Shown piece by piece: positions 1-64,000 of a stretch of DNA of 64,000 nt. The notes beneath the pieces were generated by a model. It did not search any database. It saw nothing but the letters and a program-made list of their open reading frames with translations, and was not told where the DNA came from. This DNA is from an uncultured virus (IMG/VR IMGVR_UViG_3300038520_001826) (lineage: Duplodnaviria > Heunggongvirae > Uroviricota > Caudoviricetes): IMG/VR virus record IMGVR_UViG_3300038520_001826. One strand, 5' to 3'. How positions within the stretch are numbered: the first letter of the stretch is position 1; the number at the start of each line of letters is the position of its first letter. The position numbers and the translations under genes were made by a program.

Positions 1-484
1 TGTCCATAAGATTCCAATATTCCTTTTCATCTTCTTCGGAAAGCATAGCAATTACTTCTGTCCAATCGGTATATTTCAGGTATTCTTTACGAGCCTTATT
101 TTCAAGTTCTCGAATCTTTTCAATCAATTCAATTTCTTCTATACGGTTCATTCTTCATCACCTTTCCAATACCATGTTTGTTCGCCTAATTCGTCTAAAG
201 TCATGCCAAATGTTTCAGCAATAACATTCATTGGAATGCACATATACCATCCAATTTCACGACTTGAGCCATTATATCCTTTGTAGTTCTTTCGCATAAA
301 CTCAACAATTGGATTCATTCTTCTTCCTCCTTGAGAAAAGTAGCATAATCCTTCTGATATTCATAGCCTCTATGATTAATTAGACTAAGTAGAGTTTTAT
401 AGTGTTCATCATTTTCGCTATGAAACTTAATCGCTCTTACGCACAAATCTATGTATTCATACAAGTGTTCTTTTATTTCGTTAT

Positions 485-670
485 TCATATTTTCACCTTC
501 TTTGATTTTAGGTATGCTTGGTATGGGCGCATTCCTAGACCCAGTAATTCTTGGTATTTTTCAACCCGTTTTGCTTCGTATTTTATTGTCCTATTCAGAA
601 ACTCAGGTTTATACAACCTATGATTCATCTCAGGAATTATATCTTTCATAAATTTCGTCATTACAACCAC
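485..670 (-). CDS. small hypothetical protein
   Basis: ORF in a tightly packed minus-strand run; no recognisable motif. Confidence 0.45.
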   Translation of the reverse strand: MVVMTKFMKDIIPEMNHRLYKPEFLNRTIKYEAKRVEKYQELLGLGMRPYQAYLKSKKVKI

Positions 671-848
671 TACATACTGTTATTATTATTTCTGATTCTT
701 CAACAGAATCAAACTCACTACTGATTATTCTCAAATTGTGAGTTGCAGGAAGGAAACACACATGACATCTTATCTTAGGTTTCCTTGTGAATATTTCTTT
801 GCTTAATATATTATTTAACCATTTTAACATAATTATCACCCATAGGGC

Positions 849-925
849 GGGGAAAACGACTTCACAAGTTACGATTGCTATCTCCGTGATTCGCAAAATT
901 TTGTCGTTATTACTGGATAAACCCC
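849..925 (-). ncRNA. candidate structured RNA motif, copy 1
   Basis: GGGG/CCCC and AACGAC/GUCGUU stems around a UUUAUCCAGUAAU loop; shared with 4142-4213 with compensatory changes. Confidence 0.5.
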
Positions 926-1177
926 TAAAGGGTGGAGGAAAACATTGGCGATGACTAGAACCCACTATGCCAAACATTTTTAATTTTAAACCTCCGTTCC
1001 CAACAAGGTCTGAAGAGGCCCAAACAATAAGCCTATAACCTTAATTGGAATTTGAAATACTGTTCGTATGCTTCTATTAACTTACGAACAGGTTTGTCCT
1101 TGTACTGTAACAATACAGCATGGAACGTTTTAATTAATTCCAATAAATATTCTGCATTGTCATTGTGTTTTGAATCA

Positions 1178-1405
1178 TCAATCAACACTTTCTACACCTT
1201 CATCATCACTACGAAAAACTTCGTCGCATTCGCATTCATATTCATTTTTCCATTCACCATTTGAAATGCAAATTCTGCAAAACGGAATTGAATTACCACA
1301 ATAAACCCATCTTTTCAGATAAAGCATTTCTTCTTCGGCATCTTGTTCCGCACGTTCTTTACGAAACTTTACATCTTCTTCCTCGATGTTTAGATTTCCA
1401 TTCAT
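1178..1405 (-). CDS. small Cys-containing hypothetical protein
   Basis: GAGGTGA RBS upstream of ATG; CxxC and CxC residues. Confidence 0.6.
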   Translation of the reverse strand: MNGNLNIEEEDVKFRKERAEQDAEEEMLYLKRWVYCGNSIPFCRICISNGEWKNEYECECDEVFRSDDEGVESVD

Positions 1406-1414
1406 AGTTTCACC

Positions 1415-1738
1415 TCAAAATGATTTACCATGCATAAATTCACGGCTTTGATTATATTCAACTTTTGCAAGTATAGCACCTGCAATATCTAAATCTTTAC
1501 CAAATGCATAATCCATAATACGAATAACTGCATCAGCAAGTTCTTCTTCAAGATTACTAAACTCAATAATCTTATTTGAAGAAGGATTACCTTCACGTAA
1601 AGCCTCTAAAGCCTCACTGATTTCAGCATGAATTAAAGCCATTCTTTCGCCATCATTCACTTCATCTTTCCAGAATCCATGATTAACTGCGTTTTTGTAG
1701 ACTTCTTTTGCTAATTTATTCCATTCCCTTTCGAACAT
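1415..1738 (-). CDS. MazG-like NTP pyrophosphohydrolase
   Basis: ALIHAEISEALEA...EEELADAVIRIMD all-alpha NTP-PPase motif; start re-assigned to MFERE at 1738. Confidence 0.85.
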   Translation of the reverse strand: MFEREWNKLAKEVYKNAVNHGFWKDEVNDGERMALIHAEISEALEALREGNPSSNKIIEFSNLEEELADAVIRIMDYAFGKDLDIAGAILAKVEYNQSREFMHGKSF

Positions 1739-1922
1739 TTCTTTTCGCCTCATCTTCTTGAATAAACATCTTTGCAGTTTCCATACACTTATCATAAGTG
1801 TTTTCGTTAATGTTTTCACCACGTTGAACCTTTAGACTAAAAATCCAATCTGCAATTTTCTTCGCTGATGCACCATCTTCTATCATGGCGGCTAATTGAC
1901 TCATTTTACCCATTTTAATCAC
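1716..1922 (-). CDS. hypothetical protein
   Basis: ORF with AGGTGA RBS in the minus-strand gene run. Confidence 0.55.
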   Translation of the reverse strand: MIKMGKMSQLAAMIEDGASAKKIADWIFSLKVQRGENINENTYDKCMETAKMFIQEDEAKRNVRKGME

Positions 1923-2185
1923 CTACATAGAATTGTCTTCTTGAATTGCTTTCCACAATCAAGACATTCACAATACACAATTCCTTCTTCAAAATCTTCT
2001 TCAATGTAAAAGAATTCTTTGTGTTCACACTTCATTCTTCTCACACTCACAAAGATGTTCTTTCGTTCTCCAAGCATCAACAAAACTAACGCTACAATCA
2101 CCATCGTATTTCACGCTAATTCCACATTTGCACTTCATTTCCGTTATATTTACATATCTATTTTTCAACATTTTTTCATCTCCAT

Positions 2186-2392
2186 TTAAGCCGCAGGTGG
2201 GTATTTATAATGATAATAATTATCATTAATGCTACTATCCCACATTGCTTGTTCAATTCTGTTCCTTTCTTGTTCTAGTTCATACATTTGATATTGTGGA
2301 CTATTCCAACACCAGTTGATTGCCCATTGCAATTGTTCATACCAAAATGTTTCCCAGTAATGAGGAAGGATTCTATACCAAAGTTCAAACAT
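2186..2392 (-). CDS. Trp/Tyr-rich hypothetical protein
   Basis: ORF in the minus-strand run; no motif. Confidence 0.45.
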   Translation of the reverse strand: MFELWYRILPHYWETFWYEQLQWAINWCWNSPQYQMYELEQERNRIEQAMWDSSINDNYYHYKYPPAA

Positions 2393-2671
2393 AAAACCTA
2401 TAATTATCCCTCCATAATTCTATCATAACAATCCATACAGGAAAATTCCTCAATAAACCATTCTTTCTCTTCTTTACAAAAATAACATTCCATTCCTATC
2501 CCTCCAAGATTGATTCGAGATAATCTCCAAGAAGGGAAATAACATAATTAACTCCTCTATCTTCTTGAATAATACTCAATAAGTCTTCTAATATCTCATC
2601 AATATCTTCCTGCATTGCTTCTTCTTTTAAATGTTTTAGTGCTTCTAAATAAGTGTTCATCTTTTTTCACC

Positions 2672-4105
2672 TCATTGTGCTGGTTTTGGCCCACAATAAT
2701 ACAAATTCTTCTTTGCTCTTGTAATAGCCACATAACAAATGTTCATCTCTTCTTGCATATCAGTAGCCTTTGGATGTGGCATACGTTCTGTTGCAAGAAT
2801 ATAAACATTATCTGCCTCAAGACCCTTGGCCTTGTGGACTGTTGAAAGCATGATTTCACCTTTTTCATTTCCGTCAAAAACACGCTTAATTTCTGCAATA
2901 ACACCACCAACAGTTGATGCCTTTGTTGCAAAAATACGAATACATTCAAACTTATCTTCTAGCGTTTGTGCTTGATTTATCTTGTTTAGTTTGACCAAAC
3001 GCTGATAATTGTATTGGAAATCTTGTTCTAAGAGAACCGAGAATTCTTCAGAACCCATGTTCTTATTCTTGGTAATCTTATTTACTGCATTAATCAGTCC
3101 TTTTGTCATATCTCGACCAAGAACGTAAGCAGATTTACCTTGCATAATCAAATCGTAAAATGCACTAACCAAAGGAGCATTGTATCTACATAGAACCATA
3201 TCTCCATCTTGAGGATTAAACGGTGCATTTTCCATAACTCGACCTTCAATCGCATCTTCTTTGCATTCAAATTCCTTGACAAATCGGTTTGCTTCAGAAA
3301 CAACAGATTTTGGACAACGCCATGTCAAGGACAAAGAGAATTCCTTAACTTCTCGACCACGACTTTCCAATTCCTTCTTAAAGATAGAAATTGAATTACT
3401 ATCAGCACCTCGGAAACCGTAAATTGCTTGGTTTCTATCGCCAACAATGACTACTCGGTTATTACCGACACATCGAAGAATCATCTGTCTTTGCATTTCA
3501 TTGAAGTCTTGTGCTTCATCAACAAATAGAACATCAAATTGTGGTAATGGGAAATTCTCAACCAAAGGAATCCAAATCATGTCATCAAAATCAATCATAG
3601 CAAGATTACGTCGGCATTCCTTAAGAATGGCAGGAATCGCTTCAATAGCCATTTGTTCTTCTCGGTCTGATTCAAAGTTAATGTTGTAACGGTCAATCAA
3701 TCCAAAGATTGATTTACGGTCATTTCCTTCAACCATAGAACCCTTGATTAGACCAATTAACTTACAAAGTGGTGCGGCATGGAAATCCTTACCGAGAACA
3801 TCATTAATGATATTCTTAACCTTGAAGTTATTTACTCTTGTTTTAATACCTGCTGAACGAATAGCAGCAAATCCAAGTGCATGGAATGTTTTTGCTTCTA
3901 CATTGTCTGGTAGTCTTTCTGCGAGTTCTGTTTGAATGGACTTGTTAAAACAAAGAAAAGCCATATTATTTCCCTTTGTTCTGTTTCCACCTTCAACAAT
4001 TGTAAATGTTTTACCAGTGCCAGCACCAGCATTTACAATTACATCTCCTGTCCCATTAGCAAGTTCATGCCAAATCGCTTCTTGTTGTTTTGTTCCTGTT
4101 ATCAT
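2672..4105 (-). CDS. superfamily 1 (UvrD/Rep-like) helicase
   Basis: AGAGTGKT Walker A, VDEAQD Walker B, VGDRNQAIYGFRGA, TWRCP, STVHKAKGLEAD, YVAITRAK. Confidence 0.95.
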   Translation of the reverse strand: MITGTKQQEAIWHELANGTGDVIVNAGAGTGKTFTIVEGGNRTKGNNMAFLCFNKSIQTELAERLPDNVEAKTFHALGFAAIRSAGIKTRVNNFKVKNIINDVLGKDFHAAPLCKLIGLIKGSMVEGNDRKSIFGLIDRYNINFESDREEQMAIEAIPAILKECRRNLAMIDFDDMIWIPLVENFPLPQFDVLFVDEAQDFNEMQRQMILRCVGNNRVVIVGDRNQAIYGFRGADSNSISIFKKELESRGREVKEFSLSLTWRCPKSVVSEANRFVKEFECKEDAIEGRVMENAPFNPQDGDMVLCRYNAPLVSAFYDLIMQGKSAYVLGRDMTKGLINAVNKITKNKNMGSEEFSVLLEQDFQYNYQRLVKLNKINQAQTLEDKFECIRIFATKASTVGGVIAEIKRVFDGNEKGEIMLSTVHKAKGLEADNVYILATERMPHPKATDMQEEMNICYVAITRAKKNLYYCGPKPAQ

Positions 4106-4141
4106 TATTTTTACCTCCTTATTTAGAGTAGAATATAGAAT

Positions 4142-4213
4142 GAGGAAACTGCTTCATGTAATGCGGCCACTATCTCCGTTTGTGTATTTTGCAGTTATTA
4201 CTGGATAAACCTC
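4142..4213 (-). ncRNA. candidate structured RNA motif, copy 2
   Basis: GAGG/CCUC and AACUGC/GCAGUU stems around the same UUUAUCCAGUAAU loop and ACGGAGAUAG segment. Confidence 0.5.
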
Positions 4214-4313
4214 GTGAAAGGGCGGAGAAGGAGCAATACAGATAATTAAAGTGCGGAGGTAATTATCTGTTTATCGTCTAAACGGCCACCTTTGCTACAA
4301 CTTCTCCATGAAG

Positions 4314-4397
4314 TGTGGGAAGTGGGATTTGAACCCACGAAGCAATTCGCACAGGATTTTAAGCCCTGCTCCTTTGACCAAACTCGGATATCCCCAC
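4314..4397 (-). tRNA. tRNA-Leu (anticodon UAA)
   Basis: Acceptor GUGGGGA/UUCCCAC, anticodon stem CAGGG-CUUAAAA-UCCUG, long variable arm, T-arm GUGGG-UUCAAAU-CCCAC; no encoded CCA. Confidence 0.93.
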
Positions 4398-4560
4398 AGA
4401 TTAATGAGTTAATGTCAAAGATACTTACAAATACGATTTAATGTCGTTATCTGAAGTAAATCACTATTTACAACTACTCCGAGGCTGACCCCTATTTAAA
4501 GAGTCCGAGGTGAGCGAACACCTTATTTTTTAAGAACTAATTGTGCCACAATAGGCGAAA

Positions 4561-4643
4561 AAGAGAGAGAAAACCAAGAAATGTGCGGGAGGGTTATGAC
4601 GACCTGAGAGGTAAAATGATTTATTACTGCACAAAACTCTCTT
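4561..4643 (-). ncRNA. candidate structured RNA motif, divergent copy 3
   Basis: GAGAG/CUCUC closing stem with GUUUUGUGCAGUAAUAA loop, matching the CAGUAAUAA core of copies 1 and 2. Confidence 0.35.
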
Positions 4644-4735
4644 GAAAAGGAATGAGGGGAAGCCTGAACTTCCCCCCATTCGGACATCATTAGATTAAAT
4701 CTAATGATTTACAACTTAGAAACTTTAAATCAAAT

Positions 4736-5215
4736 TCAAAGTTCTTCGGTTGTTTCAGTAGAAAGTAGGGCATCTACTGAACCATCCCAAGTTCCAGCCT
4801 TGTATTGGCTGTTAAGGGAGTTTCGTGTCTTCTTAACCCAAGAAGCAGCAAATTCTTCTGCGGACTCATATTGACCGCCACCAGACTTTGCGTGTTTAAC
4901 GGAGATTGCTCCGATAATTGGGTCATGGTTGTAATAAGCCATAATAGCCTCTTCAACAACGCCACAAATTCTGTCAGTAGCAACACGGACTGCGGCAGGA
5001 ATACTGCTCTTTTGTCCTCGACGGAACGGAGTTCCATCTCTTCCCTTCAATAGAGCCTTAAGTGCGTTATGTGCCGCATCTCGCTCATTTGGGTTTTCTG
5101 TTCCTACTTGAAGGTGCAACTGCACGATTTGTCGCAATCCACCGTCAAGGGCGGAATCTGCTTCCAAATACTCTTCAACTTCAATCTTCAAACTGTTCCA
5201 ATTCATATCATCCAT
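4736..5215 (-). CDS. hypothetical protein, paralog family A (member 1)
   Basis: RRGQKSSIPA, HAKSGG and Y..GTWDG shared with 6028, 7455 and 9577; start probably MDDMNW, downstream of a TTATATA box near 5260-5266. Confidence 0.8.
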   Translation of the reverse strand: MDDMNWNSLKIEVEEYLEADSALDGGLRQIVQLHLQVGTENPNERDAAHNALKALLKGRDGTPFRRGQKSSIPAAVRVATDRICGVVEEAIMAYYNHDPIIGAISVKHAKSGGGQYESAEEFAASWVKKTRNSLNSQYKAGTWDGSVDALLSTETTEEL

Positions 5216-5304
5216 ATGTATCAACTTCTGCCCGTAGGCGAAGTTCCATAGATTGACCATATATAAGCGATAACAAATCCAAACCCTCGATTCATTCCTG
5301 AACA

Positions 5305-5930
5305 TCATTCTAATCTTTCTAAACTTTCTAAAGTTTTTTCTTAGTCAATTCTATTCCATCAATCAATTCATGCAAAAAAACAACCAATGTGGTTTTCAAA
5401 CCAATAAAAATTAATTGATATTTTTACAAATAACATTTTAGATTAATAAATTCTGATGTTTCTAATCGAGGCGAGGTTATTCTAAAACGATTAAATAATG
5501 GGTTGTGCAACACAGCCTAGAAGAAAATTGGCGAAACCGTCATTTTGGCAACATTTTTCTTTTTTCTAATTTTCTAACGACCCCCATAGAGATTCTATAT
5601 CTCCCATAGGGTAATTCTGTAATAAGTAATAAGTCACACACATAATAGTAGTAGTAGTAAGTATTAGAATATTAGAATATTNNNNNNNNNNTTTCCTTCT
5701 GTTACACAACCCTCCAGTTTCTCAAGGTTTGTTTTATTCTAACGACCTCACTGACCTTAGAATAATGTTTTACTTTAATTATAGTATAATTATATCTTAT
5801 ACGATATTGTATATGTATATCCTATACATATAAGACCAATTGAAACATACCCTTTGAAAAGATATTCAGGATTGGTATTAACATTTGATACCTATGTAGT
5901 GTTAAGTTGATAGTATGTAATTAGGTGAAA
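5305..5930. other. AT-rich non-coding region with TTCTAA repeats; candidate replication origin or genome-end region
   Basis: No ORFs; many TTCTAA/TTAGAA hexamers; inverted repeat 5500-5512/5700-5712; lies between divergent transcription units; contains N gap 5682-5691. Confidence 0.4.
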
Positions 5931-5932
5931 CG

Positions 5933-5956
5933 CTTTGTGTTGAACCTTAAGTACCC
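5933..5956 (+). promoter_or_regulatory. TATA-type promoter (CTTTG-N7-CCTTAAGTACC)
   Basis: Same spacing and sequence as the elements at 6762-6784 and 7370-7392. Confidence 0.6.
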
Positions 5957-6027
5957 AATGAGCATTCTATGGACAGTCGTCGAGCATTGGTCAAAAACCA
6001 ACAAAACAAACGACAGGAGGAAAAAAT

Positions 6028-6567
6028 ATGGCTGAATTAACAAAAGCGAAATTTGAAGAGAGATGTGAACCAATTAAGGCTCACATGGCAAAGAACGACA
6101 TAGGGACTTGGGCGCCTTTGATTCAAGGAACTATGGATTTAGGACTTGCTTCTAAGTCTGATGAAGAACGTGGAAACCTTTGGGATTCTATCCGTTCTAT
6201 GGTAAAAAACGTCGAAGGCTTGACCTTGCGTCATGGACGACGTTCAAGCCTTCCAGCAGAAGTTATGGTAAGTGTCCAATCTGTGCGGAACGTAGTGAAG
6301 ACTGCTTGTGTTGCACTTATTGAGAACAATCCAGTATTCCTTGAGGTTATCCTACCTCATGGTAAAACTGGTGGTAATTTCACTCAAGACTCATTTGCAG
6401 AGTATTTTGCAGATAAGGCTGAATCTGCTCTTACTGCGGCTTACCGTGATAAGAACGGACAACGTTGGGATGGAATGCTCAACGACGATGGTATGACTGG
6501 AATGGTTGCTCCAGTTAAGGCCGAATCAAACAATGATGAATCTTCGGAGGTTAGCGAAGAGGAATGA
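6028..6567 (+). CDS. hypothetical protein, paralog family A (member 2)
   Basis: AGGAGG RBS; RHGRRSSLPA, PHGKTGG, YR...WDG; acidic tail. Confidence 0.85.
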   Translation: MAELTKAKFEERCEPIKAHMAKNDIGTWAPLIQGTMDLGLASKSDEERGNLWDSIRSMVKNVEGLTLRHGRRSSLPAEVMVSVQSVRNVVKTACVALIENNPVFLEVILPHGKTGGNFTQDSFAEYFADKAESALTAAYRDKNGQRWDGMLNDDGMTGMVAPVKAESNNDESSEVSEEE

Positions 6568-6618
6568 TTGTTTTGATTGAATGATGGTCAATGCTCGACG
6601 GCCACCCTATTCTTTTGC

Positions 6619-6720
6619 TAAGGGGGGATAATCACATTAGAGCCACTTCAACAACATGGCGTTTGATTGAAGGATAACTGATGAAATGATGTGAGAATCC
6701 CCCCTTATGCTGTTTTTTTT
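6619..6720 (+). terminator. long 3' hairpin followed by T-tract
   Basis: TAAGGGGGGAT/ATCCCCCCTTA and TCACATTA/TGATGTGA stems, then T8. Confidence 0.6.
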
Positions 6721-6745
6721 ATTGCTTAAGATTGCACAAAGCGCA

Positions 6746-6755
6746 ACCATATGGT
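6746..6755. promoter_or_regulatory. palindromic operator ACCATATGGT (copy 1 of 7)
   Basis: Copies at 6746, 7357, 8088, 8698, 9507, 10333 and variant 10556, all intergenic and all preceded by CA. Confidence 0.75.
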
Positions 6756-6817
6756 AGGATTCTTTGAATTATACCTTAAGTACCTAATCCAAATGCATAG
6801 GTCACGGAGGTAATCCA

Positions 6818-7195
6818 ATGTCTGAAACATACATAGTGATAGATACACAAGACAATGAGAGAAGCATTGGTTCTTATTCAAGTAAGAATCATGCCGAAGA
6901 AGATAGAATGCACCTGATGAAAACGCATTTTGAGCGAACTATGGGAGAAATGGAAAAATTAGCCAAATCACCCATCAAGCGAGCGATGAAGAAAATTAAG
7001 GTGGATTTAGACCACCCAGACGTTGATGAGGAAGAGCGTGATTTTGCAATTATGCGAAATCAAACTTTTGTTAAGATTGAGATGGTAAATGAACTTCACT
7101 TCAAGTATAAGAAGTTGAAAGCGTCAATTTCACCAGACAATCCTCGATACATCATCAAGACGATTAAGCATCGAGATTCTCGACGCTTTTCATAA
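6818..7195 (+). CDS. hypothetical protein
   Basis: GGAGG RBS, own promoter and terminator. Confidence 0.8.
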   Translation: MSETYIVIDTQDNERSIGSYSSKNHAEEDRMHLMKTHFERTMGEMEKLAKSPIKRAMKKIKVDLDHPDVDEEERDFAIMRNQTFVKIEMVNELHFKYKKLKASISPDNPRYIIKTIKHRDSRRFS

Positions 7196-7254
7196 ACGGT
7201 CTGATTGACTCATTTTGACTGGTTCGACCAGTGTTGCCACAAAAGTGGTTTTTC

Positions 7255-7294
7255 GCCTCCAACTCGATTCAGGTCGAGTTGGAGGCCCTTTTTT
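7255..7294 (+). terminator. hairpin plus T-tract terminator
   Basis: GCCTCCAACTCGA/TCGAGTTGGAGGC stem then TTTTTT. Confidence 0.7.
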
Positions 7295-7356
7295 CATTTT
7301 TAGCCCCTACCCATCCCTTGCGAATAAATATAACAAAAAGCATTTATAACGCTACA

Positions 7357-7366
7357 ACCATATGGT
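7357..7366. promoter_or_regulatory. palindromic operator (copy 2; full 14-bp CAACCATATGGTTG)
   Basis: 17 nt upstream of a TTAAGTA box. Confidence 0.75.
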
Positions 7367-7454
7367 TGTCTTTGACAACCTCATTAAGTACCTATTGTGC
7401 TTTCTATGAACGGTTTATGGTGCATAGTGAATCATCTACTATGGAGGAATCAAA

Positions 7455-7953
7455 ATGAACAACGAAAAATGGACAATTAAGAAACAACTAATCGTTTCTT
7501 TTGTGAACAACAACGATGTGGGCAATTTTGCCCCTATTGTTTTGGGTACAGTTGAAATGGTTGATAATACACAGCCTGATGACAGAACACCTTTGATTGA
7601 ATCTCTACGTTCAATCTTCAAGACTATTGACCCTAACAAGGTTAGTGGGGCCTTTCGTACAGGAAAAGCCTCTTCACTTCCCGCTAGTGNNNNNNNNNNG
7701 CATTATGTCGGATGTACGGGCAAATCTTCAAGATTTGTTTAATGCTCCACATATGTCTCAAATCCTTACGCCTCACGGCAAATCAAAGGATATGGGCGAT
7801 TTGTTCGTCAATGATGAACAATACGCTGAATATGAAGCAAAGCGCATTGAAAGCAGATTGACTCGATGGTATCGAAAACAAATCTGGGACGGTACGCTAG
7901 AAGGACTGCAAACGCTTTCTTTCCCTTCAATGGAGGTTGAAGAGGAAGAATGA
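7455..7953 (+). CDS. hypothetical protein, paralog family A (member 3), split by an assembly gap
   Basis: RTGKASSLPA before the N run (7690-7699); PHGKS and YRKQIWDG after it in another frame; collinear with 6028. Confidence 0.8.
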
Positions 7954-7989
7954 TTTGCTATGCACCATAGGCCACCTTTACTCCTTAAT

Positions 7990-8058
7990 GGGCAATAGGG
8001 CAATGAAAAGTAAAATGAAAATTAATTCCGACTTTTCGCCCTATTGCCCTTGTTTTTT
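7990..8058 (+). terminator. long 3' hairpin plus T-tract
   Basis: GGGCAATAGGGC/GCCCTATTGCCC stem then TTTTTT. Confidence 0.65.
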
Positions 8059-8087
8059 GTCGAGGTTGAAATGGCAAAGCCATTACA

Positions 8088-8097
8088 ACCATATGGT
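8088..8097. promoter_or_regulatory. palindromic operator (copy 3)
   Basis: CAACCATATGGTTG flanked by CAAAG and CTTTG. Confidence 0.7.
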
Positions 8098-8173
8098 TGA
8101 TAATCTTTGTATTATAAAACCTTGAAAAGGAAAACCGAATTTAATCGGTTTTTTAGTTGAATTGGGGTTCAAT

Positions 8174-8641
8174 TCAACGACGTGGCTCATAAGTCATACT
8201 TGATTCGATTCTTTTAATCTTATCAATTGCACTATCATATTCATGAATAGAGCGAATTTGCGTATGCATCATAATGCCCAGTATTCGACACATTCCTTCA
8301 ACGTCTCTAAATCGCTTTCGGACTTCAGACATAAACGTTTTACCCGTAAAGTATCTGAATTGTTTTCTGGTCATATTGGGATTAAGTCTGAACTCTTCCT
8401 GATACAATTCGTCAAGTTCTATTTCGTTGTTTGCGAATTTGATTTGATGGGTTTCAAGTTCTGTTTGTAGCCATGTTTGAAACTTAATCAAAACGGTCTG
8501 CAATATAGCGAACACTTCTGTTTGTGTTTTTGTTTGGCTGTTTTTCAAAGAAAGGAGGAACTGTATGAACCATATTGTTTGTTTGGTTCTGTCTTCCATT
8601 CTATGTAGGCTTCTTACGTCTTTAGGTTCTAATATTATCAT
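8174..8641 (-). CDS. hypothetical protein
   Basis: 155-aa ORF with CCTTAATATA box and operator upstream. Confidence 0.75.
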   Translation of the reverse strand: MIILEPKDVRSLHRMEDRTKQTIWFIQFLLSLKNSQTKTQTEVFAILQTVLIKFQTWLQTELETHQIKFANNEIELDELYQEEFRLNPNMTRKQFRYFTGKTFMSEVRKRFRDVEGMCRILGIMMHTQIRSIHEYDSAIDKIKRIESSMTYEPRR

Positions 8642-8697
8642 AGTTTTCCCATTCTTAGGTTAATTATTGATTATATTAAGGGTGCATCAAATGTGCA

Positions 8698-8707
8698 ACC
8701 ATATGGT
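8698..8707. promoter_or_regulatory. palindromic operator (copy 4)
   Basis: 18 nt from the minus-strand TTAATATA box. Confidence 0.7.
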
Positions 8708-8974
8708 ATGGCTTTGTCATACCTTGACTTAAAAAATTGAGGGCTTCCGCCTACTAAATATCGAATTATACAGACGTTTTCTATATCGGGCATTAACTAG
8801 TATTGCCAACTTATCTATCACGTGTGCATTCTCGCCTATCTTTCGGCTTCAGCCCCTAATGGTGTTATATGGCCAATCAATTGCCATTGGAGTAATTGGA
8901 GAATATAGAACGGCATTCCCTTAATTTGCCAGATTAGTCACCTTTCGGCTATTGGATTCATCTATATCCTATTG

Positions 8975-9015
8975 AAAAAAATTTGGGGGGAGGATTGCCT
9001 CTTTCCTCCCCCCAA
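8975..9015 (-). terminator. hairpin plus T-tract terminator
   Basis: TTGGGGGGAGGA/TCCTCCCCCCAA stem followed by T7 on the minus strand. Confidence 0.7.
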
Positions 9016-9075
9016 CGTATGTTCCCTGTAATAGTCAATTTTCTATGACTACGACTTGAATACCGAGAGGCGTAT

Positions 9076-9207
9076 TCAAACGGGCGGAAGGGGATTACAG
9101 TCTAAACAAGACTTCAATGTGTATCTATGTTCAGAGTCTCTACAAATCTTTGTCACTGCATGTCTAAATGCAGGTATTTCATTAATTACAATTGTTTCAT
9201 CAGTCAT
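9076..9207 (-). CDS. 43-aa Cys/His peptide (possible Zn finger), not in ORF track
   Basis: ATGA overlap with 9204 ORF; MTDETIVINEIPAFRHAVTKICRDSEHRYTLKSCLDCNPLPPV. Confidence 0.55.
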   Translation of the reverse strand: MTDETIVINEIPAFRHAVTKICRDSEHRYTLKSCLDCNPLPPV

Positions 9208-9461
9208 TCTTCTTCACCTTTTGTAAAATCAACGTTAGTGCCCATTGTTGGGTTTTCTTTAATAAATTCAAAATAGTTCTCGTAATCTGAAGCAATTACA
9301 ACCATATCATTCATATCGGCTGTAACTTTGAATCCTCTTGCTTCGAGATAATCAAGTATCTTTAGCAATTCATTGTCATCATTGAATTTGTATTTTCGTT
9401 CAACAAGTATTGTTCTGTCATGGTGTAGCATATTACCTATTCTTATGAAATTTGGCTCCAT
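9204..9461 (-). CDS. hypothetical protein
   Basis: ORF directly behind a TTAAATA box and operator (near-leaderless). Confidence 0.7.
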   Translation of the reverse strand: MEPNFIRIGNMLHHDRTILVERKYKFNDDNELLKILDYLEARGFKVTADMNDMVVIASDYENYFEFIKENPTMGTNVDFTKGEEE

Positions 9462-9506
9462 GTCCTAGAATCAATTAAAGGGTATTTAACGGGCTTGACA
9501 AAGACA

Positions 9507-9516
9507 ACCATATGGT
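9507..9516. promoter_or_regulatory. palindromic operator (copy 5) between divergent promoters
   Basis: TATA boxes at 9483-9489 (-) and 9538-9546 (+). Confidence 0.75.
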
Positions 9517-9576
9517 AATGCACTTTGGGACAGAACCTTAAATATACCCTATGAAACCTATAAACGGTGAAAGCCA

Positions 9577-9861
9577 ATGTGGAGAAAAAGACAAAAACCA
9601 CCAAAGGAAGTAGAAAAGGAAATTGAACAAGTTGCGAAAGTAGTTAGAGAGGTAATTGAGGGATTAAGCCCAGATTGGGAAATTCTTCAACTTCTCGTTC
9701 ACTCTCGTTCTGAAAGAGTTGTTTTGAATCAAGAACAACTAGCAAAGCACTATGAACGACGAATAAGGGCTAAACTCGGTATGTTGTATAGACAAGGCCG
9801 ATGGAATGGAAAACGCCCTATTGTTGTTAAACCAGTAAAGAGACTATGGGAGGAAGAATGA
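9577..9861 (+). CDS. hypothetical protein, truncated paralog family A (member 4)
   Basis: VHSRS and LYRQGRWNG align with the C-terminal half of the family. Confidence 0.65.
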   Translation: MWRKRQKPPKEVEKEIEQVAKVVREVIEGLSPDWEILQLLVHSRSERVVLNQEQLAKHYERRIRAKLGMLYRQGRWNGKRPIVVKPVKRLWEEE

Positions 9862-10196
9862 TGGTATCAGCGAAGCATTTTGAGGCATTTGCTGGTTGGG
9901 TTGCTAAAGAGGAAATGATGGGAATTGAAGAAAATAGGGTTGAAAGCCTATGTGTTCTTCTTGAATCCTTCAATCCTAACTTTGACAAAGGGCGATTTAT
10001 TGCCCGTTGTGATGAATTGCAGGGTTTTGAGCGTGGAAAGTTTGGTTTTCCTATCTCTTCTCAAAATATGCCCGATTTAGTCCTTCATAACCTTCTTGGG
10101 TATCTTTCAAAGGCTGAAACACAAAAAGAGCGAATAGGCATTCAAGAATGCATTGACGCTACTTTGAAGGTTTTTCCTCATTTGAAGCCAGATTGA
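9858..10196 (+). CDS. hypothetical protein
   Basis: ATGA overlap and GGAGG RBS; NPNFDKGRFIARC segment. Confidence 0.7.
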   Translation: MMVSAKHFEAFAGWVAKEEMMGIEENRVESLCVLLESFNPNFDKGRFIARCDELQGFERGKFGFPISSQNMPDLVLHNLLGYLSKAETQKERIGIQECIDATLKVFPHLKPD

Positions 10197-10332
10197 GCCT
10201 TTAACCCCTCAAACGTGCGTGTCCTAAGCATGACCATAAAAACTGCTTGGCTTCGGCCATTTTTTAGCCCCTACCCTCCCTGTGAATTAATCACCTATTA
10301 TCGAAAGAACATAATGTTTAATTAATTCAACA

Positions 10333-10565
10333 ACCATATGGTATTGTTAATTTATGCGTTATGCATTAGGGTATTATGCTATTATATGTAATCTATATAG
10401 ATAATCTTAGAAATATATAGATATGACTCTTATTAAGCCAATTATAGCCAAAATAATAGGCCGTTAATCAATACACCATAAATAAATTAAAACGTCGTTA
10501 TGCACTATGCATTGGCATATTAACGCCCTATTATTCTAAATAAAAATAATACACAACCATATGGC
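10333..10565. promoter_or_regulatory. palindromic operator copies 6 (10333) and 7 (10556, variant) in an AT-rich spacer
   Basis: CAACCATATGGT and CAACCATATGGC. Confidence 0.6.
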
Positions 10566-10777
10566 TTTGTTCCAATTTTTATTTTTATATATGAACAATG
10601 CATCATTGAGCATTTAAGCTTAAATAATGCATTATTAATCACTTTAGCAGCCATAATTAAGTCTAAACAACCTATTTAGCATCAATGCATCGAATTAGTT
10701 TGCAAGATATGGTTAAAATGTTAAACCTAACAATGCTTATAATATAGACTGAACTACCTAACCTTGAGGCAAGATAT

Positions 10778-11005
10778 ATGCCAACAAAAGATGATGTAAT
10801 TAGCAATATACAGACTATTACAAAACAAATAAACGAAATACTCCTAATAATAAAAGAAAACAGAAGAAAGGGTATTAATGAAGGAAATAAGGTTAATTTA
10901 TTAGCATTAAAAGAAATACAATCAAATTTAAATAGACTTAAAAAACAAGTTACTGATATTATAAATCCAAATACTAGACAAACCAGTTTTGATGAATATA
11001 GATAA
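10778..11005 (+). CDS. small coiled-coil protein with PIP-box-like C-terminus
   Basis: Heptad pattern; ends QTSFDEYR. Confidence 0.45.
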   Translation: MPTKDDVISNIQTITKQINEILLIIKENRRKGINEGNKVNLLALKEIQSNLNRLKKQVTDIINPNTRQTSFDEYR

Positions 11006-11129
11006 ATAATTAAAAGTGAATGATTAATTGTTAAAGTTTTATTCTGGAAATACAATTATTAACAAAATTTTATAAACGCAAGTGCCGAAAAAATTCCAGC
11101 CCAAATTTTGAGAAATTTTAGGTGATATT

Positions 11130-11357
11130 ATGTGGGAAGATATAATTAAACTCAAACGAGAAGAATTTGCAGATGAATTAGTTGAAGAAATAAGAGAAGA
11201 ATTAGGTTCTCTTATTGATGATTTATCCCGTATGCAAATTACAAGAGATGAAGCAGGTAGATTAACAGAAAAACATAGAGTCCGAATTGATGCAAAAATG
11301 ACTGTTCTTTATGCAATTCAGGATTATATTCGAGATGAATTAGAGCCTAGCGAATAA
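11130..11357 (+). CDS. W-tagged small protein (MWEDIIK)
   Basis: AGGTGA RBS; shared N-terminal tag. Confidence 0.8.
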   Translation: MWEDIIKLKREEFADELVEEIREELGSLIDDLSRMQITRDEAGRLTEKHRVRIDAKMTVLYAIQDYIRDELEPSE

Positions 11358-11366
11358 GGTGATATT

Positions 11367-11657
11367 ATGTGGAAAGATGAAATTAAAAAACAGTCAGATA
11401 AAAAAATATCAAACGCATTTAGACCATTACAAGAAGCAATCTTACACTTAGAAGTATTAGGATATGATGTAATGCAAAATGCTATTGATGAACATTTTCC
11501 GATGAAATCGTTAAATGTTGATGCAAGAGAGGTAATGGAAATTCTCAAAACGTATGTGAGCGCATTAATAAACCTTCAATATGTTAGTTCTAAGCCTAAA
11601 GAGTCTGAAACAAGAAGCCCCATTGAAAGTAGAGATACTACATTTTCGGATGATTGA
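11367..11657 (+). CDS. W-tagged small protein (MWKDEIKK)
   Basis: AGGTGA RBS; tag. Confidence 0.8.
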   Translation: MWKDEIKKQSDKKISNAFRPLQEAILHLEVLGYDVMQNAIDEHFPMKSLNVDAREVMEILKTYVSALINLQYVSSKPKESETRSPIESRDTTFSDD

Positions 11658-11661
11658 TATT

Positions 11662-11868
11662 ATGTGGAAAGATACAATTAACAAGAAAAGGTCATTTGAA
11701 AGTGGCCCGACAAGAGAAATGGTTGAACAGGATTTAAATGAATTAACTGAAAATTTAGACTATGCTATGGCTCTTGCTATGAGAGTTAATAAAACAAGAG
11801 ATGCTAAGGAACTTATACAATTACTTCAAAGAGCGCAATACTTAGTAAGTCAAAGATTAAGAAGGTAA
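11662..11868 (+). CDS. W-tagged small protein (MWKDTINK)
   Basis: Start re-assigned to the TGATATTATGTGGAAAGA repeat. Confidence 0.75.
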   Translation: MWKDTINKKRSFESGPTREMVEQDLNELTENLDYAMALAMRVNKTRDAKELIQLLQRAQYLVSQRLRR

Positions 11869-11976
11869 TCATATGACAAGATGCAAATTACTCGACCAAT
11901 GGTTTGATTCAGAATCAAAGCGTTTAGATAAAGAAGAAGAAAAACAAAAGAAAGACTTGATTACAGGTGAGAAAAA

Positions 11977-12195
11977 ATGACTTGGCAAACAGAAATAAGG
12001 AAAAATGAAATTAAGAAGAAAATTGACGCAAATCTTGAAGTGAAGATGAATAAAGCAATTAGTGATATTAACTCTATGATGCAACCTTTCCTTGAAGCGG
12101 GCTTTCTTGATTATGACGAACATCAAATGGCATTTGTTGATATTACAGATAAAATCATGAATAGAATGATGGCTCATGCAACAGACTTGGATTGA
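11977..12195 (+). CDS. W-tagged small protein (MTWQTEIRK)
   Basis: AGGTGA RBS; tag. Confidence 0.75.
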   Translation: MTWQTEIRKNEIKKKIDANLEVKMNKAISDINSMMQPFLEAGFLDYDEHQMAFVDITDKIMNRMMAHATDLD

Positions 12196-12199
12196 TATT

Positions 12200-12370
12200 A
12201 TGTGGAAAGAAATAGTCAAGTATGATGAAAAGGATGTGGCAGACCGCATTCAAAAAACTGGCTATTGTAGAACTTGTAAGCAAATGGTAACTAAATACCA
12301 AAGATGTCCATTAAGATTGCCAGCACCACCTGTTAAACCAAGTTGCCCAATGCGTGAAATGGAGGATTAA
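12200..12370 (+). CDS. W-tagged Cys-rich peptide (MWKEIVK)
   Basis: Tag; CxxC...C...C. Confidence 0.7.
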   Translation: MWKEIVKYDEKDVADRIQKTGYCRTCKQMVTKYQRCPLRLPAPPVKPSCPMREMED

Positions 12371-12372
12371 TT

Positions 12373-12843
12373 ATGAATTGGTTTGATTTACTTAAACTTG
12401 ATTTTGCAGGATATGATGCAAAAGGATTCCTTGAGCATTTGCAAGATACTTTAGGTGGAGATGTTAGTGAAAAGAAAGAAGGTAGCATTAATGTATTTTC
12501 TTTAGATTATGACGAAGGCTACATTAAATTAAGAAGAAGAAAGGATGGAGCATTCTTTGTTATTACACACAAGGGCTCATTTTCAGAAGATAAGAAATTC
12601 AATAAGCCTACTTATAATCTAAAGAAGATTGTAGATGAGTTACTGGATTATTTGCAAGATGCTGAAACTTTTGAGAAGTTTGACATCGATGGTCTTGATT
12701 TTTCAAAGGCTACTCCAGAAGAACAACTTTCATGGTTTAATTCATTAAAAGCGGGGGGTGCAGTAACTACTGCTACACCTGCAATTATTAACGTAAGATA
12801 TTCAAAGAAAAAGGAGGATGAAGAATTTGGTCAAAAAGACTAA
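12373..12843 (+). CDS. W-tagged protein (MNWFDLLK)
   Basis: GGAGG RBS; tag plus internal SWFNSLK. Confidence 0.8.
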   Translation: MNWFDLLKLDFAGYDAKGFLEHLQDTLGGDVSEKKEGSINVFSLDYDEGYIKLRRRKDGAFFVITHKGSFSEDKKFNKPTYNLKKIVDELLDYLQDAETFEKFDIDGLDFSKATPEEQLSWFNSLKAGGAVTTATPAIINVRYSKKKEDEEFGQKD

Positions 12844-13885
12844 AAAGAATGTTGTTTCTTTGAATGGGACTACTATTGAATTTACTCCTTACGAGTTTGT
12901 TACTAATTATAACAAGTGGAAAGAAACTATGAAAGGAGTTTCTGCGGGTTCTATTTATTCGACCAAAGACCTTTATGAAACTGTTGATAGTCATGTTAAT
13001 ACTGCTACTAGAAGAGGAAGGTCTAAAAATTCTGGAAGTAAGGGGGCTTTTACAGTAATTGCCGATATTGAAGAACTAATTATGCAAGGCAAGCAAATTT
13101 TTACAAAAGAAGATTTACAACTATTGAAGAAGTTTGAAGACATACTAGAGGGTTTTCTAGCAAGTCCTACCTTAAATCCACAGAATGTCAAATTTACAAA
13201 GCCTAAAGAATGGAGAGTTAGCAAAGATGGTAAAAGGATAATTATTACTGATGATGACCCTGTTGATTATTATGGGCATTTTGTCGATTTAGGAACAGAT
13301 AAAACTTCTTACTTCCGAGCAAGGAATAAAATCAATGAAGAAACTGAAGGTAAAAAGGGTATTAGTTTAAGCGGTTGGAAAGAGGAGTGGTCAAGTGATA
13401 AAAAGAATACTGCAAAACCCCCACTTTATATGGCACTTTATGAAAAATATGCTGGACAGGATGGGTTATTGCCAATTATTAAAGCAGCCATTAAAGAACT
13501 TGAAGAAAAGGGATATGATGTTACAATTACTAAATTGCGACAAGCAAATAAATTAGCAAGGATTCCTGAAATTAGAAGAGTTATTTCTGGTCTTTTGAAA
13601 AGAAGAGCATTATTTGATGGTGGGGATTTTAAAACAAATAATGCAAGAACTGAACTTAAGAGTAAAGTTATTGAGTTAAGTGAACAATCAGCAGAAAGAC
13701 TTAGCGTTATTCTTTATGGAGAAGTTCTTGCGGGGGATTTAGGCCAAGTTCAATTAGACTTGACAAAACCTGCTATGAAGAGATTAATTGAATTAGCGGT
13801 GGTTACAAGGACTTCTGAATTAAAGGATAGAAAATCACCAAGCGGAGAACCTATTGTTCTTAAATCATGGAAGATGATATTATGA
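12818..13885 (+). CDS. hypothetical protein (head region)
   Basis: 355-aa ORF; ends VLKSWKMIL. Confidence 0.85.
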   Translation: MKNLVKKTKKNVVSLNGTTIEFTPYEFVTNYNKWKETMKGVSAGSIYSTKDLYETVDSHVNTATRRGRSKNSGSKGAFTVIADIEELIMQGKQIFTKEDLQLLKKFEDILEGFLASPTLNPQNVKFTKPKEWRVSKDGKRIIITDDDPVDYYGHFVDLGTDKTSYFRARNKINEETEGKKGISLSGWKEEWSSDKKNTAKPPLYMALYEKYAGQDGLLPIIKAAIKELEEKGYDVTITKLRQANKLARIPEIRRVISGLLKRRALFDGGDFKTNNARTELKSKVIELSEQSAERLSVILYGEVLAGDLGQVQLDLTKPAMKRLIELAVVTRTSELKDRKSPSGEPIVLKSWKMIL

Positions 13886-14382
13886 GTTGGAAAGATATTC
13901 TGAAAGGCGAAGAAGTTCATCCTAGTGTTAGAGGATACATTAAGGATAGAGATACTAAAATTGAAAGACAAAGACCAAAGGATGATAAAACTTTATTCCA
14001 ATTAGATGTTATGAATCGCTTTAGAGATTTTGCTATAAGGGTGATAGGTTTGAATTTTAGTGGAAGAACTGATATGAGAAACGAAAAGGGTGAAATAAAA
14101 ATGCCACTTACCATATCAGTAATACAACTTTTAAAGAAATATCGTAATAAGGAGCATTATCTTGGAGATGCTGAACCTTTTCTTATAACCCCAGCAGAAT
14201 TCATCGAAAAGGAAAGAAAGTTAGCAGAAGTCATTATTGACCAGATAGTAGACACACTTAAGGTATTTCCTAAATCGGAAGATATTGAAGCATACAATCC
14301 CGATGATGGTTATACTCCAAACTTCGTTAGATATGCTAAATCCAAACTTCCTAGATTATCTGTTTCTATGGTAACTGATTGA
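13882..14382 (+). CDS. W-tagged protein (MSWKDILKGEEVHPSV)
   Basis: Tag; extended N-terminus shared with 14393. Confidence 0.8.
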   Translation: MSWKDILKGEEVHPSVRGYIKDRDTKIERQRPKDDKTLFQLDVMNRFRDFAIRVIGLNFSGRTDMRNEKGEIKMPLTISVIQLLKKYRNKEHYLGDAEPFLITPAEFIEKERKLAEVIIDQIVDTLKVFPKSEDIEAYNPDDGYTPNFVRYAKSKLPRLSVSMVTD

Positions 14383-14392
14383 GGTGAATGAA

Positions 14393-14905
14393 ATGAATTG
14401 GAAAAAAATATTGAAAGGTGAAGAGATACATCCTTCTGTTGAAGGTCATGTTGAAAGAGGTCAAAGAGCATTACAAGCATTAAAAGAAAATGTACGTACT
14501 TTGGAGAATACATATAATACTGTACCGCTAAGTCCAAAAGAAGAAAAAGAAATGATGAAAAAAATCAAAGACCTTCACGCTGATATTAACAGACTACAAG
14601 TATATTATGAAAGGCATGGAATGTCTCCACGTTATGATGATAGAAACGTTAAATTTACGAGAGAAAGGGAAACAATAGATGAAGATGATGAAAAGGCTTT
14701 AAGAAGATTAGATAGAAAAACTTCAGATGCATTAGACAAAAGAGTTTTAGAACTTGTAAGGGCAAAAAAGATTACTAATTATGAGAAAGGTCTTTTGTAT
14801 AATGCAATAAATAATGGATGGCGTGATGATTATAAACGCTTAAGGGAACTCGCTAAAGAAATTGGTGTCTCCTTTGACGATGCTTTTACATCTGCAAAAC
14901 AATGA
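14393..14905 (+). CDS. W-tagged protein (MNWKKILKGEEIHPSV)
   Basis: GAGGTGA RBS; tag. Confidence 0.8.
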   Translation: MNWKKILKGEEIHPSVEGHVERGQRALQALKENVRTLENTYNTVPLSPKEEKEMMKKIKDLHADINRLQVYYERHGMSPRYDDRNVKFTRERETIDEDDEKALRRLDRKTSDALDKRVLELVRAKKITNYEKGLLYNAINNGWRDDYKRLRELAKEIGVSFDDAFTSAKQ

Positions 14906-14915
14906 GGTGAATAAA

Positions 14916-15572
14916 ATGGTTACTCGTAAGCGTTGTGGATTTTGTCAGCATGAGGATAGAGAAGAACTTGAATCCATGTTAGAGACAGGACAAACCAGTT
15001 GCGACGTTTTAGACGCAAACAACGGTTGGAGAAGTGGAACTGCGGCACAGCATCAAAGAAACCACATGGGTAATTATGAGATGAGTTCAAATCCTCGATG
15101 CGTTCTATGCACAGACCCTATGAGGAAACACTATGAAATAGCCTTATCTGAAGGTAATATCACAAGTGATGCAGTTTCCGAAGCATTAGGCACAACAAAA
15201 CAACAGGTGCAACGGCACATGAAGCACCACTTAACGCCATTGGTGCAGAAATCTGCGGCCTCCTTGATAGCGAAAAAGGAAGTAAATGAAGTTGATTTAC
15301 TTTCTGCGAATGTCCAACGCTTAGATATGAAATTAGATGAAGTATTCGCTATGGATGATTTAGACCCAAAGGTGATTGATAGTTTGACTAAACTCGCAAG
15401 AGAGATTAGAGAATCATTAAAGTATCTTATGGAGTTCAAAGGTAAATTGGTTCATAAGAGACAAGATACAGTTATTTTCGCACAGATGCAAATTGTTCAA
15501 GAAGTTCTTGCTCAGAACAATCCTGAAGTTTGGCTTGAGATTAAGAAAGAAATGCAGGAGAGGCTACAATGA
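14916..15572 (+). CDS. double Zn-finger/HTH protein with helical C-terminus; probable terminase small subunit
   Basis: Two CxxC...HxxxH repeats (CGFC...HQRNH; CVLC...HMKHH); upstream of TerL; GAGGTGA RBS. TerS call is inference. Confidence 0.55.
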   Translation: MVTRKRCGFCQHEDREELESMLETGQTSCDVLDANNGWRSGTAAQHQRNHMGNYEMSSNPRCVLCTDPMRKHYEIALSEGNITSDAVSEALGTTKQQVQRHMKHHLTPLVQKSAASLIAKKEVNEVDLLSANVQRLDMKLDEVFAMDDLDPKVIDSLTKLAREIRESLKYLMEFKGKLVHKRQDTVIFAQMQIVQEVLAQNNPEVWLEIKKEMQERLQ

Positions 15573-15769
15573 ATTGGAAAGAGGAAATTAAAAAACAAGA
15601 TTCAAAGACGAGTTTAGAAAGTCTGTTGCGAGAGATAAATAGAGATATGCAAAACCTTGACTCAAATCCCGAAAAAGAATATAATTCAAGAATTATTAAA
15701 ATTAAAATGTCAAGTTATAAAGAACAAGTAGAAAGAATTTTACAAAAAATGCAGGAGAGACTACAATGA
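15569..15769 (+). CDS. W-tagged small protein (MNWKEEIKK) flanked by a 28-bp direct repeat
   Basis: Tag; ends MQERLQ like the upstream gene. Confidence 0.75.
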   Translation: MNWKEEIKKQDSKTSLESLLREINRDMQNLDSNPEKEYNSRIIKIKMSSYKEQVERILQKMQERLQ

Positions 15770-16089
15770 ATTGGGAGAATCTAATTAAAAGAAGTGGGAT
15801 GGCATATATATTATTTAAAAATAGAACTGGTAGTTTGCCACCTGACCATGTAATTGAGGCTGGCTACGGAGAAATTGACGGCTATCCTGTTAAAGCATTT
15901 TCTTCATATAAGATTCTATATGATTTTCTATTAAGACAGAAACTTATGGAGTTAGAGCCTAACAATGTAGAAAGTGGGGGAACGCCTGTTTTCGATACTT
16001 ATAAAACTAAAGAATTTAAAGAAAAATTAGGGAAAGAAGGACTTTATGTTGTTACTGTGCCACTTGATACTATGGGGGATATTGAATGA
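15766..16089 (+). CDS. W-tagged protein (MNWENLIK)
   Basis: ATGA overlap; tag. Confidence 0.75.
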   Translation: MNWENLIKRSGMAYILFKNRTGSLPPDHVIEAGYGEIDGYPVKAFSSYKILYDFLLRQKLMELEPNNVESGGTPVFDTYKTKEFKEKLGKEGLYVVTVPLDTMGDIE

Positions 16090-16370
16090 GTTGGGAAAAG
16101 ATATTAAAAAGAGAATCTTGTTGCGAAAATGCTAAGAATCGAGTTAGGTCAATATTTACTGATAGAATAGAAAGAATAAAAAGAGGTGATGGGTTCGGTA
16201 GCATAGAAAATGAGCGTCAGAATATAGAAACTTTAGAAATGCTAGATTGCGATGAATTAAAGGATTATCTAAGATATGAAGTTCGTCGGATGAAGAACGA
16301 CCCTACTAAAGATGAATTGTTATTCAAAGAAATACTAGAAGAATGGAACACTTGTGAAGATAATAGGTGA
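16086..16370 (+). CDS. W-tagged protein (MSWEKILK)
   Basis: ATGA overlap; tag; CC...C...C. Confidence 0.75.
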   Translation: MSWEKILKRESCCENAKNRVRSIFTDRIERIKRGDGFGSIENERQNIETLEMLDCDELKDYLRYEVRRMKNDPTKDELLFKEILEEWNTCEDNR

Positions 16371-16377
16371 AAAAGAA

Positions 16378-18168
16378 ATGAACTGGCAATTCGTCTTGAA
16401 GGCTAGACCTTCTCCTAACACTGTGTTAGTTGAAATTGTTATTGCTTTTGACGAATTATACAATACTCTTAGCAGTGGTAAAATGGGAAGTGCTTCAACT
16501 GGTTCAGGTGTTTTCAAGAAAATGTTTAGGGAAAATCCTGATTTAGATACTAATTTTGAAACAGTTAGAAAAGTATATGGACAATATTCCTTATCTCATT
16601 TTTTGGAACATATTACTGAAAAGGAATTTCTTGATAGATTTTCTAAGGTTAAAGAACTACTTACTCAAAAGACAAAAAGAACCGACTATAATGAAAAATT
16701 TTTCCAAGAACTCTTCTCTTCTAAGAAAAATCCAACAAATATTAAAGAATTGTTGGTAATTTATCAGAAAAAGATTGCTGATAGTGTTCCTAAGCAGACC
16801 CGTTCGGATTATATTAAGAACAATGTAGAAAATACTGCAAGAATTCAGTCATTATACAAGAAAAATCAAGAAAAACCGACAGTTGAGCAATTTAGAAAGA
16901 ACGAAGTGCCTAATTTTGACTACGTTTTGGTGAAAGTGATAGTCGAGGGAAAAGAAAAACCCAAAAAAACGGGCTGGACAACCGATGGAAATGCTTTACT
17001 TAAGGTCTTTGAAGAAAATTCGGACAAAATTGAGTCGGAAGTAGCAAAAATTGACAACGTTTCCGAAACAAAAGTCATTTTTTCACCAATTCGCAAGAAT
17101 TTTGGAGAAAAAACCTCTCTCGAAATAGAAACTACTGCAAAAAACTACAATGCAGTAGAGGTAAATCAAGCAAATATCGCAAATTATCTAAATGTTATTG
17201 AATATTTGCCAAGTGTTAGTAATCTTAGTAAATTAGACAAGCAAATTTTTGCAGTGAACGTTGAGAAAATCAAAAATGTTGGATTATTTGGCAGTAAATT
17301 ATCAAATGTTCGACAATTATTAAGAGAAGTAATTACATCAGAACCACAAGCCCTAATTGCTAAGTTTTCACAAGAACAATTTAAGAATAGGAGAAAATTT
17401 GGACAATATTTCCTACAAGATAAAGGAATTCCAGAAGCCGAACAATCTACTAAACTAGATACTTTTTTAAGGCAATATACTTTGTTAAAAGATAGAGAAC
17501 TCTCCTCTAAAGATTATGAAGAAAAGCCCATGGATGAAAAGATTATTGTTTCCCAAGATGATTTTAGAACCTATAACGAATTTAAAAACGGCTATGATAG
17601 ATTAATGAGAAATGTTCAGCAAGGAACCGTTGATGAGGACTTTAATGAGAAAATAGGAGCATTACCTTTTACTGATTTATTGAAACAAGTCGTTGATGAG
17701 GGAAGAGAAGATGAAACTGAAGTAGTAAGCATAACTCAAGTATCTAATGCCATTAAAACCCTATTGGATAAAACTGATAGGAGTTTCCTCAACATTCTAT
17801 TAATTGTGTCATTTTTAGGATACGGTTCAAGAAACGGTTCTGAAATTTTTAAAGTAATAGATGACTACGAAAGCGAGATGAAGAAAAAAAGAAAGGAATT
17901 AAGAGAAAGGACTAAAAAATGGAGACAAGGGGGAAAACAAGGAAAAAAACCAGTTGCTGAGAACCCTCCTAACAAAGAATTTAATTCCAAACTCGAAAAA
18001 CTATTCATCGAAAATCTAAACGCATTTAAAGAAAAACTATTTGAAGCAGTTAATACTCTATTGCAAGGTATTGCACAAAAAGAAGATGAAAAGTATTTTT
18101 CAATCGCTAACAACAACAAACTTATAAGCAAGTTAGTAGAAAGCAAATTGTTGGAGGAAGCACAATGA
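16378..18168 (+). CDS. large W-tagged helical protein (MNWQFVLK), putative internal virion protein
   Basis: AGGTGA RBS; tag; K/E-rich. Confidence 0.8.
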   Translation: MNWQFVLKARPSPNTVLVEIVIAFDELYNTLSSGKMGSASTGSGVFKKMFRENPDLDTNFETVRKVYGQYSLSHFLEHITEKEFLDRFSKVKELLTQKTKRTDYNEKFFQELFSSKKNPTNIKELLVIYQKKIADSVPKQTRSDYIKNNVENTARIQSLYKKNQEKPTVEQFRKNEVPNFDYVLVKVIVEGKEKPKKTGWTTDGNALLKVFEENSDKIESEVAKIDNVSETKVIFSPIRKNFGEKTSLEIETTAKNYNAVEVNQANIANYLNVIEYLPSVSNLSKLDKQIFAVNVEKIKNVGLFGSKLSNVRQLLREVITSEPQALIAKFSQEQFKNRRKFGQYFLQDKGIPEAEQSTKLDTFLRQYTLLKDRELSSKDYEEKPMDEKIIVSQDDFRTYNEFKNGYDRLMRNVQQGTVDEDFNEKIGALPFTDLLKQVVDEGREDETEVVSITQVSNAIKTLLDKTDRSFLNILLIVSFLGYGSRNGSEIFKVIDDYESEMKKKRKELRERTKKWRQGGKQGKKPVAENPPNKEFNSKLEKLFIENLNAFKEKLFEAVNTLLQGIAQKEDEKYFSIANNNKLISKLVESKLLEEAQ

Positions 18169-20540
18169 CAGCAGAAGAACAACTCAATAAAATTAAGCAA
18201 CTTCCAAACTTAGATGAATTGCGAGAAGAATACGAAGAAGAGGAAGATAAAAACGAATTCATCTTAGTCGAATTTGGTGACTACATAGATGACGCAGGTA
18301 GCGTCGCATCAAGAAAGAAGTTAATTGGAATGATTAACGACCTTATGCGAGAAGGTAGAAGCGGAGTCCAAGAAACTTTTGAAACTAAATCTGTTTTGGA
18401 TGAAATTAACTTTACAGGTATGCAATACAAAGGAGAAGATATTGCAGAAAAGGGAGGAAAACTCAAGGAACAGTTTGTGAGTTTGTTATCTAATACAATT
18501 ATTGATGTAAATAAAATTACAGTCAAGGACTTGAACCCTAGAATTAAACAAAATAAAGAAGCATATAACAATGCTAAACTTCAAGTAGAACAAGTAAAGG
18601 TTGTTAAGGAAAGCAATCTATTAAAGAACTTTATTAACATTTATGATGATTTACTAGATAGACAACAGTACAATCTAGGAAAAAGAGAACTAGATTTAGA
18701 CTTTGATTTATCCGATTTCTTTAGTGCTTCTACTCTAAGGCAACTATCACAAAGGAACAATGTGTATAAGTATTGGAAAGGAATACATGAGAAGATTGAA
18801 GAATTAAAGAAGGAACTTAAAAAAACAGATTTAGTAAAAGATGAAGTAATTGATAACATCAACTATATACATGATTTTAAGAAAGTAAAATTCAACGTTG
18901 ATGCTTTAGAATATAGAGCATACGACTTTGTTAAGTCATATATTGGTCTTGTCTTTGGTTCAGACATTATTGATTTAGATGAAGTTGATGGCGAATATTA
19001 TTTTGCTCAAAGAGGAACAAAAACAGAAGATGGAGATAAGGCTCAAAGTGCAGAAATTGATTCTACTAAAGTTCTATCGACTGAATTGAAGAGAGCGCTA
19101 CAAACTACAAAGGAAATGGATGTTTTAGGGTATTTACATATTGTAACTAACTTATCAGATGGTTCCTATGCTCTTTCATCTGATGAACTCAAGTTACTTA
19201 AAACAAAGATTAAAGACTTATTTAATTCTTATGTCGTTCAATTTGATGATGAGTTTGTAGAGTCAATGAATGATGGACTCAAGAACTTGTTAGATTCGTT
19301 TAAGATTGTAAATACTGCTAGAACTTATCATTACCTTCCAATATACTTTGCATCAAATAAAGAAAGTATGATTCGTTATAAGAATTTACAAATAGGTAAG
19401 GTGACTAAAATTGGGCCTAGACGAGCCACTGAAGAAGCATATACTGGTATTAGTAAATTATTTAACGAAAAAGAAATTACCAACGCAATTAATGAAATGA
19501 TAAAAGCAATTAGTGAAGCAGTTGTTGAAGAAAAGGGAGCAACTCCAATTAATATTAGAGAAGAAGGAAAGGGTGTAGGTAGCGGAGGCCGTGATGCTGA
19601 TAAAGAAGTTTCATTCTATACTGCATCTGTTAGGGGAAAACTAGCAAGATACAAAGATATTGATAAAGAAATGGAAAAGATTTTAAAACTCATTGATGAT
19701 TGTTATATTAGACCATTTAACAGTAGATTTGGGAAGGGAATTACATTAGGGTATGATGAAACGCTATTAGGAGATTTAACTAACAGACCCGATTCTCCTT
19801 TTGCTATTAAAAGACAACTTAATGAAAATTATGTCAAAGAAGGATTAGATTTTATTAATTTAGATGAACTTAATGACATTAAAGAATTTATGATTCTAAA
19901 CAAGCAAATAGAAAGCAAAACTAAGAAGATTGACTTAGACGCACTTAAGAGAGTCTTCTTAGAAATGGCAGATGAAATGGATGACATTATTGATACTTCT
20001 GAAGCAAAGGATTTAGGATTTACAGAAATGATTATTAAAGATATTGCTTCTCTATTCTATCACATAACAAAGGAAGACACTAGTTTTGAAGGGATTAGTT
20101 CAAAGGCTGCATTTGATGAAAGAGGAGCAACAACCTATGATGATTCACACGCATTTAAACAAGTAGTTTATTTCTTAATAGAAAGAATAGACGAGTTTAA
20201 TGCATCGAATATGTCAAGTGAAGCAAAGGTTGTAAAGGACATTAAGAAATTACAAGATTGGTTTGGAGGCATTAAAAAATCTGAAGAAGAAATGCTATTA
20301 CAAGCGCATGACCACATTAGAGTCCTTAAAGGACAAGAAATACATTTTGATGTGTTAGATTACAATGATATTGATGACATGGAATATTTCATTACAAAGA
20401 TGAATAAAGAAAGAAATATTGACTTAAGTTCTATGGAAGTATATAACATTGTAAAAGAATTAGATTCTTTCCAAAATATTTCTAATGAGTATGGTATTAG
20501 CACAGAAGATGTTTATTTAATCAAGGCTAACTTTAGGTGA
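18165..20540 (+). CDS. large acidic protein, putative internal virion protein
   Basis: 791-aa ORF; possible C-terminal HTH (ISNEYGISTEDVYLIK). Confidence 0.8.
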   Translation: MTAEEQLNKIKQLPNLDELREEYEEEEDKNEFILVEFGDYIDDAGSVASRKKLIGMINDLMREGRSGVQETFETKSVLDEINFTGMQYKGEDIAEKGGKLKEQFVSLLSNTIIDVNKITVKDLNPRIKQNKEAYNNAKLQVEQVKVVKESNLLKNFINIYDDLLDRQQYNLGKRELDLDFDLSDFFSASTLRQLSQRNNVYKYWKGIHEKIEELKKELKKTDLVKDEVIDNINYIHDFKKVKFNVDALEYRAYDFVKSYIGLVFGSDIIDLDEVDGEYYFAQRGTKTEDGDKAQSAEIDSTKVLSTELKRALQTTKEMDVLGYLHIVTNLSDGSYALSSDELKLLKTKIKDLFNSYVVQFDDEFVESMNDGLKNLLDSFKIVNTARTYHYLPIYFASNKESMIRYKNLQIGKVTKIGPRRATEEAYTGISKLFNEKEITNAINEMIKAISEAVVEEKGATPINIREEGKGVGSGGRDADKEVSFYTASVRGKLARYKDIDKEMEKILKLIDDCYIRPFNSRFGKGITLGYDETLLGDLTNRPDSPFAIKRQLNENYVKEGLDFINLDELNDIKEFMILNKQIESKTKKIDLDALKRVFLEMADEMDDIIDTSEAKDLGFTEMIIKDIASLFYHITKEDTSFEGISSKAAFDERGATTYDDSHAFKQVVYFLIERIDEFNASNMSSEAKVVKDIKKLQDWFGGIKKSEEEMLLQAHDHIRVLKGQEIHFDVLDYNDIDDMEYFITKMNKERNIDLSSMEVYNIVKELDSFQNISNEYGISTEDVYLIKANFR

Positions 20541-20544
20541 TTAT

Positions 20545-21135
20545 TTGAAATGGTGGAACATTATTAAATTTCATCCTGACCTTAGAAGGTTGGCGGGTGA
20601 TGAAAAAATCAAAGTTGTTCAACTTGGTGATGAAAATTCTATGAAAGAACTTTGGGATGCAAGCAACCCTGATATGCCACACACGCTTCGTTCTAAAAAT
20701 AAATGGCTTTATCCCATAGATAATTGGTATGGAACAATTGTAAATTATGATGAAAATAAAAAACAATATCCTAATGGTAAAAGACGTTTAGTATCTGTAA
20801 TAGGTCATTCCATTAGAAAAGGAAAGAAAGGAAAAGAGTTTGCCTTTGTAGGAGGAACTAAAACTAATCCTTTCTATAGAAGACAAGGTTTGATGAGTGG
20901 AGCAAGAGATAAAAATATTCAAGCGATAGGGGCAAGACCTAAAATTGCTGGATACACTAGCATGGGAAGAAGTTCTTTTTCCGAAGAAAAAAAACCAACT
21001 TCACATGAAATTATACCTGATGAGGTTATAGAATTTATGAAAGAAAGAATAAATAATTTGCCTAATGTTGTAGATTGGGGAATTATTGAATATGACGCTG
21101 CCAATAAAAGCGAAATATGGGAATATATAGAATGA
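20545..21135 (+). CDS. W-tagged GNAT-like acetyltransferase (TTG start, MKWWNIIK)
   Basis: TNPFYRRQGLMS resembles GNAT acetyl-CoA-binding motif A. Confidence 0.6.
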   Translation: MKWWNIIKFHPDLRRLAGDEKIKVVQLGDENSMKELWDASNPDMPHTLRSKNKWLYPIDNWYGTIVNYDENKKQYPNGKRRLVSVIGHSIRKGKKGKEFAFVGGTKTNPFYRRQGLMSGARDKNIQAIGARPKIAGYTSMGRSSFSEEKKPTSHEIIPDEVIEFMKERINNLPNVVDWGIIEYDAANKSEIWEYIE

Positions 21136-21144
21136 GGTGATTAA

Positions 21145-22569
21145 ATGGAAGAGTTTAACTTAGAACATCAAATGGATATGGAGTTATCAAAGAACTCCTT
21201 TCCATATTTTTTTCAACACGTTCTAGGTTTCGACTTTCCAACATACATACAAGAATGGCACGACTTAATGAATGACACACAAAGAACTGTCATTATTTGT
21301 AGTCGTGACCACGGAAAATCGGTATTTATGCACAGTTGGGTTGTTTGGAATTTAATATTTCAACCTCCACCTTATCAGATGCTTTACATTTCATCGAACC
21401 AAAAACAGACAATGGTTCACATGAGAGACATTGATAAAATGTTTCAACATCCACTTCTTAAAAAGTTTAAACCTGCAAGAGGTTGGGCTATTGGAAACAT
21501 TACATTAACGAATGGTAATCAAATCCTTGAGCGTTCTGTTGGTTCACAGATTCGTGGGTTACACCCTCAAGAAATTATTATTGACGACCCTTTGAAAGAG
21601 TTTAGCATAAGCGGTATTCAAAAGGTAACTGATTGGTTTTATGGGGATATGATTCCTACACTTCACCACACTGCATCTTTAAGAGTTATTGGAACTCCAT
21701 TTAGTTATACAGATATTTACAAACAATTAGAAGAAAATGCGGCATATACTGTTAGAACGTATCCTTGTCTCAATGCACTTAATGAACCCTTATGGCCTGA
21801 ACGTTGGGATTATGATGCTTTAATGTCAAGAAAGGCTGAAATTGGTTCACTTAAATTTACAAGAGAATATATGTGTGTGCCTATTTCAACAGGAACATCT
21901 TTATTCAATCCTGAATATTTACAACTGGCTAAGAATAAAGACTTAATCTTAAAACCAAGTAGAAGAGAAGGATATAAATATTTTGTCGGAGTGGACCCTG
22001 CTATCTCTACTGATGGTGACTATAACGTAATTACTGTTCTTGAAGTAGATAGTGAAGATAATAAAAATATTGTTTATATTGACCGTTCTAAAAACGTAGA
22101 GTTTAGGGAGAATATTAACAAGGTCAAACTAATTGGAAAAATATTCAATCCAGAAGTAATACTATTTGAAACAAATACATTCGCAAAGTCATTTACTCAA
22201 GAACTTCGCAACGTCGCAGATTTAAATGTCCATGATTTTAATACTACTCGTAAGAGAAAAGAAGAAGTTATTCTAAATCTACAAATGACTTTAGAGAATC
22301 AGAAAATGAACTTTCCTTATGGTAATGAAGAAAGTCGAAGAGTTACATCAGCATTGGTTGAAGAACTATCAATGTTCGCAATTACAGAACGTGGGAGATT
22401 TGAAGGGATTGGGGCGCATGATGACATGGTGATGAGTTTGGCCCTAGCAAATGCCGCCACCTTTCAAATCACGGATAACTTCATACTCTTGGATGACATG
22501 GAGATATTCGGGAGTTCAAATCGTTCTAACAATCGAGTTAAAATGCCATTTTTAGGCTTGAATTTTTAA
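21145..22569 (+). CDS. terL: terminase large subunit
   Basis: SRDHGKS Walker A, IIIDD Walker B, VIGTP, VGVDPA and HDDMVMSLALA nuclease motifs. Confidence 0.95.
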   Translation: MEEFNLEHQMDMELSKNSFPYFFQHVLGFDFPTYIQEWHDLMNDTQRTVIICSRDHGKSVFMHSWVVWNLIFQPPPYQMLYISSNQKQTMVHMRDIDKMFQHPLLKKFKPARGWAIGNITLTNGNQILERSVGSQIRGLHPQEIIIDDPLKEFSISGIQKVTDWFYGDMIPTLHHTASLRVIGTPFSYTDIYKQLEENAAYTVRTYPCLNALNEPLWPERWDYDALMSRKAEIGSLKFTREYMCVPISTGTSLFNPEYLQLAKNKDLILKPSRREGYKYFVGVDPAISTDGDYNVITVLEVDSEDNKNIVYIDRSKNVEFRENINKVKLIGKIFNPEVILFETNTFAKSFTQELRNVADLNVHDFNTTRKRKEEVILNLQMTLENQKMNFPYGNEESRRVTSALVEELSMFAITERGRFEGIGAHDDMVMSLALANAATFQITDNFILLDDMEIFGSSNRSNNRVKMPFLGLNF

Positions 22570-22579
22570 AGGTGATAAT

Positions 22580-23950
22580 ATGGATTTAAGTGAATTAACT
22601 CCTGAAGAGATTGATGAGGTTGCTGATAATGCAACTGAACAGGCTCGCCTCAAAAGATTATCTCAACAGGCTAAAGAAGAAATGCAAACTTTAACCAATA
22701 AATCTTTTTTGGTTGGTGGTCGAGTCCTTTCAGAATTAGAAGAGATTCACAAAATTTCAACGCATATGAATATCAATGCAACAGAAGCGAGAAAACAATT
22801 AACCTTTCCACAAGAATACAACATTGATGGTCAAACTATTCCTGACCTTGTTAGAAAGATGCGTAAAGCAAGAAGACAATTAAAGGGAGATATGAGAGAT
22901 AAAATGAATAAAAGTATTGACTCTCTCATTGATGGGTATTCTGATTATCTAAACAAGTGCATTGATTCTATGCATTGGATAAGTCCTTACTCCATCCCAC
23001 TTAAGAAAATGTCTATTACAGAAAAAGATTTATTCAAACTTAACAAAATGAAAGATACTACATCAAGAAGAGAAGTAGTAGATGTTTTGTGTAAGTATTG
23101 GGAACTTGATTTAGACCAAAAAGACATGGCTTTTTGTAGAGATTATGCTAAAATTTCAAAGGAGATGAAAGAAGTTAAGAAAGAATACAGGGCCATTCTT
23201 TCTAAGATTAATTCTCAGCAATTGAAAAAGTCTAAGAAAGAACAGGCTAAAGAATTTATTCTTAAACAAATTGTCAATAATCCTGGAATTGGTGCAAAAA
23301 GAATACATGAAAATATGCCCAGTCCATTATACAAATACAGCAATAGTAATATGATTTCTAAAATGGTTAGAAGCATGAATGTTGCTAATTACGAAGGTGC
23401 TTATTACAAAGTTCCATCAATGATGAAGAAAAATATTTGGGCTTATACTGCTGCATTTATTGATTCAGATGGTTATATTACATTAGACCGTAACATGAAT
23501 CCTAGAGTTGGATTAGTTGCAACAGGAGAAAGAGGAAAGGCTTTCATGCAAGAAATGCATAAATCTATTGGATTTGGCAGAATGCATCTTGACCAGAAAT
23601 CACCACAAGATACTCGTTTAATTAACAGATTAAATTTCTATTCACAAGATGACGTTACTGACCTTTTAACAAAGTGCTTGCCTCATTTTAGATTAAAGAA
23701 AGGTAATGCTAAATTATTACTTGAACTTATTCGCATGAAGAAGTCTTACAAGAAAGCCGATTGGTATAAAGACCGTTGCGATGAAATCTTTAAATTAATG
23801 AAGTGGGAAAACCATAAAGACCATGTTGGGTTTGACTGGGCTAAAGAGAATATTTACTTAGATGATATTGCAAAGTTACAAGGTAATTGTAAAATGAGCC
23901 TTATGGATGAATTGGAGAATGTTGGTGGTATTGTTCTTAAGGAGGAATAA
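22580..23950 (+). CDS. LAGLIDADG-domain protein with long N-terminal helical extension
   Basis: WAYTAAFIDSDGYI motif, then GFGRMH and LPHFRLKK typical of the LAGLIDADG fold. Confidence 0.85.
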   Translation: MDLSELTPEEIDEVADNATEQARLKRLSQQAKEEMQTLTNKSFLVGGRVLSELEEIHKISTHMNINATEARKQLTFPQEYNIDGQTIPDLVRKMRKARRQLKGDMRDKMNKSIDSLIDGYSDYLNKCIDSMHWISPYSIPLKKMSITEKDLFKLNKMKDTTSRREVVDVLCKYWELDLDQKDMAFCRDYAKISKEMKEVKKEYRAILSKINSQQLKKSKKEQAKEFILKQIVNNPGIGAKRIHENMPSPLYKYSNSNMISKMVRSMNVANYEGAYYKVPSMMKKNIWAYTAAFIDSDGYITLDRNMNPRVGLVATGERGKAFMQEMHKSIGFGRMHLDQKSPQDTRLINRLNFYSQDDVTDLLTKCLPHFRLKKGNAKLLLELIRMKKSYKKADWYKDRCDEIFKLMKWENHKDHVGFDWAKENIYLDDIAKLQGNCKMSLMDELENVGGIVLKEE

Positions 23951-23952
23951 TT

Positions 23953-24075
23953 GTGGGCTTAGGAAATCATAATTTTATGTATTGTGGTATTTGCTACAAA
24001 GACGGAGATAAACCATTCGGATTCTGTAACTTATGTTGGATTGCTCATGGAAGACCAAAGGGGATGAAAGAATGA
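23953..24075 (+). CDS. small Zn-finger peptide, not in ORF track
   Basis: GGAGG RBS with GTG start; CGIC...CNLC; ATGA overlap with next gene. Confidence 0.55.
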   Translation: MGLGNHNFMYCGICYKDGDKPFGFCNLCWIAHGRPKGMKE

Positions 24076-24404
24076 ATTGGCAAACTATTCTTAAAAAGAA
24101 GAAAAGACACCCTGCATTAGTGAGAGCAGGGGTCAGTGGTTTTAGTAAGCCTAAAAGAATCAAACACAAAACTAAATCTCACATAGTTGTCGTAAAAGAT
24201 GGAGATAAAGTTAAAACAATCAGATTTGGCCAAAAAGGTGTAAAAACAAATCAAACTGCTGGACAGCGAAAAGCATTTAAGTCTAGACACGCTAAGAATA
24301 TTAAACGTGGAAAAATGTCTGCGGCTTATTGGGCAAATAAGGTTAAATGGAGCCCAAGTAAGACTAAAGAAAAAAAGAATAAAAGTTGGAGAAAGGGGTC
24401 ATAA
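24072..24404 (+). CDS. W-tagged highly basic protein (MNWQTILK)
   Basis: Tag; K/R-rich; IRFGQKG...FKSRH...SAAYWA. Confidence 0.8.
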   Translation: MNWQTILKKKKRHPALVRAGVSGFSKPKRIKHKTKSHIVVVKDGDKVKTIRFGQKGVKTNQTAGQRKAFKSRHAKNIKRGKMSAAYWANKVKWSPSKTKEKKNKSWRKGS

Positions 24405-24406
24405 TT

Positions 24407-24526
24407 ATGAAGTGGTGGAATTTTCTCAAAAAATTAACGAAAACCTGTCCTGTTTGTGGACATGAAAATAAAAAAGACGCTAAAAGATGTGCCAATTGCG
24501 GTGCAGATATTTCAGATGTGAAGTGA
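24407..24526 (+). CDS. W-tagged Zn-ribbon peptide (MKWWNFLK), not in ORF track
   Basis: MKWWNFLKKLTKTCPVCGHENKKDAKRCANCGADISDVK. Confidence 0.7.
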   Translation: MKWWNFLKKLTKTCPVCGHENKKDAKRCANCGADISDVK

Positions 24527-24530
24527 TATT

Positions 24531-24740
24531 ATGAAGTGGGAAGAAGTATTAAAAAAGAAAAAGAAAAGAAAATCTACTGTTAATCAATCAGGTAATTATA
24601 CTAAACCTGCACTTCGTAGAAGAATATTCAATAGAATCAAAAGAGGAGATAAAGGCGGAAAAAAGGGCGAATGGTCTGCTAGAAAAGCACAAATGGTTGC
24701 CGCAGCGTATAAACGGGCAGGTGGTGGCTATCGCAATTGA
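24531..24740 (+). CDS. W-tagged highly basic protein (MKWEEVLK)
   Basis: Tag; YTKPALR...WSARKAQ...YKRAGGGY. Confidence 0.8.
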   Translation: MKWEEVLKKKKKRKSTVNQSGNYTKPALRRRIFNRIKRGDKGGKKGEWSARKAQMVAAAYKRAGGGYRN

Positions 24741-25005
24741 GTGGTGGAATATTCTCAAAGCCAAAACAAAAAGGCAAAGAGATTTATCTACTTGGACTGA
24801 TGAAGATTGGGGAAGTGCTGAACAACATAGAGCCAAAGATAAAGGCAAGAAACCTAAATCAAAAACTAAAGGAAGATATATGCCAAGAGCAACCTATAAG
24901 AGAACCGATAAGAAAACTCTTCGCTATCAGGATGCTAAAAAGAGAAAAGGCAGAAAAAAAGGAAAACAACACGTTCCAACAGGAAAGAAGTTTAGTCAAA
25001 AGTGA
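24736..25005 (+). CDS. W-tagged basic protein, probable ATT start (MEWWNILK)
   Basis: GGTGG RBS 8 nt before ATT overlapping the previous stop; tag in register. Confidence 0.65.
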   Translation: MEWWNILKAKTKRQRDLSTWTDEDWGSAEQHRAKDKGKKPKSKTKGRYMPRATYKRTDKKTLRYQDAKKRKGRKKGKQHVPTGKKFSQK

Positions 25006-25010
25006 TTCTT

Positions 25011-25484
25011 ATGCCCATTAGAAAAGTAAAAGGCGGCTACAAATGGGGTAGCAAAGGTAAAGTCTACAAAAATCGTAAAGATGCTGAAAGACAAGCCGCA
25101 GCCGCTTATGCTTCGGGATATGTAAAGAAAGGATGGAAAGAAGTTCTAAAGACCGACCCAAAGAAAGGAACAGGCAAAAAACCCAAAGGTTCTGCTAGAA
25201 GATTATACACAGATGAAAACCCGAAAGATACTGTTCCAGTTAAATTCAAAACTGCAAAGGATGTAAGAGAAACATTTTCGAGTTCATCGTTCAAATCAAA
25301 ACCACATAAAAGACAATCACAAATAATTAACTTAGTTGAACAAAGAGCAAGAGTGGCGGCTAAAAGAGCAAAAGACCCTGAAACAAAGAAGAGATTAAAT
25401 GCAGCACATAAAGTAGCCGAAAGAGCAAAAGAAAAAAGCAAAAGAAAAACAGAAAGTAGAAAAAGAAGCGCTTTTACAAGGTGA
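25011..25484 (+). CDS. basic protein with internal WKEVLK tag (apparent fusion of two units)
   Basis: MPIRKVKGGYKWG unit, then GWKEVLK, then TDPKKGTGKKPKGS unit. Confidence 0.75.
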   Translation: MPIRKVKGGYKWGSKGKVYKNRKDAERQAAAAYASGYVKKGWKEVLKTDPKKGTGKKPKGSARRLYTDENPKDTVPVKFKTAKDVRETFSSSSFKSKPHKRQSQIINLVEQRARVAAKRAKDPETKKRLNAAHKVAERAKEKSKRKTESRKRSAFTR

Positions 25485-25489
25485 TTAAA

Positions 25490-26032
25490 ATGAAATGGAA
25501 AGAAGTATTAAAAGCCCATTGTGGCACAGCACAGAAAACAGATGAAAAGATGCTCTATGGTGGGCAAAAGAAGTTAGATAAAGACAAGGATGGTAGAATC
25601 ACAGGAAAGGATTTTGCTATGCTTAGAAGAGAGAAAAAAAGAAATGTATTAAAGGCTGATATTGCAGGATTAAAAAGGTCATATCCTTCTTTGAAAGGAT
25701 TACCCGACGATGCAATAAGAGAGTTCGATAGAAGGCTTAGTCCTCATATGAGCGCAAGTCGCTTAATAGCGGAATTGAGACAAAAATTTGGGGTAACACG
25801 GAGAATGCCAACTGGTAGGTTTGCTAAAGAAGATATTGAAGAAGAAATTCTTGAAGAAGTAGAAGATGAGGGCGGTGCTTTAGGAATGAAAAACCTAAAA
25901 GATATTGCTGACAAAAAGAAACTTAAAGAAACTCTTTCTTCTATGGAAGATAGAAAGATTATTTTTGAACATGAAGATGGTGACTTCTATACTCACAAGC
26001 CAAAAAGAGAACAGAAAAAGAAAGGTGATTAA
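25490..26032 (+). CDS. W-tagged protein with EF-hand-like loop (MKWKEVLK)
   Basis: Tag; DKDKDGRITGKD. Confidence 0.75.
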   Translation: MKWKEVLKAHCGTAQKTDEKMLYGGQKKLDKDKDGRITGKDFAMLRREKKRNVLKADIAGLKRSYPSLKGLPDDAIREFDRRLSPHMSASRLIAELRQKFGVTRRMPTGRFAKEDIEEEILEEVEDEGGALGMKNLKDIADKKKLKETLSSMEDRKIIFEHEDGDFYTHKPKREQKKKGD

Positions 26033-26434
26033 ATGGATTGGCAAATAATTTTAAAGGAATTGCTTTGCCCTTTGGCAACAAAAAGCGTCTACATAAATAC
26101 TAAAAATAGAGACGAAGCAATAAAAAATAAAAACGTTAAATATGGGCCACTAAATGTAGATGAACCTGCTGATTATTGGGAAAAGATAGCAGAACATTGG
26201 AATACAACAGAAGAGGCGGCTAAAAAATCTAGATGCTCAAATTGTGTTGCTTTCGATATTAGTCCTAGAATGAAAAAATGTATGCCATTAGAGGGCGAAT
26301 TGGGATATTGTTGGATGCATGACTTCAAATGCCATAAAGATAGAAGTTGCTATACTTGGGCAAAAGGTGGCCCAATTGTCCAAGACGAAGTATCTAAAAA
26401 GAATCAAATGAGGAAAGAAGGCAAAAAGGCTTAA
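26033..26434 (+). CDS. W-tagged Cys-rich protein (MDWQIILK)
   Basis: Tag; CSNC...GYC...C...C possible metal cluster. Confidence 0.75.
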   Translation: MDWQIILKELLCPLATKSVYINTKNRDEAIKNKNVKYGPLNVDEPADYWEKIAEHWNTTEEAAKKSRCSNCVAFDISPRMKKCMPLEGELGYCWMHDFKCHKDRSCYTWAKGGPIVQDEVSKKNQMRKEGKKA

Positions 26435-26474
26435 TAAGGGTATCTATTATAGCCGAGTATAGGGGGCGTAGCAT

Positions 26475-28112
26475 ATGGTGGAAGAGAAGAGAAGATTCTC
26501 CATTACTAACCTATTTAGGCGTTCTACTCCAAAACCTGCCGATAGACAAATTTATAACATAGGTATTCAAGAAAGAAGAAATCAACAGATGATGACTGCA
26601 CCAATCATCTATTCGATGGTGCAACAGTCTGTTATTGTTAGGACTTGCATTACTCAATTAAAGCAAGAAATCTTTAGAAGAGGATATGTTTGGGAAAAGT
26701 CTTATGAAGCCCTTTGTAAAAATTGTGGTAAAAAACATCAAAAACCTGTTACAGAATGTTCTCGTTGTGGCTCAGAAGACTTAAGACTTCCAGACCCAAA
26801 ACAGTTAGAATACATTGAAAAGTTCTTAGATAGATACGTCAATAAATCCGAACAGTTATTCATTGATGTTCTTAGGGAACTTGAAGATGATTTAAATACA
26901 ATGGATGATGCATACATTGTAATGGTAAAAGAGTATTTTATTGACGGTAATGGTAAAATACGAATGCATCGAGTAAAAGAATTATACAGGGGCGACCCTG
27001 TAACTATGTATATTTATGCTGATGAAAATGGTGTAAGAGGAACAAAGGGTTTCACTTGCGTAAATCATCGTGATATTATTGCTACCGAACCACATGAAAC
27101 TTGTGAAGTTTGTGGCAGTAATTTATTTCCTATTCATTATGTAAATAGAGTTGGAGGCGAAGACCAATACTTTTTAGAAGGAGAAGTGCTTCATTTTAGT
27201 AAATACAGTCCATCTCGTCTTTATGGATTATCACCTATTTTAACTCTCTATAACCATATTATGACTTTGATTGCTATGGAGAATTACGTCAATTCATCCT
27301 ATACAAAGAGTAGAATGCCAAGAGGTCTATTAGCAGTTCAAACAAGAAACATGGAGTCTATGCGCTCTTTCTGGAGGTCTGTTAAAGAAAAGATGGAACA
27401 AGACCCGCACTTCATTCCCGTCATGGGAATCGAAGCAGAGAACGGTAAAGGGGCCGTTGAATGGATTAAGTTCATGGACAGTCTGAAGGAGATGGATTAC
27501 GTTTCAGTCAAGGATGATTTGCGGGATAGAATTTCAGCATTCTATGGTGTCAGTAAAGTATTTATGGCTGATAACACTACAAGTGGTGGATTAAACAACG
27601 AAGGTATGCAGATTCTTGTTACAAATAGAGCAGTTCAAATGGCTCAGAATGTATATAATAATTATGTATTTCCGTTTTTGGTTAAACAGTTTGGAATTAC
27701 AGATTGGAATTTAAGATTACCACCAAGCGAAGAAGAAGATGAAATTGCAGTATTGCGTAAAAGAGAAATTGAAGTCAATATTGCAGCATCAATTAAGAAT
27801 TTAGGATTTGAAATTGAAATGGATGAAGATGGCCAATTCACTTATACTAAACCTGAACCTAAAGAAGAAAAACCAGAAGAAGGTGAAGATATGATAGAAA
27901 ATGACCCATTAGCAGGTTCTAATTTAGACCAAAGGGATTTAGATGAACAAGCGAGACAATTTGCTCAAAGTGGAGGAAAACCACAAGAAAATCCACCTGC
28001 TACAAGAAATAAGCCATCAATGAGTACTGGGCCTGATAAAAGATTACAAGGATTACCTCAAGATGCAGGGAATCAAAACGTAGATAGAAGAAGTGAAAGG
28101 AGAGTTGGATGA
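26475..28112 (+). CDS. portal protein with Zn-ribbon insertions
   Basis: YGLSPI, MPRGLL, ISAFYGV portal-like motifs; between TerL and protease/MCP; CKNC..CSRC and CVNH..CEVC. Confidence 0.88.
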   Translation: MVEEKRRFSITNLFRRSTPKPADRQIYNIGIQERRNQQMMTAPIIYSMVQQSVIVRTCITQLKQEIFRRGYVWEKSYEALCKNCGKKHQKPVTECSRCGSEDLRLPDPKQLEYIEKFLDRYVNKSEQLFIDVLRELEDDLNTMDDAYIVMVKEYFIDGNGKIRMHRVKELYRGDPVTMYIYADENGVRGTKGFTCVNHRDIIATEPHETCEVCGSNLFPIHYVNRVGGEDQYFLEGEVLHFSKYSPSRLYGLSPILTLYNHIMTLIAMENYVNSSYTKSRMPRGLLAVQTRNMESMRSFWRSVKEKMEQDPHFIPVMGIEAENGKGAVEWIKFMDSLKEMDYVSVKDDLRDRISAFYGVSKVFMADNTTSGGLNNEGMQILVTNRAVQMAQNVYNNYVFPFLVKQFGITDWNLRLPPSEEEDEIAVLRKREIEVNIAASIKNLGFEIEMDEDGQFTYTKPEPKEEKPEEGEDMIENDPLAGSNLDQRDLDEQARQFAQSGGKPQENPPATRNKPSMSTGPDKRLQGLPQDAGNQNVDRRSERRVG

Positions 28113-28113
28113 T

Positions 28114-28341
28114 ATGAGCGAAGATAGTAAGCAAAAAGAAATTAGGCTAAGAAAAGAATTAGCAAAGGTAAAGGCGCAAAATGCAAGTGAATCAAGAAAG
28201 ATTACAAAGAACCGTGATTTTTCTGTTGGTGGCATTCCACCAGATACTACGCATAAGCGAACAAATACATCAAATGATGTTCCTGATGCTATTCTCTTGC
28301 CATCAAAGCGAAGAGGAAAGAAAGAAAACATTCCATTTTGA
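28114..28341 (+). CDS. hypothetical protein
   Basis: Short ORF after the portal. Confidence 0.6.
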   Translation: MSEDSKQKEIRLRKELAKVKAQNASESRKITKNRDFSVGGIPPDTTHKRTNTSNDVPDAILLPSKRRGKKENIPF

Positions 28342-28352
28342 GGCGATTCTAA

Positions 28353-30653
28353 ATGATGCATCGTATTATTCTTAAAGGAGCAGATGACTGCGTATTTACT
28401 ATGTTGTCTATTATTTATGATGACATTGTAAATAAAATTGAAAAAGCAAAATATACGATGGAAGAAGGTCTTGAAACAAAGGATAGAGATGAAGCCGTTC
28501 AAGCATTAGATAAACTTCTAAATACTAAGGTTAAAGAAGAAGGCGGTAAATTAATTGTTTCTAATGATGGAAGTTCTTTGAAGAATTACATTGGTAAGAA
28601 TAAACCCCTCTTGAATACTTTATTGTTTAGTAGAGAATATACAGATAGGCCACAAAAAGAAGCAAGTAAATTACCTTCTGTTGATATTCAAAGACTACAA
28701 GTTTTAACAAAATACAAAAATTCTAAAGAACTCTTAGAAGCCTTTAAGAAGTTAGACTACAATAAGACTTTTAAAACTGAAAAGGGTGAAATTAAACCAA
28801 AGTATTTTAAAAATAAAACTATTAAAGTGCCTGAAGATTTCGATTCTTCTAAACTAGAAGCACAAATAGAAAAATTAGAGGAAAAGTACACTAAAGATGT
28901 CGAAAGAATTGGTATAAGAATAGGAACATATGATGAAAAGACAAAAAGACCTAAAGATGCCACTGAAAAAATGTTAGAAGAATATAAGAAGTCCCTTAAA
29001 GAATATAGAGAGGGAGTCAAAAAAATTACTGATAAAATTGATAAATTAAAGGGAAAAACAAAAGAAAAGACAATTAAAATCTTTAAAGACAATTTTTCAG
29101 ATGATATTAAAGAGTTCAATAATAATAAAAGATTACTTTCTCGATTTATTGAAACCGATGACGAAGGAAATGTGAAGGCAATAGAAGGATTAAATAAACT
29201 AATTAAAGATGCTCCTCAAAAAATTAAAGAAATGAAATCAGCACAAAAAGACATTGATTCAAAAGAAACTGACGCTCTTTCATTATTTTTAAATTCACCT
29301 GCTCCTAAATACGTGGGTGTATCAGGTTCAGTTACAAGACGAGGTAAAGGCACTAATTATGATATTCTCATATATGATTTAAGAAAGGTTTTAGTTCTTT
29401 TATTAAATGCATTTGGCCCTGAATACAAGAGACAAGTAAATACAATGATGGAGAAAATTAAAGATTCTCTTTCTAATGAAATGGAAAGGCTAAAAGATAT
29501 TAAAGTATCTGATGAAACTGCTAGGGCCGTTCAACAAGAAGGAAAACTTACTGATGAAATGGATTCGTTTTACACTAAGTTATCAAAGGTTCTAAGAGAA
29601 TTGAATTCAGAAAGAGCCGTTGTAGATTTCTTTAAAGAAAAACCATTCTCAAAACAAAGACTTATCCGAATGATTATGGAAGATAAAGACTACCTTAAGT
29701 ATAGAATCCCGAAAGCAAAAGAAAGTGATAAGTTAATTCTATTAAAAGATAAGATGGCTGAACCTTCTCAAATTGGTGATATTAAGGAAAGGCTTAACAA
29801 AAAGAATATCTCCAAAATTATTACTATTCTAATTAAAAATAAAATTAGTCCAAGTGAATTATTTACTGTAAAAGATAAGGCTACTGTTAAGTCAAAGTTT
29901 AAGAAATATACTGATGACCTTTCTGATATTGTTGAAAGAGTAGAAAATATGACAATTAACATTAAAAACGAATTAGAAAGTCAGATTGACGAGGCTAAGG
30001 AAATTATTGTTATTCAGGAACAAATTGGAAAAGATGATTTTACTAATTTAAAACAAGACCTACAATCAATTGATGATAAAATTAGTGCAATAAAGTTAAA
30101 AGAATTAGAAACTTACGCTAATTACCTTAGACAACAATTAAGTAAGCCAATAAAAGAAAAAGAATCTAAAGAACCAATAGGAGAAAAAGATGCAGAAGAA
30201 TATATAAAAATTCAAGAGATGACTTCAAGCGCATTAGTAGTATATACTAAGAAACTTAGAAATCTTATTGAAGAAAGCGAGAAGCAATATAAAAAATTAT
30301 CAGAAGAATATGATAAATTAGAAGAAAAAAGGTTTGAAGAACCTCAAAAATATTCTGCTCGTAAGGAAGAACTAAAAAACTTTAAAACAAATCAAATCAA
30401 ATTAAGAAAAGATATAGTTGGATTTAAGAGAGAACTTTACAATGTTGAAGCAAAACTAGAAAATCTTATCAGAATAGTAACAGTATTGCGACAAAAACCT
30501 TTATTTGAAAAATTCAATGAAGCATTTATGAGTAGAGATAAAGATGATATTAAGCGACTAGAAAATGCAATGAGAAGAGTTAAAAGAATATTGCGAGCGA
30601 AGGAAGCACCAAAGGGAGCAACAGCAAAAAGAAATTTAAGGAGAGGAAAGTAA
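28353..30653 (+). CDS. large coiled-coil protein (head region)
   Basis: 766 aa, K/E-rich heptads; begins MMHRIILKG. Confidence 0.8.
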   Translation: MMHRIILKGADDCVFTMLSIIYDDIVNKIEKAKYTMEEGLETKDRDEAVQALDKLLNTKVKEEGGKLIVSNDGSSLKNYIGKNKPLLNTLLFSREYTDRPQKEASKLPSVDIQRLQVLTKYKNSKELLEAFKKLDYNKTFKTEKGEIKPKYFKNKTIKVPEDFDSSKLEAQIEKLEEKYTKDVERIGIRIGTYDEKTKRPKDATEKMLEEYKKSLKEYREGVKKITDKIDKLKGKTKEKTIKIFKDNFSDDIKEFNNNKRLLSRFIETDDEGNVKAIEGLNKLIKDAPQKIKEMKSAQKDIDSKETDALSLFLNSPAPKYVGVSGSVTRRGKGTNYDILIYDLRKVLVLLLNAFGPEYKRQVNTMMEKIKDSLSNEMERLKDIKVSDETARAVQQEGKLTDEMDSFYTKLSKVLRELNSERAVVDFFKEKPFSKQRLIRMIMEDKDYLKYRIPKAKESDKLILLKDKMAEPSQIGDIKERLNKKNISKIITILIKNKISPSELFTVKDKATVKSKFKKYTDDLSDIVERVENMTINIKNELESQIDEAKEIIVIQEQIGKDDFTNLKQDLQSIDDKISAIKLKELETYANYLRQQLSKPIKEKESKEPIGEKDAEEYIKIQEMTSSALVVYTKKLRNLIEESEKQYKKLSEEYDKLEEKRFEEPQKYSARKEELKNFKTNQIKLRKDIVGFKRELYNVEAKLENLIRIVTVLRQKPLFEKFNEAFMSRDKDDIKRLENAMRRVKRILRAKEAPKGATAKRNLRRGK

Positions 30654-31027
30654 TGACATGGGATTTTTACGATACAGGAGAAGATTTTATTCTCAAAGAA
30701 AAAAAAGTAGCAAAGAATCTACTAGATACATTAAGTCCTAAAGAAAGAAAAATATTGAAAAAGAAAGTTCAATCGGCATCACCGACTGAATTCTTTGGAC
30801 AAGACTTTACTAAATTAGGAGAACTTATCGAGTCTTTAAGAGAAATCAATTTTATTAAAACAGATGATAAGTTAAAAAAGAAAATGAAATCAATGGATGA
30901 AAGGAATATTGATATAGTTGCCACAGCATCCAAACTTCGTAAGGAGTATGAGTTGCTCTATCGTCAATTGCGAGATTTAGTTTATCCACCAAAGAAAGGA
31001 GAGAAAAAAGATGACAGAAAAGAATGA
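30653..31027 (+). CDS. hypothetical protein
   Basis: TAATG coupling; MTWDFY...FILKE. Confidence 0.75.
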   Translation: MTWDFYDTGEDFILKEKKVAKNLLDTLSPKERKILKKKVQSASPTEFFGQDFTKLGELIESLREINFIKTDDKLKKKMKSMDERNIDIVATASKLRKEYELLYRQLRDLVYPPKKGEKKDDRKE

Positions 31028-31253
31028 AGTTAGTAATGATATTTTGGCTATATTGAAAGCCCTAACAGATAAGATTGAATCATTAGAGAGAACAGTTTAT
31101 GCAAAGGATAATTTGTTAATGAAATCTGGTCTTGTTGTTTCAGAGAGTCCTACTCCATCAATGGACAATAAAATTGCTTCACCAGTAGGTGATGTAGCAA
31201 GCATGGATTGGTCTGAAATTCATAAAATGGTGGAAAAGGTAGGAGGTCAGTGA
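31011..31253 (+). CDS. small scaffold-like protein ending MDWSEIHKMV
   Basis: Coiled coil plus a C-terminal motif nearly identical to the protease/scaffold C-terminus. Confidence 0.7.
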   Translation: MTEKNEVSNDILAILKALTDKIESLERTVYAKDNLLMKSGLVVSESPTPSMDNKIASPVGDVASMDWSEIHKMVEKVGGQ

Positions 31254-31254
31254 T

Positions 31255-31500
31255 ATGCCTGAAAGAATAACAAAAGAAGAAAGAATGGTTTCCTTAGCCA
31301 TTGAAAAAGCAAGAATCGCTAAGGAAAAATTAAGCGAAAAAAAGAGAATGAATATAGAACCTACTCAAGTAAATCCAGTTGATACTACGGTAGAAGTACA
31401 AAAGATTACAAGACCTAAAGTTCAAGATGCTTCAAAGATTACAAATCAAACTCAAGACAAAGAAGGTTATGGTTTGGCTGGCGAAAGTAGAGTTAAGTGA
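31255..31500 (+). CDS. hypothetical protein
   Basis: ORF with RBS in the head module. Confidence 0.65.
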   Translation: MPERITKEERMVSLAIEKARIAKEKLSEKKRMNIEPTQVNPVDTTVEVQKITRPKVQDASKITNQTQDKEGYGLAGESRVK

Positions 31501-31506
31501 TAATCC

Positions 31507-34008
31507 ATGCCTCTTCTCATTGAAAAGGATAAAGATTCTTCTGAAGAGATTATACGTCTTTTCGAGAAAACAAGAGTCGCTTATCTATCTGCTCGCACCG
31601 ACCCCAAAGAATATGGGAATAGGTGGCGTAAAGCAATTGATGACATTAGAGAAATCTATGAGCAATTGAATGAACTTAGTAAAGAAATGAAAAATTTTGT
31701 TCAAGAAAACGAATTAGAAAACAAAGAAGCAAAAGACCCTACAAGTAATATCGCTGAAAAGATTTACAACGGTATTAAAGAAATGCGATTCAGTTCTGAT
31801 TTAATTTCAGACCCATTCGCAAGAAAATACAAAGGGGATGTTCTTGAAGGATTGCTTTCTTCTCCAGAAATGATGGTCAAATTTGTTCACTATGCTTTAA
31901 GAAATGATGATAAAGCACTTCCAAAAGAAGTTTGGAGCATTAAAGACATGGAAGCCGACACGATAACTGATGGGTTGAAAGGACTTGACCTAGATGAAGA
32001 GGACATTCCTCTCTATATTATCGAACAGTATGGTGACGATAAAGACTCAAAAAAGGTAGAAAGCAAAGTTAAGGCTGCCTTAGAGATATTAGAAACGTTA
32101 TTTTTCTCCAAATACTCAAAAGAAGATTTAAAAGACTTGAAGGAAATTGATGGTATTGAAAAGTCCGAACAAAAATCTAAAAGTGATTTCATCATTCCTA
32201 ATAAACCAATGTATAGAATCTTCGATATTGATGACATGAATGAATTAAAGGGCTTCTCAGGAAATTACCTTGTTCAAGAAAAGTATGATGGTATGAGAAT
32301 ACAGATTCATAAGATTGATGGTAATGTTCGTATCTATTCATATAATGAAAAAGATATTTCTGAAAAGTGCAAAAAACAGGTTGAAGAACTTAAAAAGAAA
32401 AAGTATGGAGATTGCATTCTTGATGGCGAATTGATTCTTTTTGACGGTGACGAAGCCCTACATCGTGCTGATACTATTGCTCATGTATTTAAGAATAAAT
32501 ACCCTGATGCTAAGTTAAGAGCGCACGTTTTTGACATTATGAGACACAATGAACAAGAATTAGTAGAAGAAGAACTTGATAATCGAATCAATACTTTATT
32601 TAACAACTATTCAATGCATTCAACAGAAGCAATAGCATTTCCATCAAAGAAAGATACAAGAACTGCTGATAACTTGAAGGATGTGGAAGAGTATGCGAAA
32701 GAGATTATGGATATGCCTACATCCGAAGGCGTAGTTATCAAGGATATGACCTCGACGTATTACATAGGCACAAGAAAGAATCCTAAGTGGATTAAGTGGA
32801 AGAAGTTTGTTGATTTGGATTTAATTGTTCTTGATAAGAAAACTACAAAATCAAATCTAAATTCATATACATTGGGAGCAGGGCCAGCCGAAGGAGAAGG
32901 AAAGTTTTATTCTGAAATTGAAGGTAAAGTCTATATGGATGTTGGTAAGGCATTAAATACCAAAATAGATGTAGATATTGGAGATATTGTTCGAGTTAAG
33001 GTTGATGAAGTTAAAAAGAATGGAGATAGATATACTTTGTTTTCTGCAAAGGTTATTGAAGTTCCTGAAGTTGAATATCCCGACAAAATTGTTACACTAG
33101 AAATGCTTTCACAAGATACTAAGAAATCATTGAATTATGATGTTAAAGCATTAGAAAAGGGAATTATTGTTACAGACCATATTCATGGAGAAACTAATGT
33201 AATTATTAAATCCGATTTTGATGGTTTTACTATTTATGGTTTTGAAGAAAGTAATCTTATGTCTAAGAACGCATTAATTGATATTGATATGTGGAAGGCA
33301 CAAGCCGAGGAGATAATGAAAACTAAGCAATCACAATTAACTCAAATAGTATTTAATCATTTAAAAGAAAACGGTTCCAAAACTCCCAAAGAAATACACA
33401 ACTTCTTAGTTAAAAATCATAAATCTATTTATGAAGACATATTGGAAAGTAAATTAAATAGAGTCAAGGATTGGTTTGAAAATAGAGATGGCATTTCTTT
33501 TGATATGAAAACTAAAAAATTATTTTCTGAGGATGATAAAGTTATTAAAGAACCAGCGATGTTAAAAGCATATAAAACTCCAGAAGAATATCGTAAAGGT
33601 AATTTTAAGATTTATTTGAGAGATGATAATAATTTAAACTTTACAATATCTGTTGGCGGAGAAACAATGCATTGGTATATTGAACTTAATGAAGAGGATG
33701 ATATCTTCGATTTATTTGGAAAGGCGGGTAAATATCCTGCTGAAGTTTCAAAGAATGTTTCTAAGGATAAGGTAATTGATTCTGGCAAAATTGAATTAGG
33801 ACTACAAAGGCATGGTTATCATGAGTATTTCTTAGAAGGAAATAAGTTTGAAACAAAATTACACATTAGAGTATTACCTGTAAAAGATAAGAAAATGTGG
33901 CTTGCATGGACTGGATTCAAACAAACCCCTGCTGATAAGGACAATGACGAAGGAATCTGGAACATCTATGAGGATAGGTTTAACGAATTAACCATACCAC
34001 AAGAGTAA
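31507..34008 (+). CDS. lig: ATP-dependent DNA ligase with N- and C-terminal extra domains
   Basis: EKYDGMR (motif I), LDGEL (III), VFDIM (IIIa), EGVVIK (IV), WIKWK (V), then OB-fold-like segment. Confidence 0.92.
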   Translation: MPLLIEKDKDSSEEIIRLFEKTRVAYLSARTDPKEYGNRWRKAIDDIREIYEQLNELSKEMKNFVQENELENKEAKDPTSNIAEKIYNGIKEMRFSSDLISDPFARKYKGDVLEGLLSSPEMMVKFVHYALRNDDKALPKEVWSIKDMEADTITDGLKGLDLDEEDIPLYIIEQYGDDKDSKKVESKVKAALEILETLFFSKYSKEDLKDLKEIDGIEKSEQKSKSDFIIPNKPMYRIFDIDDMNELKGFSGNYLVQEKYDGMRIQIHKIDGNVRIYSYNEKDISEKCKKQVEELKKKKYGDCILDGELILFDGDEALHRADTIAHVFKNKYPDAKLRAHVFDIMRHNEQELVEEELDNRINTLFNNYSMHSTEAIAFPSKKDTRTADNLKDVEEYAKEIMDMPTSEGVVIKDMTSTYYIGTRKNPKWIKWKKFVDLDLIVLDKKTTKSNLNSYTLGAGPAEGEGKFYSEIEGKVYMDVGKALNTKIDVDIGDIVRVKVDEVKKNGDRYTLFSAKVIEVPEVEYPDKIVTLEMLSQDTKKSLNYDVKALEKGIIVTDHIHGETNVIIKSDFDGFTIYGFEESNLMSKNALIDIDMWKAQAEEIMKTKQSQLTQIVFNHLKENGSKTPKEIHNFLVKNHKSIYEDILESKLNRVKDWFENRDGISFDMKTKKLFSEDDKVIKEPAMLKAYKTPEEYRKGNFKIYLRDDNNLNFTISVGGETMHWYIELNEEDDIFDLFGKAGKYPAEVSKNVSKDKVIDSGKIELGLQRHGYHEYFLEGNKFETKLHIRVLPVKDKKMWLAWTGFKQTPADKDNDEGIWNIYEDRFNELTIPQE

Positions 34009-34031
34009 AACCGAGCCTATTAAATAGTGAA
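34007..34031 (+). promoter_or_regulatory. late promoter (AAAACCGA..TATTAAATAG)
   Basis: Near-identical element at 37692-37715. Confidence 0.55.
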
Positions 34032-34055
34032 CTGAATTACAAGGAGTTGAAGGAC

Positions 34056-35318
34056 ATGAGCATCAGTATCATGGCAACAAGACATGATGAGTTTAACATT
34101 ATCAAAAGCGATGAACTGATGATTGGTGGATATGCAAGCATTGAAATTGTAGATAAGCAAAATGATTTAATAACCTTAAAAGCATTAAATGAAGCCGTCA
34201 AAAAGTTCATGGAAAAGCCTGAATATAGAAATGTAATGACAAATCATTCAAATGTTCAAGTCGGAGAAGTAGTAGATTCATATAGAGATAAAACAGGGAG
34301 ATTGTGGAAAACAGAAGTAGATGATGTTGGATTCTTTGTTGTAATCAAATTAAGAGATGATATAGAAAAAGCCAAAGAAGTTGGTAGAGGAATTCGCAAA
34401 GGGTCGTTAAGGTCATTTAGCATTGGAGGACAGGCGTTACAGAAATCTAAGAAAACACATTCAGAAATGGGTGAATACAACGAGATTAGTAAATTAGAAC
34501 TGCACGAAGTAACAATATGCGAAAAAGGAATTAATCCCGAAGCGAGATTCGATATTTTAAAACAAGATAAAGGAGAAAGAAATATGTCAGAAAAACTAGC
34601 GAAAGCATTAGAAGAATTAGACGCATTGATGGAAGAAGTCAATACGTTGAGAAAGGAAGAAGAAGAAAAGAAAGAGGATGAGATGACGGATGAAAAAGCC
34701 ATGAATCCTAGAGCGATGGAAATGATGGAGGAAAAAGGCATGTACGGAAAAGGAAGCCATGAAGAAAAGGAAGACGAAATGATGGAAATGCAAGACGTTC
34801 CAACAGACGAAGACGAAATGATGGAATACAAGGAAGAAGCAGAAAAAGCCTATGTTCGTACATTAGATGGTGCAGGTAATCAAATCGGTGAACCTGCTGA
34901 TAGAATCGTCATTAGCGGTGGAAGACCAACATCCTCGGATATGCCTGTTGTTAAGGCATTCAACAACGATGAATTAGATACACTTGATTTATCTGTTGGT
35001 AACATTGAGAAGGCTTACGAGGCTTTCCGACAAGAACAACTTGAAAAGTTGGCTTATGACAACTTACAAAAGTCTTTTGAAGCACGTTTCGCAAGAGAAA
35101 AGGCTTCAAGAGAAAATATTCTCGCAAAGTCACAATATGATGCACAAAGCGAGATTGCATCCCTTAAGGATGAATTTACACAATTAAGAAAGTCTTTGAC
35201 GGCTGAAAAGGAAACAATCCTAAAGGCCCAAGAAGAAGCAAAGATTGAACTCCCAAGTATTGATGATTTGGCTGAAATGGATTGGTCGGATATTCACAAG
35301 ATGGTAGGAGGTTATTAA
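34056..35318 (+). CDS. prohead protease fused to scaffold domain
   Basis: IGGYAS..DKQND, NHS, SFSIGG, LHEVTIC..GINP HK97-type protease motifs; acidic coiled-coil C-terminus; directly upstream of MCP. Confidence 0.9.
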   Translation: MSISIMATRHDEFNIIKSDELMIGGYASIEIVDKQNDLITLKALNEAVKKFMEKPEYRNVMTNHSNVQVGEVVDSYRDKTGRLWKTEVDDVGFFVVIKLRDDIEKAKEVGRGIRKGSLRSFSIGGQALQKSKKTHSEMGEYNEISKLELHEVTICEKGINPEARFDILKQDKGERNMSEKLAKALEELDALMEEVNTLRKEEEEKKEDEMTDEKAMNPRAMEMMEEKGMYGKGSHEEKEDEMMEMQDVPTDEDEMMEYKEEAEKAYVRTLDGAGNQIGEPADRIVISGGRPTSSDMPVVKAFNNDELDTLDLSVGNIEKAYEAFRQEQLEKLAYDNLQKSFEARFAREKASRENILAKSQYDAQSEIASLKDEFTQLRKSLTAEKETILKAQEEAKIELPSIDDLAEMDWSDIHKMVGGY

Positions 35319-35319
35319 G

Positions 35320-36654
35320 ATGGTAGGATATATTAACACTATTGCAGATTTAGAAGCACAAACATACGGAACAAGCACTTTTGCTGGTAATTCTTTACTA
35401 AAGCAAGCAGGAATGGTTGGTGGCATTCATACAGGACATGATGGTGGCCCTGCATTTAGCGGTTCAGCCGTTTCAGATGTTTCAGCCCTATACAATGTCG
35501 TTTATGGACAAAAGGTTTGGTCTATGCTAAACCGTGAAGTTAATGCATTATCAATGATTTCAAAGCGACCATACTCTTCTAGCGGTTGGAGAGTTCTAAA
35601 GTCAAGACCTTCTGGTGGAAGCGGTAATTTGTTTACTGTTGATGCAACTGGTACTGCAACTTTGGCTGAATTAGGTTCAGATGACCCAAGAGCAGACTTA
35701 ATTGGTGGTGTTCCAGAAAATGCAGCACTATCCAACGCAAACGACGGATTAGGCCCAATTGCACCAACATATGCTCAATTAAACATGAGTCCAAAGGTTG
35801 TTGCTCACCAATTTGATTTCAGCGAATTGGCTATGGAAATGGCTCAAATTGACGATGGTATTGGCGACATTAGAGCGCAAATGCGAGAAGACATGGGTAA
35901 GCATCACGCAGAAGTTCAAAACAAGATGTTAGTTATGCCTTTGGAGCATTATGGTGAATCTTCGGCTATGCCTAACATTGCTAACAATTACACTTCATTA
36001 AACAAGGTAGTTACTTCAAGAGCAGAATTATTGGCTATTGATGGTGGAGTTATTGCTACTGATACTACTTCTGCTTCTAACGCATTAGGAAAAATTTACG
36101 GCAATGAGAGATTTAGTGCCGCATCTTTCCTAGATGCTGAAGTTGATTTCGGTTCAGGTTATGCTTCTGGAGATGTTCGTGCTTTGACCCTAACTCGTCT
36201 TAATGACATGATTAGAAACCTAAGACTTGCGGGTGGTTCACCAAAGGTTATTCTAACTGGATATGATACTATTCAAGCACTTGCTGACCTATTGCAAAGT
36301 CAAGAGCGATTTATGGATAGAAAGGAGATTGTACCCACTGTAAATGGTGTTCGTGGAACAAAAGGTCAAGAAGTTGGATTTAGAGTTGCAACATACTACG
36401 ATATTCCATTGATTCCTGTTAAGGATATGTGCCAAACAGGTAACGCTTCAACGAAGTTATCTGACTTATTATTCCTCGATACTGACCATATGTGGCTTTC
36501 TGTTATGAAGCCTACTCAATACTTTGAGGATGGTATCGCTAATGGAAATCCATTTGGTGTAGGTACTCTCGGAAACAGAGCATTGTATCGAACAATTGGT
36601 GAAGTAGGATGTTCCTTCTTTAAGGGTCAAGGTAAGATTACTAACATTCAATGA
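35320..36654 (+). CDS. major capsid protein (HK97 fold)
   Basis: 444 aa directly after the protease; GGSPKVILTG and YYDIPLIP P-domain-like motifs. Confidence 0.88.
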   Translation: MVGYINTIADLEAQTYGTSTFAGNSLLKQAGMVGGIHTGHDGGPAFSGSAVSDVSALYNVVYGQKVWSMLNREVNALSMISKRPYSSSGWRVLKSRPSGGSGNLFTVDATGTATLAELGSDDPRADLIGGVPENAALSNANDGLGPIAPTYAQLNMSPKVVAHQFDFSELAMEMAQIDDGIGDIRAQMREDMGKHHAEVQNKMLVMPLEHYGESSAMPNIANNYTSLNKVVTSRAELLAIDGGVIATDTTSASNALGKIYGNERFSAASFLDAEVDFGSGYASGDVRALTLTRLNDMIRNLRLAGGSPKVILTGYDTIQALADLLQSQERFMDRKEIVPTVNGVRGTKGQEVGFRVATYYDIPLIPVKDMCQTGNASTKLSDLLFLDTDHMWLSVMKPTQYFEDGIANGNPFGVGTLGNRALYRTIGEVGCSFFKGQGKITNIQ

Positions 36655-36692
36655 GGAAAAAAAGGAAAAAAAAGAAAAGGAGATGATTTATT

Positions 36693-36956
36693 ATGGCATT
36701 TGCAACAGTTATACATTTAGAAATGAATTTAGAAGGAAACAGAAAGTTAGTTTGTGGACAAACCACAACTGACGGAACAGACGGAAATATTGAAACAGGT
36801 CTATCTTTAGTAGAATCTTTGGTTTTTACACACAAGGGTTCAGCAGAAGAAGCAGCCGCAGCAACAGTTAATGCAGATTTACCACTTTCTAGTGGTGATG
36901 TAGCAATTCACTGTGTTTCTGGTGATGTTGTTTATTTCCAAGCAATTGGTCAATGA
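36693..36956 (+). CDS. small beta-rich structural protein (decoration-like)
   Basis: Follows MCP; composition. Confidence 0.65.
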   Translation: MAFATVIHLEMNLEGNRKLVCGQTTTDGTDGNIETGLSLVESLVFTHKGSAEEAAAATVNADLPLSSGDVAIHCVSGDVVYFQAIGQ

Positions 36957-36966
36957 GGTGATTTAA

Positions 36967-37320
36967 TTGGCAACAGTTACAATTCTAGCAGACCATAAGG
37001 GTATTGCTAGACCAAGAGTCAGTGGAGATGAATATGTGGTTGATGCCACTATTAACGTTAATCCATATGTTGCAGCAGGTGTAGTTATTAATGCTAGTGA
37101 TTTAGGACTATCTACAATTACTGCGGTTACAATTACTGGAACAGAAAAGGCAGTAGGAAATAGTGGTTTTTTACCTAATATTATGCTTGAAACTGATGGA
37201 ACTTACACTTCTGCAAGTAGTTTTACCATTAAAGCAACTGATTTAGACGGCACAAACGCTGCCGCATCAGATGTAGATGATGTGGGAATGGTTAGAATTA
37301 GAGCATACGGTCTTATTTGA
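36967..37320 (+). CDS. small beta-rich structural protein (TTG start)
   Basis: GAGGTGA RBS; follows MCP. Confidence 0.7.
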   Translation: MATVTILADHKGIARPRVSGDEYVVDATINVNPYVAAGVVINASDLGLSTITAVTITGTEKAVGNSGFLPNIMLETDGTYTSASSFTIKATDLDGTNAAASDVDDVGMVRIRAYGLI

Positions 37321-37330
37321 GGTGAGTTAA

Positions 37331-37693
37331 ATGGTTACTGTTAAATTGACAGAAAGTAGTCAATTAGGCGGTAGGTATGTTATTGAAGGATTAGAAGGGA
37401 GGACTGAGATTACTCGGAATGATTCTGCTTCTGTACCTTTACGCAGGGCTATCGTGTCTTTATCTGATGAAAACTTAATGTTTGAATTTGATGAGGCTGA
37501 TAGAGAAGACTTACTTAATCTTTCTGAAAAACTTTTGGCGATTGGTCTAAAAGAAGTTGGAAAAGAAAGCGGAACTGCACAAGATTTGTGCGATATTCTT
37601 CTTCCTAAGAAAGTAGCGCCTAAACCTAAAAGTAAACCTAAACCAAAGAAAACTTCAACAACGGCTAAAAAGTCTGCTTTAAGTGAAGATTAA
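37331..37693 (+). CDS. hypothetical protein with PK-rich tail
   Basis: GAGGTGA RBS. Confidence 0.7.
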   Translation: MVTVKLTESSQLGGRYVIEGLEGRTEITRNDSASVPLRRAIVSLSDENLMFEFDEADREDLLNLSEKLLAIGLKEVGKESGTAQDLCDILLPKKVAPKPKSKPKPKKTSTTAKKSALSED

Positions 37694-37715
37694 AACCGAA
37701 GTATTAAGTAGGGAA
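37692..37715 (+). promoter_or_regulatory. late promoter (AAAACCGAAGTATTAAGTAG)
   Basis: Matches the 34007 element. Confidence 0.55.
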
Positions 37716-37744
37716 TCCTTCCTGCTCGTATTGAAGGTGATAAC

Positions 37745-38047
37745 ATGGCAAATCAAGTCTGTCGTTCAAGTGGTGTTTTAGGCTCAAGTGCAATTGTTAA
37801 TAGAGAACAATCTCTGTTGATTAGCATTCATGCAAACTTAATAGTTGTAAGTAACGCTTTAGTTACTGTTAAGGTGTTTGATGGAACAAGTGCAAGCGGT
37901 ACAGAAGTAGCAAGAATTACTCATTCTGTAACAGGACACTATAACTTTGAATATGATATGCATGGAGTATTATGCAGAAATGGTATCTTTTTGGAAATTG
38001 TTGAAAACGGTTCTTCAACAGCAGAAGTTTCTGTCGAATTTGCTTGA
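37745..38047 (+). CDS. small beta-rich protein
   Basis: AGGTGA RBS. Confidence 0.7.
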   Translation: MANQVCRSSGVLGSSAIVNREQSLLISIHANLIVVSNALVTVKVFDGTSASGTEVARITHSVTGHYNFEYDMHGVLCRNGIFLEIVENGSSTAEVSVEFA

Positions 38048-38056
38048 GGTGATAAA

Positions 38057-38455
38057 ATGCCAGCATTAAACACAGATACTCGCTTAGTTATGACTATTCT
38101 TTTTGTTGGAACAGTTAGTGGTGCTAACGTTTTCTTTTACGCAACTTATGGAACTACTTTTCCATACACTCCCTTAGCCCACGCAGTTTTATTTGGTCTT
38201 ATTACTGTTGGAACAATTATGTGCATGAAAGCCCTCTTTGATATTTCACTCAATGATAAGATTGAATTGTGGCTACTAGACCGTAAGATTAGTGCTTATT
38301 GGGCTAGAATGGCAAGAGATGAAGAACAAAGAAAGAAACTTCAGGAAACTGCAAAATCATACAATCTTTCACCCTACACTGGATTAGCACCTATGGCACA
38401 GTCTTATGAAACAGAAAATACAGTTTCTTCTGATTTCTTGACTACGCTACAATAG
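38057..38455 (+). CDS. two-TM membrane protein
   Basis: Two hydrophobic segments followed by a charged helix. Confidence 0.75.
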   Translation: MPALNTDTRLVMTILFVGTVSGANVFFYATYGTTFPYTPLAHAVLFGLITVGTIMCMKALFDISLNDKIELWLLDRKISAYWARMARDEEQRKKLQETAKSYNLSPYTGLAPMAQSYETENTVSSDFLTTLQ

Positions 38456-38463
38456 GTGAGTAA

Positions 38464-38682
38464 ATGGTAGTATCAGATTGGTTAGGCTTTTCTGATTCAG
38501 ATTATGCCTACAATGCACAAAGAGCGCATTCAGCAGACATTCTCTTTCTAAAAATGAGAATGTGGTTTTGGGCTACTTGCGCTACGCTTTCAGCATTTTT
38601 AATTGGAAACATCATGGGTGTTTTCGATATTAATGTAATGGGTTGGTTAATTGACACCATTTCAGGTGGGTGGGGTCATTAA
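38464..38682 (+). CDS. small membrane protein
   Basis: Hydrophobic C-terminal half. Confidence 0.7.
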   Translation: MVVSDWLGFSDSDYAYNAQRAHSADILFLKMRMWFWATCATLSAFLIGNIMGVFDINVMGWLIDTISGGWGH

Positions 38683-39344
38683 TGTCATTAATGACAGGCT
38701 TTGCCATTTTAGTTGGAGAAGCGATATTAGGTTTTTACAAAAAGATTCATGCAATTAATTTTGGAGTATATGGTGCAACAATGGTTGGAAAAACTACATT
38801 ACATCATCAATTAAGAACAAGAGGTGAAGTTCCAACAATACAGAAAAGAACTGTTGGCCGTCACCGAGCAACTAGAAAATCTATTAAATTAGATGGACAA
38901 ATGAATACTCTTAGAACATCAGATATAGGTGGAGAAGCAATATATTGGAAAGAATGGGCTAAAGATATGCAGTCCAGAAAAGTCAAATACATTATTTTTA
39001 TGATTGACCATAGACATTTAGATAAAGGCGGCAATTTAGACCATCAAGTAGCATGGAAGTTTTTAGTTGATACAATTACAAGTGAGAGATGGCCTAGTGG
39101 AAGAAAGAAGAAAGAGGCAGATTATCCAATGGCAGTTTCTATTTGGGCAAACAAATATGATATTTGGGGAGATAAATACAAAAGTGATGCACCGATTGAT
39201 AAACATCCAATTTTTGAACCTTTTAAATACGGTATGCAAAAACTAAATGATGTGGGAATACCGACGCATAAATATATTGTATCAGCAAAATCAGAACCCG
39301 AAGCAGTTTATCAAGGAATATTTACAATGATTAAGGACTATTGA
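38682..39344 (+). CDS. Ras-superfamily (Arf/Sar-like) small GTPase
   Basis: G1 GATMVGKTT, G2 RTVG, G3 DIGGE, IIFMID, G4 ANKYD, G5 SAK; N-terminal hydrophobic helix. Confidence 0.88.
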   Translation: MSLMTGFAILVGEAILGFYKKIHAINFGVYGATMVGKTTLHHQLRTRGEVPTIQKRTVGRHRATRKSIKLDGQMNTLRTSDIGGEAIYWKEWAKDMQSRKVKYIIFMIDHRHLDKGGNLDHQVAWKFLVDTITSERWPSGRKKKEADYPMAVSIWANKYDIWGDKYKSDAPIDKHPIFEPFKYGMQKLNDVGIPTHKYIVSAKSEPEAVYQGIFTMIKDY

Positions 39345-39349
39345 TTACT

Positions 39350-39982
39350 ATGTACCAAAATAATATTATACAACAAAATGTAGCACAGAACACGGTGAAT
39401 AAATTTTTACCAAAACTACAACAAGCCCGTTCAAGTGGACCAATCGAAGAATATAAGTTTGATAATTTCAAACCTAAAAAGAAACTAAAAGAACTTAGAA
39501 AGGTACTACTACCTGAAAAGAAGAAATTTCTCTTTGTAAAATTCGGATATAAATTTAATCTCAAAGAAAGATGCGTTGTTTGTGGAATGCATCATGTTTG
39601 GGAAGCAGGGGATTATTTGCGACCACCTATTCCATTAGATAGAGTAGAACGAGGAAGGCCATTAAGAGGAACTTATTGTCCTCGCCATGCGGCACATCAC
39701 AAACAATTTGAAATGTTACAACAAGAGATTATTGCAGATGAACATGGTTTAGATTTTAAAAGATTTATTCCTACTCCAAAAATGCCTAAAATGATGAAAA
39801 CAGGGCCAATTTATAATCTGACTAATGAAGATATTGTTGCCCTCTCATCAGTCGGATATGTTATAAAGCCTCCAACCGTATCACAAGATGAGTCGAAGGA
39901 GAGCGAAGTATTACGCTTAACATCGGAGTTAAAAACGATTAGTCAAAGACTTGATGTATTACTAAAAATTAAGGAGGAATAG
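39350..39982 (+). CDS. Zn-finger-containing protein
   Basis: CVVC...CPRH; C-terminal coiled coil. Confidence 0.75.
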   Translation: MYQNNIIQQNVAQNTVNKFLPKLQQARSSGPIEEYKFDNFKPKKKLKELRKVLLPEKKKFLFVKFGYKFNLKERCVVCGMHHVWEAGDYLRPPIPLDRVERGRPLRGTYCPRHAAHHKQFEMLQQEIIADEHGLDFKRFIPTPKMPKMMKTGPIYNLTNEDIVALSSVGYVIKPPTVSQDESKESEVLRLTSELKTISQRLDVLLKIKEE

Positions 39983-39984
39983 AC

Positions 39985-40641
39985 ATGGGAATATTAGGAA
40001 CAAGTAATGGAACTGTATTAAATGCTGTTCAAGCACAATCAGATGCAAATTTTAAAACGGTCAATAATCTACTATCATTACAAGAAAATCATGTTGAAGA
40101 GTTTTTTCAATATCACGGAGAACTTTTCTTAAAGTCATTGGAAAAGTTAATGGAAGACGTTATTGAAAGAGTAATGAGCCAAATGCTAGGAAAGTTGGCA
40201 TTTGTTCAAGACTCTACTACAAACAGAATGAAAATTGATTCAGAATGCATGCGAGAGTTTGAACGCATCACACAAGAAAACATTGATTTAGATTTGAAGA
40301 ATCTTTTAGATACTGCAATTAACACAGAAATCATTAATCAACGAAAACTTGCAAAACAGCAGTACCTAGAATCTCAAGGATTCTCAGCAGGTGCAGGTCA
40401 AATTTCTGCAACTGCCGCACTAGCAAACGTAACAGGAAATACGCAGCAATTTAATCAAATGAATCATGCTATGAACAATGGTTCAGGTTATCCTGTTCCT
40501 CCAAATGGAACAGATGGATATGGTCGCCCATATTGGATTGACCCACAAACAGGTCAAATGAGTTATGAACCGCCTTCAAGTGGTTTAGGATTAGGTGGAG
40601 CAATTCAAAAAACTGCGGCATGGGCTAAGTGGTTAATGTGA
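39985..40641 (+). CDS. helical protein with Gly/Pro-rich tail
   Basis: GGAGG RBS; YWIDPQTGQMSYEPP is WW-like. Confidence 0.75.
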   Translation: MGILGTSNGTVLNAVQAQSDANFKTVNNLLSLQENHVEEFFQYHGELFLKSLEKLMEDVIERVMSQMLGKLAFVQDSTTNRMKIDSECMREFERITQENIDLDLKNLLDTAINTEIINQRKLAKQQYLESQGFSAGAGQISATAALANVTGNTQQFNQMNHAMNNGSGYPVPPNGTDGYGRPYWIDPQTGQMSYEPPSSGLGLGGAIQKTAAWAKWLM

Positions 40642-42290
40642 GTAATGAGAACCAGTCCTTTACTATTATCTTAGATGATGGTAAAAGGCAAATAATTAAT
40701 GAAAAGTTTCTATTAGATAACTTTTTTAATTTTTTATTTTATCGTTCTCAAGGTGCAACATCTACTAAAGAACAAATTAATGGAGAAAAGAAATACTTTC
40801 GAGTAAGGTATTTGAGAGATTTGATTGGTAATTCAAAAAATACTGCTCTATTTACCCAAGCACAGAAAGAAAGTTACAGAAAGTTTCTTAAAGATACTTT
40901 TGAACTTTTATTAACTGATGTTTCAGAAAGTAGTAAAAGATTAAAAGATAGCGGTATTCCTCAAGAAATCAAACCATTTATTGAAAATCAACCATTAGAA
41001 AAATTATTGGATGATGATTTCATACAAAGCATTAGTCCTGTTTATGAAAAAGATGAACAGGTTGGTGCAGATGGTGGAGAAAGAAGAAGAAAATTAGATA
41101 AAGTTGCCGAAGGATTTGGTAATGATGAAGATGAATATATTAAGGGTCTAATTACTAAAAACGGTAATATTATTGAGTTGGATGAATCTATTGTAGATAG
41201 GCCGTTAAATAAAAGAAAAAAACTTATTGAAAGCGGTATTGGTGTTAGAAGCGAACTTAAAGAGAATAGAGAAGTTGCTAACGGAAAAATGGGAGTAAGG
41301 AAAACTACTAGAGTTGAAGTAGATGGTGAAGAAATTACTCTTAGTTCTGGAGAAAAACTAATTCTTAAAAATTTAGATAATTTTTTTAAAGAATGGTTTG
41401 ATGGATTAGAAATCACAAAAGATGAAGATATTGATTTAACGGATAAAGAGGCTCCTTCTGTATTTTTAGAATACCAAAAAGCACTAGATGGAATCGGGCA
41501 GTCTATTAAAGAAGATTATTTAACACCTTTGTATCAGAAGTATAAAAAATCTATTGATGGTGATGAAGAAGAACTACTTAGCGAAGATACAGATGCTATG
41601 AGTTATTCTGAATGGGCAGAAAAAAATGAAGTGAATGATGCTATGCAGAATATTGTTTTATATATTAAACACAAAACATTTGCGGCATTACAGAAGCAAG
41701 GAATAAGTAGTGCTAAATTAAAACCAAAAACAAAATCCGAGGATGATACTACTAAACAATTAGCATTTAAAAAATTAATAGATTTCACTAATTTTAGAAC
41801 TAACTATAAGAATAAAACAAAACTTGTTGATTTCAAGTCAGAATTAATAGACGAAATAGTTAATATTGAAGGAATTAAAATGGGAGATAAAGTTGTTGAA
41901 TATTCTTCTGCTTTTATAGGCAAAGACGGACAAGAAACTAATTGGGGAGAAATACTACGAGGAGTTAAAACAAGCGACACTGACCTTCCTGAAAATGTAA
42001 AGGATGAAATTGTTAATTATGTTACAAACATCATTAATGGTAATCCATTTAATGACCTTCTTAGTTTTTACAAACTTAGATTTGATTTAGGTAAAAAGGA
42101 ATGGAAATTGACTTTAATTGTTAGGATTAACCCAACAAAGGGAGAAGAAATAACTGCAAAGAGAGGACAATTGAAATTTCCAAAAGCAAAAGAAATGGGA
42201 ACAATTCCTAATAATCTATTAACTATGTTTAACTCATTAGTTAATTTATTCAGAAAGAATGTAAGAGTAACAAAAAGAGCATTGAGGTGA
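40638..42290 (+). CDS. large hypothetical protein
   Basis: About 550-aa ORF; GTGA overlap. Confidence 0.75.
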   Translation: MSNENQSFTIILDDGKRQIINEKFLLDNFFNFLFYRSQGATSTKEQINGEKKYFRVRYLRDLIGNSKNTALFTQAQKESYRKFLKDTFELLLTDVSESSKRLKDSGIPQEIKPFIENQPLEKLLDDDFIQSISPVYEKDEQVGADGGERRRKLDKVAEGFGNDEDEYIKGLITKNGNIIELDESIVDRPLNKRKKLIESGIGVRSELKENREVANGKMGVRKTTRVEVDGEEITLSSGEKLILKNLDNFFKEWFDGLEITKDEDIDLTDKEAPSVFLEYQKALDGIGQSIKEDYLTPLYQKYKKSIDGDEEELLSEDTDAMSYSEWAEKNEVNDAMQNIVLYIKHKTFAALQKQGISSAKLKPKTKSEDDTTKQLAFKKLIDFTNFRTNYKNKTKLVDFKSELIDEIVNIEGIKMGDKVVEYSSAFIGKDGQETNWGEILRGVKTSDTDLPENVKDEIVNYVTNIINGNPFNDLLSFYKLRFDLGKKEWKLTLIVRINPTKGEEITAKRGQLKFPKAKEMGTIPNNLLTMFNSLVNLFRKNVRVTKRALR

Positions 42291-42294
42291 TATT

Positions 42295-43599
42295 ATGGGA
42301 ACAGTTCGCTCACCAAGCGATTATACATCAATTAACGTAGACTATTCAACAGGTAATGGTTTTTACACAGATAAAGGAGCAGTTGCCGATTTACTTCAAG
42401 TTTCACCATTTTCTTCCACCACTAACCCCTCTGAATCACAGGTAGGTTCAATCATAAAGTATGTAGAAGGCATGGTTGATGACAAGGCTAAGAGGTCGTA
42501 TCGCCCAATTATTACCCAACATGAATATCATAACTTTGAATTTATTAGACATCCTGCTAGAGCATACTATGGTGGCTATGTCGGCTATATTCAACTTTCC
42601 TTAATGAAAGTGAGAAAGATTGTTTCTCTTCAAGTTTGGCAAGGGAGTAGTTATATTGAACTGGCATCAGCACAAGCAAAAATTGAATTACTTGAGAATT
42701 ATAGAGATATTCATTCAATAGTATTACAATTACCAAATAGTGGAACAGAATTTGAAATGTTTTCAGAAGACACTGGTTCTCTGCAAAAAGAAGAATTTAA
42801 TACATCTTTTGGAGAAAAAACAACTGCTAATGAATTAGTATCTTTAATTAATGAACAGTTCCCATCACCAACTGCACAATTTACAGGAGCAACAGAAGCA
42901 AAACAATTAATCTCAAATAATAGAAACATTTCTGATTTCTTTTATGCCCATAAGAATACAGAAAACTCAAAAGAAGTATTTATTTCTTCATTGTTGGCTG
43001 GAGAGGATGGTTCTGATTGCACGATTAAAGTTAAAACTCGGCAAACTGGTTCAACATCAGGAACGACAACAAATTTAACTGTTGCAGACTCTAGTAAATT
43101 AGTTGTAGGAATGTCAGTTTCAGGAACAAATATCAACTCATCCTCGACTATCAGTTCTATTACTGATTCAACAACTGTTGTTTTAAGCCACACTACAACT
43201 GGCTCTGTAAGTGGAAATGTTACATTTACTGCAACAAACACTGCAATACCTACAATATGTAATGTTACAAGATTTACAGATAAACAAGACTTAAAAAGAT
43301 TAGGTTCTTTTTGGAATATTGGAGAAGAAGGTAAAATATTTTTCTTACAAGATTATCCATATCATACTCAAAACTCTATCATTGTTTCATATATTGCAGG
43401 AGATAATAGAGTACCTGCGGCTATTCATGAAGCGGCCACTAAATTAGTTGCAGCAGAAATTCTAAGGCATGATGACCAAACTATTCTAATCGGTGAAACG
43501 GGTGGAAATATATCTACAAAAGAAAAGTACGATATATTGAAGAAAGAAGCAATGGATATTTTATCTGGTAAATCGGATATTGTATATTTCTTAGGGTGA
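42295..43599 (+). CDS. head-tail connector/adaptor-like protein with Ser/Thr-rich insert
   Basis: VSYIAG..RVPAAIHEAATKLVA C-terminal adaptor-like motif; position before tail genes. Confidence 0.65.
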   Translation: MGTVRSPSDYTSINVDYSTGNGFYTDKGAVADLLQVSPFSSTTNPSESQVGSIIKYVEGMVDDKAKRSYRPIITQHEYHNFEFIRHPARAYYGGYVGYIQLSLMKVRKIVSLQVWQGSSYIELASAQAKIELLENYRDIHSIVLQLPNSGTEFEMFSEDTGSLQKEEFNTSFGEKTTANELVSLINEQFPSPTAQFTGATEAKQLISNNRNISDFFYAHKNTENSKEVFISSLLAGEDGSDCTIKVKTRQTGSTSGTTTNLTVADSSKLVVGMSVSGTNINSSSTISSITDSTTVVLSHTTTGSVSGNVTFTATNTAIPTICNVTRFTDKQDLKRLGSFWNIGEEGKIFFLQDYPYHTQNSIIVSYIAGDNRVPAAIHEAATKLVAAEILRHDDQTILIGETGGNISTKEKYDILKKEAMDILSGKSDIVYFLG

Positions 43600-43603
43600 T
43601 AAT

Positions 43604-43810
43604 ATGTTTGAAGACATTGAAATAACCACAAGAAAATTCCAAGAGTTTTTAAAAATAGAACAAGAAAGGCAATTGGCTATGCAAGAATTATCTCAAATTC
43701 TAGGCTATGATGTTACATTCAGTAAAGAAGAAATGATTAGAAACGCAAAAGAATCATTTGCAAAATATGTATCAAAGGAGGTATCATTATTGATGAAGTC
43801 AGCCTTCTAA
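43604..43810 (+). CDS. hypothetical protein (neck region)
   Basis: GGGTGA RBS. Confidence 0.65.
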   Translation: MFEDIEITTRKFQEFLKIEQERQLAMQELSQILGYDVTFSKEEMIRNAKESFAKYVSKEVSLLMKSAF

Positions 43811-44298
43811 TTGATTTAGTTTCTAGTAATTGGGTAAGTTCTGCTACAACCCTACAAAGTGCTGGAACTATTTCAGCAGACCATGTAGCAACTCCGAACT
43901 TTATTGATGTTAGGACACTAGAAAAAGGAAAGGGTATGAGATATGATTTATCATCAAAAGACGTTATTGTCTTCTTTGAGGACAGTCAAAACATAGAATA
44001 CCCTACTGTTCATTATGACGTTAGAAATGAAACATATGGATTTACTATGCACATTAGAACAATTCACGATGAAAGGGCTGGAACGGACTCAAATTTTGGC
44101 CGAGATAGGCTAAGGGCTTTATACTTGATTGCCCGTCATGTACTTGAGCGAAGTCGAAGAGGCTATACTGCAAGTGATGGTTCTAAATTCAATCAAATAT
44201 TTGTAGGTTCAAGAAGCGAATCAAATGACCGAGCAAAGAGATTATTTGGATATAAATTAAGTATAGAAGCAAAAAGATTCGCATTAAGCATTCCCTAG
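43789..44298 (+). CDS. tail-completion/terminator-like protein, probable ATT start
   Basis: Frame open 49 codons upstream of 43936; GGAGG 7 nt before ATT; immediately before the tail tube. Confidence 0.6.
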   Translation: MDEVSLLIDLVSSNWVSSATTLQSAGTISADHVATPNFIDVRTLEKGKGMRYDLSSKDVIVFFEDSQNIEYPTVHYDVRNETYGFTMHIRTIHDERAGTDSNFGRDRLRALYLIARHVLERSRRGYTASDGSKFNQIFVGSRSESNDRAKRLFGYKLSIEAKRFALSIP

Positions 44299-44329
44299 TA
44301 AGTAAGTAAAGGAAAGGGGAGATTAAGAG

Positions 44330-45983
44330 ATGGCAGTAAATACAGATATATTTTTAGGCAGTGGCGCAACTTTGACTATGATTCCAGAATTGGATTTAAA
44401 AGTCATATTGAACAATTCAGGCTCAACAACAACTAAACTGGTTGCTGATGCCCTTTGGACAGATAACATAAGAATGGTAGAAAACCTCTACGTTGGATGT
44501 GTTGTTGATTTATTTGATGCGTCTGAATCTACAACGGAAGTTCATTCTACTCACGTTATTACTGCTAATGATACTACATCTATTACAATTTCTCCTGCAC
44601 ATACCTTAACTATCCAAGATGCAACAGATTTCATTGTTATTAGAGGGTATGGCGCACCTGCTCCAACAACCTTAACAGGTTCTATTGCACGATTAAGTGC
44701 TGATAATTGGTTAGGTCTTTTGGAAAGTGCGACATTCCCTAATCTTGAAGTAGAAATGAAACAAATGAATTTATCTTTGGGAGGTTCAAGAAACTTTACT
44801 CATCAATACAAAGGTATTGAAACTGCAAGCGGAGGTAATTTGGCTATTGTTAATAATCAAGGAACATGGCTTTATTATGCTTTAGGGAAATGTACACAAA
44901 TTAACGCAACCTTTACTGGAAGTTCTTCATTAGACCCTGCAACACCGCCATATACTGCTCATGCAAACAACGTTCATTATTTGGACATTGGAGAAACTGC
45001 AACTGCAAAAGCATTTAGTGATAACATTACAGGCTTTACATCGACAGGGCCAATCTTTTACAGAACTGCAAGGGATTCTACATTTATGATTCCTCCAGTA
45101 GCAAATCAAGATACTGCTACACATATGGCACTATTAACATTACCAGAATATAATGCAAGCGGTGTTCTAACAAATCCAATTAAATATACATTTGCTGAGG
45201 CAAATGGTGAAGAATTACCTTCGTTTGGATTAGAACAAAACATGAGTAAATTAGAAGCAACTNNNNNNNNNNAATCCACACAGAATAGGGGATACTACAT
45301 TAGCAACTGAATCTCATAACTTTGTTCGTATTGCAAGAGGTAATAGAGTCAATACTTTAACAATGACGGCTAATGAAAATGAAGAAGTCAAAATGACTCT
45401 TGATTTGAATACAAGAGCAGTTCATAAATTAAAAACAAATGAAGCATATGAAGGTCGTGCAGGTGTTGATGATAATGCTAATTTGTTTAACTTTGGAAGT
45501 GGTTCAAATACATTAACTGCAACAGGAGAAGAATCACTTGAGCCATTTTTCTTTTCAAGTGGTTCTTTCACTATCTTTGGAGAGCAGTTCCTTAAAATTA
45601 CAAATATGACATTGACTATCAATAATAATTTACAAGATAAAAGATTTATCGGTGTTGGAAATAAATCAATTAAAACTGGCGTTCCTGCTCAAAGAACATA
45701 TGAAATTTCTTTTACTGCTATGGTTACAGATAACAAATTATTTGAAGAACTTCTCGACCAAACAGAAGAAGGAACAAGCAATCTTATCACTTTACAATTT
45801 GATAAGAATGCTCCCGATGGAACTCTTAATGAGCAAATTTTATTAAAGTTCCAAGATTACTTCTTAAGTTCAGCAAACATTACAATTCCAGATGACAAAG
45901 GGCCAATCACTATTGAAGGAACAGTAATGCCTAGAAATCTAAATACTTGTGAAGTTAGAACTCATTGGATTTTACAGGGGTGA
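44330..45983 (+). CDS. major tail tube protein (one gene split by N gap 45263-45272)
   Basis: Post-gap frame runs continuously into the 45363 ORF; ITNMTLTINNNL...RTYEISFT tube-like C-terminus; precedes chaperone and tape measure. Confidence 0.75.
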
Positions 45984-46132
45984 TTTTATGGATAAGTATG
46001 ATAAACTACGCCTTAAAGAACAATTGGCTAAAAAACCAAAAAAAACCAAAAAGGAAACTCCAAAAAAGACTACAAGTAAATTACAAGAATAATATTCCAC
46101 CAACACCGTTTGTTTGTTTGTTGGTATAGAAG

Positions 46133-46510
46133 GTGGATGAAATGTTAAACGATAAAAAAGTTATTACAGATAAGAGTGTATTATTTGCACTAAATGAGCC
46201 TACGCTACACTATATTAAAGTAGCACCCGAAAGTGAAGAATATCTCAAGGTATGGGTTAAAGAACCTACTTGGCTTGAAGCCGAAAAAGCCTTGAATAGT
46301 GTGATGAAGATTGATTCTCGCACACAATCGTTTGACCTCGACCTAAATGCGATGTATCGCTACATGGTTGAGAATTTCATCTCCAAAACAGAACCAAGTC
46401 TATCTACTATTGATATGCTTAGATTAAGTCCTTTTGTCGGAAATCAAATTAAAGAGATTTTACCAAATCCAATGTTGATGATGCAGGAGGATGAACAAAA
46501 AAACGAATGA
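46133..46510 (+). CDS. tail assembly chaperone (G-like)
   Basis: Between tube and tape measure; ends in slippery A AAA AAC. Confidence 0.7.
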   Translation: MDEMLNDKKVITDKSVLFALNEPTLHYIKVAPESEEYLKVWVKEPTWLEAEKALNSVMKIDSRTQSFDLDLNAMYRYMVENFISKTEPSLSTIDMLRLSPFVGNQIKEILPNPMLMMQEDEQKNE

Positions 46511-46734
46511 TTAGGGATGCTTTAAATGGAAAAGAAGCAGACCCTAAAACAATTTCGTTAATTATGGTATATACTCTTTCTAATGCGCTATCAATTAGCC
46601 CATTAGAAGTTTATAAAATGCCAGTTAGTTTAGTCAAGGACTTACTTAGTGTTCACGCTAATATAGAAAAAATTAAATCAGACGAAATGGAAAAGGCAAA
46701 AAATAAAGCCAAAGGTGTAAGTCATGGCAGATGA
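46498..46734 (+). CDS. -1 frame extension of the tail chaperone (GT-like)
   Basis: ORF 46507-46734 is in the -1 frame after the slippery heptamer 46498-46504. Confidence 0.6.
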   Translation, partial: KKRMIRDALNGKEADPKTISLIMVYTLSNALSISPLEVYKMPVSLVKDLLSVHANIEKIKSDEMEKAKNKAKGVSHGR

Positions 46735-48379
46735 AGAAATTAAAAAGTTAGCAGGTTCGCTAAATGATTTAAATTCAACACTATCTCTGACTGATACTAA
46801 AACTTTAGGTTTTATACGAAAAGTTGGGAAATTAAGCCTCAACACTTCTAATGCTGGAAAAAGATGGACTACATTTAGTCGTTTAGTTTCTGGAAGTCCT
46901 ATATGGTCTGTTCAGAATAAACTAAGAGCATATGTTGATATTTTTGCTGGTTTAGAAAGTAGAGCAAGAGATAATGCTAAAGCGCAACAAGAATCGAATC
47001 AAAGAATTATTGACCAAGTTCAATCATATAAAGCACTTGAACCCCAATTGCAAAATTTGCAAAAGTTAAAAGACGATTTAGAAGGTGGAACTCCTTTTGC
47101 TGATGCAGAAGCAAGAGAAAACATCGAAGAAGCAGTCAAAGGAACTCTTGCATTTAATAGGGCCCTTTTAGAAGGAAAAACCGAAGCAGACCAATTTGCC
47201 GCAGGTTTAGATGAACTTATTGCTAAAGGACAAAAGCAAACTGAAATATTTACTAAAGCACAGGAAGCAATTCAAGCAAAACTTAAATTTGAAACGCAAG
47301 CGGGTAGAGAACAAATTGAGGATGAAATAGCGTCTAGGAGAACTGCTTTAAAGGAAGCACCTTCTGTTAAAGTAGAAAAAATATTTCAAACCATGACAGA
47401 TAGATTGACTTCGATTAGAAAGTTTGTAACTGCTAATTACACTGTTTCCGAAAGAATCCAAAAAGAAAATAAAAGGCGACAAAAAGTAGATGATAGAAGA
47501 GTTAAGAGAGAAATATTACAACTTAAAATAAGTCAAGGAATGTTTAAAGTCTCACAAATGGTTAAGCCAATGTTAAACATAGTTTTTAAATTCTTAATAT
47601 TTTCTATATTTGCATTCATGGGTATTCTTCTCTTTTTGAAATTTGCTAAAGATGCATTTATGATAATGGAAGAGTTGTTAATACTAGAAGATTTAAGAAA
47701 CATATTTTATACTTCTATTGAGATGATAGGAGCATTCTTTGGATTAGTGGGAGCATTCTTTAGTGGTGATTATGAAGTAGTCATAGATTATTTAATGACA
47801 CTAATTGAAGGTTCATTAAGTATTTTAAAATCTGTTGGTTTGGCTGCATTGAAAATAGCAACAGGGCTTTTAGTTGGTTTCTTTTTCACAATTATCGACA
47901 ATATTGGGATTTTATTCACCCCTAAATTTTGGGAAAGAGCATTACCTATGCTTAAGAAGTTTGGAACAATATTGTTGATTGCTTATTTTGCTAAATATTT
48001 ATTAGCACAAGCAGCACTATTAATAGGAATATATGCTTTACCTGCGTTATTTATTCTTCTCCTTGCTGCATTATTAACAGCATTATTTAGAAAGATTTTT
48101 GATAAATTACCGTTCATGGCTAACGGTGGTGTTTCACAAGGAGGATTAACTGTTGTTGGAGAAAGAGGCCCAGAATTAATTAATTTGCCAGCAGGTTCAA
48201 GAGTTCATTCAAACAGTGATTCAAGAAGAATGGTTTCTAATACTGGAGGAAATACAATCAATATTACCATAAATGCAAGAGATACTACTGATGCAGAATT
48301 AAGACGTATTGCAGATAAGATTGGAAATATGGTAAATAATAAAATTAACAGACGAACTTCGTCAAGAACATTAGGGTGA
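46724..48379 (+). CDS. tape measure protein
   Basis: Helical with hydrophobic stretches; MANGG..VVGERGPEL C-terminal motif. Confidence 0.85.
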   Translation: MADEEIKKLAGSLNDLNSTLSLTDTKTLGFIRKVGKLSLNTSNAGKRWTTFSRLVSGSPIWSVQNKLRAYVDIFAGLESRARDNAKAQQESNQRIIDQVQSYKALEPQLQNLQKLKDDLEGGTPFADAEARENIEEAVKGTLAFNRALLEGKTEADQFAAGLDELIAKGQKQTEIFTKAQEAIQAKLKFETQAGREQIEDEIASRRTALKEAPSVKVEKIFQTMTDRLTSIRKFVTANYTVSERIQKENKRRQKVDDRRVKREILQLKISQGMFKVSQMVKPMLNIVFKFLIFSIFAFMGILLFLKFAKDAFMIMEELLILEDLRNIFYTSIEMIGAFFGLVGAFFSGDYEVVIDYLMTLIEGSLSILKSVGLAALKIATGLLVGFFFTIIDNIGILFTPKFWERALPMLKKFGTILLIAYFAKYLLAQAALLIGIYALPALFILLLAALLTALFRKIFDKLPFMANGGVSQGGLTVVGERGPELINLPAGSRVHSNSDSRRMVSNTGGNTINITINARDTTDAELRRIADKIGNMVNNKINRRTSSRTLG

Positions 48380-48383
48380 TTAA

Positions 48384-49049
48384 ATGACAAGAGAATATTA
48401 CGTTTATTTGAAAACACAAATGTTTGAAGATGGTGAAACAGACATTACAAAGAATACTATACCATTAAGAGTAGTTAGTGCTTCGTTTAGTGTATCTAAA
48501 ACAATTCCTGCATTTCCTGTTCCTTTATCTGGTATTGCAACAGGTGAATCAATTACTGCTGCTTTAGATTTAGGAATGGCTGATAAATCAATTTCTCTTC
48601 AAGGTTTTCTCATTGATACTACAATTACTAAGGATAGAGTGGGTTCTGGAAGAGATGAAGATTTCAGTACTTTAACCTATACTGCTCACGAAGTTGCACA
48701 AATGATTGCATCGGGTGTTGATTCAACAGGATTAGCAAAAAATCAAGCATTTTCAGAACTAGTTATTCTTTATCCTTCATTTGTAGGTAATGACCAAACA
48801 CAACAAAGAGCAGGCGTTGATGTAAATAATATCGATACCGCAGTAAATGTTCCTTTTAACTTTGCTTCGAGGGGTGATAACAATACAAGCGATAACTTAG
48901 GTGTTCCTGCTAAAATTTCTGATTTTCCAGATTCAGCAACAGCAAAAGGCGTAACAGGTTTTATTCGTTCATTTAGTTTTGATTTTTCTGCTGAAACAGT
49001 TGAAGTGAGTTTTAATTTAGATTTCCAAGTTGCATCAATTACTCCTTGA
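48384..49049 (+). CDS. distal tail-like protein
   Basis: Directly after tape measure; beta-rich. Confidence 0.6.
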   Translation: MTREYYVYLKTQMFEDGETDITKNTIPLRVVSASFSVSKTIPAFPVPLSGIATGESITAALDLGMADKSISLQGFLIDTTITKDRVGSGRDEDFSTLTYTAHEVAQMIASGVDSTGLAKNQAFSELVILYPSFVGNDQTQQRAGVDVNNIDTAVNVPFNFASRGDNNTSDNLGVPAKISDFPDSATAKGVTGFIRSFSFDFSAETVEVSFNLDFQVASITP

Positions 49050-49059
49050 GGTGAATTAA

Positions 49060-50193
49060 ATGTATCAAGTATTAGCAGGTAAGAAAAGAAGTTTAGTCTT
49101 TCCTGTTATGTGTAATGGTTTTGTTAAACTAGATTATTCGGATAATGTAGTTGATACAAATAATGATGGAGATACATCCAATGATATTGCTTATGGATTA
49201 TTTGACCATGAAGGTTCATTTACTTTTGAAGCAATTGTTACGCCATATGATATTAACGGTTATGGTCGTCAAAGTGCAAGTGGCACTATTCCTAGTTTTA
49301 CACTAAGTAAAAAAATAATGCCATCGAATAGTCATCAATCCACAACTGCGAATTATCAAAGTGAACTTTATCTTCCCGTTAGTGGTGGAAGATTGACACA
49401 TGAAATGAGAATATTTAGTAATGATAAATTTTCTGTTTCTTTACTTAATGCTACTTCGTTTAATGAGAATCAACCTGCTGAATATAAGATAAGAGTTTCG
49501 ATGGATATTGGGGGAACAACTGAAACCTTTACTACTACAAGTGCAGTTATTACTGCTAATAAGAGTTCTATGTTCAAATGGAGTTCTACCTCCGATACTG
49601 AAGGATTTGACAGTAATGGTCGAAGAACATTTGATTTGCTAGGCTCGACTACCTCGCATAGCGGTGCTGTTATCGGTCTTTCTGGTACAGTAGAAAATCA
49701 GTGCCATGCGAGCCAAGAACTCTTCATTAGGGATGGTTTTACGTTCACGTCTATTGGTACTATTGCTAGCGTAACGGGTACGACGAGCGTTACTCTTAGC
49801 GCTTCATATTCTCCGACCTTGAGTAATGGAACAAAGGTGTTTATTCATTCTAGGAAGGAGGCTTCTTACATTAACAACACCTATCACATTGCTTGCACAT
49901 ACACTCAATCAAGTAATAGAATCAATATTTTCCTAAATGGAATTAATGTTTTAAGCACTAAGCATACTCAATCAGGAACATTTGCTTTTGGTAGAACAGA
50001 TAGTTTTATTGGGGCTAACGGAACAGGTGCAACAGGAACATTATCAGCAATAACAAATAAACAATTTATGGGAGAGATGCATGAAATGTCTATCTTAAAT
50101 ATTCCTAAAACAACGTTTGTAAATAAAGAGAATCTTTTACCAAGCCTTAACAACACATTACTTTATCTTAGATTTGAGGAGATTGATTTATAA
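49060..50193 (+). CDS. tail protein with LamG/concanavalin-like domain
   Basis: SFTFEAIV...YHIACTY...IFLNG...FMGEMHE. Confidence 0.7.
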   Translation: MYQVLAGKKRSLVFPVMCNGFVKLDYSDNVVDTNNDGDTSNDIAYGLFDHEGSFTFEAIVTPYDINGYGRQSASGTIPSFTLSKKIMPSNSHQSTTANYQSELYLPVSGGRLTHEMRIFSNDKFSVSLLNATSFNENQPAEYKIRVSMDIGGTTETFTTTSAVITANKSSMFKWSSTSDTEGFDSNGRRTFDLLGSTTSHSGAVIGLSGTVENQCHASQELFIRDGFTFTSIGTIASVTGTTSVTLSASYSPTLSNGTKVFIHSRKEASYINNTYHIACTYTQSSNRINIFLNGINVLSTKHTQSGTFAFGRTDSFIGANGTGATGTLSAITNKQFMGEMHEMSILNIPKTTFVNKENLLPSLNNTLLYLRFEEIDL

Positions 50194-53100
50194 TGGCAAT
50201 CAAAGTCTTTCAAAAAGGTGAAACTACTTTTAGTAGTGGCAATGGATATAAAACTCCTACTAATCCTCTAATTGAATCGAATACTAGTTTTGGTTCTACG
50301 GATAGGTTATTTACTTTAATTTATCCTGATGATTCTACATCAAGTGAGACTTTTGTAGAAGTAGGAACATCTAGTGAAAATACAGAAAGAAACAATTTGC
50401 AGACTACAAAAGGTTTTAGAATCAAATGTTTTGATAGTATTACTTCAACAGGTGTTCAATTAACAGGTGGTAATTATGATAGTGCTTTTCATTACTTTGT
50501 CTTGATACATTCGGATGACCACCTAAAGCATCATTTTGCGAGAGTAACAGACATTATTACAGAAGATGTCGTTGGAGATGCCTTTGAATTTACACCAGCA
50601 TTAGGTAAAGAAATACCTAAAGATACAAAGTTTATGTTATTTAAAGGCCCAGCATTGACTACTACTGCAATTGCTTTTTCAGCAGGGATTAAGCAAGACC
50701 TAAAAGCCTCCCTAGTTGTTTCATCTCCATTATTTCATCTGCTAGAATCTTCTTTAAATAAGAAGAATGAATTAGACCACAATACAAAATACTTTGTTAG
50801 ACTAAACAAAACAGATAGTGGGGGTACGACAACACTAGATACTAATTCAGAAGAATATACATTTGTTACAGAGCAAGAGTTTTCAAATAAAATTTTAGAT
50901 TATAGCAAATATTCAATGCAATTGACTTTAGTTGATAAGTTAAAGGATTTAGATAATCCAAGCACACACACTTCTAATGAAGGTAATACTATCAACAGTT
51001 TAGACTATACTGATTATGACGATGCTTTTCCTAATGCTAGAAGAGATAATGATGATTTAATAAATCCAACTTCTCAAATTGTTAATGAAGGCCCTATTAG
51101 ATATTTACATTATGATTTTTCTCCAACAAAAGTCAATGTATTAGATAACGTAATTGATAATAAATTAGAACAGTCTATTGGAAATCGTGGAGGATTCTGT
51201 GAAACTAAAATTATGAATCCTAGTAGAATGCTTACAAGCAAAATTACTGAGTTCGATAAGTATAGAGTCAGACATAGAGTATTTACAGGAGATTTGAATG
51301 AATTCGTTGATATGAAAATTACATTAGGTTCTCTTATTACAACCTTTAGCGATGCTAGATATAACTTAATAACTGATTATTCTGATGCAACTAATTTTAT
51401 TAATGTAGGAGATGAGATTAGGATTGGTAATAGAATTTTAATATGTGCGATTATTACATCTTCTGTAATTAAGTTTGAAGAATACAGTAGATTAGAAACA
51501 GAATCCTCTTTTACTAATTCAACTAGTTTAACCTCCTTAACAGGAACATTGCAAAGAAGGGCTTATAATTACCAAGATAATACAATTCTAACTTCATTCA
51601 ATCTACTTGCAGGTAGGAGTTCGGAATTATATGTAAAAACTATGTCAAAAGATATGGAATTTATTGAATCGTCTGTAACTGCTGTTGATGCTACTCATGG
51701 ACTAATTACACTAAGTTCTAATTCTCAAAGTTATTCTTCTGATTCTTCGCTTAGATATTCTTTAGGTTCTTATCATATAGAAGTAGAGAGGTTTTCTGGA
51801 ACAATTGAAAAGGTTGATTCATATAAAGAAGATTCGCAGAACTATGTAGAACTTTCTGGAAGAAGCGATATTAGTAAATTATTTGGGCCAATTATTAATA
51901 AAGATACTGCATTTTCAGAAGATATTATTTATTCTACTTTGAGTCCATATAATACTTTATCACAGATTGATTCAACTAATTTTACATTAGCGTTGGGAGC
52001 CACCTCCTTGGCAACAGGAGTCAATGCTGCTGATTTTGACATATTACCAGTAGTAGGCAATAGGTTATTTACCGTTAATGGCTTTATAGGCGAAGTAAAT
52101 ACTGTTAGTGCTGGCGACCCTAAAACAATCACATTGGTTTCGGGTGCTTTGACAAAAGTTCATTCTGAAAAGATATATGTAGAAACAGATAAAAACTATA
52201 TGTTTAATAAAGCATTAAGTTCATCTCATCTAGCATCAGTTAATCCAACATCATTAAGTGGTTCTGCGGGTAAAGGAGTTTTCTTTACAAGCGGTAAAGA
52301 AATTACAATGTCTGATGGTTCAGAAGGAAATGATTTAGTCGGGAGTAGTATCAATACAAACCCGAAAGCAATTGGCTATCATATTAACAGTCCAGTATCA
52401 ATTAAAAATGATAATGCTTTTCAAGCAAAGTTTGTAGATGAAATAGGAAGCGAATCAAATTCTTCATTTGATACTGTTAATACTTTAATTGATTTTGAAA
52501 TAGTTAGTTTAGAAAAGAAAGAAAACGAATCAACTATTGTTTTAGCCCCCTATCTTCCTATTACTTTAGGAAGAAAACTACCTAATTATGGAAATGCATC
52601 CTCTTATACTTTAACAGAAGAAGCAACAATACAAAATACTGATTTGGGTTCTGGAAATACACTAAATACTTTTATTCCCAGTGCAATAGAAACTGTTACT
52701 GATGGTATTAAGGACTTTGATTATGGAGATGCAGTATTCATCGGTGCTGATTCGAATTCTGCTCGGTTTGCTGGATTTATCAACGAATTTATTTTCGTTA
52801 CTGGGCAACCTAATTATGGGCCAGCAATCATCTTAGATAGAAATGTCACTCCCGTTACTGGAGAAAAAGTATTTTCAGTGGTTAAAGATACTCATGATTT
52901 ATTTTTCGTTAATGGAAAGCATCTTTGGGGAGGTAAAATTCTAACAATGCCTCATCCAAAGATTACTTCAAGTGGTGCAGTTCCAGTAAATTTTAAAAAT
53001 ATATATTCTTCAAACACTGATATTGCGAAAAAATATGGACAAATGTACTATAAACTATTAAGTGTTTCTGATGGAGAATTTAACGTGCTTAATTCTAAAT

Positions 53101-56100
53101 CCACTATCTTTTCTGATTCTCAGAATAAAACCTATGAAAATGCTTCTAAATTAAAACACCATGCAGTATCTTATAAATTCTCTCCTAAAACTTCTAGTGA
53201 TAATACTAACGAATATGATAAAACTGGTACTGGTGACGATATTCAAATGGATTTAGATATGAGGGGAATTGATTCTACCTATGGTAGTAATTTCTCTGAA
53301 AGAAATATAAGACTTCAAAGAACTTTATTGCAGAATAAATACCCAAATGATTTTAGCACTTCAAATCTAACAAAGGTTGAAGAATTAAAAAGTGATTTAG
53401 ACCAAAAAGACACTTCTGCTGCTAATCTTTTCTTTTATATTAATAGTGATATTCTTCCATATTCTTCTCTAAGAAAAGATAGTTTAATGAATTCAAGTAA
53501 AGTATTAAATAATTATAACTTATTACTTATCGAAAACAAAAAAGCATCTGATGAAGAATTAGAATACACAGAAACTAGTACTGGAAAAGTTAAAAACTTA
53601 AATGATAATTCATTCCAAACACTAACTTTAAACTCCAATAAAGATATTAGTTCGCTTAAAAGGTTTGGCATAATGAGATTAACCGAATTATGCTTTGATT
53701 CTCAGTTTAATGCATTTAACCCAGAAAAACCAACCATTGATGATAAAAATCACTTAAGAGTTGCAGACTTTGATGCATATAGATTTACTGACACTTCTAA
53801 TACAATTGATGTCGCTCAAAGCATTATCGCTGGTAATGATAAAATAGTTTTACAGTCTTCTGTTGGTAGTACGCCTACAAACGGAGAAGTGTACTATGAT
53901 TCAAACTATAGATTAATAGGTATTGTAAGTTCATATAATTCTTCTACTAGAACAATTACATTTAGTACTAATACTGTAAGAAACTCAGAAAATAGTTTTA
54001 CTGCTGGAACTTTATATAAACAAAATGCTAAAATAGATGTTAATATCAAAGGAGCAAAAGACTCCAATACCTTTATAACTTTAGATAGAGCGCATTTACA
54101 AAAAGGTGCATTAGTTACTGAAAATTATGCAAGTCATGGAAGTGATTTTTGGGCACAAAATGCAAATAATCACAGCCAAGTTTTAAGTTTTTCCAGCACA
54201 GATAGAGTAGTTTTACCCCTTAGATTTCAACATTCAAATTCATCAGTTATCGCTACTACACCTTATCCCCAAGTTCCAAGTAGAGTATTTAGATATATGC
54301 TTGAATCAGCAGGAAATATTTTTGACCAATGTAAAGCAGTTGTTTTAGATACTTATACAATAGAACAGGGTGGATTAGTAGATGTTGAAAATGGATTAGC
54401 AATCCCATCAATAGGTATAAATTTAGAGCAATTCAATGATGTTACTAGTGAAAATACTATTTTATTTACTTTAGAAAACAATCAACGAACTTTTGGACTA
54501 GAATACCCGCAAGACTATGGGGTTTCAACAACAACAGGATTACAGGTAGTTGGTTCTGGAGGAAACACTATGGAAGTAATGGGAGCAAAATTAGGTTTTT
54601 GTCCAAGGTTACATTATGTTGCTGCTGACCATGATACTGCTACTACTGTAAATTCATCAAATGGGACATTACATTCAGTTGGATTAAATGCAATTACCAC
54701 TGGTCACGGTTGGTTAGATTTTGTTGATTTAACTGGATGTTATTTGGTTTCGGAAAGCGGGTTTGATACTGATTTAAAATCAACATCAACAACTGGAGGA
54801 AGCGATGCCACTGATATGAGAAGATTAGATAATGTTATTCCAGAAGATATTATTTATATTCTTTCTCACGAAATAAATAATAGTGGCACTGTCAAACATA
54901 ATTTGACCACTGATAAGGCATTGACTAATAATAGAGCATATAGAATAATGAAACCTAATGAAATTGCCTTTCATGAAAACTCACCGAAAAAAATCTCTTT
55001 AAATATGCTATCAGGAAAATATACTAAGCAATCAAATTCAGATGAAATGTATTCTCCCTCCCAAGATTTTGCTATTAAAGAAGGGTCAAGACAGAAATCT
55101 GATTCAGGACTAGGACCAATTCAAGAGGCTATTCTTTCAATGTATGTTGCTGTGGATTTAGATAAACAAAGTAGCAGTGAAGATTATATTGTAATGAGAA
55201 AGGCAAAGAACTTTATTGACATTTTGCCTGAAGGAAATCATTCATTATATATGAGCGATGGAGAAAATAATCAACTTACTTCCATAGTTGTCAATGAAAA
55301 TACGGACTTTACAACTGAAAAACAAATTATACTTACTTTTGGCGAAATTAAGGAAATGCATGGCGTTGTTAGCGTTTCTGAAACATTTTCTGTTACTTCT
55401 AATAATACAATAGAAATATCACCAGATAGAGCCTGTATTGGAACAACCGTTACAATTGCAAATGAAACAGAAGAACTTATCAATGAACTCATGGAGGAAA
55501 ATGACATAGTATTTGATTTAGAAACTCAAGATTATCCATTATACTTAGCACCTAATTATCAAGGAGTTGATTTATTTTCAGCAATTAACTTCTTACTTGA
55601 GCGAAAAGATTTAACCCTTTTTGAAGAAAATGGCACATTTAAAATCAAAGATAGATTGGCAAATGATTTCTTTAAAGGCATTGTTCTTAATGAAACTGGA
55701 GAGTATCAGATATTTGATTTTGAAGAATCAAAGAATATGTTTAATTTCTATAATCAAATTACGGTCTATGGAAGAAACCATAAAAAGATTAGAAAAGATA
55801 TTAGAAGCATCAATGATGTCGGTTTGAAAGCATTTGAAGTATTTAATACGGAACTTACGACACAAGAAGATGTAAATAAGGAAGCATCAGCATTACTTAA
55901 ATTACATTCCTCATCAAACAAAAAACTAAAAATTACTGTCGGACATTCTAAGATTTCACAAATAAAGGTAGGAGATATAATCAATGTTGAAATACCTAGA
56001 GAAAATATTCCGCTTTCTCAATTTATGGTATTACAAATAGAATATTTACTTACTGGATTAATGGTATTAGAACTAGGAAAGTATAGTAAGGGATTGGAAG

Positions 56101-56360
56101 ATAGATTTGCTGATTTGATTATACAGAATAAAAGGATTAATTCTCAATTGAGAAACGAATCTTTTAAAGAATCAGAAAGTTTAGACTTCTTGGAAGAACT
56201 AAAAATTAATCAAATAAGACTATTCGCTAGAAAGAGAACATCTTCGGGAACGTTCAAGTTAGGTTTTGGAACAGCATTAAATACGGGAACAAATACGCTT
56301 GGTCATGGGGTCGGCACAGGCATTACATTCACTACTTTGATAGATGAGGAATTAATATGA
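50193..56360 (+). CDS. large tail tip / hub / receptor-binding protein
   Basis: 2055 aa, S/T/N-rich; C-terminal NQITVYG...IKVGDIINV hub-like motifs. Confidence 0.75.
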   Translation: MAIKVFQKGETTFSSGNGYKTPTNPLIESNTSFGSTDRLFTLIYPDDSTSSETFVEVGTSSENTERNNLQTTKGFRIKCFDSITSTGVQLTGGNYDSAFHYFVLIHSDDHLKHHFARVTDIITEDVVGDAFEFTPALGKEIPKDTKFMLFKGPALTTTAIAFSAGIKQDLKASLVVSSPLFHLLESSLNKKNELDHNTKYFVRLNKTDSGGTTTLDTNSEEYTFVTEQEFSNKILDYSKYSMQLTLVDKLKDLDNPSTHTSNEGNTINSLDYTDYDDAFPNARRDNDDLINPTSQIVNEGPIRYLHYDFSPTKVNVLDNVIDNKLEQSIGNRGGFCETKIMNPSRMLTSKITEFDKYRVRHRVFTGDLNEFVDMKITLGSLITTFSDARYNLITDYSDATNFINVGDEIRIGNRILICAIITSSVIKFEEYSRLETESSFTNSTSLTSLTGTLQRRAYNYQDNTILTSFNLLAGRSSELYVKTMSKDMEFIESSVTAVDATHGLITLSSNSQSYSSDSSLRYSLGSYHIEVERFSGTIEKVDSYKEDSQNYVELSGRSDISKLFGPIINKDTAFSEDIIYSTLSPYNTLSQIDSTNFTLALGATSLATGVNAADFDILPVVGNRLFTVNGFIGEVNTVSAGDPKTITLVSGALTKVHSEKIYVETDKNYMFNKALSSSHLASVNPTSLSGSAGKGVFFTSGKEITMSDGSEGNDLVGSSINTNPKAIGYHINSPVSIKNDNAFQAKFVDEIGSESNSSFDTVNTLIDFEIVSLEKKENESTIVLAPYLPITLGRKLPNYGNASSYTLTEEATIQNTDLGSGNTLNTFIPSAIETVTDGIKDFDYGDAVFIGADSNSARFAGFINEFIFVTGQPNYGPAIILDRNVTPVTGEKVFSVVKDTHDLFFVNGKHLWGGKILTMPHPKITSSGAVPVNFKNIYSSNTDIAKKYGQMYYKLLSVSDGEFNVLNSKSTIFSDSQNKTYENASKLKHHAVSYKFSPKTSSDNTNEYDKTGTGDDIQMDLDMRGIDSTYGSNFSERNIRLQRTLLQNKYPNDFSTSNLTKVEELKSDLDQKDTSAANLFFYINSDILPYSSLRKDSLMNSSKVLNNYNLLLIENKKASDEELEYTETSTGKVKNLNDNSFQTLTLNSNKDISSLKRFGIMRLTELCFDSQFNAFNPEKPTIDDKNHLRVADFDAYRFTDTSNTIDVAQSIIAGNDKIVLQSSVGSTPTNGEVYYDSNYRLIGIVSSYNSSTRTITFSTNTVRNSENSFTAGTLYKQNAKIDVNIKGAKDSNTFITLDRAHLQKGALVTENYASHGSDFWAQNANNHSQVLSFSSTDRVVLPLRFQHSNSSVIATTPYPQVPSRVFRYMLESAGNIFDQCKAVVLDTYTIEQGGLVDVENGLAIPSIGINLEQFNDVTSENTILFTLENNQRTFGLEYPQDYGVSTTTGLQVVGSGGNTMEVMGAKLGFCPRLHYVAADHDTATTVNSSNGTLHSVGLNAITTGHGWLDFVDLTGCYLVSESGFDTDLKSTSTTGGSDATDMRRLDNVIPEDIIYILSHEINNSGTVKHNLTTDKALTNNRAYRIMKPNEIAFHENSPKKISLNMLSGKYTKQSNSDEMYSPSQDFAIKEGSRQKSDSGLGPIQEAILSMYVAVDLDKQSSSEDYIVMRKAKNFIDILPEGNHSLYMSDGENNQLTSIVVNENTDFTTEKQIILTFGEIKEMHGVVSVSETFSVTSNNTIEISPDRACIGTTVTIANETEELINELMEENDIVFDLETQDYPLYLAPNYQGVDLFSAINFLLERKDLTLFEENGTFKIKDRLANDFFKGIVLNETGEYQIFDFEESKNMFNFYNQITVYGRNHKKIRKDIRSINDVGLKAFEVFNTELTTQEDVNKEASALLKLHSSSNKKLKITVGHSKISQIKVGDIINVEIPRENIPLSQFMVLQIEYLLTGLMVLELGKYSKGLEDRFADLIIQNKRINSQLRNESFKESESLDFLEELKINQIRLFARKRTSSGTFKLGFGTALNTGTNTLGHGVGTGITFTTLIDEELI

Positions 56361-56707
56361 TTACAGACAAATTGAAAGAATTAGTAACAACATATATACG
56401 AGGAACTGCCATAGATAATGGTAAAATAGGACAAGGTGGTAATTCAACAAGTCCAGCCGCTACAACCTTAGATGTTCCTTTATCTACTGCAACTTCTACA
56501 TTTGCCGCAGTTAAATCTGATACAAATGTAATTGAAGTCCAAGCAATTTTTCAAGGGGCTACTTCTTCTATGACAGGTAAAGTAATTAGAGAGTTCGGTA
56601 TTTTTGATTCTAGTTCTAATCTTCTAGCAAGGGTTAATTTCGATGGAGTCGGCCCTTTTTCTTCAACAGAAGATTTAGAACTATTTTTAACAATAGAGGT
56701 GGAATGA
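56357..56707 (+). CDS. tail structural protein
   Basis: IREFGIFD...LLARV motif typical of tail fibre/baseplate N-terminal domains. Confidence 0.65.
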   Translation: MITDKLKELVTTYIRGTAIDNGKIGQGGNSTSPAATTLDVPLSTATSTFAAVKSDTNVIEVQAIFQGATSSMTGKVIREFGIFDSSSNLLARVNFDGVGPFSSTEDLELFLTIEVE

Positions 56708-56708
56708 T

Positions 56709-58016
56709 ATGGCAGACGAAAACCCGCACCAATTTAGCACACAAACGACAGGCGTAACTTTTGCACAAATAACTGATGATACTGATTTTCCTCATACTGG
56801 TTTAATAAAATCATTAAGTCTTATGGCTAAAGGAAACATGGCTGTAAAAGGTTCAGCAACTGATTTTGATATTACCCAAGCAAGTTCTGGAAATGTTATT
56901 CAAGTCGCAGCAGGTAGAATATTTAAAGATAATAAATTGACTGCTCAAGTAAGTGCCGCAAACTTTACCTCTAGCGCATTTGATACTTCAACGGGAGGTA
57001 ATAGTTATTATCATTTACTTGTTGTTGATGCTTCAAATGTTTTACAAGTTAGAAAGCATGGTAGTTCTACTGCAAACAAAGTTCCAGAATATACAGAAGG
57101 AGATACTATTATTGCATTAATTATGTTTAATTCATCTACTGCTGCTTTAGGAAGTATGCAGATTCAATTCCTAACAACAGGTAAAACTGAAAATAGTTTA
57201 AGTGTAGGTAGGAATGATTCTGGTTATACTGAAAGTCTTTCTATTGCTAGCAATGCAGGTGATGTAGAAATAGAAGCAATAGAACAAGATAAAGATATTA
57301 TTTTTCAAGTAAATGATGGAGGTTCTGCGGGAACAGAAGTAATGAGAATTGATGGTTCTACTTCTCAAATAAGAGTAGGGGTTTGTAGTGCTAGTGCAAC
57401 AGATGGCCCTGACGCAAAATTAGACATTAGAGGTTCAAATGACAATACAGTATCAGTGAGGGCTTCAGGAACATTATCTGTTGAAAACTCGGCTGAAGCA
57501 ACATCTCCTTCAAGTAGAGCATATGCGTTTTTATCGGTAGATAATGGAGATGCAATGGTTGGTGGAAATATAAGATTAGATGATTCTGTTAGTGGAGGAA
57601 CACATGATGGTTATGCTTCTGGAACAAATTTAAGAGGTGGTGCTGGAATTGTTTTTACTAACACCAGTTCAAGCGATGATGGCGTAATTAAGTTTGTTAG
57701 ACAAAATGATAGTAATGATGATACTTGGACTGTTAAAGAAAGCGCACAAATTGATAATGCGGGTAATTTAATAGCCAACAATAATTTAAGAATAGGAGGT
57801 GCTTTAGACCACGAAGGTTCAACTGTAGGTTTTTATAACACTACACCCGCTACTCAGCAATCTGTTGGTAATTTAACTCCTACTGCCGTTACGCCTGATG
57901 CTCCTGCAAATCCTACTGCGGCAGACCATACTACTACTGCCGCAGCCATTACTGCACTTGAAACCAAATTGAATGCTCTTATTGATGCTTTACAGTTAAT
58001 TGGTATAATTACGTGA
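56709..58016 (+). CDS. tail fibre/spike protein
   Basis: G/S/T-rich beta repeats, C-terminal coiled coil. Confidence 0.7.
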   Translation: MADENPHQFSTQTTGVTFAQITDDTDFPHTGLIKSLSLMAKGNMAVKGSATDFDITQASSGNVIQVAAGRIFKDNKLTAQVSAANFTSSAFDTSTGGNSYYHLLVVDASNVLQVRKHGSSTANKVPEYTEGDTIIALIMFNSSTAALGSMQIQFLTTGKTENSLSVGRNDSGYTESLSIASNAGDVEIEAIEQDKDIIFQVNDGGSAGTEVMRIDGSTSQIRVGVCSASATDGPDAKLDIRGSNDNTVSVRASGTLSVENSAEATSPSSRAYAFLSVDNGDAMVGGNIRLDDSVSGGTHDGYASGTNLRGGAGIVFTNTSSSDDGVIKFVRQNDSNDDTWTVKESAQIDNAGNLIANNNLRIGGALDHEGSTVGFYNTTPATQQSVGNLTPTAVTPDAPANPTAADHTTTAAAITALETKLNALIDALQLIGIIT

Positions 58017-58020
58017 TTAT

Positions 58021-58101
58021 ATGGAATTAATCGTATTGGCTATTATAGCCTTTATCTGTGGCTTTCTTGCAACATGGTTGGCAACCCTAGACGACATATA
58101 A
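58021..58101 (+). CDS. 26-aa single-TM peptide, not in ORF track
   Basis: MELIVLAIIAFICGFLATWLATLDDI. Confidence 0.45.
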   Translation: MELIVLAIIAFICGFLATWLATLDDI

Positions 58102-58107
58102 AAATCC

Positions 58108-58150
58108 AAAAAAAAAACGGGGCGAGGCAACCCTAAAGTTACCTCGCCCC
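58108..58150 (-). terminator. hairpin/T-tract terminator at the convergence of the two modules
   Basis: GGGGCGAGG/CCTCGCCCC stem; A10 on + (T10 on -). Confidence 0.7.
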
Positions 58151-58294
58151 TTAATGCGTCTTTACTGACCAAATCTTGTAACAAGACCTACATTCCCAAA
58201 GTTTAACTTGTTCAGTCGAACCTACATAAAATCCGACTAAACGCTTCGCTAAAGTGTTTTCACCACAATAACGACAAGTTTGTTTTAAACTCAT
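58151..58294 (-). CDS. 47-aa Zn-ribbon protein, not in ORF track
   Basis: CRYCG...WECRSC. Confidence 0.7.
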   Translation of the reverse strand: MSLKQTCRYCGENTLAKRLVGFYVGSTEQVKLWECRSCYKIWSVKTH

Positions 58295-58440
58295 TGTTCG
58301 CCTTCCTTGTTTCTCATCAATCTTCTCATATAATCTTCAACGCTATCATCGGTGATATTTGTTCCACCAAATGCAGCGAAAAAGAGCAATAAGAGAACTG
58401 TTAAGAAAACAAGAAGAAAGAACCAATCCCAGCCTTCCAT
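58291..58440 (-). CDS. 49-aa membrane-anchored peptide, not in ORF track
   Basis: MEGWDWFFLLVFLTVLLLLFFAAFGG...; coupled to both neighbours. Confidence 0.6.
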   Translation of the reverse strand: MEGWDWFFLLVFLTVLLLLFFAAFGGTNITDDSVEDYMRRLMRNKEGEQ

Positions 58441-59033
58441 TACCAATCAACTCCCAATTCAACAAATTGTTCTTGTTCAACAGAAAATGCTTTAACTAAA
58501 CCATTATCCTGTCCATACTTCCATAAGTCATACACTAGTTGAGTATCTTTCATACAATACTCTACTACTTCATCATACTTACCCATCTTCCATAATTTAG
58601 GTGCATCAGCACTATCCATGAGTTTAGAATCATCCATAGTGCATTTAACTAAATTACTAAGTTGAAACCTTTCACCATGTTCTTTATTTAAGATTCTACT
58701 TGTATCAATATACTTCTTTTCATCGAGGTATTTGTTGATACAAAATATATCTAATGAATCTCTAAGAATTGGCAAATCAAATGAAGCAATATTGTGTCCT
58801 AACAATACTCCGCCCTTTTGCAAATGTTCATCCAAGTCATATTTCAATTCTCTAATAGATTTAATTACATGACCCGATTTAGCAAAAGAATCAACAGGTT
58901 CATCAACATAAACAGTTCCATTATTTCCATCCCATGTAGCAACTGTTGATACTTGAAACATATGAGTATTTCCAAATCCACCGATGTCATAAGACATATT
59001 TTTGGTTTCTAAGTCAATAGCCATTACAGACAT
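58440..59033 (-). CDS. DEDD/RNase H-like 3'-5' exonuclease
   Basis: AIDLET (ExoI), GHNIASFD (ExoII), YCMKD (ExoIII). Confidence 0.88.
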   Translation of the reverse strand: MSVMAIDLETKNMSYDIGGFGNTHMFQVSTVATWDGNNGTVYVDEPVDSFAKSGHVIKSIRELKYDLDEHLQKGGVLLGHNIASFDLPILRDSLDIFCINKYLDEKKYIDTSRILNKEHGERFQLSNLVKCTMDDSKLMDSADAPKLWKMGKYDEVVEYCMKDTQLVYDLWKYGQDNGLVKAFSVEQEQFVELGVDW

Positions 59034-59038
59034 AGTTA

Positions 59039-59260
59039 TCATTCCTGTTGCCAAAGTTTAGAAATCTTCTTTTGCTCATCATCACCTTTATCTTCTTCAA
59101 CATCTGTTCTTCTCTTTAAGAAGCAAACGATGTTGTTTCCTGCTACTGTTAGCATAGAACAACATTCCCAACCATCAGCACCATATGTATCTAAAGATTC
59201 AATAATTACTTTTGGCCCTTTTGCTACCTCAAAAACAAGGTATGTGTTTTCCCACTTCAT
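59039..59260 (-). CDS. DUF4177-like small protein
   Basis: MKWE...LDTYGADGWEC...CFLKR pattern. Confidence 0.6.
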   Translation of the reverse strand: MKWENTYLVFEVAKGPKVIIESLDTYGADGWECCSMLTVAGNNIVCFLKRRTDVEEDKGDDEQKKISKLWQQE

Positions 59261-60711
59261 TCTTTTTCATCTCCTTTATATTTTACGAATACTGAACGGC
59301 CAACCTTATCTTCTTCAAACTTATGAGAAATTGTTTTGTAATAGTTATAAATACTAGGTTGGCTCTTTTTTGTTTCTTTTTGAACTCTATCAAGGTATAA
59401 TTTCTTACTTACAAAGCCTTCTTCGTCTTTTTCCATTTCTAAGAATACCTTAATAAAAGATGGAATCATGCTCTTTTCCTCAAGAGTCTTGCGTCGAACT
59501 CGGAGGCTATCAGTTAGCCAATCCACCAATGACTTATAGCATTGTCGGACAATTGCTGACGCTTGACGGACATTATTGCCCGTTACAATGAATCGCTTGC
59601 TTTTATCCTTAATTGAAGGACTTTGTGCAATAGAACATAATACACTTAACTTCATCAATGTTTCCATTAATCTAGTAGTAAAGTTCCCTGCAATCTCTTT
59701 CACTTCTTTACGCTTGCTTTGAATAAACTCATGCATATTCTCGTATTCAAAAAGCAAAGCATCGTTAAACTCTTTAGAATACGTCATTGTATCTAAAGGA
59801 TTACGCCCTACTTCTTCATATCTTTCCTTTAGGGTCGAATAGATATTAAATATAGCATTGGCAAATCTTTCAATTGGTTGATTAACTTCAACATATTTAC
59901 CTGCCAATGCTATTTGCTCTCTTCTCATCGTGTCTTGAACCTTATCTTCTACCGCCCAAACAAACACTAACATTCTTTGAAGCACACCCTTTTCGGCCAT
60001 TACATCCTCTAAGTTCTTTGGAGGATATGTCATTGCCATTACCGAGCGTTCACAGAAACATTCCATTATATCGCCTTCTTTGAGTTTTTTCGTAATAATC
60101 CATGATTCGCCTGCTAAGGTATTCATTAGTGTATTCAAATATACAATGGAACTTTCTTTGTGTTGTGTTGCCTTAAATACTCCAGAATATTCAAACTCAT
60201 CCCAATGAGCCAAACCACTTCCTTCTAAAGCCCCTGCAATTCTTTCCCAATCATCATTGCCATCTTCATCAAATACTTTCTTATAATAACCAATAAGAGA
60301 TGCATCTGTATAATCAACCAATGAAAAGGTATCAAAGATTTTTGGTATTGCAATATCGTTCCTTACTGCTCTAGGGTGTCCTTGATTTTCATTTATCTTT
60401 CTAAAGACGGATTTAGCAATTGGCCCTACAAAGTTATAAAGAGTTGATTTACCAGTTCCAGATGTTTGAATCCAACAAAAATGGATTCTACTATCTGATA
60501 TATTTCTACCCTTTGGTATTTGCACAAAGTCTTTTGAAACTTGACCTAAAATAGTAAAGAAAGAAATAGCCGCAGGAACTTCATTATAGTGTGATACTTC
60601 TGTTGCTGATTTCTGAAACTCCCTTACAATTGCAGGTAATGATTCTGACATCGTTCTTCTATCTTCAAATACTTCTTCAAGCATTTCTTCGTTAATTTCT
60701 TCTTCATTCAT
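59257..60711 (-). CDS. AAA+ ATPase, MCM-like replicative helicase candidate
   Basis: SGTGKS Walker A, TDASLIG, HWDEFE Walker B, TTRL; C-terminal wHTH-like. Confidence 0.75.
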   Translation of the reverse strand: MNEEEINEEMLEEVFEDRRTMSESLPAIVREFQKSATEVSHYNEVPAAISFFTILGQVSKDFVQIPKGRNISDSRIHFCWIQTSGTGKSTLYNFVGPIAKSVFRKINENQGHPRAVRNDIAIPKIFDTFSLVDYTDASLIGYYKKVFDEDGNDDWERIAGALEGSGLAHWDEFEYSGVFKATQHKESSIVYLNTLMNTLAGESWIITKKLKEGDIMECFCERSVMAMTYPPKNLEDVMAEKGVLQRMLVFVWAVEDKVQDTMRREQIALAGKYVEVNQPIERFANAIFNIYSTLKERYEEVGRNPLDTMTYSKEFNDALLFEYENMHEFIQSKRKEVKEIAGNFTTRLMETLMKLSVLCSIAQSPSIKDKSKRFIVTGNNVRQASAIVRQCYKSLVDWLTDSLRVRRKTLEEKSMIPSFIKVFLEMEKDEEGFVSKKLYLDRVQKETKKSQPSIYNYYKTISHKFEEDKVGRSVFVKYKGDEKE

Positions 60712-61403
60712 ATTTTCACCTTATCTTCTGAATTTAATACATTAAGTATTCTGTCTGCTAATGTTTTACCAAACCCTTCTAGTTTTTGAATTTCAAAACT
60801 AGTTTGTTCTCCTATTTCCATAACAGACCCAAAACTATCTATTAACAGTTTTGCTTTTTTATAGGACACTCCTTTTATGCTTGTTAAAATATCTAACCTT
60901 AAATCGTCGGTGCTTATTCTTTTAAATATTTGTGGTCTTATATTTTCTCTTTTAATTGGTTGCATTTTACATACTGCTGTAATAATGTCTGATGCTTCTT
61001 CTTCGCTATGAACCCAAAATGGCTTTGCATCCATATCTAATGTTATTCTTCCTAATGCTCCTAAAAATTTATTTCTTAGCATAATTAATCTTGATTTTAC
61101 TGGTAATGTGCTTTTTGAGTGTTCAATAATTTTCCAAATTCCTTCTTCTAAATCTCCATATATAATAACAACATTTGTTTGATAGTGTCTATCCATATTA
61201 TCCAATTGTGTCCATAGTCTTTTTGACATTACAGACCCAATAAAATCTTCAACGGACTTCGCTTCAAAACAAACATTATCATATACATAATCTCCTATTT
61301 CTAACCATTTCTTTTCTGTCTTTATGTTTAATTTTCGTGCTTTATCTTCGACTAACTTTACTAATCTCGAACCTTCTTTTTCTCTACTATCAATTATTAA
61401 CAT
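60708..61403 (-). CDS. ERCC4/XPF-family nuclease with HhH motifs
   Basis: IIDSRE, GDY, EAKSVEDFIGS, IKGVS...LEGFG. Confidence 0.9.
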   Translation of the reverse strand: MLIIDSREKEGSRLVKLVEDKARKLNIKTEKKWLEIGDYVYDNVCFEAKSVEDFIGSVMSKRLWTQLDNMDRHYQTNVVIIYGDLEEGIWKIIEHSKSTLPVKSRLIMLRNKFLGALGRITLDMDAKPFWVHSEEEASDIITAVCKMQPIKRENIRPQIFKRISTDDLRLDILTSIKGVSYKKAKLLIDSFGSVMEIGEQTSFEIQKLEGFGKTLADRILNVLNSEDKVKI

Positions 61404-62430
61404 CTGGAAACCTCCAACATTTACCTACACAATAGCCTTCCGATATTAACTTATTACAGAACGGTGTTTTGTAATTACCATTTACTGTAAATCTTGCGTG
61501 TTTGCGTGTTTCGCTTTCATCCCAATCTAACCACACATCATCTCTTTCTCCAAAAGAAGTTTTGATTTCAGATACAATCATATCAAGGACTTTGTTCTTT
61601 TCTTCTAACGAATTGAGATTCGTTCCGAGAGTCAATAAATCTCTATACCATGAAACGAGGTATGCTCTCGCCATATGCGAAGGATTCTCCGTCATTATAG
61701 CATTGTGCAAACATGGCAATAGTGGGAGTTTTCCATCATACTTCGGAACGGAAACTTCGCCTTCTACTTCATCTATGGGGGGTTGTTCGGGAAACTTGAC
61801 CTTGATATTACCCACCTTTCTGAAAGGAATACTTCTTGGTTTGGATGCTAATACAATCAATTCATCAAGACTTAAAGAAAGGTCATCATAAAACAAAGGA
61901 ATACAGAAAAGAGCATTTCCATTCTTATCAGAAGACGACATATTAACAGTATTTGGAACTCGCCTCAAACGAGTCTTTTGCCCTACTCTATCATCTAAAG
62001 TATTTTCAATCCCAACCTTTTCAATAAGCATATTTTTTATCTCCTTAAAATATGCTTGAATGTTTCTGATATTGTCAGTTCTTTCACCATCTAAAAACAA
62101 ATGAAAACCTCTTCCAGAAAAAAATAAAGTATGGCTAATATTTTGTTCTATTACCCAATCCATTAATACTTTAATATCCCTATACGCATTTTTAAGGTCG
62201 CCATCATGTCCGTCAAAATCCAAAAATATCCTGTCTAGTATTACAGATGAATCAATCTGCGCAGTTTCACTAAAATGCTCAAAATCATAAACAGTCGTAT
62301 AAACATTCGTTCTGTTATTCTGAATTTTTACAAAATTAATGTAGTCATTCTTCGTCAGAACTATTTTTCTTTTCATCTGTGGTGCGTTCTTTATGTGGCT
62401 TCCCGCCCAAACTGCTCTCGGAAATTTCAT
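61390..62430 (-). CDS. archaeo-eukaryotic primase, catalytic domain fused to a PriL-like Cys domain
   Basis: FLDFD, FSGRGFH, RLRRVPNT; C-terminal LPCL...HMAR...PFC...YCVGKC. Confidence 0.85.
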   Translation of the reverse strand: MKFPRAVWAGSHIKNAPQMKRKIVLTKNDYINFVKIQNNRTNVYTTVYDFEHFSETAQIDSSVILDRIFLDFDGHDGDLKNAYRDIKVLMDWVIEQNISHTLFFSGRGFHLFLDGERTDNIRNIQAYFKEIKNMLIEKVGIENTLDDRVGQKTRLRRVPNTVNMSSSDKNGNALFCIPLFYDDLSLSLDELIVLASKPRSIPFRKVGNIKVKFPEQPPIDEVEGEVSVPKYDGKLPLLPCLHNAIMTENPSHMARAYLVSWYRDLLTLGTNLNSLEEKNKVLDMIVSEIKTSFGERDDVWLDWDESETRKHARFTVNGNYKTPFCNKLISEGYCVGKCWRFPDVNN

Positions 62431-62716
62431 TGTTACTACCTCCAAAATTTACTGTTGCTTTATCTAGCATATTTCTAATTGTTCCTGCTACCTCTGCTCT
62501 TAAATGTGTCATGCATAATTCTTTCAATACATCTGGATAATAAGAACCAACCATTGTATCGTTGATTTTAGTTTCCTTGACCATTCCAAATCTTTCAATT
62601 AGATTCATTTCTGAATATAATTCTGTTGCTAGTTGTTCAATGGAAGATGAAAGATTTGAAATCTCATTGAAAGTCCACGACTTTGCTTTTACCTTTAACT
62701 CAATCACTTCTTTCAT
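62345..62716 (-). CDS. hypothetical protein
   Basis: GGAGG RBS in the replication operon. Confidence 0.65.
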   Translation of the reverse strand: MKEVIELKVKAKSWTFNEISNLSSSIEQLATELYSEMNLIERFGMVKETKINDTMVGSYYPDVLKELCMTHLRAEVAGTIRNMLDKATVNFGGSNNEISESSLGGKPHKERTTDEKKNSSDEE

Positions 62717-62868
62717 TTTCTGCCTCCATAGTCATTATTTTCATAATAAGAAAATCGCTAAAAGATAATGGCGGTTGGTAATTAAACTTTATTTGGTCAT
62801 ACAAATCCTTTAGTTCGATTTTATATTTTACAATCTTATCTTTTGCAACTAATGTTTTTCTCACATTA

Positions 62869-63774
62869 TCACACCCATGAATCATCTTGTGCGGCATCAC
62901 AAATACCAAAATAAGAACAATGAGCGCAAGTCTTGTAAAAGAACTTAGCAGGGAATTGTTCTCTTTCATAGTGATGAATTAACTTAGCAATATTATTCAT
63001 TACAGAAGTCATAGACCTCTTCTTTCTTTCTTCTGCATAAATGTAGTTCGATGCTGGATAATACCAACCCCAATGTGTTACTTTATCATTAGGGTCAAGA
63101 CCATTCTTAATCATAACTTCATCTGTTGCATTCTCAATAAGTAATTCATAAAATGCCATTTCTTTTCTCATTGAGGTTCTCTTGTAATCTTTCCAAGCAC
63201 CTGTCTTATATTCAAAAGGAACAAGACCACCGTTTTCTTTAAAAATACGGTCAATGATTCCTTGAATATGGATTACATAATCTCTTTGCAAAGGAAACTT
63301 AGGATTGATGTTTGCAGGGATTGTAATTTCTGCATCAAACTTTCCTTCATTACAAACAGGTAAATATTCATGGACTTTACCTTCTGCCTTTGCTTCAATA
63401 AATCGTTGTGCTTCAAGAGAAGCAACAGTCAATGAAATATCATAGTATTCATCAACAGGCATTAATCCTGTGCAATATTCTAGGATTTCACTATTGTTCA
63501 TTTTTTCCGCCTTCTTAACATCAAAGTCATCAAAGAACTTCTCTCTATGATTGTGAAGAACCGTTCCTTTAAGCATCGCTTCGGTTTGGTCTTGAGGCAA
63601 CCGTTGAACATAAGAAAAGTCGTATTTCTTTGGACACCAATCAAAAGTTCCCAAAGAAGACTTAGTTATTTTCAAGATAGGCATAGAGGGGTCATCATAA
63701 TTTTCGTGATTCCATTGATAAGTGTATTCTCTCATCGAAGAAATCACCGCATTATATTTTTCGTCGTCGTTCAT
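62869..63774 (-). CDS. Cas4/RecB-like PD-(D/E)XK nuclease with Fe-S cysteines
   Basis: CPKK...GTVLH, GIIDRI, EYKTG, CAHCSYFGIC. Confidence 0.88.
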   Translation of the reverse strand: MNDDEKYNAVISSMREYTYQWNHENYDDPSMPILKITKSSLGTFDWCPKKYDFSYVQRLPQDQTEAMLKGTVLHNHREKFFDDFDVKKAEKMNNSEILEYCTGLMPVDEYYDISLTVASLEAQRFIEAKAEGKVHEYLPVCNEGKFDAEITIPANINPKFPLQRDYVIHIQGIIDRIFKENGGLVPFEYKTGAWKDYKRTSMRKEMAFYELLIENATDEVMIKNGLDPNDKVTHWGWYYPASNYIYAEERKKRSMTSVMNNIAKLIHHYEREQFPAKFFYKTCAHCSYFGICDAAQDDSWV

Positions 63775-63775
63775 T

Positions 63776-63940
63776 TTAATCCTTCCTGTCTTTTATTTCG
63801 CATTCAAGAAAATCAATAGTCAAAATAAGGTGGTCAATAAATGAATATTCTCCTAATTGTCCTTCCTCATCTTCAACTAACATTCTTCCATAGTGTTCCA
63901 TCAGTTTTTTCTTTTTCTTTTCTATCTCTTCTCTATTCAT
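63776..63940 (-). CDS. 54-aa hypothetical protein, not in ORF track
   Basis: MNREEIEKKKKK...; fits the operon packing. Confidence 0.55.
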   Translation of the reverse strand: MNREEIEKKKKKLMEHYGRMLVEDEEGQLGEYSFIDHLILTIDFLECEIKDRKD

Positions 63941-63941
63941 T

Positions 63942-64000
63942 TTACCACCATTCGTCTAATTTCATTTGTATTTTTCCTGTTCTTATTGAAGATACATCCC
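63942..64000 (-). CDS. C-terminus of a PCNA-binding protein, possibly family B DNA polymerase (partial)
   Basis: Ends IQMKLDEWW, a PIP-box-like Qxxhxxaa motif; PolB identity is inferred from context only. Confidence 0.45.
   Translation of the reverse strand, partial: DVSSIRTGKIQMKLDEWW

Follow-up and report, generated by a model that had tools for sequence, protein, structure and literature searches.

A tryptophan-containing end helix shared by the protease-scaffold and a putative mini-scaffold of a magrovirus, and its partial likeness to an N-terminal tag

The stretch of DNA analyzed here (the window, 64,000 nt) is from a magrovirus, one of the tailed viruses of marine Poseidoniales archaea. 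It has the hallmarks of that type of tailed archaeal virus (~90–100 kb), whose structural module contains an ATP-dependent ligase; the ligase sits between the portal and protease genes, and relatives of the window are found on contigs of 85–96 kb. A ligase in this position is described as a trait of magrovirus groups A and B in the account given in PMC5434244. Among viruses of ocean archaea, magroviruses rank with the most abundant, and as none has been cultured, sequence is the only route to their assembly. Our comparison set comprised 310 sequences, namely the window and 309 related loci. The features discussed are collected in Table 1.

Table 1. Genes, motifs and N-terminal tags of the window, in order of position.
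Feature	Position	Strand	Basis and remarks
Tag MNWFDLLK	12373..12396	+	156-aa protein
Tag MSWKDILK	13882..13905	+	166-aa protein
Tag MNWKKILK	14393..14416	+	170-aa protein
Tag MNWENLIK	15766..15789	+	107-aa protein
Tag MSWEKILK	16086..16109	+	94-aa protein
Tag MNWQFVLK	16378..16401	+	596-aa protein
Tag MNWQTILK	24072..24095	+	110-aa very basic protein; phrog_7595 matches residues 10–93
Tag MKWWNFLK	24407..24430	+	39-aa zinc-ribbon-like peptide
Tag MKWEEVLK	24531..24554	+	69-aa very basic protein; phrog_17747 matches residues 8–68, right after the tag
Tag MKWKEVLK	25490..25513	+	180-aa protein with EF-hand-like loop
Tag MDWQIILK	26033..26056	+	133-aa protein beside the portal gene
124-aa protein	30653..31027	+	Just upstream of the small protein; family carries the tag
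80-aa putative mini-scaffold (small protein)	31011..31253	+	N-terminal heptad helix, conserved DNLLMKSG, PTP, variable linker, C-terminal W-helix
L-M-K38 of small protein, candidate protease cut site	31116..31124	+	Conserved; aligned with scaffold T-I-L-K393
W-helix motif MDWSEIHKMV of small protein	31203..31232	+	ORF translation, six-frame scan
81-aa ORF	31255..31500	+	ORF only; no family match in Pfam or PHROG; between small protein and ligase
ATP-dependent DNA ligase	31507..34008	+	Pfam DNA_ligase_A_M, E 8e-30; between the two scaffold paralogues
S78 prohead protease fused to acidic scaffold region and C-terminal docking module (putative)	34047..35318	+	423 aa
Scaffold C-terminal module of ~55 residues (helix, T-I-L-K393, linker, W-helix)	35154..35315	+	Paralogous to the small protein (hhalign)
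W-helix motif MDWSDIHKMV of protease-scaffold	35277..35306	+	ORF translation, six-frame scan
HK97-fold major capsid protein, presumed W-helix receptor	35320..36654	+	Conserved N-terminal YINTIxDLEAxTYG ... L27-K28

The protease-scaffold belongs to the Peptidase S78 (HK97-type) family, whose Pfam profile (PF04586) covers its protease domain at residues 23–173 (E 5e-10; 40.2 bits against a cut-off of 21), and it also matched the PHROG head maturation protease (E 3e-15). The protein is acidic (pI 4.8, net charge -31) and ends in ..MDWSDIHKMVGGY (longer form LAEMDWSDIHKMVGGY). Among cultured relatives, only the haloarchaeal HCTV/HVTV viruses matched it (9 records), in the protease domain only and in the band below 60% identity (29–32% in the individual rows, that is ~30%); the end of the HCTV-1 protease, which reads ..RKSWEEEDDPATDG.., has no W-helix motif. 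Across 214 scaffolds, K20 is conserved in 100% and followed by S, A or G in 98%, I170-L171-K172 at the end of the protease domain is conserved in ~100%, and K393 in 82%. Tripeptides of the [IL]-x-K type are common, which limits the weight of conservation at candidate cut sites.

The 80-aa protein ends in ..MDWSEIHKMVEKVGGQ (longer form VASMDWSEIHKMVEKVGGQ). It had no match of note in Pfam, PHROG or PDB; among PDB chains, neither its profile nor the scaffold gave a hit at E<=0.08, the best one (0.087) being an unrelated type III secretion protein. Its homologues fall in 120 clusters of 71–100 aa, none of which is named. In the alignment of 33 of these proteins (A1), W67 and I70 of the motif are invariant, as are L36, K38 and G40 further upstream, while M65, S68, V74 and M37 are each conserved in at least 90%. 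The AF2 model (pLDDT 71) has helices at residues 2–29 (pLDDT up to 92), 35–39 and 67–77, with a low-confidence element at 55–59; the helix 67–77 holds the W-helix motif. In the sequence, the hydrophobic residues of the protein can be read at heptad spacing.

The initial annotation had claimed that the protease-scaffold and this small protein share an end motif, and both peptides were indeed found in their places. The DNA encoding the two motifs (ATGGATTGGTCTGAAATTCATAAAATGGTG versus ATGGATTGGTCGGATATTCACAAGATGGTA) is identical at 25 of 30 bases, and four of the five differences are synonymous third positions, the fifth being an exchange of E and D; this pattern points to selection on the peptide, rather than to a fresh copy. 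Across relatives, all six Ser codons are in use at position 4 of the tail. When all six frames of the window were scanned for [ML].W..[ILVM].K, 15 matches came up: 11 ORF starts on the plus strand, the two C-terminal tails, and two others (one with an internal stop and one in a 13-codon frame on the minus strand). Since nearly all matches are ORF starts or tails, random matches are rare.

The two motifs also occur together across the related loci. The scaffold motif was kept in 254 of the 310 sequences (most of the others are truncated), the small-protein motif was present in 189, and both were present in 155. Among the 144 loci with a scaffold motif and at least 8.7 kb of upstream DNA, 136 matched the small-protein pattern; seven of the eight misses contained a small ORF with a W-motif end that the pattern had overlooked, and one (L045) had none. 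After this manual rescue, the small protein was present in 143 of the 144 loci. In the reverse direction, 75 of 82 loci matched, and all seven misses were pattern failures. The motif starts (31203 and 35277) lie 4,074 nt apart in the window, with a median of 4,376 nt in the 155 loci. Nested scaffold genes of the lambda C/Nu3 type were ruled out, as the ORFs are separate and the small protein is not encoded in frame within the large gene.

Comparison with hhalign of the small-protein alignment (A1) and the last 125 residues of the scaffold (A5) gave a probability of 97% and an E-value of 1.2e-10 over 57 columns, residues 11–79 of the small protein aligning to residues 72–125 of the scaffold segment; a large part of this score stems from the W motif itself. 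Judging from these alignments, the paralogy of the two proteins extends past the W motif, which is predicted to form an amphipathic helix at the extreme C-terminus that is conserved amid variation elsewhere. Being paralogous to the last ~55 residues of the scaffold, the small protein would therefore be a free-standing mini-scaffold, a paralogue of the C-terminal module of its larger partner. The initial annotation had reached the same assignment, which now has behind it the conserved paralogy, a predicted architecture of long N-terminal helix, flexible linker and motif-bearing C-terminal helix, and the co-occurrence of small protein and protease-scaffold at essentially all related loci that span both genes.

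The two tails also vary together. Position 7 of the scaffold motif is N in 25 loci, where the small protein reads N (21 loci) or D (four); it is H in 130 loci, where the small-protein residue is H (96), R (15), E (11), D (six) or N (two). This co-variation stems from a few lineage splits inherited by many loci, and so could reflect shared descent, not a shared partner. Beyond the related loci, we considered 150 representatives of the protease family that are at most 50% identical to each other: a W-type motif lies within the last 40 residues in 28 of them, and a relaxed pattern that fits 24 of those 28 was found in 5 of 1582 other 40-residue windows. The W motif of the protease family thus appears to be old and C-terminal. 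Because the handle ends many S78 protease-scaffold fusions beyond the lineage of the window, it may be a general, unnamed docking signal.

The presumed receptor of the W-helix is encoded directly downstream. The major capsid protein (MCP) matched Pfam SU10_MCP and the PHROG major head protein (E 2.5e-22). Foldseek searches with its AF2 model (pLDDT 68, pTM 0.66) retrieved the shells of Mic1, SU10, HK97, T5 and encapsulins (prob 1.00, E 3e-7 to 1e-4), and on this model the protein bears the HK97 fold. Residues D10, E12, Y16, G17 and K28 are invariant in 68 sequences. The model is weak where docking is proposed, residues 1–7 and 15–88 having pLDDT <50. A co-fold of the MCP (A3, 68 rows) with the family of the tagged 69-aa protein (A4, 20 rows) scored 0.00, a result that came without controls and counts neither way. 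A further search for MCP homologues listed only proteins of at least 69% identity and added no depth, and PDB sequence searches with the capsid protein found nothing relevant.

The explanation that we favour, and hold to be moderately probable as a whole, is that a shared end-helix module anchors the protease-scaffold and the small protein, and that the N-terminal tags described below are a leader in their own right, lineage-restricted and borne by about a dozen neighbouring genes. The pattern M-[DES]-W-x-[DE]-[IV]-[HN]-x-[ML]-[VA] would be the amphipathic end helix of a C-terminal module of ~55 residues, composed in order of a helix, an [IL]-x-K site, a flexible linker and the W-helix. This putative module is present twice, at the end of the protease-scaffold and as most of the free-standing 80-residue paralogue. 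By analogy, the W-helix is most likely the common anchor of both proteins inside the growing capsid: during procapsid assembly it would suspend them from the inner face of the HK97-fold MCP, likely beside the conserved N-terminal arm if phage 80alpha is a guide. The protease-scaffold would provide the protease and the acidic core, and the small protein would add a second scaffold element, probably a coiled coil through which it may oligomerise. Both proteins could then be freed if the protease cut upstream of the linker, at the conserved [IL]-x-K site, following the same logic as the maturation cut of the herpesvirus scaffold. A ten-residue handle on two head proteins makes shared anchoring testable cheaply, and the W-helix might be used as a peptide to load foreign proteins into the shell of an archaeal virus.

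The tie between helix and capsid in this explanation comes from analogy, and the W-helix might instead be a handle for another head component, serving in scaffold-to-scaffold contact, at the portal, or in presentation to the protease domain, and not as a shell anchor. Both carriers of the W-helix do have conserved [IL]-x-K sites, and T4, as described in PMC3012670, sends its internal proteins to the scaffolding core and not to the shell. The motif, however, ends many S78 protease-scaffold fusions that otherwise differ after the protease domain, a position that suits a partner with the conservation of the HK97-fold shell. In the scaffolds of P22 and the herpesviruses, moreover, the extreme C-terminus is the coat-binding element. 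The same end is reported to bind coat in the 80alpha scaffold and in CpmB (PMC5644958). We regard a non-shell partner as decidedly improbable.

A similar peptide is found at the other end of different proteins. The window contains 11 strict N-terminal tags, a short peptide common to unrelated proteins, and the two tags quoted in the initial annotation, MDWQIILK (26033) and MSWEKILK (16086), are real ORF starts. The tag consensus is M-[ST]-W-x-[DE]-I-L-K, position 2 being S or T in most tags. All 237 strict N-terminal matches, from 81 sequences, are on the plus strand, and tags are confined to the head-gene strand and to the vicinity of those genes. They are modular, PHROG families 17747 and 7595 matching from residue 8 or 10, directly past the tag, and the tagged 110-aa protein also matches phrog_220 (“minor head protein and DNA pilot”) weakly, at E 4e-5. 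In the 124-aa protein the tag is split in the window, as MTW + DFYDTGEDF + ILK; this family has 151 homologues in the loci, and those of sister lineages begin with MTWQEILK, MTWEDILK or MTWEYILK. The median pI of tagged proteins is 9.05 (n=18) versus 5.5 (n=36), a borderline difference (Mann-Whitney p=0.06), and the tagged cluster at 24–26 kb has pI values of 10.7–11.9. By analogy with the T4 capsid-targeting sequence, the tags may well address proteins to the head.

Tags and scaffold tails had been placed in the same register in the initial annotation. In the window this holds for M1, W3, I6 and K8; against it, M1 of the tags is an obligatory start codon, and a tag matrix (positions 2–8, built from 365 tags of related loci) sets the tails below the tags. 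The matrix ranked the two C-terminal octamers 19th and 21st of the 19,490 in the window proteome (5.8 and 4.6 bits), while the 16 top-ranked tag-type octamers scored 9.5–23.6 bits (13 lie at ORF starts or beside them, two are internal and one is a variant start). By this measure the tails clearly resemble the tags, yet fall outside the tag set. Tag and tail agree at W3, at I/V6 and in a mostly acidic position 5 far more often than background would give, and they could still have a common origin or a common pocket.

The further proposal of the initial annotation was that the tags mimic the docking helix of the scaffold; in its full form, this reading has them fill the same MCP pocket, so loading changeable cargo into the head, with the small protein as a further client or adaptor. 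A lack of conservation of the scaffold motif in tag-bearing relatives, which the initial annotation had named as refuting, was not seen: the motif is conserved there. The proposal can also call on the residues in common and the ranking of the tails, on the strand and neighbourhood of the tags, on the tendency of tagged proteins to be basic while the scaffold is acidic, on the modularity of the tags and the minor head protein match, and on the T4 capsid targeting sequence as a precedent for a shared N-terminal address (PMC3012670). We nevertheless consider mimicry rather unlikely, as the resemblance does not go past a loose likeness. The best-conserved positions of the tag (I6-L7-K8) and of the tail (W3, D/E5, I/V6 and hydrophobic 9–10) share just W3 and I6: where the tag is under the strongest constraint, at L7 and K8, the tails show H/N and variable residues, and the hydrophobic positions 9–10 of the tail are K-rich or variable in the tags. 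M1 is conserved in 147 of 155 tails, whereas in tags it is the start codon; its removal by methionine aminopeptidase is expected with S or T at position 2, and so for most tags. The match at K8 is confined to the lineage of the window, and K8 is missing from sister-lineage scaffold tails whose tags keep I-L-K.

Nor do tag and tail co-vary, the tags being unchanged in lineages with scaffold ends HKMV, HNLA-type or NALV. In one lineage, the 69 loci whose scaffolds carry W-x-x-V-H-x-[LM]-A, both tails occur and the gene strand bears no tag. From this distribution, the tag and the W-helix appear to evolve independently, and their likeness to be partial. The MCP of the tag-free lineage has 370–397 aa versus ~444 aa, with the differences in scattered loops of 3–12 residues; an MCP feature tied to the tags was rejected, as the size differences are spread over these small loops. 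The MCP's N-terminal arm and the tail class vary together between two deep lineages, which is a single split and hence not evidence. Encapsulin-like loading, in which the M-x-W-x-[DE]-I-L-K proteins would dock in the scaffold's pocket on the HK97-fold shell, become walled in and be freed from the shell by a protease cut following I-L-K, is likewise doubtful; if true, the mini-scaffold would set the number of pockets left for cargo.

The likeness of tag and tail might also be one of recognition by the prohead protease (hydrophobic-hydrophobic-Lys), the tags being removable leaders and the H-K8 of the tail a related cut that clips the last residues. HK97-type proteases prefer K at P1, and conserved sites do lie at domain borders: K20, I170-L171-K172 and K393 in the scaffold, L27-K28 in the MCP and L36-M37-K38 in the small protein. 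However, sister lineages have N, A, Q, E or D in place of K8 of the tail, so that a cut there could not be general, and position 9, after the tag, has no consensus. We therefore judge this reading to be very improbable. As the tag borne by many genes does not simply replicate the scaffold tail, tag and tail should be treated as separate signals in work on cargo loading.

The preferred reading, a shared anchoring helix on two scaffold paralogues, has parallels in several known systems. In lambda (C/Nu3) and in the herpesviruses (protease/assembly protein), protease-bearing and protease-free scaffolds share a capsid-binding tail, and the herpesvirus scaffold is released by a cut near its C-terminus. 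In both, the genes overlap in frame and the tails are identical, whereas the two magrovirus genes lie ~4.1 kb apart with the ligase between them, and their motifs differ by one residue and five bases. For HK97, Duda, Oh and Hendrix reportedly found in 2013 that the C-terminal part of the maturation protease is an encapsidation domain. An S78-family prohead protease is thus carried into the procapsid through its C-terminal part there also; unlike in the magrovirus, the HK97 scaffold is a part of the capsid protein (the delta domain), and a separate mini-scaffold is lacking.

For the tags, the parallel is the capsid targeting sequence of T4, a short N-terminal peptide on diverse proteins encoded near or with head genes, which, according to PMC3012670, sends proteins into the scaffolding core and is cleaved off by the prohead protease. 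The magrovirus tags bear no sequence likeness to the peptide described there, and their loading and removal would be conjectural. Another conserved N-terminal peptide on non-homologous proteins is the Prp cleavage leader, described as common to the 80alpha capsid and scaffolding proteins and ribosomal protein L27 (PMC5744158). In that account it is a protease site and not an address, at which a host protease cleaves between F and A, whereas for the magrovirus the S78 protease with Lys at P1 is conjectured.

Closest in logic to the pair of small protein and scaffold, by analogy, are the phage 80alpha scaffold (gp46) and SaPI1 CpmB. As Dearborn et al. (2017, PMC5644958) describe them, the two share a C-terminal helix-and-hook that binds beside helix alpha1 of the MCP N-arm, and they compete for this site on the capsid protein (PDB 6B0X, 6B23). 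In both systems, so far as that account describes 80alpha, a long scaffold is accompanied by a helical protein of ~70–80 residues with a homologous C-terminal amphipathic helix, and the small partner has an N-terminal helical part (for dimerisation in CpmB) and a flexible middle, both of them as predicted in the magrovirus. The magrovirus tail has no sequence likeness to gp46 or CpmB and, instead of their RIIK hook, a W-x-[DE]-I core; its large partner, unlike gp46, is fused to the protease, and its capsid binding is presumed. CpmB, in the same account, comes from a satellite and shrinks the capsid, whereas both magrovirus genes are viral and are kept together in essentially all relatives.

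The 80-aa protein encoded by the plus-strand ORF 31011-31253 ends with VASMDWSEIHKMVEKVGGQ, and the protease-scaffold ends with LAEMDWSDIHKMVGGY. The initial annotation had proposed that both proteins carry the same C-terminal motif, and this is borne out: 25 of the 30 coding bases of the ten-residue core (the tail, or W-helix) are identical. Of the five mismatches, four are synonymous, and the fifth exchanges E in the small protein for D in the protease-scaffold, which argues for selection on the peptide and against a recent copy. Scanning all six frames of the window with [ML].W..[ILVM].K turned up 15 matches: 11 starts of plus-strand ORFs (the N-terminal tags), the two tails and two stray occurrences. 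With only two stray matches, chance occurrence of the pattern is rare. In the relatives, tag position 7 is encoded by each of the six Leu codons and tail position 4 by each of the six Ser codons; both signals operate at the protein level.

Four stretches of the small-protein alignment are conserved: a helix at the N-terminus whose hydrophobic residues are spaced in heptads, DNLLMKSG, PTP (with a variable linker after it), and the W-helix. AF2 run on this alignment predicted helices at residues 2-29, 35-39 and 67-77 (mean pLDDT 71), residues 55-59 being of low confidence. When its profile was compared with one built from the C-terminal 125 residues of 28 scaffolds, the small protein matched over 57 columns (97% probability, E 1.2e-10); its residues 11-79 corresponded to the final ~55 scaffold residues and L-M-K38 to T-I-L-K393. 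This match identifies it as a free-standing paralogue of the scaffold C-terminal module, in agreement with its earlier reading as a mini-scaffold or adaptor. Searches of Pfam, PHROG and PDB gave no noteworthy relative of the small protein.

Between ~11 and 58 kb, the plus-strand genes make up the morphogenetic arm of a tailed virus. In magrovirus groups A and B, which infect marine group II archaea, a DNA ligase within the structural module is a described hallmark (PMC5434244). Querying IMG/VR with the portal gave 244 relatives, with portal identity of at least 77% in the best 80 of them, and many on 85-96 kb contigs.

Annotated genes of the morphogenetic arm
Feature	Coordinates	Strand	Source
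Large terminase	21145-22569	+	Pfam, PHROGs
Portal	26475-28112	+	Pfam, PHROGs
ATP-dependent DNA ligase	31507-34008	+	Pfam, PHROGs
S78 prohead protease fused to long acidic tail	34047-35318	+	Pfam, PHROGs
Capsid protein (tail genes follow)	35320-36654	+	Pfam, PHROGs

The ligase (833 aa), whose gene is placed exactly between both scaffold paralogues, has an adenylation domain flanked by ~240 extra N-terminal and ~400 extra C-terminal residues; its C-terminus carries its own conserved W motif (..EGIWNIYEDRF..), which differs from the docking helix. Amid the tail genes, a 224-aa protein (38670-39344) gave weak GTPase-type matches (MMR_HSR1, E 0.004). The window contains three 10-N runs (5682-5691, 7690-7699 and 45263-45272), one of which breaks ORF 44330-45310.

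We searched for both tails in 309 loci plus the window, a set that includes the neighbourhoods of three more distant protease-scaffold representatives (P0122, P0128 and P0130, with 54%, 48% and 42% identity). By pattern, the scaffold tail was present in 254, the small-protein tail in 189 and both in 155, the remainder being mostly truncated. Where a scaffold tail came with at least 8.7 kb of upstream sequence, the small-protein tail was matched in 136 of 144 loci; seven of the eight misses do have a small ORF with a terminal W motif, and the sole true miss was locus L045, where we found no such ORF. In the reverse direction, the scaffold tail was matched in 75 of 82 loci with the small-protein tail, all seven misses being pattern failures. 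Conservation of the pair thus extends well past the near relatives. The broad tail consensus is [ML]-[SDT]-W-x-[DE]-[IVL]-[HNE]-x-[LMI]-[AV]. Position 7 co-varies between scaffold and small protein (N in both in 21 of 25 loci, H in both in 96 of 130), which, based on few lineage splits, would be compatible with a shared partner. A large protein collection contained 120 homologous clusters of the small protein (71-100 aa), none of them named. Outside this group of loci, a W-type motif lies in the last 40 residues of 28 of the 150 best protease-family representatives, some of which are fragments; a relaxed W pattern matches 24 of those 28, and 5 of 1582 40-residue windows elsewhere in the same proteins.

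About 12 window genes open with the tag M-x-W-x-x-[ILV]-[IL]-K, 11 of them as strict matches and the others as variants, and all 237 strict tags in 80 close loci plus the window are on the plus strand. The tag behaves as a modular element. In the family of the protein at 24531, a variable poly-Lys linker separates the tag from the conserved domain behind it, and PHROG families 17747 and 7595 begin matching at residue 8 or 10. Among tagged families, the one with the widest spread, with 151 homologues in the loci, is that of the 124-aa protein directly upstream of the small protein (30653-31027); in the window's lineage its tag is split by ~9 residues (MTW-DFYDTGEDF-ILK), and sister lineages have plain MTWQEILK, MTWEDILK or MTWEYILK. 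A tagged 180-aa protein (25490-26029) has an EF-hand-like loop, DKDKDGRITGKDF, kept in relatives (Pfam EF-hand_7 weak, E 0.007). The region 24033-25484 encodes four to five small, very basic and mostly tagged proteins (pI 10.7-11.9, with a net charge per 100 residues of +21 to +29), which could be DNA-associated internal head proteins; for the protein at 24072, PHROG gave a weak match to "minor head protein and DNA pilot" (E 4e-5). The tagged 39-residue ORF 24407-24526 has two CxxC pairs (MKWWNFLKKLTKTCPVCGHENKKDAKRCANCG...), as a zinc-ribbon-like mini-protein. Two internal tag-like octamers, KGWKEVLK at residue 43 of ORF 25002-25484 (16.3 bits with the tag matrix) and LSWFNSLK at residue 119 of the protein at 12373, may reflect fused or mis-started genes.

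The initial annotation also held that the tag mimics the scaffold helix, a reading that the comparison supports no further than a loose likeness. W3, a mostly acidic position 5 and I/V6 are common to tag and tail, and a matrix built from positions 2-8 of 365 tags ranks the two tails 19th and 21st among 19,490 octamers, but gives them 5.8 and 4.6 bits, whereas the 16 top-ranked tag-type octamers score 9.5-23.6 bits. The most constrained tag residues, L7 and K8, face H/N and a variable residue in the tails, the hydrophobic tail positions 9-10 have no tag counterpart, and tag M1 is the start codon. The tag consensus is unchanged across lineages with scaffolds ending in HKMV, HNLA-type or NALV, so the K8 match is limited to the window's lineage. 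Furthermore, in 69 loci whose scaffolds have W-x-x-V-H-x-[LM]-A and which encode a small protein of their own, the gene strand has no tag within 10 kb of the protease, a span that covers 5 of the 11 strict tags in the window; in a 58-locus subset of this lineage, 13 of 1025 plus-strand ORFs have M.W starts, with no consensus. Since tails are kept in tag-free loci and tags are constant over tail types, the comparison indicates that the tail system predates the tags and is independent of them. Tail and cargo tag are thus linked loosely and, for now, hypothetically, and tags are unlikely to use the same pocket as the tails. Their likeness could also come from a protease site and not from docking, as in the Prp leader common to 80alpha head proteins (PMC5744158). 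An antisense tag-like peptide, MVWLSVLK, identical in ten loci of the tag-free lineage (L213-L222), is probably an antisense frame that arose by chance and persists through conservation of the sense gene.

Conserved hydrophobic-hydrophobic-Lys sites are found at domain borders of the head proteins. K20 is present in 100% of 214 distinct scaffolds, with S/A/G after it in 98%; conservation is ~100% for I170-L171-K172, where the protease domain ends, and 82% for K393; similar sites are L27-K28 in the capsid protein and L36-M37-K38 in the small protein. A protease cut after such sites would sever both scaffold proteins from their anchors, although this is conjecture, the tripeptide being common anyway. 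The herpesvirus scaffold is cut by the same logic of release from an anchor.

By analogy with 80alpha, the W-helix most likely anchors both proteins to the shell, and would serve as their common anchor on its inner face. The capsid protein has an HK97 fold (AF2 pLDDT 68; Foldseek probability 1.00 to Mic1, SU10, HK97, T5 and encapsulins), and its N-terminal segment, where AF2 confidence is low, has invariant D10, E12, Y16, G17 and K28 in 68 sequences. The W-helix could also bind some part of the head that is not the shell, a possibility with precedent in T4, which sends internal proteins to the core (PMC3012670). The W-helix module is real and conserved, is probably functional in docking, and is duplicated as the mini-scaffold. 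Tail, small protein and tag all appear undescribed in the main texts of the magrovirus literature searched (including PMC5434244 and PMC11706807) and in those on archaeal-virus capsid targeting, and the duplicated docking module is a further case of an already known kind of scaffold system. The nearest solved case to the pair is that of 80alpha and CpmB: the 80alpha scaffolding protein folds its last 16 residues into an amphipathic helix and a hook, which lie next to helix alpha1 of the capsid-protein N-arm, and SaPI1 CpmB (72 residues) has a homologous tail that binds, and competes for, the same capsid-protein site (PMC5644958).
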